The notes: generated from the sequence alone by a model not told the origin. Shown: positions 1 to 64,000, counted from the stretch's first letter. The stretch: 64,000 nt of DNA from Macrostomum lignano (GCA_002269645.1 NIVC01002353.1:62001-126000), one strand, 5' to 3'. Numbers and translations are program-made.

Positions 1-1851
1 ACTGAGCGAATTTTTCCGACCAGATTGGGGTCCGGGGTGATCCCGCTCGCGCTGATGCTGTAGCCGAGGAATCTGACCTCCGTTGCGCTTAGATTGGACT
101 TTTCTAGGTTGATCGTCATTCCAGCAGTTCGCATCGTCTGGAGAACGTGCTGCACTTTGCTCCTTAATTCGGCGTTGGACTTCGCTCCCAGGAGGACGTC
201 ATCCTGGTAGACAATCTTGTTGCTGACATCCTGTAGGATTGTTTCCATGGCTTTCTGGAAAATGGCCGATGCAGATTTCAGCCCGGGAACCAGCCTTTTG
301 TAGCGGAAGAGACCCAAAGGTGTCGCGATTGTCGTCACCTCTCGGCTATCTTCATCGAGTTCGATTTGCAGGTAAGCATCAGAGAGATCCAGTTTAGCAA
401 AGTGCGACATGCCTGCTATCTCAGAAAAAATCGTCTCCATCTCCGGGATCGGGTAGGTGTCATTGCATATCTGGTGATTGACACCAGCTTTAAAATCGGC
501 ACAGACACGAACCTTTCCATTTGGCTTGAGCACGTTGACAATAGGCGATGCCCACTGGCTGCCTCCGGGAGGGACCGCCTCAATGATACCCTCGGATTCC
601 ATTCTTTGCAGCTCGCGCACCACCAAGTCTCTGAGGTGTAGCGGCACGGACCGGGCAGCACAATAGAACGCTTTGGCTCCTTCCACCAGTCTAATCTTAG
701 CTTTGAACCCTTTGAGGCATCCGAGCTGTTGGACCGCGTTGATGGTGACCGCGTCTTCTTGGAGCTTTATGTTGTCCATGCCAAGCAGACCGTGCTTCTT
801 CTCCGCGGCGGTGACAACCAGGTCAATCGTGACGAATTTCGAGTTGGTCTCGAGTGACGCAGTGAATTCCCCGAGGCAGGCGATGCTGGAGCCGTCGAAC
901 TGCCGGAGAATTCTCCTGCACTTGCGCAGGGTGGGCCGGCCCAGCTGGCGCCAGAGGTTCTGCGGAATCAGACTGATCTCAGCTCCGGTGTCGACTTGCA
1001 TTGAGATACCCTGGCCGTTGATTTTGATGGTCTTGAAGAGGCCCGCTTTAGCTCTGTTGGGGCTAAGAGTATACACGTCTGCTTCTTCTGCATCGACTGC
1101 GATTTCCTGATGGACAGCTCGTGATCTGCAGACAGCCGCAAAGTGATTTCTTTTTTGGCACTTGGAGCATTTTTTGCCGTAGGCTGGGCAGTTGCCCCTC
1201 AGGTGATTGGCGCCGCAGAACCCGCATTTGATTGACGGCTGCGGCTTGGCAGGTGAGGAGACTCCCCTTTGTTGACCGGCGAAGGCGATGTCAGCAGGAG
1301 CCGGCGTGTTGTAGTCACGGATCTGCTCAAGCTGCTGCAAATTCTGCAAAATCCTGTCGAGTGGCGTTTCTCCATCTTCGTTTTGTAGGCGCTCCAAGAT
1401 TCTTTTTTTGTGCTCGAGGAGTTGAGGCCGTCAATTAGTTGCATGGTAATAATGTCGTTCTCCTTTGTCTGCTTGCTGCCCAGCTTTTCAAACTCGCAGT
1501 GTGACGTAGCAGCCCTCAGCCTCCGGTAGTAGGCTATGACGGTCTCACCCGATTCCTGCTTCAAGCTGAGGAACCTGGTGCGTTCGGCAATTACAAGTGA
1601 CTTTTTCGGCCGGATGGTCTCGTCAACTAGCTTTTTGATGTCATCGAATTTCATCTCATCAAGTTTTTTTGGTGCTGCCATTAGGGATAGCGTGCGAATT
1701 GCCTGAAGGCCGGCCTTAGATAAGAATAGGTCAGTTTTGTCCCGAGCCTCATCCGAGTCTGTTAGCTTTTTGATGCGCGCTGTGGCTGAGAGTCGCTGCA
1801 TCCATGCTTCGGCCATGTCGGCGTCGTCCAAATTGAGTTCATGACTCTGCC

Positions 1852-1869
1852 ATCCTGCTTGCGACGCCA
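1852..1869 (-). other. Primer binding site of element A, overlapping the gag start codon
   Basis: TGGCGTCGCAAGCAGGAT lies 1 nt after the LTR end. Its reverse complement ATCCTGCTTGCGACG-CCA looks like a tRNA 3' end (Ser-like). Confidence 0.65.
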
Positions 1870-1870
1870 T

Positions 1871-2144
1871 TGTCGCGTCGTTTAATTAAGAGTTCAACTG
1901 AGCAACACGATGATTTGGTATTGTAAATAAACGATGTCTCAGTCTCGATATATTAATCATAAACGATGCTAACACAAACGAAGCTCAATATATAATTATT
2001 AACGCATTGGGGTGGCGGGGCGCACGGGGTACGAAATTGGGGTGGTGGGTACACTGGATGTACAGTCAATATTTCAATAGTCAATCAGCTAGTCACTTAG
2101 TCATAAGTACAGCGGTAGAATCCAGCGCTGCCTCATCAACGACA
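1871..2144 (-). repeat. Probable 5' LTR of Gypsy element A (~274 bp)
   Basis: Bounded by TGTCG...CGACA and immediately followed on the minus strand by a TGG-initiated PBS. The distal boundary is ambiguous (see findings). Confidence 0.65.
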
Positions 2145-3850
2145 TGTCGAACTTCCTTGAGTCCTTGAAAAGTGTCGTCAAGTCTCTGGTTGTAATATTC
2201 AGAAATAGAGCTTATACCGAATGGTGCCATCCTAAACATAACGACCAAACGGCGTGATGAACGTTGTCAGGTGCACACTTTCTTTAGCCAGCGGTATTTG
2301 GTGGTATCCTTTCAAGGCGTCAACTACAGAAAAATACTTGGCGCGACTAGCATCTGTGCTTGCAACGACTTCCAATGGCGTCTGAGACTGGTACCTTGAT
2401 CGAATAACATATTTGTTTAATTCCCAAAAGTCGACGCACATCCGTATCCCATTGTCTTTCTTTGGCGCCACCACTATCGGTGCACACCACTGCGTAGGAG
2501 CAGTGACTTTGCAGATTATCTCCTGAGCTTCCAACGAGTCCAGCTCAGCTTTAAGTCGCTCGTACAATGGGAACGGTATCCTCCTTGGTGTCTTAATGGA
2601 GAAAGGTTGAGCGTCTTCACGAAGCTTGATCGAAAATGCTTCACCCTTCATTGGTCTTACTATCCCATCGAATACAGCCGGGAATTCGCTGATTAGGTCT
2701 TCTGCTGTAGCAGTTCTTGTAGCGATCGAGTTGATTTGCTGTCGAGGAAAATTCCTGGGAATTATTCCCAAATCAACACATGCTCTCCATGACAAGACCG
2801 GTACCGTCAGGCGATCAAGAACGTAAATGTCTGTTGTGATCTTGGTCTCACCGATCGAGATGGAGTCGTGAAACTTTCCTATTACTTTCATGCACTGTCC
2901 ATTCGCGGCTGTTGGACCATCAGCGGCTTCTAAAATTCGTTCCCTCTTTGCCAGCTTTTGCATGTCTTCTACTCTGATAGCGGTTATATTTGAGCCAGTG
3001 TCGGGCATCATTGTTAGTGTGACACCTCCGATTTGTACATTCACTACGGGACAATCAGGGTGCAGCATGGCTATTAGAGATTGAATGCTTCCTTTTCGCG
3101 ACGATTCACTGGTTTTTTTGCTTAGTGTATTTTTCGAGCGGCACACTCTATCGAAGTGCCCTTTTTTGCCACAGCGACGACAAGTTTTGTCTCTGGCCGG
3201 ACATGTCTCACCCGAGTGCTTTTGCTTACCGCAGTAGCCACACGATTGACTTTTGCTCGTCTGGGGTTGTCCTTTTAGGAATCCCGGGTGCTTAGTCGTC
3301 CTGTACGCAGATATTTTTAGCGCATTCAGGCTCGCTGACTTGCAAATTTCGTCCCGCTGTTTGATAGACGCTTCTTCAGCTTGGCAAATGGTTACCGCTT
3401 CTGATAAGCTAAGCTTTGGCTCGGCTAATAGTCTTTTAACTGTGTCCGGGTTTCGTATTCCCAGGACAATTTTACCTCTCAATAGATCGTCGGCATGCTG
3501 ACAAAACGCACAAGTTCTCATGAGGTCTCGTAATTCCATCAAAAAATCAGAAAATGCTTCTCCCTCCTTCTGCTGCCGGGTCCAAAAGCGATTTCGCTCA
3601 ACAATGTTTACTTGCCCGATTAGATCCGCACGGAGTGTCTGGATCACCTTCTCAGGATCCCGAAATTCAGCCTCTGTGAGGGGCAGATTCTTGTACTTGT
3701 TGTACGTGGTTGCAGAGAAAGAGTTGAGGATGCAAGCTCTGCGGTTTGCTCGCTTTTGCGCGGCCACTTCATTGCTGTCGGCGTCGGACTTTTGCACTCC
3801 TATGGCTTCGAAGTATGCCTCGATGGTAGCTCTCCACGCGTCTCCACGCG
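2145..3850 (-). mobile_element. Ty3/Gypsy element B fragment (gag-protease-partial RT), truncated at both ends
   Basis: ORF 2232..3797 contains a gag core (RFWTRQQKEGEAFSDFLMELR), a double zinc knuckle (CGYCGKQKHSGETCPARDKTCRRCGKKGHFDRVC), a protease motif (MPDTGSNITAI) and the RT N-terminus (WCAPIVVAPKKDNGIRMCVDF, DALKGYHQI). After a frameshift at ~2235 it continues FRMAPFGISSISEYYNQRL. Confidence 0.92.
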
Positions 3851-3852
3851 TT

Positions 3853-4098
3853 TGACGCCTGATTTCGGCAAGGAATACTGACCCTGCCTAACCCTAACCC
3901 TCTGACGCCTGCTTTCGGCAAGGAATACTGACCCTGCCTAACCCTAACCCTCTGGCGCCTGCTTTCGGCAAGTAATACTGACCCTGCCTAACCCTAACCC
4001 TCTGGCGCCTGCTTTCGGCAAGGAATACTGACCCTGCCTAACCCTAACCCTCTGACGCCTGCTTTCGGCAAGGAATACTGACCCTGCCTAACCCTAAC
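3853..4098. repeat. 50-bp tandem repeat (~5 copies) containing CCTAACCCTAACCC telomere-like hexamers
   Basis: Unit tgacgcctgctttcggcaaggaatactgaccctgcctaaccctaaccctc recurs at 3853, 3903, 3953, 4003 and 4053. Confidence 0.95.
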
Positions 4099-4678
4099 AC
4101 TCATTAATGTAGCCGAGCACTCAGTGCAGTTCAAAATAAACGATAATAACTCAACTTAACTATTAAATTTATTATTAATTATTCCAGGTTATTTATTTGA
4201 CTGTAGCACTCAATTGAAGCACTTGGCAATAAGATGATCCTGCAGAGGCTACAACATAATATATATCAAAGTTACTAGGACACAACATTGTCGGCGGTTG
4301 AGTTACTAAGTCTAACCTAATGTTTAATTCGGTTTGGGTTGGCTCTATAGCCTAAGGGGAAATAATATTGTCGGATAGCACTGAAACACGGTAACGAGGC
4401 ACGCCGAGCGCGAGGAGGGAGAGGAAGCCTACACCAAAAACACGAAACTCAAAACCTTCAATACTAACTTCAAAAAGTGGTAACCAAAATAATAGAACAG
4501 AAGATGAAATAATAGACATAATTTTCCTAGAACAAAACATAAAAGCGCTTTCCACCTAACCCCATAGTTATTACCAAAAATCCATTATTTCCATATTCAA
4601 TCTCCATAGGTACACAGGAAGTTGCGCATTGAGTTCACGTGTTTATAGTTGGATGCTTGAACGCTTTCTGGCGGATCG

Positions 4679-13906
<9,228 letters not shown>

Positions 13907-14435
13907 GGCGAAAGTAATTTTCTTTCCTTCGAGCACTGCTTCTGTGCTGGTTCGATTGTGTCTTTAGTGGCTAGAGAGACGCCTGCCTGCTGTTACTAGC
14001 TTTTTATAGGCTACTTAAAAGCCATAAAAAGCACATAAGCCAAAAAAGCCATATATAGCACACTTTACGCTTTGTAATTTTCAAAACTCTCTGTCTGTAT
14101 CAAGAGGGCTCGGGCCGTATGCAGAAAGCTCTGTCGGGTAGTCCGGTCATAAAAAGCTAGTTTGGACTTGGATTTGGTATGCAGAAACACAAAAAGACAG
14201 ACTAAACTGTCCATAACTTTTGAATGCCAGTAGCTATTAACCTAATTAAAAATGTATTGCATAGATAGATAAAGCCGCTTTCATGAAATTTCAACGCCAT
14301 TTATGCATCTGACTCTAGCTATGAACTACGTGGAAAAGTCCCACTACTTTTTGGATACCCCTCGTATAGGCAGAGACAGGGTAGCTGGACCATAGACCAC
14401 AGAATGAACTACCCAAGTCCGGACTAATTAGTTTG

Positions 14436-14953
14436 GGGGGTCTTTCTCGAAAGCAACTTACCATCGACTATAGACGTAAGTTGGGTAAGCTACACTTACG
14501 GGTTGCTCGAAGGGCTCGCAAGTTAGCTATGCGTAAGATTGATCGCAACTTTACGAGTTCGCAACTTTGCGCAAAAGACTGTTTCTCGAAACGTTCGTAT
14601 GTCTATGGTCTTTCGTAAGGTTGATCTTAACCCTAGACTGCTCGGTATCAGTCGTAAGACGCACTTAAGCACTAATCGCATAGTACGTGAAGCTTTAGTC
14701 AAGCCAAGTCAAGTTAAACTTTATCGAAGGTGGGTCTTTCTCGAAAGCAACTTACGATAGACTAAGGAAAGATATTTGCAGACCATAGACATGCAACTTT
14801 TCGTTTCAGATACGACTTACGAACAGCGTAAGCCACGCAAAGTCTAAGTGAGTTTTGAGAAAGCGTCTTACGAGCAAACTTACGCTACACATAAATTTCT
14901 TTCTTACGATCGAACTTACCATAGAACTTACGTGAGTTTCGAGAAACACCCCC
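14436..14953. mobile_element. Non-autonomous DNA transposon (MITE, PIF/Harbinger-like TIRs)
   Basis: TIRs GGGGGTCTTTCTCGAAA ... TTTCGAGAAACACCCCC, internal CTTACG/CGTAAG repeats and an internal TIR copy at ~14731. Confidence 0.6.
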
Positions 14954-15203
14954 CTGGACCATAAATCTTATTGTGAATTACTCTAGATAGAAACCAAAAT
15001 TAAACAGCCAGTCAGCCATGGGGGTGCAAGCCGCCAGCTCGATGTGTTATAGCTAGGTTGGCAGTCTCGTTGAACTTTATCCAGGTTTTTTTCTCTTGTT
15101 AACCGGACTGGACCGAAATTGATTTGCACTTGGCGTTGTTCAGTTTTCATTTCTTAAAATAAAAATATTATTAACAAGGTTCTGCGTGATTAATTGATGT
15201 GTC

Positions 15204-15243
15204 TGCCCTGAAGATGACCGATTGTGGTCGAAATGCATTGGCA
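15204..15243 (+). ncRNA. Minimal type I hammerhead ribozyme motif in a Penelope-like terminal repeat remnant
   Basis: UGCC-CUGAAGA-U-GACC(gauugu)GGUC-GAAA-UGCA-UU-GGCA. This gives stem I UGCC/GGCA, the conserved core, stem II and a palindromic stem III (AAUGCAUU). Confidence 0.65.
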
Positions 15244-16026
15244 AAAGTCTAAGAAACTAAAATGTAGATTTTGAGTTTTCTGTACTTAATTATTCTCTAG
15301 ATAGGCCACTTTGTATGGCGGTAATAGAGAAAGTGCGACCGCTGTTTTTCATCACTTGTGCTAAAAAGCCTGACTCTGACTGGTACCTCGGCTGACGTTC
15401 AGGTCATCTCGCTTGGTCTGAAATCTTGGGGAAAGGTGACAGTAAACTTCTTATCATATCTTTAATTTATTTCACTTTCTAGCTGTTCTTTTAATTTCTT
15501 TTACTTAGCTGTCTTATCTCTAAGTTCTGTTTCCAGTCTTTTAGCTTTCGCTTTACCTTTGACGACCTTTTAATGATTATTATTTGCTAATTTCTAATCC
15601 CTATAATCTGTTCTCTAGGCCACTGCACCAAGGGCGGCGTTGTCAGGTTTTTCTTTAACTCGATGATGAAGAACATGTCGAAGGACTTGTTGTCTTGTGA
15701 AACTGAGGTATGCAGCCAGAAAGAGTGCTTGCTTAGCTCGCATCTAGTGTCCTTATTGAGTTCTGAACCGTTGCTAGCTTATCCGGGAGGAAATACAGCT
15801 GCTACTGCTATAACCAAGTGTAGATTGGCTGGCCAATCGCTGTTAGCGGGGCCGGGGGGCTTGTCGTCGCCCGTGTTTGGGGGTGCTTGGCCCAGGGGTG
15901 GGTGTCTGTGGGGCCTTTTTAGCCCCGTGCGTTGTGCCCGCCTCAGCCCATCTCTCCTCGCCAGCTTGCGTGCGTTTTTTTAGCGATTTTTGGCTAGCCC
16001 AACTTATTCAACTTACTCTGGGTACT

Positions 16027-19000
16027 ATGAGTTTGCGTAGGATGACTGTAAATCAGCTACGTGAATAATTGAGTGATAGGGGCCTGAGCACGCACGGCTA
16101 CAAGAAAGACCTGGTCAGCAGACTCTCCACTGCGATGAGCCAGAGCGAAGCAGCTAGTCGGCGGGAGCAAGTGGCGTCAAACTCCGCGGAGACCGACAGC
16201 GAAGGGCGGCGGCAGCAGCAGCAACAACGGCTGGAGGCAGGGGAGGCGCTGGACCTAGCAGAGCTCCGGCGGAAGATAGCTAGCCTGGAATCGGAGACGG
16301 CAGCAATGCGCCAGCAGCTGGAAGGCCGATTTAGACCAGGTGAGACGAACCAACAGCTTCTTAATGAGCCCTCTGATTGTAGTAGCGACATGAATATCCC
16401 GAGTATGCTCAGAGGTCCTCAGTAGCTCAACTAGGGCTACGGGCGGCACCACTCGTTGTTGCGGACTTCTACGGTTGCGACCCTCCGACGGCGTCGACGA
16501 GTCGTAGTGAAAAGGTGCTGCATCCAACCGCCAATCAGCCTAAACCCGAATCGCTGGGAATCGGTCAGTGGATAGTCGGCAACGCGCGCATCCTCGACGC
16601 CCTGATCTCTAGGGGACAGCTTGACCTCGAAGGCGTTCGGCAGTACTTGCAGTACAATGTGCAGATCGGTGAGCTGGTCGAGGCAGGTTACGACACCACC
16701 AGGATCATGCGGTTCGACGACGCATTCAGAAGAGAGCAGCAGGCGGGCATGCAAGACTGGGCGCGACCGAGTTTCTCGCTGGTGGCACGGCACCTCATCG
16801 CACCTCATCGAAGATTCCTATGGTTCAAGGAGCGCCCGTCTGCCTCAACACTCATGCTTGCCGGGTCTGCTTGCGCTCGGACCACGGCGAAACGCAACAC
16901 GCGGCAAAAAAACGAATAGCCGCGGCTCCAGTGGCCTCGGCAAGCTGGCAGCCACAAGTTTTAATTCCACGACTGGCCTTTTTTAATTGACGGAGTCCAA
17001 AACGGCTTCACGCTCACTACTGAAACAGATTTTAAGCCTTCCGAAGTTGAGAACTACTCGTCCGCCATTGAGTACAAGATGTTGGTCGAAGAGCAATTGC
17101 AGCGTGAGATCGCCAGCGGGCGGTATGTGTCAGTCAGCCGACGTCCGTGCAAGATCTCCGCACTTGGTGCCATCCCGAAAGAGGACGGTGGAGTCCATAT
17201 CATCCACGACTGCAGTCGTCCGGAAGGCTGTGCGGTCAACGACCACTTTATCGCAGACCACAAGATTAAGTTTGAGACGGTTAGCGGCCTCTGCTCACAA
17301 CTCAAGCCCGGTGACTTCACGGCCAAGATCGATCTCAAGGAGGCGTATCGCTCAGTAGGTGTTCATCCTTCTTCTCTCGACGCTCTGGGCATCAAAGGCA
17401 ATTTAGCGGCGACAGCGAGCCTACCTACCTGGTCGACACCCGGCTGAGCTTCGGCGCTGCGGCCTCGGTGTACCATTTCAACAGGCTGTCTAAGGCGGTG
17501 GTGCGCATGATGCAACGGCGCGGGTTCACCTGCGTTGGCTACCTTGACGACTTCGCTGTGGCTGGGAGCACCTACGAGGCCTGTGTCGAGGCTTACGAGA
17601 GCTTGAGGAGCCTGGCGACGAGCCTCGGTTTCACCATCAACGAAAAATGTCTAGCGGGCCGTCGCGGCGCACAGTTTTCCTGGGCGTCCTGATTGACACA
17701 GAGTCGGGGATGCTGAGCATCCCACCGGCCAAGCTCAGTGCACTCGAAGACGCACTTGGGAGCTGCTTGCATCGACGCGGTGCGATCAGCAAGCGCGACC
17801 TTCAGTGGATCTGCGACAAGCTGTCCTGTGTGAGCAGCGTGACCAGGAAAGGCCGAGCTTCCATCCGCCCTCTACTGATGCTGGCGAGCCGGGCGACTAG
17901 ACCTGGTGACAAATTGCGGCTGACCCCGCACCTGCATTGTTCGGGAGGCCAATAAGTCCGACTGGCTCTACATCAACTGGAAGATTGACGCTGGTGGCCG
18001 TTTTGCATCGGCCCACATCAACATTAAGGAGACCATCACGCCTGTTCTAAGCATCCTCGCGGCCCCGGGCCGCTTCGCCGGTGCGGACATCGTCGTGTAC
18101 AGCGACAGCTCGGCGGCTGTCGGTGCGCTGAACAAGCTCAGCTCGCCATGTAACAACGTCAAACGGCTCCTGAACACGCTGTCGCTTGCCTGCGACGCGT
18201 GGGGTCTGCGGCTGCGGGCCTTTCACGTTCCAGGCGCCTTCCAGGTCCTGGCGGACCCGGCCTCTCGCCTTGCTTCTAGAAGTGGGGCGCAGAATTTTTT
18301 CTCCGCTTCTACCGCAGCCTGCATGATTTGGCTGCTGACTCCTGCTGCATCTCGCGCCACGCGCTCTGCTCTGCCTCCGCCTCCCTTTTGCTTTTGCAGG
18401 TCCGGCGCCTCCTGCCTCCCGCCTACCTGGGCCGCTCCTTCGCTTCCTCGCCGACGCCTGGGCTCCTAGTCCGAGGGCATCGTACGCTTCAAACCTCAAA
18501 CAGTGGCAGCGCTTCTGCGACCTCGAGGGTGTTCAGCCACTAGCGGCGTCCCCGGTGCACCTGGTCGAGTACGTGCGACGCCTGGCTAAGCGCGGCGTGG
18601 CACCCGGTAGCCTCGGTGGACACCTGGCGGCCATCAGCTGGAGCTTCAAGCTGGCGCAACTCCCCGACATCACCAAGTCCGGCCTGATCGATCTGGCAGT
18701 TAAGAGCGCCAAACGGACAAGCGGCCATTCAGTCAAGCAGAAAGACCCCATCAGCCCGGCTGTTCTGCTTTCACTGGCAAACCAGGTGAACCCAAGAGAC
18801 CCTGCAGACGCCGCCTTTTGGGCCGCCGTGCTGTGCTGTTTCTGGGCGCTTCTCAGGAAAGCAAATGTCTACGGGCGCCACTCCATTCTCGTCGGCGACA
18901 CTCAGGCCGATAGTCAGTGCTGGAGACTCCGAGTTCGACAGTCGAAGACCAACCAATGCAGACAAGACTACCATGAGGCGGTGCTGCCAGCGCTCGGAAG

Positions 19001-19400
19001 CCACCCACTTTGTCCTGTCCAAGCCTTACGGTGGCATTTTCAGGCTAACAAGCTGCGGTCTGCGCCGGCGCTCACTCGGCTGTTTTGCGTCCACATCGCC
19101 GGAAGCTGGTGCCCGTTTAAATCGCGTCAATTCGACCGCCGCCTCGCTCGGGCTCTGACAGATGCGGGTTGGGCGGCGACAGCTTTCTCGGGCCACTCTC
19201 TACGACGGGGTGGCGCCTGTCTGGCGTTCGACAGCGGCCTCGACGTGGAGCAGATCAAGCGGCTGGGCGGCTGGCGCAGCGGCGCCGTTTCACGTTACCT
19301 GCCGCAGTCGGGAGGGGGGGTTACTTCCGCCTCCTGCGCCCAATGGTCAACCGTGTGCTGCCGGCACCTCTCTAGCGCTCGCCTGACTCTCCCGTCGCCG
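16027..19400 (+). mobile_element. Tyrosine-recombinase retrotransposon (Ngaro/DIRS-like), degenerate: gag, RT/RNase H, YR
   Basis: Gag begins with a SAP/HeH-like motif at 16027 and has a Cys/His knuckle (CRVCLRSDH). RT: ISALGAIPKEDG..IHDCSRPEG..VND, KIDLKEAYR, YLDDF. RNase H: VYSDSSAAV, HVPG..LADPASR. YR: ALLRKAN, HSLRRGGA, LGGWRS..VSRY. Several stops and frameshifts; no methyltransferase or terminal repeats recognised. Confidence 0.88.
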
Positions 19401-19499
19401 TGTACCCTACTTTTTAATCCCTTTGTTCGGGTTTTTGGGATGTTTTTCTCGTGCTCTTCAATCGTTGCCTTTGCTCTCTCCCTCCGGCCGTTCCGCTAA
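18430..19499 (+). CDS. Tyrosine recombinase of the Ngaro/DIRS-like element
   Basis: Contains AWAPSPRASYASNLKQWQRFC and the R-H-R-W-Y catalytic signature. The C-terminus is probably frameshifted at the G-run near 19315. Confidence 0.88.
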
Positions 19500-20023
19500 G
19501 GTATTTATAGATTTCAATATATGAGTGTAACAGTTTGCAAGTTTACATTTTCTTACTACATGTCGTAGGATTACTATTAGCTCGTACTATTTAAAGTCCT
19601 AGGGACTTTTTGAGTTGATAGGGCTTGTGTAGATAGATATGGTCTTAGCGTTCTAAGGCTCCAAATGGATCCGAATCTCGCTATTTCGCACTATCGAGAT
19701 CGCTACGAGCTACATGTACGCACATGTATGATCTTTTCATTTAACATTTGATTTTTTGGAATTTATTCTAATGTTTGCACTATACTCGTATTTCACGTAC
19801 ATGTACGAGCTATGCTGAAGATATCCTCGATCATTTCTACAAAACATTGCTCTCTGCAACCAGTTGTGTTCCTAAAAGCATGCAAAACACGATTCGATTA
19901 AAACAGTGCACGTGATGTATACCCTTGTGATTTCCAAATTAGAAGGGCAAAAAATAATGCACTTGTGGAGACAAACCCCTTTAAGTGTTAACAACGCCTC
20001 GCATAAAATTTTCAGATTTTGAA

Positions 20024-21283
20024 ATGGCCGATGAGAACGAGTACGAGACTGATTCTGTAATTGCCCGGACTGAGAACATTGCTCTGCAAGGCCACATGCC
20101 TCCTTCAGACTGTGACATCAGAAAACAGCCAGATAGTCTTGAGAATATTGGTGCACAGACTGAGGGGAAAACTGAGAGGCAGCAGGTAGACCCTATAATA
20201 GCTCCGGACTTGGAAAAGTGCAGCGACACCGTCGTAGTCACCAGGCAACACCTAGAGGCGATGAGGCGTTACTACATGGCAGTAAAGAGTGCCTACTTTA
20301 ATTACAGCACTCTTGATGCTGATTCGGCCCTAGTGTTACAAAAGTTGTTTGAACAGACTCTAGAAGTTCTCAGCACATCAAACAAACAGGGCTACAGTCC
20401 TATTGAGTCGGCACTATCACAGAAAAAGTGGACAGCAGCCACGCACCTGCTGGATTTGGCCGCTCGCAAGAATCCCAGGGCCCTGCAGCATCGCACAGCC
20501 ACTGGGGATGATGCCCTGATGCTGGCGGTGACTGGCGGGGGAGAGAACGTCGTGGAAAAACTCATCAACCTGGGTTGCGGCAGTTTTGCTTGCATGCACT
20601 ACAATGCGAGCGGTAGAAATGTACTACACATGTGCGCCCTCGGTTCCAGTGACACAATCCTTCATAAGATCCTTGCTTCGCTAAGCGATCTGCTGAAAAG
20701 TCAGCAGCTTGCGCCAAAATGCGTCACTGCGGCTCTGTGCACCAGCGACTGCGACGGTTGCACGCCGCTACATTACATGGCCCGCGAAAATCGAGTCAGC
20801 ATGCAGAAGGCTGTGCACCAGTTCGCCCAGCAAAACCTCCTGCGGTTCGATTGGGATGTCCGCCAAACCACTGGCGACCGCCTTGCGATGGCCGCCAGAG
20901 TAAATGCGGTGGACGCCTGCCGCTTTCTGCTGCAACAAGGCCTGGTCGGCATCGACCTGAATGATCACATTGACCTGTGGCTTCAGGTGACGCTCAGTGA
21001 CTCAGCCAGATCCTTGCTTGGCAGGCATTGCAAGCTGCTGGAACCAATTAATGACCTGCCACCAGAGAACCTTCAAAAACTGCAGGATGGACTGCAGCAG
21101 AAAGGACTTACAGACGAGTTCTTATTGCAATTGCGGACTCACTGGCCTGACCTGCCCCAGCTTCCAACCGTAAGCACCGTGTTGCTTGTGAGTCAGAACT
21201 ACTGCAGCTCTTGTCGTCTGGTGGCCTGGGACATACTGAAGAGCCTGGGCGCTGCTGATCTTGCCGAGTTATTGGAAGGGTAA
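20024..21283 (+). CDS. Single-exon ankyrin-repeat protein (419 aa) with a possible C-terminal death-fold domain
   Basis: ATG at 20024, downstream of ttttcag. About five ANK-like units (GYSPIESAL, GDDALMLAV, GRNVLHMCA, GCTPLHYMA, DRLAMAARVN). C-terminus WDILKSLGAADLAELLEG. Confidence 0.8.
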   Translation: MADENEYETDSVIARTENIALQGHMPPSDCDIRKQPDSLENIGAQTEGKTERQQVDPIIAPDLEKCSDTVVVTRQHLEAMRRYYMAVKSAYFNYSTLDADSALVLQKLFEQTLEVLSTSNKQGYSPIESALSQKKWTAATHLLDLAARKNPRALQHRTATGDDALMLAVTGGGENVVEKLINLGCGSFACMHYNASGRNVLHMCALGSSDTILHKILASLSDLLKSQQLAPKCVTAALCTSDCDGCTPLHYMARENRVSMQKAVHQFAQQNLLRFDWDVRQTTGDRLAMAARVNAVDACRFLLQQGLVGIDLNDHIDLWLQVTLSDSARSLLGRHCKLLEPINDLPPENLQKLQDGLQQKGLTDEFLLQLRTHWPDLPQLPTVSTVLLVSQNYCSSCRLVAWDILKSLGAADLAELLEG

Positions 21284-22208
21284 TTGGAGGGGGCCGTTTG
21301 GGTAATTTGATAATTGATTAAATTTATGATTGAACTAATTGATTGAATTGATAACTGAAGTGTTAAGTTTTACATGTATTTGTGTGTGAAACCCAAAAAT
21401 TTCAATTTAATCAAGATTCATTAAGATTTTTCCCTTCTATGGACAAAAATTCAAGCAGAATAATCTTTTTACTTAAAATTTTAACTTGCTTATCAATTTA
21501 CTCGTTTTATCTGGCGCATGCACCCGAGTGCGTGGCCATGTTCTCCAGCTCCAAAACGCCACAGGAATTTTTATTTTCTAATTGCGTGCAAGCTTCAGTA
21601 AAGTAATAAAACTTAGGATTGATTTCCAGTATAAAATTCACCAGTTAATACCAGTTAATTTATAGCAGTTAAAAATCAGTGCGACAATAGATTTCAGATT
21701 TTTTCGAACAGCCGACTTACGAATAGTAGATACGCTCGTATCTAGAGTCATTTAAGCCGCTTTTGCTGCTACTTACTTGCTTACTACTGACGGGGGCGCA
21801 GGCGCCCGCGAATAGGCCGCGAGGCCCCTATCACAACCCCAAAGCTTTTGCTGCTAGTTTTTCATGAACCTCTGGAAGCACTGGCATGAGTCCTAATCCC
21901 TTAAGTCCCATACTCAATCACTAGACTACATTTTGTAAAAAGACACAAAATGGCGCAAATTATTAATACATTGTATTTGGTGGGGCTGGATATTTTAAAT
22001 TATAATTTGCCCTCGCTTTCAGATGCACGTAAAAGCATCGTTTTTTGCAGGATGCACAAAGTTTTTTCGTTTGGTGAATAAAAATTGGTATTCAAAACAC
22101 ACAAACTTATAAAATGTGCATTTCGATGTGACGACCCCTTTATAGTGCGCTCGTACCGTTTAGCTCGTATCGGCCTTTGCCGTTTAACTGATGAGTCAAT
22201 GAGTTTAA

Positions 22209-22530
22209 TTACTGCAACACACTGAAAAAGTCCTTCAACGTAGAAGCAGAATAACGAGCGCCACTCTTTGTACGAATCTCCAGCGTTAAGGATATAGTTA
22301 AGGATATATACACTTAAGCATATAGTTGAGGTCAGATTTGCTCATGTCGGCGGGATCGGCAAGAATCATCAAAACAGGACCACCAGGTTTGGATTTTGCT
22401 CACTGCTCCTTCTTCTTGTCGTGCCAGGCTCGAAAGGCATTGACCATCCATTGACACTTCTTCTTTGTTCCCTCCGGGACAACGGATGTAATTATCTCTT
22501 CCAGTCTCTGCTCCTCAGCCACTTTAAGTA
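22209..22530 (-). pseudogene. Crypton/DUF3504-like tyrosine-recombinase remnant
   Basis: IITSVVPEGTKKKCQWMVNAFRAW * ...DMSKSDLNYMLK / LEIRTKSGARYSASTLKDFFSVLQ matches the N-terminal Crypton/DUF3504 pattern. It carries a stop and a small duplication (gttaaggatata). Confidence 0.6.
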
Positions 22531-22742
22531 GAGGAGTTGATAAATTATCTGTATAATGTAGTATTGAGATCACGTGACATCTCTGGCTCTTCATTTATCG
22601 ATCGTGCAGTTTTTCTAGTGTGGATAGAATATCGATCGTGTAGTTTTTCCAAGGTGACTAAAATATAAATAAACAACTGTGCGCACTTGGCAATATACTT
22701 TGCAGCTACAAATGGAAACCTCAAGTCTTGGTACACAACAAC

Positions 22743-23010
22743 TGGCGACGAGGATCGACGAAGATGGCTCTGAATGTTAGCCCACCTGCGCCATTTTTGC
22801 CAGCAAGCGGAACACCGGCGGTCCCATGGCGGTCAGATGGCTGGACGCATTCGACTTCTATTGTCAAGCAGCCAAATCTGGACACCCGACCAGCAGACGA
22901 AGAGCCCCGACAGATGAGGCCACGCGACTGGCGATGATGTGCAGGAACCATCTACTGCACCTTCTCGGCTTCGAGGGGCAGCGGATTGCAAGGGCCCGAA
23001 ATGCGATTGT
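22743..23010 (+). mobile_element. Gypsy remnant C: PBS plus gag N-terminus
   Basis: ACAACA-AC-TGGCGACGAGGAT (tRNA-Ser(GCT)-type PBS), ATG at 22764, then MALNVSPPAPFLPASGTPAVPW / WLDAFDFY..LLHLLGFEGQRI with a frameshift. Confidence 0.75.
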
Positions 23011-23368
23011 CGACGGTCATATATACCTTCTAGCAAACCTGCGATCAGCTGACGACGGTATTTGGTCTACTACTTTGAGACTACATGATCTACATGTTTG
23101 CACACATATCTATGATAGATTGATAATAGATGTTATGTACATGTACTCTTACACACTCGATAGAGGGTACATGTACCAATTAGGATCCAGGTGTGACGAT
23201 TTAGCCAAATCTAGAGCAGCGTAGCAGACCTCGGCACTCAAGAACGAACAGAACAGAATAATGCATGTAGTCTAAGAAAACGATATACGAGCTATTTCAC
23301 TGTAAGCTCAATTGCTGAGTTGACAAATTTTCTTTGAGTACCCACTTGAAAATTGCCTATAAGGGGCC

Positions 23369-23488
23369 CTTAGGGGCTACACTTAGTGGCCAGCTAGGGG
23401 CTACCTAGGGGGTTGTCACTAGATTCCTTAGGGGTACCCTAGGAAATATCCTACGTACCCTAGCTAGCCACTAAGTGTAGCCCCTAAG
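23369..23488. repeat. 31-bp inverted repeat (foldback or MITE-like)
   Basis: cttaggggctacacttagtggccagctaggg at 23369-23399 and its reverse complement at 23458-23488, with 1 mismatch. Confidence 0.85.
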
Positions 23489-24890
23489 TATACGCGTCTT
23501 TCTCTGGGGCCTTTGAGTTTGTGTTCTCACTTTCTTGAGATAGATGTCTAGCGGTCTAAGGTTCTTACAGCTCTTAGTCTCTCCTATCAGGCCGTCAGAG
23601 AAAACCGTATAAACTGACGGGATCTCCTAGTATCTAAGCTGAGTTTGATTCTGTCTAGTATTTGCTCTATGCAATAGTTAAGGCAAATAATCGATTTGAG
23701 ACTCGGGTTTCTGCCAACTGGATAATCCAGAAACTCCATTGTACTCTTCTGCCTCGCCCTTCACTGCGCCTGGGCTTTTCATAAATTTCTACCTATCTTC
23801 TAACTTAGGGTCGAAACTTTGGCCCTAAGTTTGGGTCAACTTTAAAAGATAAAACGTTATAGATGGTACAGCAATTTATGAATATTGGTTGAAAGTTCGT
23901 GGGTGCAAAATTAAAGATTGACTATTAATTTATCACTTGCCGACAGTAAAAGCCGATTATACAAAATATGATACATTTACGTATTAGTCTACTGACAGTA
24001 AAAACAATGACTTTCACAACTAAATAAGTTAACCCCGTCACACAAGAATGGCTAGAGCCCCATTAGTCTAACAATACAAGTATCATACGAGAGAGTATCA
24101 TTCGCAATTATTCTATAGATCTTTTATGCGGTTCTGAGCAAGTTTGTGCGCAAGAGCTCACTAGTTTTTGTGTGTCTCTAGCTATTCGGGTTCAAATGAT
24201 GCAACCACACGCACCTGTAATGCACATTTACATGCAAGCCCGGCCTAGCTTGCATGTGATGCATGTTACTTTGATGTCAACCAAAAAAGCAGTCTTTTGA
24301 AAAAGTTGAGCGTTCTAAAGAAGCAAAGCCATATATATTTTTATTGGTAGTTGCTGATAGATAATGACAACGTTTATAAGAAAAGAGAAAGCATCTTATT
24401 TATATATATTGTACAACTAACTAATTCTATATATACTTGATCAACAAAGTGGTTAAACTTCTCAGTTATTTTCTAAATTTCAAATTGTGCCTCACGCAGT
24501 CCAGTACTGTCAATATACGTGTACATGTACAAGTCAACATGGTTGAGCCTAACTGGTCTCCACTCTGTTCACAACACTATACAAACATGTGCTAATTCTA
24601 GTTAAAAACTGCACCAACTAACCTGTAAAGTTGATGAAATCTTAGCAGCAGAATTTGTATTTCAGTTTGTGTACACTTAAGCGTCTACCAGCGTTTATAG
24701 GACAATAAGAATGCGGCTCGATATTTCCAGCTCACTCCTACAAATACGAGTCATTCAGGCCGTCAGAAGCGAGGATGGCGCATTTTTTCCGACTTTCTCC
24801 CTAGTCCTCAATAAATTTTTGCCATGCTTGCCGACCGTGTAGGCTGTTTGGCAGTTATCCACAGCCTTTTTCCGTCGGCCACCGCCTCGA

Positions 24891-25841
24891 TCAGGAGGCC
24901 GACTTGGACACTGTCTCCGCGTTGTTCTCCACTGTAGCCTGCTTGGCTGTGACTGCGGCAGCATTCTTGGTTATGGGGACCGGGGCCTGCTGCCCAGCCA
25001 GTTTTGTTTCCATGGCAACCTCCTTTGCCACCGACATTACCGCCTGCTTGGCAGTCGCTGAGGCCGCTTGCTCTGCGACCTGCTTGGCACTTGAACTTGA
25101 ACTTTCTCTCAGGTCCTCAATGAATTTCTGGCCCTGCTTGCCGACCTCGTAGACTCGCCAGCAGCCTTCCACAACCTTTCTTCCATTGGCCACCGCCTCG
25201 ACCATGCAGGAGGCCGTCGACTTGGACACGGTCTCCGTGATCTTCACCGTAGCCTGTTTGGCCGTGAATACGGCAGCTTCCTTGGTGACCGCCTTGGTTA
25301 CCTGGACCGTGGCCTGCTGCCCGGCCGTCTGAGCACTCAGAGAAAGCACCTGAGAGGACGCATGAATGGCCACCTTTTGGCTGGCAGTCTTCATGACGGT
25401 CTTTGTGGTTCCAACGGCAGCCTCTTTAACAGACTGTTTTGTCACCATTTTCGTTGTCTCCTTGGTAGCCACCGTCACTGTTTGCTTGACAGTCGCGGAG
25501 GCCGTCTGCTGAGCGACCTGCTGGGCCCCGCCGCTCACCACCTGCTTGGTGACCTCGCTGGTCGTCTTGGCGACGGCCGTGCGACTCGCCTGCTTGGTGG
25601 TGGTCACGACTGTCTCCTTCACAGCGTCGCAGGCGCCCGACGCGACTCCGGCGGTGCACAGTTCGAAAATGCAGAAGGCGCCGTCCATCCCGGCTTGCAG
25701 ATAGTTTTCCTCGGCGAGGTTTCTACCCATGGATGCCGCGTTGAAGCTGGCGGACATCACGGCGGCCGCCACGGGACCGGCGACCACCCCCGTGCCGACG
25801 CAGAGCGCCAGCTTGGCCGCACTTTTCCAGCAGTCGCTCAT
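24891..25841 (-). CDS. Unrecognised family, copy 1 (316 aa): hydrophobic Gly/Ala hairpins followed by a Thr/Ala/Val/Lys/Gln-rich tail
   Basis: ATG-initiated ORF, paralogous to 32959..33972. The tail is internally duplicated and its second unit decays by small deletions near 24900. Confidence 0.7.
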   Translation of the reverse strand: MSDCWKSAAKLALCVGTGVVAGPVAAAVMSASFNAASMGRNLAEENYLQAGMDGAFCIFELCTAGVASGACDAVKETVVTTTKQASRTAVAKTTSEVTKQVVSGGAQQVAQQTASATVKQTVTVATKETTKMVTKQSVKEAAVGTTKTVMKTASQKVAIHASSQVLSLSAQTAGQQATVQVTKAVTKEAAVFTAKQATVKITETVSKSTASCMVEAVANGRKVVEGCWRVYEVGKQGQKFIEDLRESSSSSAKQVAEQAASATAKQAVMSVAKEVAMETKLAGQQAPVPITKNAAAVTAKQATVENNAETVSKSAS

Positions 25842-26199
25842 CGGACAGCGAATTTATTTTTGACGCAAGGCATTAAAGCTGTGTTCGCGTTTAACGAAAT
25901 ATCGAGTCTGTTTTTTATTAATCCCAAAGCCTTGAATCCGTTAATGGCACTTCTATCCGTCACAATGCTCTCGCGGTCTCTAAATACTTCGTTTGTGTAC
26001 AAGGCAAGAGCAAGGTGCATAAGCAGGTTCCTAACTAGGGGCGTAATTGCTTTAATTAGAAAAAAGTGCCTTATAAGTGTGCCAACGGCTTGTGCAAGAA
26101 TGCGCATAATGAGCACTTTGCGAAGTCTCATATCTATATTTGTGTCACGCCTCAGGACAGCATGAGCTCAAAACCAAGCAATCCCACTTTGACTTTGTG

Positions 26200-27735
26200 A
26201 ATTTTTTCTTCACAGTACAGTGACACAGGCACAGTGAAACAGGCACAGTGACATAGGCACAGTGACACAGGCACAGTGAAACAGGCACAGTGAAACAGGC
26301 ACAGTTAAACAGGCACAGTGACACAGGTACAGGAACACAGGCACAGTGACACAGGCACAGTGACACAGGCACAGGAACACGTACAGGCACAGTGACACAG
26401 GTACAGGAACACAGGCACAGTGACACAGGCACAGTGACAAAGGCACATGAACACAGGCACAGTGACAAAGGCACATGAACACAGGCACAGTGACACAGGC
26501 ACATGAACACAGGCACATGAACACAGGCACAGTGACAAAGGCACATGAACACAGGCACAGTGACACAGGCACATGAACACAGGCACAGTGACAAAGGCAC
26601 ATGAACACAGGCACAGTGACAAAGGCACATGAACACAGGCACAGTGACATAGGCACAGTGACACAGGCACAGTTACACAGGCACAGTCACACAGGTACAG
26701 GAACACAGGCACAGTGACATAGGTACAGTGACACAGGCACAGTTACACAGGCACATGAACACAGGCACAGTGACACAGGCACATGAACACAGGCACAGTG
26801 ACAAAGGCACATGAACACAGGCACAGTGACATAGGCACAGTGACACAGGCACAGTTACACAGGCACATGAACACAGGCACAGTGACAAAGGCACATGAAC
26901 ACAGGCACAGTGACAAAGGCACATGAACACAGGCACAGTGACATAGGCACAGTTACACAGGCACATGAACACAGGCACAGTGACACAGGCACAGTTACAC
27001 ATGCACAGTCACACAGGTACAGGAACACAGGCACAGTGACATAGGCACAGTGACACAGGCACAGTTACACAGGCACATGAACACAGGCACAGTGACATAG
27101 GCACAGTGACACAGGCACAGTTACACAGGCACATGAACACAGGCACAGTGACACAGGCACAGTCACACAGGTACAGGAACACAGGCACAGTGACATAGGC
27201 ACAGTGACACAGGCACAGTTACACAGGCACATGAACACAGGCACAGTGACACAGGCACAGTTACACAGGCACAGTCACACAGGTACAGGAACACAGGCAC
27301 AGTGACACAGGCACAGTGACACAGGCACATGAACACAGGCACAGTTACACAGGCACAGTTACACAGGCACAGTCACACAGGTACAGGAACACAGGCACAG
27401 TGACACAGGCACATGAACACAGGCACAGTTACACAGGCACAGTTACACAGGTACAGGAACACAGGCACAGTGACACAGGCACATGAACACAGGCACAGAG
27501 ACACAGGCACAGTTACACAGGCAGTCACACAGGTACAGGAACACAGGCACAGTGACACAGGCACATGAACACAGGCACAGTTACACAGGCACAGTTACAC
27601 AGGCCACGGTCACACAGGTACAGGAACACAGGCACAGTGACACAGGCACATGAACACAGGCACAGTTACACAGGCACAGTTACACAGGCACAGTCACACA
27701 GGCACAGTCACACAGGTACAGGAACACAGGCAGAG
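26200..27735. repeat. Complex 14-bp-based minisatellite (acacaggcacagtg / acacaggcacatga variants)
   Basis: Directly visible. The same motif recurs at ~29255, 29620-29750 and 31410. Confidence 0.97.
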
Positions 27736-28307
27736 ATACCTGTGTTTAATTGAGCATTTAAAATTATAAAAAAACAAAGTGGCATTTATTTATAGATAAA
27801 AATGACAAAAATCTTCTTATTTGCTATTGTTTGGCTGCAAATACTTTTAGTTTTCTGTTTTTTTAACTTTTAAGAAATCCAGGCATCATATTGTACTTCG
27901 TCGTTCCAGTAGTGTTTTGTCGAATGTTAAAGTCAATAAAGTTTAGGCTAGGCAGTGGTTCTTTAAGGTTTTTTGGTTCAACGCATCAAGCGGTGGGTGG
28001 GGAGGGTTGAAGAGAATCGGAGCACGTAGGATATAAGAGCGTATTCATATTGTGGGTGAAGGTCGCAGGACATTCTAAATTCTCGTATAACAAAGCGACT
28101 GCGTATGATTTAGAAAGTTACTGTATACAGCTACGGAAAGTTTGCGAAGGTCACTACACTGTCAATATACATGTACATGTACAAGTAAAAAATGGTTGCG
28201 CGTTACTGGTCTCCACACAGTTCACAGCACTGCAAACTTTAGGTTAACTTTCTTTGTTTTCTAAACTGAATCGGCGGCCGTTGATCACAAGGTAGCGGTC
28301 ACGGCAG

Positions 28308-28650
28308 TCATTCTTCACTGCGTCGCTGGTTGCCCAACGCGGCTCCCATGCTGCACAGGCCGACAACGCAGGTGGCACCGGCTATCCCGGCCTGCAGATA
28401 GTTTTCCTCGGCGAGGTTTTTACCCACGGTTGCCCCATTGAAGCCGGCGGTCACCAGGGCGCACGCAGCGGGACCGCCGATCAGGCCTGCGCCGGCGTAA
28501 ACTCCCTTGCGTGCTGCAGTCTTCACCTTCTTTTTGATCGTATTGCCTACCATATTACCTTACCCTATCACCTACCACATCACCTACCACATCACCTACC
28601 ACATCACCTACTTTATGAGTGTCGAAAACATTCGCAATTTAGTCGAACAT
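28308..28650 (-). pseudogene. Unrecognised family, copy 2 (truncated pseudogene)
   Basis: The ATG homologous to copy 3 (28650) is followed by TAA at codon 4. KTAARKGVYAGAGLIGGP..GKNLAEENYLQAG is retained and homology stops near 28330. Confidence 0.75.
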
Positions 28651-29286
28651 GATGTGGGACGAATGCTGCTCGAACTAGTAGCGTTTATAGGAAGGCAGCT
28701 TGCGGTTCGCTTGAATTCGGTAGACATGCGTCACTCACGGAAGGATTTTTCCTTCTTCAGTTTGTTCTGTTTTGTTCTGTTTCTCTCGACTGGAAGGAAA
28801 GACCAAAGCTGTTTAGATGCATATGCAGTCCCTCGTTAACAAGGGCAGGGCGCATAAACAGGTGCAGCAGCTTTTATTAGAAACTACCAGTAAGTACCTG
28901 ATTACCGTGCCAGTGGTTTATTTAGAAGTGAGCGCAAAACACCTCAAAACTGTGCTTTGAAAAGTGCATGCACAGCTCTTCCAGGCGAAGTTCCACATCT
29001 ATTTTTGCTTTGCGTCTCAACAGGCAAAGCAAGGCAATGCAAACCATTTCTAAGAAACTATAATGCTAGCCTTGTAAGCATCATGCGAAATGACGATTCT
29101 TACACAGTTGCAAAAATCACTAAGATTCTGGTTGTGGGTGATGCGGTTCTCTGTCCAATGCTAGTAAACATGCTCAAACGTATAAAGATGTTCGATTGCA
29201 GAGACTGCCACTGGATTAAAGCGCAGCAAGCGCGGGAGGAGGCAGACATATACACAGTGACACAGGCACAGGAACACAAGCGCAGA

Positions 29287-29606
29287 TAATAGTAATAAAT
29301 AATAGTAATTGATTACACCTGCCCCGATTGGGCAAGATGTGCAACCGACAGCTCAGCCGCACCTGTTGTGCAGCGCATCTGAAGGCTGCGTACGGCTGTT
29401 CAGTCCATGGACTGGGGGGTCGCTACACACAGCCTCAAAAACCCCAGCTAATGCTGGCACCCATTGTACGGCTGGGTGAACTGAAGCAATATAGAGTTAA
29501 GTAGTGTCTTTATCAAGGATACCAGTTGTTCCAGCGGGATCAGGAATCGAACCCCCAACCTTCAAACGCGAGTCCGATGCTCTAACCACTAGGTCACAAC
29601 CCTCGA
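29287..29606 (-). mobile_element. tRNA-derived SINE with a conserved-core-like body
   Basis: A-box TGACCTAGTGGTTAGAGC, B-box GGTTCGATTCC, then GTATCCTTGATAAAGACACT and CACCCAGCCGTACAATGGGTGCC core-like motifs, and a TTA-rich tail. Confidence 0.75.
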
Positions 29607-29751
29607 CACACACAAGCTGACACAGGCACAGAGACACAGGCACAGGCACAGGAACACAGGCACAGGTCCAGAAACACAGGCAAAGGAACACAGGCACAGG
29701 AACACAGGCACAGGAACACAGGCACAGGAACACAGGCACAGGAACACAGTC

Positions 29752-29754
<3 letters not shown>

Positions 29755-29785
<31 letters not shown>

Positions 29786-31409
29786 AATACGCGGCCCCGC
29801 AAGCAAAGTCAGTTAGAGCAGGGCGCGTCAGATGGCGCGCCGCAGAGCCTGGGAGCGAACGAAATCCGCTCCGTTGTTAGTGTCGGGCGCCCCAGCGTCG
29901 CACAGCAGGCAGTCCACGTATCGACGGGTTCGGGCCTGACCCCGCCTGAACGGGCCCTGCAAGGTAAGCAGCAGGACGTCCTGAACGGGTTGGGGGCAGT
30001 AGCCCTCGGCCCGGATCACGCGGCCCGCCAGTTGGAGTCGCCGTCGGCGCAGGATGATGAACGGGCGCTGCAGCTTGGCCCGATCGTACAGGGCCACGGT
30101 CCCGACGCTCTCGTCAGCTCGAAAGGCCGCACGGAGCAGCCCTGAGTGCGCCGAGTCCAGCTGCCGCTCCAGAGTAGCCGTCAGCGTCCGCGTCTCGGCG
30201 TTGTAGAGCAGGACGGTTCCGACCACCGCCTGCCACAGCCGAGCCCTCTGGCGGTCGGGCAGCGCTTCGGACTGGAGGACGGCTCGGATCGAACGAAAGG
30301 CCGCCCAGGCAAGTCCTCTGCGCCGCCGGAGGTCTTCCTCCACGTGGGGCACCAGACCGCCGAGGTAGGTGAACCGCTGGCAGCGTGCGAGCCTGGTCGT
30401 CTGCCCGTCTGCGCCGCGGCATGTCAGGTCTGCTGGGATGTCGGCCGGCACAGTCAGCACCTCGGTCTTTAGCGTGTTGACAACCAGACCGACGCTCGAT
30501 GCTACCACGACCAACCTGTCGATCTGGCGCTGGGCGCCTCCAACAGACGAGGACAGGAGGGCGAGGTCGTCGGTGTAGCCAAGCACGCTTAGGCGCTTTT
30601 CGCCGTGGCGGCGACCGATGCGTCTGCGCAGCAGGAAGCCGTCATTAGCCGAGGGGAGTGCGGTCCGAAGCACCCAGTCCAGCAGCAGCACGAAGAGAAA
30701 CGGCGCCAAGGTGTCTCCCTGCAGAACTCCTGATGAAGTGTCGAACAGGTCAGACAGGCCGTCCGCCGTCACCACAGCAGCTCGAGTATCGCAATACAGC
30801 GCCATGACAGCGTCGATTAGCTGCTGGGGCACCCGGTAGGCTCGAAGGACAAAGGGGAGAGCGGCTCTCAACACCGAGTCAAACGCCTTTCGAAAGTCAA
30901 CGAAGACAATGATCAGCGTAGACTGGCGGATGCGCGCCTCCTCGATGACACGGCGGAGTGCGAGGATCTGTGTCACTGTACCGCGTTGCGGCCGGAATCC
31001 CTTCTGCTCGTACCGCAGGTACGGGTCCAGCACCGACTGCAGACGATCGAGCAGCAGCCGATTGAAGAGCTTCGCGGTGCAGGACATCAGCGAGGTCCCG
31101 CGGTGGTCATTTTTCCGCGTTGTCCCTGCCTTCTTCGGGATTGGCACGATGTGCGCGAGGGTCCACTCGGTGGGCGCAGGAGCGCCGGCGAGCACGCGGT
31201 TCATGACGCCTGTGACCTGGGAGGCCACACAGCGGAGCCGCAGCGCTTCGACCAGGACTTCGTCGGGGCCGAGCGCCTTGCCGCCTGATGTTTTCGGAGC
31301 GAACAGCACAACGTCATCCGCAGTAACTGGTCTGGTGCAGAAGTCCTCCTCAGCTGGGAGCGGCGTGTCCAGTGGGAGCGCAAAGCTGGCGCCGCTGCCG
31401 CTTCTCCGC
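29755..31409 (-). mobile_element. 5'-truncated non-LTR retrotransposon (RTE-like) with an open RT frame, (TTG)n tail and 8-bp TSD
   Basis: RT motifs GFRPQRGTVTQILALRR, FVDFRKAFDSV, GVLQGDTLAPFLF, GYTDD, FTYLG; stop at 29828; tail at 29755-29785; TSD CAGTCACA at 29747-29754 and 31410-31417. Confidence 0.92.
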
Positions 31410-31419
31410 CAGTCACAGG

Positions 31420-31590
<171 letters not shown>

Positions 31591-31805
31591 CCTTGAAACT
31601 CTTCGAAAGCATTCACCCCCATTGGCGGGAGGTAGGGAGGCATGGAACCTCAGTGAGAAATGGTTTCCTCAAAGATTTTATCCGAGCGCAATAGAAATGC
31701 CAGCCAGCCATTTGCTGAGACATCGCTGCCACCGTAGTGCTTTTCTGGGAGTTAATGGAGAAATGAATGTGACCGTTTTATTAGATCAGCAAAAGGGCCT
31801 GTCAA

Positions 31806-32032
31806 CTTAAGCTCATAAGTGGGGCCCGAGTAACCTATGTACACAAAAGATATGTCACTCGGCTCACAGTGACACCAGGAAGCTGGATTTGGCAAAAAGT
31901 TACAAAAATTGGACTTGGGATAGGAGAGAACAAGCAAAGACAATTAGGGACTCCACCTTATGAGCATAAGTTTACATAATGGTCCCTAATTGTCCACTTG
32001 CTTGTTCTCTCCTATCCCAGGTCCAATTTTTG
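31806..32032. repeat. Nested inverted repeats (foldback element)
   Basis: A ~49-bp stem pairs 31903-31951 with 31982-32032. A second inverted pair links ~31806-31823 with ~31953-31970. Confidence 0.8.
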
Positions 32033-32958
32033 TGCACATGTACGAGATGGATAAAACATTTCAGAGTTTTGGCAGAGCGGGTTTATGACATTGGCGGCCA
32101 CCCGTACGGGTATAAACAAACTCAGCGATTCTGCGGCTGTTTACTAGTAATCCGCATTCAGTCCGTTGGTTTTCGCGTAGATTAAATAAAACTGGTGTTT
32201 ACATATAGATGTAAGCATTGTACATATTTTAAAATGGATGTTATTTACGCCCTTATTCTGCTTAGGCAGTATTTGCATATCATGTAGATATGTAAGCCTT
32301 GCTTAAAAAATGTGCACAAATTATGCTTTTTGCTATTAACATATTCTCTCTATTTGTGAATATACGAGTACTCGTGATTATTGTAACACAGGAAACACAG
32401 CTTTTTAAGAAATTTTTTAGCTATAATAACTACCAAACAAAAGTGATTCTTAAACAATTAACAATTGGTATGGGTAGGTGACGTAATGGCGGTCGTAAAA
32501 ATGAATGATTTTCACTCGGAGATCCTCCGCACAAAGATTTTCAATAGCCTAGAAGACCAGGTATTTGAAGTAAATATGGAGAGTGTACCGGTACATAATC
32601 ATATTAGTACGAGCAGACATTGAGAATATACATCTCTAGAGTGTTATGGACAAGCAAGCAATCAAGAAAGCATACAAACCTTAGTATATTGTCATGATTA
32701 GCGATTAACTATCTGTAGATTGCAGTCTCTAGAGCCTTTCAGACGGGCAGACTGAAATACCGGTCAGACAGATCTTAGAGATTTAAGTATATTGTGATTA
32801 AGATTTAGTATATTTAGATTACATGCAAACAAACCGACAGATTAGAGCTCCTCGTAGTAAAGGTAGATTACGAGCTACTGACTTTTGCAAGTAGTAGTAT
32901 AATAAGGTTTCTTGCGTCAAGAATCAGAAATCGGCCATTAAATACGAGTCCGTACGTG

Positions 32959-33972
32959 CTATTTAGACTCAATAAATTTTTTGCCATGCTTGCCGACCGT
33001 GTAGGCTGTTTGGCAGTTATTCACAGCCTTCCCTCCATTGGCCACCGCCTCAACCACGCAGGAGGCCGTCGACTTGGACACGGTCTCCGTGATCTCCATT
33101 GTAGTCTGTTTGGCCGTGAATACGGCAGCTTCCTTGGTGACCGCCTTGGTTACGTGGACCGTGGCCTGCTGCCCGGCCGTCTGAGCACTCAGAGAAAGTA
33201 CCTGAGAGGACGCATGAATGGCCACCTTTTGGCTGGCCGTGTGAATGATGGTCTTTGTGGTGCCAACGGCAGCCTCTTTAACAGACTGTTTTGTCACCAT
33301 TTTCGCTGTCTCCTTGGTAACCTTCTTTGCCACCGTCACTGCCGTTCGCTTGGCAGTCGTGGAGGCCGTCTGCTGAGCGACCTGCTGGGCCCCGCCGCTC
33401 ACCACCTGTTTGGTGACCTCGGTGGTCGTCTTGGTGATGGCCGTGCGACTCGCCTGCTTAGTGGTGGTCACGGCTGTCTCCTTCACAGCGTCGCAGGCGC
33501 CCGACGCGACTCCGGCGGTGCACAGGTCGAAAACGCAGAAGGCGCCGTCCATCCCGGCTTGCAGATAGTTTTCCTCGGCGAGGTTTCTACCCATGGATGC
33601 CGCGTTGAAGTTGGCGGACACCAGGGCGCCCGCCATGGGACCGGCGACCAGGCCTGTTCCGACGCACACTCCCATGCGTGCTGCAGTCTTCCAATTGTTT
33701 TTGATCGCATCACCTACTGCATCACCTGCCACATCACCTACCGCATCACCTACCGCATCACCTACCGCATTACCTACATTACCCACCGCATCACCTACCG
33801 CATTACCTACATTACCCACCGCATCACCTACCGCATTACCTACATTACCCACCGCATCACCTACATAAACTACCACATCACCTACCGTATTACCTACATC
33901 ACCTACCGCGTTACCTACATCACATACCGCATTACCTACGGTGTCGACAAATTTCGTAATTGCGCCGAACAT
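32959..33972 (-). CDS. Unrecognised family, copy 3 (337 aa) with N-terminal VGNVGNAVGDA 11-mer repeats
   Basis: Intact single-exon ORF from ATG to TAG. It shares WKTAA..CVGTG.VAGP..ASMGRNLAEENYLQAGMDGAFC.F.LCTAGVASGA with copy 1. Confidence 0.75.
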   Translation of the reverse strand: MFGAITKFVDTVGNAVCDVGNAVGDVGNTVGDVVVYVGDAVGNVGNAVGDAVGNVGNAVGDAVGNVGNAVGDAVGDAVGDVAGDAVGDAIKNNWKTAARMGVCVGTGLVAGPMAGALVSANFNAASMGRNLAEENYLQAGMDGAFCVFDLCTAGVASGACDAVKETAVTTTKQASRTAITKTTTEVTKQVVSGGAQQVAQQTASTTAKRTAVTVAKKVTKETAKMVTKQSVKEAAVGTTKTIIHTASQKVAIHASSQVLSLSAQTAGQQATVHVTKAVTKEAAVFTAKQTTMEITETVSKSTASCVVEAVANGGKAVNNCQTAYTVGKHGKKFIESK

Positions 33973-35099
33973 GATGTGGGACGAATACTGCTCGAATTTC
34001 TAGTAGCGTTTAGGAAGGCAGCTTGCGATTCGCTTGAATTCGGTAGACATGCGTCACACACGGAAGGAATTTTTACCTTCTTCAGTTCACTCAACAGTAG
34101 GTTGGGTTTTCTCGACTGGAAGGAAAGATCAAAGCGTATGCAGTCCCTCTTTAACAAGCGCAGGGCGCATAAACAGGTGCAGCTGCTTTTATTGAAAACT
34201 AAGTGCATTTATTGCTGTGCGACCAGCTCATTAAGAAGTGCGTGCAAAGCACGAAAAACTGCACTTTGAAAAGTGCCAATGAAACTTCTATGTTCTTCTA
34301 GGCGAAGTTCTACATCTATTTAACTGCTTCGCGTCTTTACGGGCAAGGCTGAACGCATCTTGCTAACCATTTCTAAGAAAATTTAATGCCACCCATGCGA
34401 GCATCATGCGAAATTTATGCTTTCGAAATTACGATTCCGACACAGTTGCAACCACACACTACAGAATGCACATATTGCACACTGATGATGCTGGCATTGC
34501 ACACTGATGCTGCATGCCATGTCAGACCAGGCCATGCTGGACAAGCCTCGGAGCGCAGAGCTGTAAAGAATTGAAGAAGACAGCCAAATGCATGTAAAGC
34601 AGCAGACCATTTCGGATTGCTGCGGAATTCCCAGAAGACTTTGGCCGGTAACCCATGGCCTCACCACCCCGCCCAGCTCAAAGCAGCGGGCCTCCGTTAA
34701 GCCTCGAATCGATCTTGGAAATCTCTCGGATTTGCTCGGCGAGCTCGCAGTGAAACTTAACGCCGGAATTCGGCAAAAGTGCAGGTGATTCAGGCGGGGG
34801 TCACCGAGACTCGAATGTTCGGGCTGCGAGGGCGGAGCCGCGGGCCCGCTTTGATGAATGGCCGGCGTGACTGAAGGCCGCCGCGGGCTGTCAGCGCACC
34901 GAGACCACCAAAGCGATTCTGACAGCCTCTGATATTTGCAAGCCCCCGTCTGGCCGGCCAGCTGCTTCCAGATGCTGGGCCGGCATTTCAGAACAGCGCC
35001 AGGCAGCCCGCGTACTGACCGACCTCTCCGAGACAAAGTCCAGTGTACTTTTGTTTACCTTTGCAATGGTCTGCATAGCTTGTTATTGTAGGAATGACT

Positions 35100-35660
35100 A
35101 GCGCACACTGCACCAGTCTCAGTGTGTGACACACTGCAGCACAGACTGCACCAGTCTCAGTGTGTGACACACTGCAGCACAGACTGCACCAGTCTCAGTG
35201 TGTGACACACTGCAGCACAGACTGCACCAGTATCAGTGTGTGACACACTGCAGCACAGACTGCACCAGTCTCAGTGTGTGACACACTGCAGCACAGACTG
35301 CACCAGTCTCAGTGTGTGACACACTGCAGCACAGACTGCACCAGTCTCAGTGTGTGACACACTGCAGCACAGACTGCACCAGTATCAGTGTGTGACACAC
35401 TGCAGCACAGACTGCACCAGTCTCAGTGTGTGACACACTGCAGCACAGACTGCACCAGTCTCAGTGTGTGACACACTGCAGCACAGACTGCACCAGTCTC
35501 AGTGTGTGCAGACACTGCAGCACAGACTACACCAGTCTCAGTGTGTGCAGACACTGCAGCACAGACTGCACCAGTCTCAGTGTGTGCAGACACTGCAGCA
35601 CAGACTGCACCAGTCTCAGTGTGTGCAGACACTGCACTGCAGTGACACTGCAGCACAGAC
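35100..35660. repeat. 38-bp minisatellite (~14 copies)
   Basis: Unit ctgcaccagtctcagtgtgtgacacactgcagcacaga. Confidence 0.97.
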
Positions 35661-36399
35661 TGAACTTTAGCCAAAATGAGCCTCTGGGCGAGCAGAGCAG
35701 CTGGGCGCAATGCATAAAACATCACACAAATTTCTGGGCAGTCAGCTCGCAGATTTGAGCTGCTCTCTCTCTCTCAAATGGCCCCCAGGAGGCCGGCGGA
35801 GACCTCAGAGCGCCGTGTTTGTCCAGCGGCCCGCCCGAGCCGCCCTCTCAGGGAGATGCTGACTTTGGCGTGAAGAATTTCCTGACCGGAATAGAGTACG
35901 GGCCGCTCTCGGCATTTATTCGGTACAAAGTCAGCTCATATTTGCCAGTTTAGAATAACAAATGAATATTTATCGGAAATTATTTCGTTATCTCAGCAGG
36001 CATAGCGAGGCCCGAGTCAAGTAAATAAGTGAAATCCAATGCTGATGGAGCAGCAAGCAGCGCTTAATCTATATAGCAGTCCTTGTCTCAGCTGTCAGGC
36101 TCAGGGAATTTCCGGAAGCTCCGGGAATGCCAGAATCTCGAGCTGCCAGTCGAGTCGCAAGGGGCTCTATCAGTCCGACCCGATTCCAGCCTCTCGAATC
36201 TCCCGAAGCCTCATCAAACTATCAAATCCCCATGCCTTGTAGGCCTCATCGACAAACCATCTACGCTCATCAAGCTTCAAACAGGAATCGCAGACGACAA
36301 AAGTTTTCTAATTTTAGCTCGCTATTTAAAGTGAAAAATTTCTTTCAAGCTTATATAGCAGCTTCATCAAACTCGCTCAGCGTCATCGGGACGCCCTAT

Positions 36400-36580
36400 G
36401 ATTTATAAAGCTCAAAACATGCAGCTTCATCAAGCTACCCCGACAGCTTCATCAAGCTACCCTAACAACTTCATCAAGCTACTCCAAACAGCTTCATCAA
36501 GCTACCCCAAACAGCTTCATCAAGCTACCCCAACAGCTTCATCAAGCTCCCCACAGCCTCATCATCCAAAGCCCCATCAG
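36400..36580. repeat. ~24-bp repeat (cagcttcatcaagctacccc..), ~7 copies, just 3' of the DEG/ENaC stop
   Basis: Directly visible. Confidence 0.9.
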
Positions 36581-36585
36581 CCACT

Positions 36586-38229
36586 TCAAATTTCTGAGCC
36601 GGCCGTCCCGTCTTCATCAGCTTCATCGGCGGTGTCGGCAGGCGGTCGCCTCAGCGGCAGGCCGTCGGTGCTGTTGACGGCGGCGCCGGCAGCCGCAGCG
36701 GGGAGCCGCAGCAGCTGCAGGAAGGCGAGCTCCACCAGCTCGAAGGCCACGGTGAGGGTGACGCCCAGCGTGAGGCTGCCGACGCCGCCCAGCCGGCTGA
36801 GCAGGGCGCTCAGGGTGATGACCGGCTGCTCGCTGTGCTCCAGCGTCATGTAGGTCGCCCTGGCAACCGTCACCAAAGCCAAGTCGTCGGCTGGCAGGCC
36901 GACCTCGGCCTCTTCTTCCAGTTCGACGTAGTCGAGCGGACGCTGGCCTGTCCGCTGGCGCCGCAGCTGCGCCATCTGGGTGGCGCCGGGGCGCCAGCCG
37001 CAGTTGGACTGCTCAACCAAGTAGCGCCAGTGCACGCAGCGCCTGCGGCATGGTTGGCCCAGCTGCCCGCTAGCCTCATCCTCGCCGTCAGAGCCGGAGC
37101 GCTGCTCGCTGTACACTCGGTCCAGGCTGATGTTTCTGGCACAGGCGGTCCTGGCGAGGAGGCCGTCAGGACCTTCAAGATCTAGCCGGCTGCAGTAGGG
37201 CAGCAGCTGCAGGTCCAGCGGGCGGGGGTTGAGGTGGAAGGCGGAGGTGCAGTTGCAGTGGTGCGCGATGAAGCTGCTGATGCTCTGGGCGATGCAGGCA
37301 TCGTAGGTGTAGTTGAAGACGGTCTCGCCGGCCTGGCTGATGCGGGGCGCGGCGGGCAGCTCGGCGGCCTCGATGCAGTCGGTTTTGGGACTGCGGTACT
37401 TGATGAAGCGCTCGGGCCGGTAGCGGATGGTGCTGGCGGTGCCCGGCTGCACATTGTACTGCTCGTAGTCGATGTTGGGGAAGGTGCCGGGCTCGTGCAG
37501 CACGATGGCCAGCCCCACGGCCTCGTGGAATAGGTTGTAGGCCTGCTGCGGGCCGAGATCCGCCGACGGGCTGGCGTTGAAGCCGCCGGCCGCCATCACC
37601 ATGGAGACGCTGCTGACGTAGGCAGGGTCCTCGCTGACCTGCAGCTCGTAGCAGTTGAAGTAGAGCGGGTGCAGGATGCGGCGGACGCGGAAGCGGCACT
37701 CCTCCTCGTGCGCCACGGACGGGTTGGTGTTGCGGCTGTGGCGCATCACGCAGAGCAGCAGCAGGTCGCCGAACCGGTGGCCGAGCTGGCGGACCTCGGT
37801 CGGCCGCAGGTTCTGGAAGTAAGAGGACACCCGGTCGTTCTGGAACAGATCGGCTGCGTCCGCGGCGCGCCCGCTGGCAGCGAGGCTGTCGACGGCGTCG
37901 CGCAGCCGGCGGGAGAAGTCGATCGGGCTGGGGACGCGGCCGCTGGCCCAGAGCTGCGCGGCGCGGGGCGAGAAGGGCTGGTGGGAGCAGACAGTGATGC
38001 TGGGGAACAGAGACGGGTCGTTGGCCAGCTGGTCCGTCTGCAGGCTGACGTGGTACTCGAAGTACTCGCTGACCAGATAGTAGGAGTTGACGCCGAGTAG
38101 GCAGAGCATGCTGAGCACGAAGCCGGCCCACAGCAGCCTCAGGAAGGGGTGCTGGTCCGGCCGCACCAGCCGGCCAAAGCCGCGGAGGCTGGTGCCGCTG
38201 GCAAACTGGCGCAGGCAGCTGGTTGCCAT
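36586..38229 (-). CDS. Intronless DEG/ENaC (amiloride-sensitive sodium channel family) subunit, 547 aa
   Basis: FASGTSLRG pre-TM1, TM1 (LLWAGFVLSMLCLLG), FPSITVC, YFNCY, GLAIVLHEPG, Cys-rich thumb (YTYDAC..CNC..C..C...C), TM2 (LLSRLGGVGSLTLGVTLTVAFELVE). Confidence 0.9.
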   Translation of the reverse strand: MATSCLRQFASGTSLRGFGRLVRPDQHPFLRLLWAGFVLSMLCLLGVNSYYLVSEYFEYHVSLQTDQLANDPSLFPSITVCSHQPFSPRAAQLWASGRVPSPIDFSRRLRDAVDSLAASGRAADAADLFQNDRVSSYFQNLRPTEVRQLGHRFGDLLLLCVMRHSRNTNPSVAHEEECRFRVRRILHPLYFNCYELQVSEDPAYVSSVSMVMAAGGFNASPSADLGPQQAYNLFHEAVGLAIVLHEPGTFPNIDYEQYNVQPGTASTIRYRPERFIKYRSPKTDCIEAAELPAAPRISQAGETVFNYTYDACIAQSISSFIAHHCNCTSAFHLNPRPLDLQLLPYCSRLDLEGPDGLLARTACARNISLDRVYSEQRSGSDGEDEASGQLGQPCRRRCVHWRYLVEQSNCGWRPGATQMAQLRRQRTGQRPLDYVELEEEAEVGLPADDLALVTVARATYMTLEHSEQPVITLSALLSRLGGVGSLTLGVTLTVAFELVELAFLQLLRLPAAAAGAAVNSTDGLPLRRPPADTADEADEDGTAGSEI

Positions 38230-38584
38230 GGCAGCCCGTTGCTATGGAGATCAAATTTTTTAGAAGTCCGTTGCTACAGCCGTTGAAATCTGTCCCCCCC
38301 CTGGTCAGAAAGTGCATCGAATTCATACGCGTGCGAGCGCCCCGCCCTGATTAGAACAAAGTCGAGAAGTTGACGAGATTGGCTCGCTGCGAACTGGGAC
38401 CCTGGAATTGGCGGAGCCGGCCCTCGGCCCCTCGACTGCAGGCACTGGCCGCACTTCTGGCTTCATATTTCTTCTAACTCTAACTTACGAGTATCAGGCA
38501 GCCAATTTGTCAGCTCATCGAGTTGCCGTAAATCGGGGTCAGTGAGTTCGAATATAATGACTTCGCTTAGGACAGAACTAATTG

Positions 38585-39085
38585 CGTGCAGTCTGTGCCA
38601 AGTCAATGGGTCAGTGAGGGACTGGGTCAGTGAGGGACTGGGTCAGTGAGGGACTGGGTCAGCGAGGGAATGGGTCAGTGAAGGAATGGGTCAGTGAGGG
38701 GATGGGTCAGTGAGGAGCTGGGTCAGTCAGGGAATGGGTCAGTGAGGGACTGGGTCAGTCAGGGACTGGGTTAGTGAGAGAATGGGTCAGTGAGGGACTG
38801 GGTCGTCAGTGAGGGGATGGGTCAGTGAGGGAATGGGTCAGTGAGGGGATGGGTCAGTGAAGGAATGGGTCAGTGAGGGGATGGGTCAGTGAGGGGATGG
38901 GTCAGTGAGGGAATGGGTCAGTGAGGGGATGGGTCAGTGAGGGGATGGGTCGGTGAGGGAATGGGTCAGTGAGGGAATGGGTCAGTGAGGGAATGAGTCA
39001 GTGTGGGACTGGGTCAGTGAGAGAATGGGTCAGTGAGGGACTAAGTCAGTGAGGGACTGAGTCGTCAGTGAGGGGGTGAGGCACT
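38585..39085. repeat. 16-bp minisatellite (gggtcagtgaggga[a/c]t)
   Basis: Directly visible. Confidence 0.95.
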
Positions 39086-39302
39086 GAGGGAATTGGTAAG
39101 TAGGGGATTAATTGCTAACAGACAACTCAGAATCCACAGCAAAAGTTGGTCAATCACCAAGTTCACCATATGTACCCCGTTGAAGCGCAACAAGCAAAAA
39201 TTGGAATTTTAAAGTTTCCAATCAGAACTTCATCATCCGCTGACTTTGCCAATCAGAGTAATTTTGCCCCGCGGATAACGAACTGCGCACAGCCGGCCAC
39301 CA

Positions 39303-39775
39303 CGGACAGATCAAACAGACGGACAGATCAAACAGACGGACAGATCAAACAGGCGGACAGATCAAACAGACGGACAGATCAACCAGACGGACAGATCAAA
39401 CAGGCGGACAGATCAAACAGGCGGACAGATCAAACAGGCGGACAGATCAAACAGACGGACAGATCAAACAGACGGACATATCAAACAGACGGACATATCA
39501 AACAGACGGACAGATCAAACAGACGGACAGATCAAACAGACGGACAGATCAAACAGGCGGACAGATCAAACAGACGGACAGATCAAACAGACGGACAGAT
39601 CAAACAGGCGGACAGATCAACCAGACGGACAGATCAAACAGGCGGACAGATCAAACAGGCGGACAGATCAAACAGACGGACAGATCAAACAGGCGGACAG
39701 ATCAACCAGACGGACAGATCAAACAGACGGACAGATCAAACAGATGGACAGATCAAACAGACGGACAGATCAAAA
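39303..39775. repeat. 17-bp minisatellite (cggacagatcaaacaga)
   Basis: Directly visible. Confidence 0.95.
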
Positions 39776-40012
39776 CGCCGACACAGTTTATCCATCAGGT
39801 CCGCAGCCACTGGTTAAACAGGCTGACCATGCCCCGCTGCTCAGTATGCTTGTGTCGTTAAGGAAAAGGGTAAATAATTGTTGGATTTGATGCATCAACT
39901 ACTGAGGAACTCCGGCTTATCAGTAGTCAGTTGCATAATAATTTGGCGATAGCTGGTTAATAATATCAGCTTCTTGATAAGTGATTTGAAAATTCAACAC
40001 AAAATAAACCAT

Positions 40013-40278
40013 TACTGACCCACCGCTGACCCAATTTCTCCTACTGACCCACCGCTGACCCAATTTCTCCTACTGACCCACCGCTGACCAATTTCTCCTA
40101 CTGACCCACTGCTGACCCAATCTCCTACTGACCCACTGCTGATCCAATTTCTCCTACTGACCCACAGCTGACCAATTTCTCCTACTGACCCACTGCTGAC
40201 CCAATCTCCTACTGACCCTACTGCTGATCCAATTTCTCCTACTGACCCACAGCTGACCAATTTCTCCTACTGACCCAC
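40013..40278. repeat. ~28-29-bp minisatellite (ctgacccaatttctcctactgacccacc)
   Basis: Directly visible. Confidence 0.93.
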
Positions 40279-40794
40279 CAATGTCTTCCTGCTGAGCTCA
40301 AAGCAAAGGAAGCAAGCCAGAGGAGCCGGTGGCAGTTTGCGGTGCCGATGGCCAGAATCGCAAATGAAGCAGAGGAGTATTGATAATTCATTGAGGCCTG
40401 ACAGATCAGCTCAGGCCGAGCCTACAGGCCCAGAAAACTGATCGCGTAATGGAAATCAGAACAATATCGAACACGGAGCATCGCATTTGTGACTCATCTG
40501 GAATCGAATCGAAAAAGATAAAAACTGTGGCTAGCAACGGCGAGAACTGCTAACCGACAGGGCGCATCGGATTGGTAATGGAGGCAGGAGTAAAGTGCCA
40601 TCAGGCGACAAAGACCTATAAACTCGTCCTTGTATTGTAGGATTACCGTATAAAGCCGGGGAATCACAGAGACACGCGTGGAATTCGCAAATATGCGAAT
40701 CCAATTTGTTGAAGAGCAATGCTGCATTTTGGCATTGAAGAGGCAAATTTCAGAGCAAAAGTTATAAAAGAGCTGTAAGTAGTTAGGGGAAAAG

Positions 40795-42745
40795 GGGCTG
40801 TGAGTCATGATGGGAAGGGAGCTGTGAGTCATGATGGGAAGGGAGCTGTGAGTCATGATGGGAAGGGAGCTGTGAGTCATGATGGGAAGGGAGCTGTGAG
40901 TCATGATGGGAAGGGAGCTGTGAGTCATGATGGGAAGGGAGCTGTGAGTCATGATGGGAAGGGAGCTGTGAGTCATGATGGGAAGGGAGCTGTGAGTCAT
41001 GATGGGAAGGGAGCTGTGAGTCATGATGGGAAGGGAGCTGTGAGTCATGATGGGAAGGGAGCTGTGAGTCATGATGGGAAGGGAGCTGTGAGTCATGATG
41101 GGAAGGGAGCTGTGAGTCATGATGGGAAGGGAGCTGTGAGTCATGATGGGAAGGGAGCTGTGAGTCATGATGGGAAGGGAGCTGTGAGTCATGATGGGAA
41201 GGGAGCTGTGAGTCATGATGGGAAGGGAGCTGTGAGTCATGATGGGAAGGGAGCTGTGAGTCATGATGGGAAGGGAGCTGTGAGTCATGATGGGAAGGGA
41301 GCTGTGAATTATTATGGGAAGGGAGCTGTGAGTCATGATGGGAAGGGAGCTGTGAGTCATGATGGGAAGGGAGCTGAGTCATGATGGGAAGGGAGCTGTG
41401 AGTCATGATGGGAAGGGAGCTGTGAGTCATGATGGGAAGGGAGCTGTGAGTCATGATGGGAAGGGAGCTGTGAGTCATGATGAGAAGGGAGCTGTGAGTC
41501 ATGATGGGAAGGGAGCTGTGAGTCATGATGGGAAGGGAGCTGTGAATTATTATGGGAAGGGAGCTGTGAGTCATGATGGGAAGGGAGCTGTGAGTCATGA
41601 TGGGAAGGGAGCTGTGAGTCATGATGGGAAGGGAGCTGTGAGTCATGATGGGAAGGGAGCTGTGAGTCATGATGGGAAGGGAGCTGTGAGTCATGATGGG
41701 AAGGGAGCTGTGAGTCATGATGGGAAGGGAGCTGTGAATTATTATGGGAAGGGAGCTGTGAGTCATGATGGGAAGGGAGCTGAGTCATGATGGGAAGGGA
41801 GCTGTGAGTCATGATGGGAAGGGAGCTGTGAGTCATGATGGGAAGGGAGCTGTGAGTCATGATGGGAAGGGAGCTGTGAGTCATGATGGGAAGGGAGCTG
41901 TGAATTATTATGGGAAGGGAGCTGTGAGTCATGCTCGGATAAGAGCTGTGAGTCATGATGGGAAGGGAGCTGTGAGTCATGATGGGAAGGGAGCTGTGAG
42001 TCATGATGGGAAGGGAGCTGTGAGTCATGATGGGAAGGGAGCTGTGAGTCATGATGGGAAGGGAGCTGTGAGTCATGTTGGGAAGGGAGCTGTGAGTCAT
42101 GATGGGAAGGGAGCTGTGAGTCATGATGGGAAGGGAGCTGTGAATTATTATGGGAAGGGAGCTGTGAGTCATGCTCGGATAAGAGCTGTGAGTCATGATG
42201 GGAAGGGAGCTGTGAGTCATGATGGGAAGGGAGCTGTGAGTCATGATGGGAAGGGAGCTGTGAATTATTATGGGAAGGGAGCTGTGAATCATGATGGGAA
42301 GGGAGCTGTGAGTCATGATGGGAAGGGAGCTGTGAGTCATGATGGGAAGGGAGCTGTGAGTCATGATGGGAAGGGAGCTGTGAGTCATGATGGGAAGGGA
42401 GCTGTGAGTCATGATGGGAAGGGAGCTGTGAATCATGATGGGAAGGGAGCTGTGAGTCATGATGGGAAGGGAGCTGTGAATCATGATGGGAAGGGAGCTG
42501 TGAATCATGATGGGAAGGGAGCTGTGAGTCATGATGGGAAGGGAGCTGTGAGTCATGATGGGAAGGGAGCTGTGAATCATGATGGGAAGGGAGCTGTGAA
42601 TCATGATGGGAAGGGAGCTGTGAATCATGATGGGAAGGGAGCTGTGAGTCATGATGGGAAGGGAGCTGTGAGTCATGATGGGAAGGGAGCTGTGAGTCAT
42701 GATGGGAAGGGAGCTGTGAATCGACATGATTGGCGGGTAGCTGAG
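40795..42745. repeat. 24-bp minisatellite (~80 copies; gtgagtcatgatgggaagggagct)
   Basis: Directly visible. Variant units recur in higher-order blocks, for example at 41881 and 42121, 240 bp apart. Confidence 0.98.
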
Positions 42746-43096
42746 TCATATTGGATCATGTCATAGGTCATCGGTCATATTAGATTATACGTCATACTTA
42801 GCAGCAGGTGGAAATGCTGGAAATCAGAGAGCATCTTCCAAGAGATAATAAAAGTGTCAGGTCAGGTGCAAGAACTTTCAATTTCAAAATTAATGAGAAA
42901 AATAAAAGTAAAATTCAACCCAGTGGAGCAATTACTGGGGTAAAATTTCGGATGCATATATATTAAGAAAAATTAAAAAAATCTAATAACCCACACAGAT
43001 AAACCTCTGTGATGGTTTTCAACCACGAAAAAAATTGCCTAAAAATTATGCCATTTATAATTTCTTCAGGTCAAGATTTTCTTCAACCCTTAAGCT

Positions 43097-43460
43097 TTTT
43101 ATTAGAGGCAGGGGGGGGGGTTGTGTGCACCCTGGCGCACTTTAAGCGACATAGGCACACAACCGGCGAGAGGCATTACTGCCCATTCCGCCGACTCCCC
43201 TGAGCAGGCATACAAGCGCGCGGATACGTACGCAGGCACACACTCACACAGGAGTGTACAGCGGCCCTAACTTTATATTATCGTTAGGCATGTACACTTC
43301 ACTGCGCCTTGGGGGGTTGGCTCTCAAGGCTGTTAATTGCACGAGCAGAGCCAAGCCGAGATTCCAATTCAGCCCCAAATTAATGTGACTGCACTTGGAA
43401 TCGAGCCTGGGTCGCTGGCACACCAGAGCAGCTGCGCTACCGCTGGGCTACGGCCCCCCT
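43097..43460 (-). mobile_element. tRNA-derived SINE with a 12-bp TSD
   Basis: Head GGGGGCCGTAGCCCAGCGGTAG...GGCTCGATTCC (A- and B-box-like), tail AATAAAAA, TSD AACCCTTAAGCT at 43085-43096 and 43461-43472. Confidence 0.82.
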
Positions 43461-43513
43461 AACCCTTAAGCTAGTTTTGATTCCTTTGCTCACTTTTATT
43501 CTGCCCATCTTAG

Positions 43514-44215
43514 GTGTTACAGGGGTCTATGGCAAGTCAGGTGTTACAGGGGTCCATGGCCAGACAGGTGTTACAGGAGTCTATGGTCAGTCAGGTGTTA
43601 CAGGGGTCCATGGCCAGTCAGGTGTTACAGGGGTCCATGGTCAGTCAGGTACTACAGGGGTCCATGGCCAGTCAGGTGTTACAGGGGTCCATGGCCAGTC
43701 AGGTATTACAGGGGTCCATGGCCAGTCAGGTGTTACAGGGGTCCATGGCCAGTCAGGTGTTACAGGGGTCCATGGCCAGTCAGGTGTCACAGGGGTCCAT
43801 GGCCAGTCAGGTGTTACAGGGGTCCATGGCCAGTCAGGTGTTACAGGGGTCCATGGCCAGTCAGGTGTTACAGGGGTCCATGGCCAGTCAGGTATTACAG
43901 GGGTCCATGGCCAGTCAGGTGTTACAGGGGTCCATGGCCAGTCAGGTGTTAGAGGGGTCCATGGCCAGTCAGGTGTTAGAGGGGTCCATGGCCAGTCAGG
44001 TGTTACAGGGATCCATGGTCAGTCAGGTACTACAGGGGTCCATGGCCAGTCAGGTGTTAGAGGGGTCCATGGCCAGTCAGGTGTTACAGGGATCCATGGC
44101 CAGTCAGGTGTTAGAGGGGTCCATGGCCAGTCAGGTGTTACAGGGGTCCATGGCCAGTCAGGTGTTAGAGGGGTCCATGGCCAGTCAGGTGTTACAGGGA
44201 TCCACGCAAGTCAGA
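43514..44215 (+). repeat. 27-bp minisatellite that translates as (GVT-GVH-GQS)n
   Basis: Unit ggtgttacaggggtccatggccagtca, ~26 copies. Confidence 0.95.
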
Positions 44216-44277
44216 TGTTACAGAAGTCCACGGCAAGTCAAGGACTGCAGTGGTCCATGTAGCAATGCAGCGGCCGG

Positions 44278-47200
44278 TTACTCGAACAGGCCGCGGGACG
44301 GGATGTTCTTGAACTCCTGGTCGGTGAGCACCCGGACGCCGTACTCGCCGTCGCAGTCAGCCAGGCCGTGGATCTCCAATGCCTTGGGGCCCTTGGTCAG
44401 GCGGGCCAGGTAGGTGACAATGGCCAGGTTGATGACCTGTCCGGGCACCACCACTGGGATGCCGGGCGGGTAGGAGACGATCTGGTCGCAGCAGACGCGG
44501 TCAAGCAGTGCCTGGTTTGGGCGGCCGTCGTCATCCAGCAGTAGGAGCCGCTCGCCGCTCTCGTAGAAGGCGAGGCGGGGCAGGCAGGCGAGGCGGCTGA
44601 AGCGGGGGATCTCCGTGATGCGGTAGTAGCTGCGGGGCGGCCGCCGGTCCTTGGCCAGCCGGAGCATCGCGTCGAACAGGCGGGACACCTGGCGGGGTAG
44701 GGAATGGGATGCGGGATTTTTGAGGTGGGATCGGAGACCGGATTGTATAAGTGGGATGGGGAATGCCGGATGGGGAAGGAAGGATGCTGGATAGAGAATG
44801 CTGGATGGGGAGTGTTGGATGGGGAATGCGGGATGGGGAATGTCAGATGGGGAATGTCGGATGGGAAATGCTGGATGGGGGATGGATGCTGGATAGGGAA
44901 TGCTGGATGGGGAATGCTGGATGGGGAATGCTGGATGGGGAATGCGGGATGGGGAATGCTGGATGGGGAATGCGGGATGGGGAATGCGGGATGGGGAATG
45001 CTGGATGGGGAATGTGGGATGGGGAATGTCGGATGGGGAATGTCGGATGGGAAATGCTGGATGGGGGATGGATGCTGGATAGGGAATGCTGGATGGGGAA
45101 TGCTGGATGGGGAATGCGGGATGGGGAATGCTGGATGGGGAATGCGGGATGGGGAATGCGGGATGGGGAATGCCGGATGGGGAATGGCGGACGAGGAATG
45201 TGGGGTAAAAAATATGGGATGGGGAATGGATGAGTCAACGGCAGAGCCAACGAGAGCATAGATGAGCGAGCGAACCTTGCTGCCGGTGGTGCCCATGCTG
45301 AGCAGCAGGGTGATGGTATTGAAAGTCCGCTTCTCGCCTTGGATGTTGAACCTCTCGAACAGGATCTGCTGCAGCTCCTGCGCGCTGTAGCCGGACTTGG
45401 AGATGTCCACAGTGAGCTTGGTGGGGTCCAGACGGATGCCATCCTGCTGCAGCTCCTCGGGCAGCAGGTCCTCCAGCTCCAGCACGCGGAACACCCCCGT
45501 GGAGTTGATCTTCTGGCGGAGCTCGCCAGACAGCTTCACCGTGCGGTCCAGCAGCCGGTAGCCTTCCATCACTGCCTGTGGGTGCGGGGGAGTGGATGCG
45601 ATTCATGGCTGAGAATCTGTGAATTAGGGGCAGGGTGACTGGTGATTTACAGGTGAGGATTTGTGAATTAGGATCTGGGTAGCTGGTAATTCACGGATGA
45701 CAATCTGTGAATTAGGGGCTGGGTAGCTGGCGATTAACAGGTGAGGATTTGTGAATTAGGATCTGGGTAGCTGGTGATTCACAGGTGAGGATTTGTGAAT
45801 TAGGGGCTGGGTAGCTGGTGATTCACAGGTGAGGATTTGTGAATTAGGGGCTGGGTAGCTGGTGATTCACAGGTGAGGATTTGTGAATTAGGATCTGGGT
45901 AGCTGGTGATTCACAGGTGAGGATTTGTGAATTAGGGGCTGGGTAGCTGGTGATTCACAGGTGAGGATTTGTGAATTAGGATCTGGGTAGCTGGTGATTC
46001 ACAGGTGAGGATTTGTGAATTAGGGGCTGGGTAGCTGGTGATTCACAGGTGAGGATTTGTGAATTAGGGGCTGGGTAGCTGGTGATTCACAGGTGAGGAT
46101 TTGTGAATTAGGGGCTGGGTAGCTGGTGATTCACAGGTGAGGATTTGTGAATTAGGATCTGGGTAGCTGGTGATTCACAGGTGAGGATTTGTGAATTAGG
46201 GGCTGGGTAGCTGGTGATTCACAGGTGAGGATTTGTGAATTAGGGGCTGGGTAGCTGGTGATTCACAGGTGAGGATTTGTGAATTAGGGGCTGGGTAGCT
46301 GGTGATTCACAGATGAGGATTTGTGCATTAGGATCTGGGCAGCTGGTAATTCACGGATGACAATCTGTGAATTAGGGGCTGGGTAGCTGGAGATTCACGA
46401 GAAAAAAACGATCTGTGAACGAGGAGACAGGTACAAATACAGCTCGGGGATAAATGGGGTCAGACAGGCGGAAGCGCACCTGTTTCCTGCCCACATCCAG
46501 GCTGGCAATGAGGCCGTACTGCGGACTGGTGCTGGCGTACATGTTGAAGTTCTCCCTGAACAGGTGCTCATCAAAGGCCGGGTCGTTAACGTGAACCATG
46601 CTGGCCTGGGAGAAGGCGGTAAGGGTCTTGTGACTGCTCTGGGTCACGTAGTCCGCACCGGCCTCCAGAGCGGTGGGCCGGAAGGCCGGGTGGAAGCGGG
46701 CGAAGGCGTACCAGGCCTCATCAATGATCACCTTGATGCCCGCGCTGCGGTGGGGAGGAGGTTGTTCTGTGAGCATCAGGAGCAGCCATAAAAGCAACCA
46801 GGATCGAAGCCTTAAAATCTCACCCCTAGAGTCGAAGCTTCAAAAACTCATCCGCTAGGATGAAAACCTCAAAATCTCACCCCAGTGATTGAAGTTCAAA
46901 ATCTCACCCCAGTGATGAAGTTCAAAACCTCACCCCAGTGATGAAGTTCAAAACCTCACCCCAGTGATGAAGTTCAAAATCTCACCCCAGTGGTTGAAGT
47001 TCGAAATCTCACCCCAGTGGTTAAAGTTCAAAATCTCACCCCAATGATTGAAGTTCAAAATCTCACTCCAATGATTGAAGTTCAAAATCTCACCCCAATG
47101 ATTGAAGTTCAAAATCTCACCCCAGTGACTGAAGTTCAAAATCTCACCCCAATGATTGAAGTTCAAAATCTCACTCCAATGATTGAAGTTCAAAATCTCA

Positions 47201-49693
47201 CCCCAATGATTGAAGTTCAAAATCTCACCCCAGTGACTGAAGTTCAAAATCTCACCCCAGTGATGAAGTTCAAAATCTCACCCCAATGATTGAAGTTCAA
47301 AATCTCACCCCAATGATTGAAGTTCAAAATCTCACCCCCTCCCCTATGGTCGCGACCTAAATTTGAGACCGAGGACAGGCACAATGACCCCCACCTGTGC
47401 GCCGCCTCCACAATGGGCTTGAGGTCGTAGAGCAGGCCATCGTAGGTGCAGTTGGTCAGGATGATGGCCTTGGCGTCGGGATTGGCCTTGATGGCCTCAT
47501 AGATGGCCCGCTTGGGCACGGGGCCGAAGATGCCGAACTGCGGCCTGGCGGAGCAGTCCATGTACACCGGGCGGCAGTCGGACAGGATCACGCCGTAGTG
47601 CACGGACTTGTGGCAGTTGCGGTCCAGCAGCAGCTTGTCGCCGGGGGCCAGCAGGGTCTGGAAGATCACCTTGTTGGTGGTGGAGGCTCCGTTGGTGGCA
47701 AAGTAGGTCTTGCGGGCGCCGAAGGCCTTGGCAGCCAGAGACTGGGCGGCCGCGATGACGCCCTTGGGGTGCATGAGGGAGTCGAGCATGGGCACGGACA
47801 CGGACAGGTCGGCCCGCAGCATGTGCTCGCCAACAAAGTCGTAGAAGTCGCCAACCCAGGGCGAGTTGCGCAGCGAGTCGCCGCCGGAGTGGCCGGGCGT
47901 GTGCCAGGAGTCCTTGGCCATCTTCACGTACGTCTTCAGCGCGTCGTAGAACGGCGTGGCGGACTTTTCGGCCAGCTCGGCGGACAGGATGCGGAACCAG
48001 CCGCTGTAGTCGGACTCGTCCCGGTTGAAGTAGCCGTCAACGGCGTGGCTGACCAGCTCCTCCAGCAGGGCGCGCTCGTCGTCCCCGCCGCTCAGCACAA
48101 CGTAGAGCGACAACTCCGGCCGGAGCTCGTTCAGCCGGTTCGCCAGAGTGATGGCCGCCTGGTTCACCTCCGCGGAGGTCAGGTGCCTGGGTGGGGTGGG
48201 GTGGGTGATGTAAGGTGCCTGGATTAGGTGGGTGGACCCACAGGACCCCGCACCCACAGGACCTGCTGCCCGACCTGATGTCAGGTGCCAGGATGGGGTG
48301 GGTGATGTCAGGTGCCTAGATGGGGCGGGTGGGTGATGTCAGGTGCCAGGATGGGGTGGGTGATGTCAGGTGCCTAGATGGGGTGGGTGTGTGATGTCAG
48401 GTGCCAGGATGGGGTGGGTGGTGTCAGGTGCCTGGATTGGGTGGGTGGGCGGTGTCAGGTGCCTGGATTGGAGGTCAGGTGCCTGGACTAGGTAGATGGG
48501 TGATGTCAGGTGCCTGGATTAGGTAGATGGGTGATGTCAGGTGCCTGGATTAGGTGGGTGGGTGATGTCAGGTGCCTGGATTGGGTGGGTGGGTGGTGTC
48601 AGGTGCCCAGCCGAAGTGAAGGAGGACGAGTTAATTGTCCCCATTTAAGACTATAAAGTTAAACAGATATATGAACGGGAGCGGGCGAATGTGTTGATGG
48701 GCCTGCGGCAAGATGCATCAGTTATAAATGCAGTTTTATCGCCTACTTCGTCTAGAAACCCTGACGATACCTTGACACCCTGACGACCCTCTATGAGACT
48801 CTGACGACACTATAAGACCCTGACGACACTCTATGAGACCTTGACGACACCATAAGATCCTGACGATCCTCTAGAAACCCTGACGACACTTTATGAGACC
48901 CTGAAGACACTTTATGAGACCCTGACGACACTATAAGACCCTGACGACACTATAAGACCCTGACGACACTCAAGAGACCCTGACGACACCATAAGACCCT
49001 GACGATCCTCTAGAAACCCTGACGACACTTTATGAGACCCTGAAGACACTCTATGAGACCCTGATGACACTCTATGAGACCCTGAAGACACTCTATGAGA
49101 CCCTGAAGACACTCTATGAGACCCTGACGACACTTTATGAGACTCTAACGACACTTTATGAGACCGACGACACTCTGAGACCCTGACGACACTCTGAGAC
49201 CCTGACGACACTCTGAGACCCTGACGAAACTCTATGAGACCCTGACGACACTTTATGAGACTCTGACGACACTCTATGAGATCCCGACGACATACTAGGA
49301 GCCCCTGACGACCCACTAGTAGCCCGACGGCCCACTAGAAGCCCCGACGTCAGTAAAACGCCCAAAAGATTCAGGAATGGTTTCTGTTATCTTTTTGTAT
49401 TTCACTAAAGTGATTCATGCCGATATGTAGCGTAGAAAGAATAACAAAGCAAAGAAATTCACTGCATACAGCGCCTCCGCTAGCACAGACCTGTCGATGA
49501 CGACAATCTGGACTTCACCATCGGCCGAGACGCAGTCTATGGCCTCCTTGAAGGCGCTCACCGCGGTGAACACCATGCCGAACGGATTGTCCAGGCGGGC
49601 GCCCGCCAACTTCAGGCCGGCCAGGGCGGCTCCCAGCCAGGCGGAGTCGCAGCTGACTAGGAGGATGCGGCTGACCGGAGGCGGGGTGGACAT
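44278..49693 (-). CDS. Bacterial-type PLP-dependent Orn/Lys/Arg decarboxylase (fold type I) with an N-terminal receiver-like wing domain; 5 exons, 656 aa
   Basis: Exons (minus): 49693-49491, 48186-47395, 46744-46480, 45575-45276, 44688-44278. Lengths 203+792+265+300+411=1971 nt; GT-AG introns with phases 2,2,0,0. Motifs: WHTPGHSGG, AFGARKTYFATNGASTTNK, DRNCHKSVH, TNCTYDG, DEAW, TQSSHK (PLP lysine), STSPQY, DPTKLT, YPPGIPVVVPG. Confidence 0.92.
44700..49330. repeat. Intronic minisatellites of the decarboxylase gene: 14-bp (44700-45230), 44-bp (45620-46400), 27-bp (46860-47340), ~29-bp (48190-48610), ~21-bp (48760-49330)
   Basis: Each array lies wholly within a predicted intron. Confidence 0.95.
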
Positions 49694-50211
49694 CGCTGGA
49701 TGGCTAATCGGTGCTGCTGCGGCTGGCGAGGGCGGGCGACTCACGAGCGACTTTGGACTGAAAGAAAATCAGTTTTTTTCCGGACGGGTTTGTCATTCTT
49801 AACGGCGACGCGATTTACATTGCCCCTGTGCTTGCGTCCCTTGAACTCAATGGATCAAGGGAGCCTTGGCCATAGACAGCTGCGCGCGTTGCGCAGATAC
49901 AAGCGTACTTTAACAACACATTCAGCAGTTTGGCAACCGAAATAGAAGGAAAAAATGAGGAAAGTTTCGAAAAAAACATAGATTTTCCGGGATTTTCCGG
50001 GATATTGTTTGCGTTCTCCGGGATACTATTTAGTATTATTCAATAATATCCCGTAAAATCTTTATGTGCATGTCTTATGTAAATGCGATTAAGCATGCCT
50101 TTTCGGGAGCTATTTTCACAAATCCCTCGGGCCTTTCTCGAGCTCCCTCAAAAGCCATGTTTAATCTTCTACATATTCCTCACTCTCTCCCGATAAGCGA
50201 TCGCCCTGAGG

Positions 50212-50600
50212 GGGGGTGTTTCATATACTACTTGTAGTGGCTACAAGTGAATTTCGTTTTATAAAATGTGCCAAAGCTAGAAGTTCCTACAAGCTATAGT
50301 GAGTAGCGATAAGTCCGTATACTACAAGCATTCCGTTTCATAGTGTCCATGTCTACAATTCTCGACGCGTGTAATGACTGACAAACTGAAGAGTCGCTTT
50401 CTTTTACTCAGGCTTGTAGTAGTTCTCATAGTTTCCCTTATGGAATCGCAAAACCACAGTGGAGCACAACACTACGTGGCGATAATATGAGCCGCCTAGC
50501 CAACAGCAAAGTGACAAGTTGGCTCGTGAAACGCAATTACTTGTATCTTGTAGCTTGTCACTAACCAACATGTAACTTGTAAGATATATGAAACACCCCC
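50212..50600. mobile_element. MITE with TIRs related to the 14.4-kb element
   Basis: GGGGGTGTTTCATATA ... TATATGAAACACCCCC; both elements end with ACACCCCCTGG. Confidence 0.65.
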
Positions 50601-51024
50601 TGGTCATTTAGGCAAGCTTTTGCTGTTCGGTAGTTGGGTAAAGTCGCAATGTCTATGGCCAAAGCTCGCTTACCCCATCGAGGTTCAGAGAGGCAACTAA
50701 GGAAGTAATCCCGTTTCAAATGTAATTACGTTTTCAAATACTACTCAGAAAAAGTAGGCAGATAGAGATGTCCTGCACTGCAAAGCCTAGCAAACTTGTG
50801 ACAAGTGGAACAAATTGGGAAAGAAAGAAACGGCGGAGCCATTTATCAACTTCATTAATAAACAATTGGAATAACTGGAAGCCTTCGCGGACAGTTCAGT
50901 GTATTTATCGAACTTCTCATTTGAAGAGCGTCTAAAAAAAGTTTTTTTTCATAAAAACGGTACAAAAAAGGTCAATAAACCATAAACGGCAGCTGTAACA
51001 GTATCAGTATAAAGTGAGAAAAGC

Positions 51025-52105
51025 ACTCATGTACACAGGTGGAATGTAGAGGGCTGCAGACTCACTCATGCACACAGGTGGAATGTAGAGGGCTGCAGAC
51101 TCACTCATGCACACAGGTGGAATGTAGAAAGCTGCAGACTCACTCATGCACACAGGTGGAATGTAGAGGGCTGCAGACTCACTCATGCACACAGGTGGAA
51201 AGAGGGCTGCAGACTCACTCATGCACACAGGTGGAATTTAGAGGGCTGCAGACTCACTCATGCACACAGGTGGAATTTAGAGGGCTGCAGACTCACTCAT
51301 GCACACAGGTGGAATTTAGAGGGCTGCAGACTCACTCATGCACACAGGTGGAATTTAGAGGGCTGCAGACTCACTCATGCACACAGGTGGAATTTAGAGG
51401 GCTGCAGACTCACTCATGCACACAGGTGGAATTTAGAGGGCTGCAGACTCACTCATGCACACAGGTGGAATTTAGAGGGCTGCAGACTCACTCATGCACA
51501 CAGGTGGAATGTAGAGGGCTGCAGACTCACTCATGCACACAGGTGGAATTAGAGGGCTGCAGACTCACTCATGCACACAGGTGGAATTTAGAGGGCTGCA
51601 GACTCACTCATGCACACAGGTGGAATTAGAGGGCTGCAGACTCACTCATGCACACAGGTGGAATTTAGAGGGCTGCAGACTCACTCATGCACACAGGTGG
51701 AATTAGAGGGCTGCAGACTCACTCATGCACACAGGTGGAATTTAGAGGGCTGCAGACTCACTCATGCACACAGGTGGAATTTAGAGGGCTGCAGATTCAC
51801 TCATGCACACAGGTGGAATTTAGAGGGCTGCAGACTCACTCATGCACACAGGTGGAATTTAGAGGGCTGCAGACTCACTCATGCACACAGGTGGAATTTA
51901 GAGGGCTGCAGACTCACTCATGCACACAGGTGGAATTTAGAGGGCTGCAGACTCACTCATGCACACAGGTGGAATTTAGAGGGCTGCAGACTCACTCATG
52001 CACACAGGTGGAATTTAGAGGGCTGCAGACTCACTCATGCACACAGGTGGAATTTAGAGGGCTGCAGACTCACTCATGCACACAGGTGGAATGTAGAGGG
52101 CCGCA
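51025..52105. repeat. 39-bp minisatellite (~28 copies)
   Basis: Unit gcacacaggtggaatttagagggctgcagactcactcat. Confidence 0.98.
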
Positions 52106-52779
52106 GACTCCTGTAGAAAGCAGATAATAATAATTACAGGGCACTTATGATATAACAAAAATGAAAAATATAAAATTTAACAAAGCCAAAAATTTATAGC
52201 AAGCATCACAGATTCTGTGCACGCTTGTAAAAACACGCTGCCTCAAGAAGACAGGCGCAAAGGGCAAAAGTACATACTCATATCGACTGTATAAAAAATT
52301 ACTCAATATAATTTTGGCAAGGTGAGTGAAAGATTAACGATAGGACTTGAATGAAAATGTGCTGTTGAGTATAATGTAAATAAGCCAGTGCGAAATACTC
52401 ATGTTGCCCTAACAGACCTGTGTACTGCTATTGGGCATATAACGTGATAGTATAAAATGGCTACAAATATATATATAAAAAACAGATAAAAACAAGCCAA
52501 TTCAATATGAGTCAAAAGGCGCTCGCATTTGTCTTGAGCAGCTCAAGCCTAAAATGCAAAAGTGATGGGAGGAGCGTAAAATCAATTTCAGTTGCATTGA
52601 CGCATCGATAGGTCAAGTGGGTGCGGCGCGTTGGGGAGCTTTAGCGGGTTAAGGTCAAGATTTAGGAATTGAGGGCCACTTGATAAGGAATTGGGGTGCT
52701 GTGATGGGGAATTCAAGGGGTGCTGTGATGGGGAATTTGGGATGCTGTGATGAAGAATTGGGGTGCTGGGAATTGGCTC

Positions 52780-54630
52780 ACATAGGCGTTTCAGCATGTT
52801 TGTGGAGTACAAGACAGTCTAGGCCTACAGACGATGGTCTGCAAGTCTGCAATGCTATTCGGCAGGTGAGGAATAGCGGGAGTTCTGGAAGGCAGACAAC
52901 CCTCACGCTCCGCAGGATGTTCAAGGTATACCCCAGGCTGCTGGACAGACCGAGCCCCGACGCTGGCAAACCATCCAGTGGCTCCGGCCAAATTCGCGTT
53001 TGCGGCTTGCCCGCAGGCTACGGAGTGCAAGTGAAGCGCTGGTGGACCTTTCGTTTGGCCTCTGATTTTTCCGAGCCGCCTCTTAGCCGAGGAGTTTCTT
53101 GGTTGCTAGCCGTCGGGACGGTAACGGCTTAAGCCACCCCCTACGCTATTCTCCTGGCTGGCTGTTGGGCTTGGGCTTGGGCTGGCCTATGGAGTATCCA
53201 AAAACATCCACCGCGTCCCTTGATGCTGCTGGAATTCCAACTGGACAATTGGAGCACTGGAACTTTCTGTGCCTCTTACTCTAACAACCCTGTCGCCACC
53301 GAAGTGGCTGGACAACAGTGCAGCGGACCCCATATCTCAAAGAAGGCCCGTAGCATCGCCCGATTTGAATTCCGCCGGCACAAAGCTGAAGAATGGAGAG
53401 CGGAAGCCGCCTCATCTTTCGCCTATGAGGAGGATACCAGAAACTCTGCGAATACTGCGAAGGAGCCGACATCCAACAAAAGGACGGACTCGGCGCGTCG
53501 ACCAGAAGCGTCGGGCGCCGACAAAGCTTTTGGTGCGGCTTGCTCCTCCCGCGGCGGGACCTCTACTCGTTAGGAAACTCCCACGGTTTCGAACGCCTGC
53601 GGGCCCGGATTCAAGACTGCTGTGGAGGGATCCGAAGCGGCGGATGCTGACCAAACCACAAGCTGAAGTGCACCTATGCGACATTTAAGAGGAAGTCGGC
53701 TCTGATCATTTGAGGCCAGAAGACGCACCTTTCGGCCGAACGCTCGACCAAAATCTGCCCCAGGTTGGACTCCCACCTGGTCCAGATGGCTTCAACTCCT
53801 GAAAACAAGCGTCTAGGACCAGGCCCTCCACACCCAACCCGCCATCACTAACGGTGACGGTCTACGCCGTCTGCCTTGGCAGCTAATCCGGACTTGCTGG
53901 CAAATGGCGCAGTGGTTCATGAGACCGCAAGCCAGGCGGAGACTAGTTCACGGCCATCCTCGAAGTGTCTGATAGCTGGATGCTCCGCTACCCGGATATG
54001 TCTCATATCTCTGCCGGGCTGATGCTGATTCAAATCTTCAGATTCAGAGGAACTCCTTGCTTACATCTCCACCACCAATACTGAGTTTTGCGATATAGGT
54101 GAACTTCTCACCTACGGGCGATGGATCGACGGAGGCCTTCGACGTGACCCTCGTCTCCCACGGCCTGGCTCCTCTGATCAAGGAATAAGAGGTGTGGGAC
54201 GAAGAAGAGTCTGTCTAACCATCGCTTCGTTCGTTTGCGGCTGCAATCCTACTGCCCCCAACCAAACATCTTGTGGAAAAAGAACGTCTGGAACACTAAC
54301 TGGACGGCTTTAACGGAAACCCTGAAATGCCAGACAGATAAGCTAACCACCGTCGTTCCTACCACCGGTCAGGAAGTGGATGACAGTGCGAACTTGCTCA
54401 GCAAGACCGTCCTGGCAGCTCATGAGGCCTCCTGTCCTCTCAAAGCATACAAAGACGAAATACCCGCCCCTTGGATCCCTCCGGCGCGAGGCTAAGTGCC
54501 TCCACCGAAAAGCTCGCAAGATCAAGGACCCAGCTGACCTGGCCGCTCATCAAGACGCGACACGCGACTTTAAGTGTGAAACCAAGAAAGCCGAGCGCGA
54601 CAAGTGGCGCCAATACTGCGCGGTCCCCTG
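52780..54630 (+). mobile_element. Heavily degraded non-LTR retrotransposon (R1/LOA/Jockey-like); APE C-terminus and APE-RT linker; RT absent
   Basis: DVTLVSHGLAPLIKE*EVWDEEESLSNHRFVRL, KKNVWNTNWTAL, AAHEASCP..PW..SLRREAK..ARK..FKCETKKAERDKWRQYC. The 5' boundary is uncertain. Confidence 0.65.
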
Positions 54631-55053
54631 TTCCTCCTCTGAACTCCGCGGTTGGACTTGACCACAGGGACATCAGAGCGTTTTGAGCGTTTTGGCTGTT
54701 TTGCTAGGCATCAGTACCTCCAGGCAAAAATCCGCAGTGAGGAATGCCTGATTATCCATATGCGATGGGTTAATCGAGGATGCTGGAGTGTGGACGCAAG
54801 GATTCCACTTCGCAAGCAGCTGGCGAGCTAATAAAAGATGCGCTGGGCTTTCACTGCGCTGGCTCTCACAATGGCAGCCCGCTAGCTCTGCGAGCCCAGC
54901 CTCGCCAAGCTCTCTTCATCTTTATGCTATTATCTGCTCTCAGGATGACAAATGAGCTGTCAAACTTTAAAGCAATAGCGGCAATTCATAGCAATTCAAC
55001 AAGCTGAGCGCACTGCTCAGAGATAAGTGAATGCTCCATCTCAGCAGCTCACC

Positions 55054-58000
55054 TTAGTCTGAGCTGGCAAAGTCGGCAGATTGGCCCGCGCTGCCGCCGC
55101 TGCAATTAAAATGCAGTGCATTATGAGTTATAATATTTGAGACACTTAAGACGGCTGGCTGCCAGCAGACAGAGCAGCCGACCTTTGCTAACTGCGTTGT
55201 AAAATATTTTTGGCAACGGTAGACAGTCATGTGATACCTCAGATCCGACAGTGTGAAGGCCATAAAACTGGATTAACAATAGAATCTTCTAGAATAGCAT
55301 GAGCAAATGTTACTGAAGCCTAAGACCGCATGAAACCGATAAAAGCGGATCATGGGTCGACTAGCGTTATTGCGGCGGAGCCGTCGTCATATCAGCGCCA
55401 AAATGGCTGGATAGAAATTTCTCGCCAGATAACGCCAGATTGTCATGAAAATTTAAGAAAATCGGCGTTATAGTGACGTCAAAATGGCGGAACGCCGGAA
55501 TAGCGCCTCCGCCAGTTAAGCGCCACCTACCGGCGTTAAGTCTGTCAATACCGTGGTAAAAGTGGATCAGCTTAAGCCGAAATAACGCCAGGCGTTATGA
55601 ACACGTTTTTATCGGGAAACTTTGCAATAAAAAGGATGAACTTGAATTGGATGGAACGCAAGCTCACAGTTGCAACTGTTGCTGGCCGAATTGGTGCCGA
55701 GACTGCGTCATGGATGACATCGCAGTGCTGCTGTTGTGCTCCACTGACTGCGTCATGGACGACACTGCAGTTCTGTTAACTTGTTGTACAGACTTTGACT
55801 GTGCCACAGACGACACCGTAGTGCTGTTGGTTTGCTGTGCCGACTGCGACTGCAATTGAGCAATGCAACTACTGTCAGGTACTGTCAGGTATAAGCTAGC
55901 CACAAAGATCCACCAATTTCACAGCATTTTGCACTCCCTGCCCTAAGCGCCACTGGTTATTAGGTTCGAGTGAAAATGCAGTTGAAACTGGCATCCACCA
56001 CTATACAGTAGCATGCAATACTAAACATAACTTTAGTGTGCAGACAGACCGCACCAGCGGGCAAGCGCTTTTTAACATTCCATATTTAGGCTATTTCTAC
56101 AGTACAGCAGGGCATGCAACAGAGAGCAATAAAACCTGCTACACGAGTAGGCGGTTAGGGAGACAGAGCAGCCTATAATAGCAGAGGAGCCTCCCTGCTA
56201 CCGAAAATAGAAACGCGTGCGCGTTGCCGCGTGCGAGCAAGCCAGCTACTTTTGGCCTGTCGCGTCTGGCTTCGCTTCGAATACGAATTGCGAATATCAG
56301 AGGCGCAAGCGTTGCGACTGAACACTTTTGTATAAGGAATTCTCGGCTAGATTTTTTTTCGCAATTTACTCAAGGGGCTGCAAAGAGCGATAGAGAACGA
56401 GAAGACTCTTTCGTTCTCACGCGCGAAGCCTCTTGTTTTTTACTGCTTCTGAATTGCTACTAGTACACAAGCGAAGAAGATTGTGGTAAGGGGTAAACAA
56501 CTTACAAAAGAGCTCTGCGATTGTAACATGGAGTTCTGGACGCGGTTACCGCTATCGAGCGCCATTCCATCAAGTCTGAAAAATAATTTAACTTGTTTAT
56601 AAAGACTGCAAAATTGGTATATGATCGTACAGCAAGTCGATAAAATACGCATGCACTCACCTAGAATCTTCTTCTATAGGTTGCGGCGTTTCATATCCTT
56701 GAGTACCGGATGGGAAAACGCTGCTTACTTGCTGTTGAAAGGCAGAAGTGTGGGCACCGGAAGAAGAATTTGAAAAAGTAGAGTGCGGAGGAACTTGTCT
56801 ACTCAAAATATGTCTGCTGGCTATCGTGCGACTCGTCGTGACTGTGCCATCATCACTCGTGAATTGAAATTCCTGGTTCGAACTCTCCTCTTGGCCCTGC
56901 CAGCCAGAATCTGTTCTAGCCGTAATAGAGGAAAGCTGAGCGGAATCTTTTATGCTAGAACCACTGTCGGGACTGCTAAGTCGATCTCCATCTCCATCAA
57001 ACGTTGATCTCTCTAAAGAATCTGATGTACTATTGGTTGTATAATCCGTTTCGTAGCGTCGCTTCACAACAGACGAATCAAAACGCGAGCCAGAAGAGTA
57101 GGTGCGCATAGAAGTAGTGTCTTTGCGGTCAATAAAGTGATCAGAAGCTTTTAGGATTCCATGCTCTCTATTAAGCTCGTCAACATCTGAGCTGATGCCA
57201 GGGGGTTCTGGCGAAGCATCCATGCAAACTTGAAGACCAACACTTTTAACGTCTCTCTTAAGAAGTTCGGTAATTATGTTCACCATCTCAGCAGCGCTAA
57301 TACCATACGATTGGCGCAGACTCTGGAAAAACATCAGTCTTTGGCTCGACACGGTTGAAATACTGGTTGAGTTTGATGAGAAATTGTTTCTTTGATATTC
57401 ATTTGATTCAGCTGACCTTGAAACAAGTTCTCGATCCTTGGGAGGCTCAGCATTAGGAACTGATTTTACTGCGGTACGAGTTTGCTTTCTGCCATCCTCA
57501 AATGATACATTCACACCAACTGACCGCTGCGCCGGTTTGGCCTCTTCAATAAAAATATTAATCGCCACATCTCTGCAAGGTGGCTTCACCATTAGGCCAA
57601 CCGTTCTGCGGTGAACAGGTGCTGAACTTGGCTGCGATTCACGAATCCGGATAGTCTCCTGAACGAATGTTCGGCTTTCTAGCTCACTGACGACAGATTT
57701 AAGACGCGCAATCTCGCTTAAGTATTGCTCTTTCTCAGAAATATCCATTAATTCACGAGTCACTCGCTCCTTGACTTTTCTGACACCTTGCTGTGTTCCG
57801 TGCTAGTCTTGTAAATTTCTGTCGTGTTCACTGTTGTATCGCCCTCTTTTTTACTTTTTTCAGGGCATAATGCACTACGATTATCCTCATCAATAGGCAA
57901 GTCATTCTGTACATCAGTGCAAGCATCAATATGCTCGGGTGTATCGATTGGCTGAGTGCTGAATACAGAGTCTACTAACGGATTAAGGATCGCATCTGTC

Positions 58001-60158
58001 TGCTCACACTTGTCACCAAACATCCAGCGAAAATCTGGCTCAAGTTCTACAAGCCGGCTGACGGACTTATCAACTGTCTCAATAACAGGTTCACGCTTCT
58101 CTTTCTTAGGCTGATTTACTTGTGGGTCGTCTAACGGAGCTGGAATATCGACTTCGCTTATGGGCACCTTTTCAGGTTTTTCCGACTTTTCAGTTGGCTC
58201 ACAAACGACAGGCAGATGTTCCGGTGAAATAAATTCTTCTAAAACAGAATCACGATCGGAAAATACATGCTGCGAAAAATCTTTGTAACGAGGAGCTTGC
58301 ACATTAGGTTGAGATTTCGGTGTTAAATCTTCATTTTGTTCCGGGCTAGAATCTGACGACCCATCGCTGTTGTCTGGATCATTAGGTTCATCTGTCTTAC
58401 TGGGAGGCGCATGAACAGTGGTGTTTCCAGTAGGTGTTAAATCGTCCTCAATTTCTGGGTCCGAATCTTCAGAATCAGTAGGATCTTCGTTAGCATTGGG
58501 TGCCTCTACATCCTTGTGAGTGTTAGGTGGAAAACCCTCCTCAATTTCTGGATCCGATTCTTCAGAATCAGTAGGATCTTCGTTAGCATTGGGTGCCTCT
58601 ACATCCTTGTGAGCGTTTGTTGGAGAACCCTCCTCAATTCCTGGATCCGAATCTTCAGAATCAGTAGGATCTTCGTTAGCATTGGGTGCCTCTACATCCT
58701 TATGGGTGTTCGGTGGAAAACCCTCATCGATTTCCGGATCCGATTTTTTTGAACCAGTAGAACCTTTGCTTGCCTTTGGGGCATGCACATCTTTATCGGT
58801 GCTGGGCGTGAAACCTTCATCGATTTCTGGACTCGAAGAATCTGAATCAGATGGATCATTGCGACCACCATGGGGTGCTTGTACATCATGTTGAGGGTTA
58901 GGCTGCAGCTCTTCATCAACTACCGGATCTGATTCGTTGGACTCCGGCTTATGGTTACTCGCTGGCGGAGCATGAACAGGCGCCTGAGAACTAGGCGTCA
59001 TATTTTCGTCTATCTCTGATCCATCCGATAAAACAGGGTCCGGTTGCCAAACCTTGCTTGGAGGAGACTTTGCTTCTTGGCTTGTTTTTCGCTTGCTCGG
59101 AGATTCGCTAGAGGCCACAACCGAGCCCAAAAGTCCAGATGGAAAATCAGCCGTCTCAGTTGACTGGCTACGATGTTCGAATAAGTTTTCATCAGTTCCC
59201 ACATTCGCATTAGCATGAGGGACAGCTGGCTTTGGGAATGTTACCGGCTCGGTAGCTGTCGATTGAGTTCTGTGGGCATCACGGGCAGGCTCAGGTGGCT
59301 GCACATTGGAAGCAGACGACTCAGAGCCATGGCTACTAGACTTATCCTGTTGCAGCGTGCGAAGCAAATTCTGCAGCTCTGGCAGCTGACGCTCGATAGC
59401 GTCGAGACGAGCATTCTGTTTTTTCTTCGGAGATGGCTTTGGAGGCAATGGTGGCGGCACTTGGCTATTTTGCGAATCGCGCTCACGACTCTGTGCCCGC
59501 TCTGATCCTTTAGCTCGCTGCTTTTTATCTTTTTTTCTCTCTGCCTCATTGGCTTTCTCTTTACGTGCTTGACGAGCCTTTTTCCTTTCACTTTTTCCTT
59601 TCGGTTCTTGGCAGCTTCCTGCGCATTCTTTGCACCCGCAAGACTTTTAGCAGCAGCATCCTTAGCACCACTGCGCTGAAGACTTTGCTGACCCTCCTCG
59701 TTTCTCCCCTGCGCATCTAATCTTAAGACCGAGGCCTCTTGGCTATCACTCCGCTTCTGACCCTGCTCACCTTCCTCATTTCTCTCAGCCGAGTCATCTA
59801 CCTGTGCTTCTTTTCGCACAGTCCTGCGCTCTTTCTTAGTGCCATAGGTAGCAAAGAAATCTCCAGAATCTTCTTGTCCACCATTTGCCTCGGCTGATGC
59901 GCCACTGAGTGCTGCCTGTCTGTCAGAGGCAGCTTGAGACGACTGGTTTCTACTCAGCGATTGACTTGCAGCCTGCAACTGATTGCTCTCACGCGAGTAG
60001 CTTGCGGCCTGAGAAGACCGCTGATTGGAATTTTGTGAAGACTGTTGAAACGTTTGTTCCTGCCTAGAGGACGACTGATAATTGAAATTTGATGCCTCTG
60101 CTGAATAGTTATAGTTTTGGCTAGAATAGGCTGCACTTCTGCTTGCTGTTGACTGCAT
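55054..60158 (-). CDS. Large low-complexity S/Q/E/K/D/P-rich protein (~1250 aa once frameshifts are corrected), weakly KANK-like
   Basis: Three overlapping ORFs are joined by two -1 shifts (~59570-59670 and ~57765-57800). Donor AG|GTGAGT at 56660; phase-matched exons 55871-55668 and 55099-55054. Contains IERQLPELQNLLRTLQQDK and RSVGVN/RTVGLM/KSVGLQ motifs. The 5' end may lie further upstream. Confidence 0.55.
58440..58760 (-). repeat. Coding 93-bp (31-aa) acidic repeat, ~3.5 copies
   Basis: DPEIEEGFPPNTHKDVEAPNANEDPTDSEDS; ggatcttcgt occurs at 58481, 58574 and 58667. Confidence 0.9.
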
Positions 60159-62944
60159 GACTCATTGAACATGCATTGCACAAAGCAGCTAGGACAGTAG
60201 AATGCATAACGTGCAAAACAAATGTCTTTCTTAAAATAATTAAACATTAAGTCAATACAAAAACTTTCACAATTTAGCAATCTAAACAATCTAAATCTAA
60301 AATAGGATACCTCTTAATGGCATGTAATTTGAACATAATATTTAAATATCTTACTATATTAAATACAAAGTATCCTTTTTAAGACATTTCATTGGATGGG
60401 TCTTAGTTTACTTTATTCAGCCTAATCAAAGTTTTATTGAAATCAAATGGCTTTCATATTGACCTTCAAAATATACCTCTGCATTCTATTTTGGCAGTGC
60501 ATGCAGCAGATAGCAGGAGCAAATGCTGCACCATGGAGTTCTTTGCAACCAATTTGGGTAGCCTTGTGATCAATTTGGACAGGTATTTCACCAACTGTAC
60601 ATATAAGTCTACCCAAATTGATTGCAAGCCTGCTAGTAGGTGCTAAAACTTTCTCTATAACAGCAGTATAATATTATAGTTAAAAAGGCTTTTAAATCTT
60701 TGGAAAAATAGTATATACAAATTTTGGTAAAAATTATACTATAGTTATAAGATGCTATAACCATTTTAGCAAAAAGGATAAATATGGTAGTAATATAAAT
60801 AGATATATCTAAAAAAACAATTTTTATTATGGATACCAATGTTTAAATTGTTTGTTAAAGCTATTTTATATATAGGCTAAATTTCTATATACATAAGTTA
60901 GAAAAATGCACTCTAGGGAAATTGCACTTTTGCATATTTTTTACCATTAGTATCTTTCTAATTTCATGATAACAATAAAGTATAGATAAAAACTTTAATG
61001 AAAAAGTAGACAACAAATAGATAAATCAATTATAATTGCTTAAAGTTCAATTTTAACTAAATTATTTAGAATTTAAAATGTAATAGTATGCCAGGTATTC
61101 CAATGGTTAGGCCCTAGTTTAAAATCTCCTATTCTTAGCTTCTTCTAGTATAGACATAAAGCTATAATTAGACTTATGATAGGGTCATTAGATACTGATT
61201 GGCATAGTAAATATATACCAAACTATGATATAAAGCCAAGTAAATATATCAGTGATACTAATCTACAATAATATGGTAAATGCCTAATATCATTAATTTT
61301 TCTTATATCTAATGTCTACCTTTATGACTTTTTTGGATATATTGTTTGGTTAGTTTAGAAATAAAAATAGCTAGGGCTTAAAGAACTAGAAAGGTCTTCT
61401 AAAATAAAATCTCATCATATATGCCTGCTTGCTTTATTTTGAAAATAAAATGTAAAAGTAAAGCAAGGCCAAAAAGGCAAACAAAGAATTTTTTAGGCTT
61501 AAGTAGGCTAGGCCTAGTTAAAAAATATTCAATGATAAAAGTATAGACCTATAATTGGTAATATATTATAGCCAGCTAGACTCTTGTTTAACTAAAGATA
61601 TCATGCTACATTTGACTTATGATTTACTTGCTCTAACTTATAAGCTCAACTGCTTAGCCATGATAATGATGATAGTAGCAATACTCAAACAAAAGGGGTT
61701 CTGTCAATCTGACTCAATCAGTGAAATAAAAGTAAGGATTGGACCCATTGGATAAGATCTTAATCTGAATCTCAATCATCAAGATCTTAGCACTTTTTCA
61801 ATTTTGATCTTGGTTTTGAGATTTCAAAAAAGTAAAGATTTGTGATTATATGACTATTGAGTATTGATTGGTGACTAACTACAATATTATTAGGCCTATC
61901 ACATTTTTTATTTGATATACATCAAGTTACTAAAATCAAGTTAGCAAGCTCAATATTATTTAATAATTGTTTTCCTTCTATTATCATCATTGTACACATT
62001 TAACAAATAAGAATATTAGCATTGATAGATAGAATAGTGTAAAATCAAATAGGCCTACTAGATGCTTCGAGACATTACTTTGCCAAAAACGTCACATATC
62101 CCTCAAAGATCTATACTTTCGAGATAATCGAGATTTGATCGCGATTCGAGACTAAGCCTAATTAGCATCTAGGCCTATTTACACTATTTTATCTATCAAT
62201 GCTAATATTGTTCTTTGCTAAATGCGACGATTACAGAATTTTCATTTTTTACTACCAGTCAGTGAGTCAGTACAGTAGGCCCTATACTTTTACAGATCAA
62301 GTAGGCCTAAGTTTATTTAATTTTACTCTTAGAAGTACTAAGTTTTACTATACCCCATACATAAAATATATGCTTTATCCCCGACCCCAGGATATCTGCC
62401 TCCAGAAAAAACTCCTGTGCACACCGTTGGGTACTGGGCCTCAAGGATTACTGTCTGTCACTATACTCTATAGCTCTCTATACGGGCCGTATTTCTTGAA
62501 AAAAGAAATTTTAAATAAGGGGTTTTCTGAAAAGACCGTAGACCTCAAGTGTAACAAAAATTGTATTTATAACAAAGGCTTAACGACAGTATTATTCTTA
62601 CAACTTCGGAGTTAGTATCTGCTTTTGCTTTCACTTAAAATACATGTGTAACACACGTGACTTTTGTAATCAAAATCTTACTGAATGAGAACTCCATAGG
62701 TTATGTAAAAAGGGAATCAGTGCATCAGATCAGATATATCGTATGGAATTTGGCCGAAAATCAGTTAAACTTTATTTTAACTTTATATTTTCCAAGAGTC
62801 AGTAACATTTTTTTCCAACACCTCATAGAAATTGTCTTTATCAGAACTTTTCGACTTTAGATTTGAAAATCTATTTTCGAATATAAGGATTTTTTTGTCT
62901 CAAAGTTGCGAGAGGGCAGCTTACGAACAGGACGGAAGAGTACA

Positions 62945-63735
62945 TACATAGCTGGTCCGTGGTCCACTGGAAGTGTAGCTAGAATAAGTGGGATAGCTGC
63001 TGGAATAGTACGAACTGCTTCCGCACGATGGCAGACTCCATACATAGCTGGTCCGTGGTCCACTGGAAGTGTAGCTAGAATAAGTGGGATAGCTGCTGGA
63101 ATAGTACGAACTGCTTCCGCACGATGGCAGACTCCATACGTAGCTGGTCCGTGGTCCACTGGAAGTGTAGCTAGAATAAGTGGGATAGCTGCTGGAATAG
63201 TATGAACTGCTTCCGCACGATGGCAGACTCCATACGTAGCTGGTCCGCGGTCCACTGGAAGTGTAGCTAGAATAAGTGGGATAGCTGCTGGAATAGTATG
63301 AACTGCTTCCGCACGATGGCAGACTCCATACGTAGCTGGTCCGTGGTCCACTGGAAGTGTAGCTAGAATAAGTGGGATAGCTGCTGGAATAGTATGAACT
63401 GCTTCCGCACGATGGCAGACTCCATACGTAGCTGGTCCGCGGTCCACTGGAAGTGTAGCTAGAATAAGTGGGATAGCTGCTGGAATAGTATGAACTGCTT
63501 CCGCACGATGGCAGACTCCATACGTAGCTGGTCCGTGGTCCACTGGAAGTGTAGCTAGAATAAGTGGGATAGCTGCTGGAATAGTACGAACTGCTTCCGC
63601 ACGATGGCAGACTCCATACGTAGCTGGTCCGTGGTCCACTGGAAGTGTAGCTAGAATAAGTGGGATAGCTGCTGGAATAGTATGAACTGCTTCCGCACGA
63701 TGGCAGACTCCATACGTAGCTGGTCCGCGGTCCAC
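62945..63735. repeat. 96-bp tandem repeat (~8 copies)
   Basis: Unit catacgtagctggtccgtggtccactggaagtgtagctagaataagtggg...; the 32-aa periodicity of the overlying ORF matches 96 bp. Confidence 0.96.
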
Positions 63736-63739
63736 TTGA

Positions 63740-64000
63740 ATAGCTAGGGTAGTAGCTAGAATAGCGAGAGTAGTAGCTAGAGTAACTAGGGTAGTAGCTA
63801 GAATAGCGAGAGTAGTAGCTAGAATAGCGAGAATAGCTGGGGTAGTAGCTAGAATAGCGAGAATAGCTTGGGTAGTAGCTGGAATAGCGAGAATAGCTGG
63901 GGTAGTAGCTGGAATAGCGAGAATAGCTGGGGTAGTAGCTGGAATAGCGAGAATAGCTGGGATAGTAGCTGGAATAGCGAGAATAGCTTGGGTAGTAGCT
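63740..64000. repeat. 30-bp tandem repeat running off the right edge
   Basis: Unit ggggtagtagctggaatagcgagaatagct; shares agctagaata words with the adjacent 96-bp unit. Confidence 0.93.

What the first reader, a model, noticed from the sequence alone, without database searches (positions are those of the whole stretch)
44278..49693. Bacterial-type Orn/Lys/Arg decarboxylase with four spliceosomal introns
Seen in sequence: a complete 656-aa frame with intact PLP-site motifs (DEAW, QSSHK) and an N-terminal receiver-like wing domain. Established knowledge: this fold-type-I family (AdiA/CadA/SpeC/Ldc) is prokaryotic in most lineages, whereas animals use the unrelated fold-type-III ornithine decarboxylase. 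Inference: a domesticated horizontal transfer that could provide agmatine, cadaverine or antizyme-independent putrescine synthesis, or acid resistance. The substrate cannot be called from the sequence by eye.
Basis: partly seen in the sequence, partly recalled or inferred. Interest (0 to 1): 0.75.

Follow-up and report, generated by a model that had tools for sequence, protein, structure and literature searches.

The report
Bacterial decarboxylase gene domesticated in flatworm
A flatworm genome carries an intact amino-acid decarboxylase gene acquired from betaproteobacteria; it has since gained four introns and been kept by selection, a clear animal case of gene capture, though its substrate is still unknown.

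Summary
Five minus-strand exons (49693-44278), separated by four GT..AG introns, splice into a 656-aa PF01276/PF03711 decarboxylase (E 1.9e-101). It has the PLP lysine (K371), the DEAW and CHK motifs, and a predicted receiver-like N-terminal wing.

It is a horizontal transfer. The closest relatives are about 652-aa proteins of Chromobacteriaceae-like betaproteobacteria (73-77% protein identity; exons 2-5 are 76-84% DNA identical). The only eukaryotic relative found is Macrostomum lignano BOX15_Mlig029890 (76%). The window and M. lignano proteins are sisters (100/100 bootstraps; quartet sites 16:1:3), nested among bacteria.

The surroundings are animal genome: an ENaC channel whose only database hit is M. 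lignano, retrotransposons and minisatellites. No other donor gene survives.

The gene is under purifying selection (dN/dS 0.27 between species, 0.19 between M. lignano copies). None of the seven introns (four here, three in M. lignano) shares a position, so all are lineage-specific gains.

The substrate is unresolved. The closest solved structure, Rv2531c, is a glutamate decarboxylase. This protein instead has the basic-amino-acid residues at its two alignable determinant positions, and donor genes sit next to argF-argG. Ornithine or arginine is my best guess. Acid resistance is unlikely.

Verdict: a new member of a known kind.

The parts
49491..49693 (-). Exon 1 (203 nt; M1 to the first two bases of codon 68). 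It encodes beta1-beta3 of the wing domain, including the invariant D67. The ATG at 49693 is the first ATG after an in-frame stop.
48187..49490 (-). Intron 1 (1304 nt, phase 2, GT..CAG). About 69% is minisatellite. The 3' ~420 nt carries 12 extra copies of the acceptor junction plus the first 9 nt of exon 2 (decoy acceptors).
47395..48186 (-). Exon 2 (792 nt). It encodes the rest of the wing, the linker and the first half of the PLP domain, including CHKS (H260-K261). It is 82% DNA identical to the bacterial gene on L001.
46745..47394 (-). Intron 2 (650 nt, phase 2, GT..CAG). About 72% is a 27-bp minisatellite.
46480..46744 (-). Exon 3 (265 nt). It contains DEAW (D340), the PLP lysine K371 in QSSHK, and S380 in AFSQAS. 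It is 95% protein and 84% DNA identical to bacterial P0002.
45576..46479 (-). Intron 3 (904 nt, phase 0, GT..CAG). About 87% is a 44-bp minisatellite.
45276..45575 (-). Exon 4 (300 nt). It contains the QGEK segment with E501.
44689..45275 (-). Intron 4 (587 nt, phase 0, GT..CAG). About 69% is a 14-bp C-rich minisatellite. By eye, the acceptor tract resembles a degenerate copy of the repeat unit (not tested).
44278..44688 (-). Exon 5 (411 nt including the TAA stop). It encodes the C-terminal domain (PF03711) with the YPPGIP motif.
43495..44277 (-). Probable 3' UTR. It contains a 27-bp x 27 minisatellite (43512-44240), followed by the first AATAAA, which starts at window position 43500 on the minus strand.
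   Evidence: inferred; no transcript data

Best explanation
This is a functional animal gene of bacterial origin. A single intronless gene for a wing-containing, PLP-dependent, AAT-fold (fold-type I) amino-acid decarboxylase was transferred from a Chromobacteriaceae-like betaproteobacterium. The recipient was an ancestor shared by this macrostomid-related flatworm and Macrostomum lignano. After the two lineages split, the gene gained spliceosomal introns independently in each (four here, three in M. lignano, none at a shared position). These introns later filled with the C-rich minisatellites typical of these genomes. Purifying selection has kept the reading frame and every catalytic residue.

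Inferred mechanism: the spliced mRNA encodes a 656-aa enzyme with no N-terminal extension that would suggest targeting. It should form the K371-PLP internal aldimine and alpha-decarboxylate an amino acid with a cationic side chain. My ranking is ornithine to putrescine (about 0.35), arginine to agmatine (about 0.25), lysine to cadaverine (about 0.15), and another substrate (about 0.25). If the substrate is ornithine, the worm gains a polyamine-precursor route outside the control of the canonical fold-type-III ODC and antizyme.

Shown here: gene structure, bacterial ancestry, host integration, selection, and non-shared introns. Inferred: expression in this species, substrate, and physiological role.
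For: Structure and family.
Bacterial ancestry: the best hits are 652-aa Chromobacterium, Aquitalea, Gulbenkiania and Vogesella proteins at 71-74%, and an unnamed bacterial pair, P0002/P0003, at 76-77%. P0002 lies on an ordinary bacterial contig: dnaB, flagellin, helicase, DUF3579, the decarboxylase, argF, argG. Exons 2-5 are 76-84% DNA identical to that gene.
One clade: in the NJ tree the window and M. lignano are sisters in 100/100 bootstraps, and their sister is P0002/P0003 in 97/100. They share 8 derived residues found in at most 1 of 118 bacterial sequences. The shared stem is 0.059, against terminal branches of 0.13-0.15. Quartet site patterns are 16:1:3.
Host integration: an ENaC exon whose only hit among 5.8 billion proteins is M. 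lignano; retrotransposon, ankyrin and ECH exons; minisatellites throughout. The M. lignano copies lie on contigs of 197-369 kb, next to a 1524-aa ankyrin gene.
Selection: differences between the animal copies concentrate at columns that also vary among bacteria (chi2 = 109, p = 2e-23), and about 92% of near-invariant columns are retained. dN/dS is 0.27 between species and 0.19 between M. lignano paralogues.
Introns: positions and phases are. None is shared.
Expression of the orthologue: the GenBank models of Mlig_3_7 derive from an RNA-seq transcriptome assembly (PMC5730564).
Substrate class: S380 sits where Rv2531c has R576, and E501 where it has N731, as in LdcA and ODC (determinants from PMC13506015). 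The decarboxylase-argF-argG linkage holds in the 8 betaproteobacterial loci where argF was detected.
Against: There are no transcript data for this species. A search with the N-terminal 143 aa found no identical fragments. The three pairwise distances (window, M. lignano, P0002) are nearly equal at both synonymous and non-synonymous sites. There is no shared intron and no detectable synteny. Two transfers from one unsampled donor lineage therefore cannot be formally excluded. On substrate: the best PDB match by score is a glutamate decarboxylase. The local alignments around E501 to LdcA and ODC are weak (domain scores 2-5 bits). NCBIfam scores are far below every Lys, Arg or Orn equivalog cut-off. 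No member of the donor clade was found to be characterised. The tree is NJ only, not maximum likelihood.
Confidence: 0.82

Rival explanations
1. There were two independent transfers, one into each flatworm lineage, from the same or closely related unsampled bacteria (for example a habitual associate of macrostomids). The shared derived residues would then be donor features.
For: No intron position is shared among the seven. No synteny is detectable between the M. lignano flanks and the window. Pairwise dN and dS are star-like: 0.173/0.175/0.175 and 0.63/0.63/0.70.
Against: Five of the shared derived residues lie at positions conserved in at least 95% of the other 116 bacterial sequences and also in P0002. 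The shared stem branch is substantial at 0.059. Synteny loss is expected given the divergence, since the nearest ENaC homologue is only 38% identical. One event is more parsimonious than two.
Confidence: 0.12
2. The enzyme does not act on a basic amino acid. It could be a glutamate decarboxylase like Rv2531c, or it could act on some other substrate.
For: Rv2531c is the best-scoring solved structure (270 bits, against 235 for LdcA; Foldseek rank 1). PMC13506015 shows that annotation by similarity fails in this superfamily. NCBIfam scores are far below all equivalog cut-offs.
Against: The protein lacks the extra N-terminal domain of Rv2531c (656 aa against 947 aa). It has Ser where R576 pairs with the gamma-carboxylate, a gap at R718, and Glu where N731 lies. 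The AFSQAS motif is identical to LdcA and LdcI. The donor genes are linked to argF-argG.
Confidence: 0.2
3. The gene is a decaying or unexpressed relic in this species. The 'introns' would then be just repeat insertions into a dead gene.
For: There is no transcript evidence for this species. Intron 1 carries 12 decoy acceptors that could disturb splicing.
Against: All four insertions have exact GT..AG ends, and removing them restores a frame collinear with the bacterial homologues and free of stops over 1971 nt (sequences). Window-lineage substitutions avoid conserved columns (12/345 against 18/198, p = 0.01). dN/dS is 0.27. The orthologue has transcript-based models.
Confidence: 0.05
4. The gene is bacterial contamination or an assembly chimera.
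For: Exons 2-5 are 76-84% DNA identical to a bacterial gene.
Against: Bacterial genes have no spliceosomal introns. The gene is split by four GT..AG introns made of the same kind of minisatellites that fill the rest of the window. No other bacterial gene is present in the window. Independent M. lignano contigs also carry an intron-bearing copy.
Confidence: 0.01

Closest known systems
About 652-aa OKR_DC_1 proteins of Chromobacteriaceae-like betaproteobacteria (Chromobacterium, Aquitalea, Gulbenkiania, Vogesella; unnamed P0002/P0003). They are annotated inconsistently as ornithine or arginine decarboxylase and are uncharacterised as far as I could find.
   Same: Same length and architecture (wing, PLP domain, C-terminal domain). 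71-77% protein identity and 76-84% DNA identity over exons 2-5. The alignment is collinear across all exon junctions, and all catalytic motifs are present.
   Different: The bacterial genes are intronless and sit between helicase/DUF3579 and argF-argG. The window gene has four introns, lies in an animal genome, and has 8 animal-specific derived residues.
Macrostomum lignano BOX15_Mlig029890g1/g2/g3 (UniProt A0A1I8HZQ0, A0A267FGD5, A0A267EN67), annotated only as 'OKR_DC_1 domain-containing' or 'hypothetical' protein.
   Same: It is the sister sequence (76% identity, 100/100 bootstrap). It is also intron-bearing and under purifying selection, and one of its introns is a C-rich minisatellite.
   Different: It has three introns at entirely different positions (after CDS nt 1002, 1464 and 1724). 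It has a roughly 37-aa C-terminal extension. It exists in three copies, and an ankyrin gene lies upstream.
Mycobacterium tuberculosis Rv2531c (PDB 9N0O/9N0N/9N0P), a 'cloaked' L-glutamate decarboxylase.
   Same: It is the best-scoring solved structure. It shares the receiver-like, PLP and C-terminal domains and the H-K motif (PMC13506015, PMC12329521).
   Different: Rv2531c has an extra N-terminal domain (947 aa). The window protein has S380, a gap, and E501 where Rv2531c has R576, R718 and N731.
Wing-containing basic-amino-acid decarboxylases: P. aeruginosa LdcA (6Q6I), E. coli and H. alvei LdcI/LdcC, AdiA, and Lactobacillus ODC.
   Same: Same fold and domain order (TM about 0.6). The AFSQAS motif after the PLP lysine is identical. 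A Glu aligns with E501 in LdcA and ODC.
   Different: Only 20-26% identity in the Foldseek alignments. The window protein is about 50-100 residues shorter. NCBIfam scores are 189-241 bits against cut-offs of 794-1310 bits. Whether it forms decamers or has ppGpp/RavA-type regulation is not known.
Canonical animal ornithine decarboxylase (alanine-racemase fold, fold-type III, antizyme-regulated).
   Same: Possibly the same reaction (ornithine to putrescine). This is inference only.
   Different: The fold and ancestry are unrelated (established knowledge). Whether these worms also keep the canonical ODC was not tested here.

Membership tests
Pfam PF01276 OKR_DC_1 (AAT-fold Orn/Lys/Arg-type decarboxylases) | Profile match above the gathering score over the whole major domain | tested here: met
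   340.3 bits against a cut-off of 27; residues 145-518 cover profile positions 1-415 of 417
Pfam PF01276 OKR_DC_1 | PLP-binding lysine, the His that stacks on PLP (H-K motif), and the Asp of the D-E-A-W segment | tested here: met
   K371 aligns with K570 of Rv2531c. H260-K261 aligns with H405-K406. D340 lies in DEAW. All are invariant across 40 homologues (residue roles from PMC13506015)
Pfam PF01276 OKR_DC_1 | C-terminal domain PF03711 | tested here: met
   26.2 bits against a cut-off of 24.2. This is marginal and partial (residues 580-620). The YPPGIP motif aligns to all solved homologues
Wing-containing ('long', REC-domain) subgroup of AAT-fold decarboxylases | N-terminal receiver/flavodoxin-like domain | tested here: met
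   The AF2 model has a (beta-alpha)5 fold at residues 8-122 with block pLDDT about 80-95. Foldseek alignments to LdcI, AdiA and Rv2531c are full length. The Pfam wing model PF03709 was not detected at E <= 0.01.
Characterised equivalogs LdcI/LdcC, AdiA, SpeC/SpeF (NCBIfam) | Score above the curated cut-off of the equivalog or subfamily model | tested here: not met
   241 against 968 (LdcC), 218 against 1056 (CadA), 205 against 1167 (AdiA), 193 against 794 (ODC), 189 against 1310 (SpeF)
Rv2531c-type glutamate decarboxylases | Extra N-terminal domain, R576 pairing with the gamma-carboxylate, and R718 and N731 nearby | tested here: not met
   656 aa with no extra domain. S380, a gap, and E501 occupy the three positions
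Horizontally acquired, domesticated gene in an animal | Nested within a bacterial clade, with no wider metazoan distribution | tested here: met
   The only eukaryotic relative recognised among the listed hits is M. lignano. Most unnamed hits were not checked individually.
Horizontally acquired, domesticated gene in an animal | Physical linkage to host genes and repeats; spliceosomal introns | tested here: met
   for the window; for M. lignano
Horizontally acquired, domesticated gene in an animal | Purifying selection after transfer | tested here: met
   dN/dS 0.27 between species and 0.19 between M. lignano copies; site-class test p = 2e-23
Horizontally acquired, domesticated gene in an animal | Transcription and correct splicing in this species | not testable with these tools
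   No transcript-derived fragments were found. There is only indirect support from the transcript-based models of the M. lignano orthologue.
Introner-like / transposon-derived introns | Introns similar in sequence to each other or to other copies in the genome | tested here: not met
   No intron-to-intron hits, and no hits elsewhere in the 64 kb. A genome-wide test was not possible.

The most novel reading that the evidence does not exclude
Because the gene arrived without introns, it acts as a clean recorder of intron gain. All seven introns in the two flatworm lineages were gained after the lineages split, and none is shared. Several of them consist almost entirely of C-rich minisatellites whose repeat unit itself supplies the polypyrimidine tract and the AG. 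In intron 1 the repeat even spans the intron/exon boundary. The most novel reading is that macrostomid genomes create introns at a high ongoing rate, through insertion or expansion of such minisatellites at MAG|G sites in coding DNA. That would be a mechanism of intron birth distinct from introner transposons.
Probability: 0.2. Interest if true: 0.8.

Novelty: new member of a known kind. Interest (0 to 1): 0.6.

Why it matters
Functional bacterium-to-animal gene transfers are still few, and I found none reported for free-living flatworms in the searchable literature. This one has several useful properties:
- It is retained in at least two lineages and is under selection.
- It lies in a genus with transgenesis and RNAi (M. 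lignano), so its role in polyamine or amine metabolism can be tested directly.
- It belongs to an enzyme superfamily whose annotations were recently shown to be unreliable (PMC13506015). Characterising this uncharacterised ~650-aa clade would therefore inform thousands of bacterial annotations.
- Because the gene arrived without introns, it gives a dated, unambiguous series of seven lineage-specific intron gains for studying how introns arise.

Tried and rejected
- Transcript support in the large protein database: a search with the divergent N-terminal 143 aa, which spans the exon 1/2 junction, returned only bacterial fragments.
The NCBI cluster members worked instead.
- Synteny between the M. 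lignano flanks (10 kb upstream and 10 kb downstream of the gene) and the window: only minisatellite-to-minisatellite noise.
- Remnants of the donor's neighbouring genes (helicase, DUF3579, argF, argG) in the window: none.
- GC3 as a signature of foreign origin: rejected, because the host ENaC exon has 0.90 against 0.91.
- Introner hypothesis: the four introns share no similarity with each other or with the rest of the window.
- Exon-boundary duplication as the origin of the introns: seen only at the 3' end of intron 1, not in introns 2-4.
- Naming the donor from the genome collection: the scan's peptide patterns happened to include animal-specific residues, so it skipped Chromobacteriaceae and returned only relatives at 42-61% identity. 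Donor naming therefore rests.
- Fold comparison to call the substrate: all wing-containing decarboxylases match about equally well.
- Literature on Mlig029890, on Macrostomum HGT, or on characterisation of the Chromobacterium enzyme: nothing found.


Full report
1. OBSERVATION

The region contains GC-rich coding blocks on the minus strand, separated by stretches of minisatellite. I enumerated all GT/AG boundary combinations near the block edges. Ten combinations give a stop-free spliced frame. This model is collinear at all four junctions with the 652-aa bacterial homologues (sequences, read by eye).

- All four introns start with GT and end in a C-rich tract plus CAG. Their phases are 2, 2, 0, 0, after codons 68, 332, 420 and 520. 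The exon junctions read CAG|G, CAG|C, CAG|G and AAG|G.
- tblastn with a bacterial homologue recovers five collinear blocks at the same edges, with E from 1.8e-14 to 3e-132.
- Left unspliced, the frame stops after 92 codons. The ATG at 49693 is the first one after an in-frame stop. The first AATAAA lies just beyond the 3' minisatellite.

2. WHAT THE PROTEIN IS

- Pfam gives PF01276 at E 1.9e-101 and PF03711 just above its cut-off.
- CHKS (259), DEAW (340), QSSHK (367, PLP lysine K371) and YPPGIP (593) are all present. They are invariant across a 40-sequence alignment.
- An AlphaFold2 model (mean pLDDT 74.9) shows a confident (beta-alpha)5 receiver-like fold at residues 8-122. The invariant D67 sits at the end of beta3.
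- Foldseek gives full-length matches to Rv2531c, LdcI, LdcF, LdcC, AdiA, LdcA and ODC, all at TM about 0.6.

3. WHERE IT CAME FROM

Among 5.8 billion proteins, the best hit is a Macrostomum lignano protein (76% identity). Two unnamed 652-aa proteins follow at 76-77%, and then dozens of 652-aa proteins from Chromobacterium, Aquitalea, Gulbenkiania, Pseudogulbenkiania and Vogesella at 71-74%.

- The unnamed P0002 lies on an ordinary bacterial contig: dnaB, flagellin, helicase, DUF3579, the decarboxylase, argF, argG. A second bacterial contig shows the same order.
- Exons 2-5 are still 76-84% DNA identical to that bacterial gene.
- In an NJ tree of 120 sequences, the window and M. lignano proteins are sisters in 100/100 bootstraps, and P0002/P0003 is their sister in 97/100. 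The group is nested in a Chromobacteriaceae-dominated clade.
- The two animal proteins share 8 derived residues found in at most 1 of 118 bacterial sequences.
- Quartet site patterns favour (window, M. lignano) by 16:1:3.
- The family is widespread in bacteria. The direction of transfer is therefore bacterium to animal.

4. IS IT REALLY IN AN ANIMAL GENOME?

The window also holds:
- LTR-retrotransposon fragments, a reverse transcriptase, and a DIRS-like recombinase;
- an ankyrin ORF and an enoyl-CoA hydratase exon;
- a 547-aa DEG/ENaC channel ORF, whose only database hit is an M. lignano protein at 38% identity.

About 22% of the window is tandem repeat (my arithmetic from the coordinates). 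That matches the published character of Macrostomum genomes (PMC5730564). No other donor gene is present.

M. lignano carries three annotated copies on contigs of 197-369 kb, downstream of a 1524-aa ankyrin gene. Contamination is excluded.

The source organism is a macrostomid-related flatworm other than M. lignano. This is inferred from the absence of identical proteins and from the 38% ENaC match.

5. IS IT MAINTAINED?

- Differences between the two animal proteins fall overwhelmingly at columns that also vary among bacteria (chi2 = 109, p = 2e-23).
- About 92% of near-invariant bacterial columns are retained in each animal copy.
- Lineage-specific changes avoid conserved columns (p = 0.01 and 0.008).
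- Nei-Gojobori dN/dS is 0.27 between species. Between M. lignano copies g1 and g3 it is 0.19, from only 7 synonymous and 4 non-synonymous differences.
- The GenBank models of Mlig_3_7 derive from an RNA-seq transcriptome assembly. The orthologue is therefore transcribed and spliced as modelled.

Expression in this species itself remains untested.

6. INTRONS

I solved the M. lignano gene structures exactly. There are three introns, after CDS nt 1002 (phase 0), 1464 (phase 0) and 1724 (phase 2). Both copies examined have the same three.

- None coincides with the four window introns. The closest pair lies 13 nt apart, in different phases.
- The ancestor was bacterial, so all seven are gains, and all are lineage-specific.
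- The window introns are 69-87% minisatellite (coordinates).
- M. lignano intron 3 is a 20-bp C-rich array of 29-36 copies. By eye, its acceptor tract matches the repeat unit.
- Window intron 1 contains 12 extra exact copies of the first 9 nt of exon 2, each preceded by a near-copy of the acceptor. A minisatellite has therefore expanded across the intron/exon boundary.
- The introns share no similarity with each other or with the rest of the window, so they are not obvious introners.
- M. lignano introns 1 and 2 contain no tandem repeat. The arrays may therefore be secondary.

7. ONE TRANSFER OR TWO?

Monophyly, the shared derived residues at otherwise invariant sites, and a stem of 0.059 substitutions per site all favour one transfer before the split. 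Against that stand the lack of shared introns, the absence of synteny, and star-like distances. These leave about 0.12 for two transfers from one unsampled donor lineage.

8. FUNCTION

Similarity cannot assign a substrate. Scores against the LdcC, CadA, AdiA and ODC models are 189-241 bits, against cut-offs of 794-1310.

The best solved match, Rv2531c, was shown in 2026 to be a glutamate decarboxylase. Its determinants are R576, R718 and N731 (PMC13506015). At those positions the window protein has S380 (in AFSQAS, identical to LdcA and LdcI), a gap, and E501. LdcA (VVEK) and L. rhamnosus ODC (IVPEK) also align a Glu at that last position. The window protein also lacks Rv2531c's extra N-terminal domain.

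In the donor clade, the gene is followed by argF-argG in the 8 betaproteobacterial loci where argF was detected. No such linkage appears in the distant phyla. No antiporter is adjacent to it.

I therefore favour a biosynthetic-type decarboxylase of a cationic amino acid: ornithine first, then arginine, then lysine. About 0.2-0.25 remains for another substrate. An acid-resistance role is unlikely. I found no characterised member of the clade.

9. COMPARISON AND NOVELTY

The kind of thing is well known: a bacterial metabolic gene captured by an animal, which then acquires introns and is kept by selection. The M. lignano sequence is already in public databases, but only as an uncharacterised protein. 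I found no paper that discusses it or any Macrostomum HGT.

This is a new member of a known kind. It has two points of added interest: an uncharacterised enzyme clade, and seven non-shared intron gains in minisatellite-rich introns.

Noticed in passing
window 48276-48607 (inside intron 1, minus strand): A 27-31-bp minisatellite whose unit contains the acceptor junction plus the first 9 nt of exon 2 (..CCAG|GCACCTGAC). The intron holds 12 exact extra copies of the exon-start 9-mer, which act as a row of decoy acceptors. The array must have expanded across the intron/exon boundary.
   Followed up: partly
L003 10001-13993 and L004 10001-13050 (M. lignano BOX15_Mlig029890g1 and g3): The paralogues are nearly identical in coding sequence (7 synonymous and 4 non-synonymous differences). 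Intron 2 is 995 nt in one copy and 194 nt in the other, an indel of about 800 bp with no tandem repeat. Intron 3 differs by about 7 copies of a 20-bp minisatellite. Minisatellites of 21 and 23 bp sit immediately upstream of the start codon.
   Followed up: partly
P0040 (UniParc UPI0007A2439E, 1129 aa): An older M. lignano gene model fuses the upstream ankyrin gene to the decarboxylase and reads through intron 2, with a frame shift. This is an annotation artefact, not a real fusion protein.
   Followed up: partly
window 36589-38229 (-): A 547-aa DEG/ENaC (PF00858) ORF that is uninterrupted across the whole Pfam domain. Its GC3 is 0.90. Its only hit among 5.8 billion proteins is an M. lignano protein at 38% identity, which suggests a fast-evolving, lineage-specific channel family.
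   Followed up: partly
window 3-3887 (-), 29828-31612 (-), 18555-19499 (+): Mobile-element remains. Two adjacent ORFs carry gag-type aspartyl protease plus reverse transcriptase domains (LTR-retrotransposon fragments). A separate RT ORF begins with a long (SL)n run encoded by an (AG)82 repeat. A tyrosine-recombinase ('phage integrase') ORF suggests a DIRS- or Crypton-like element.
   Followed up: partly
window 8377-9039 (-): An ORF with a partial enoyl-CoA hydratase/isomerase (PF00378) match. It is probably one exon of a host gene, flanked by G-rich and C-rich microsatellite and minisatellite arrays.
   Followed up: no
window 38605-44240 and 51024-52110: The decarboxylase gene is boxed in by long minisatellite arrays (units of 16, 17, 28, 24 x 80 and 27 x 27 bp on the 3' side, and 39 x 28 on the 5' side), with strong positive GC skew from 38 to 46 kb. 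About 22% of the whole window is tandem repeat, and 69-87% of each of the four introns.
   Followed up: partly
window 3853-4102: A 50-bp x 5 minisatellite whose unit contains two telomere-like CCCTAA repeats (CCTAACCCTAACCC).
   Followed up: no
window 56657-60161 (-): Three consecutive long ORFs (368, 566 and 305 aa from the first start codon) on one strand. They have low GC3 (about 0.38), no Pfam match, and an internal 93-bp repeat. Their composition is very different from the GC3-rich ENaC and decarboxylase genes. They may be an unknown host gene or a mobile element.
   Followed up: no
window 49740-49755 (minus strand, about 50-60 nt upstream of the ATG): A pyrimidine tract followed by AG (GATTTTCTTTCAG). 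It could be a trans-splice or 5'-UTR intron acceptor. PMC5730564 reports that about 39% of M. lignano genes are trans-spliced.
   Followed up: no
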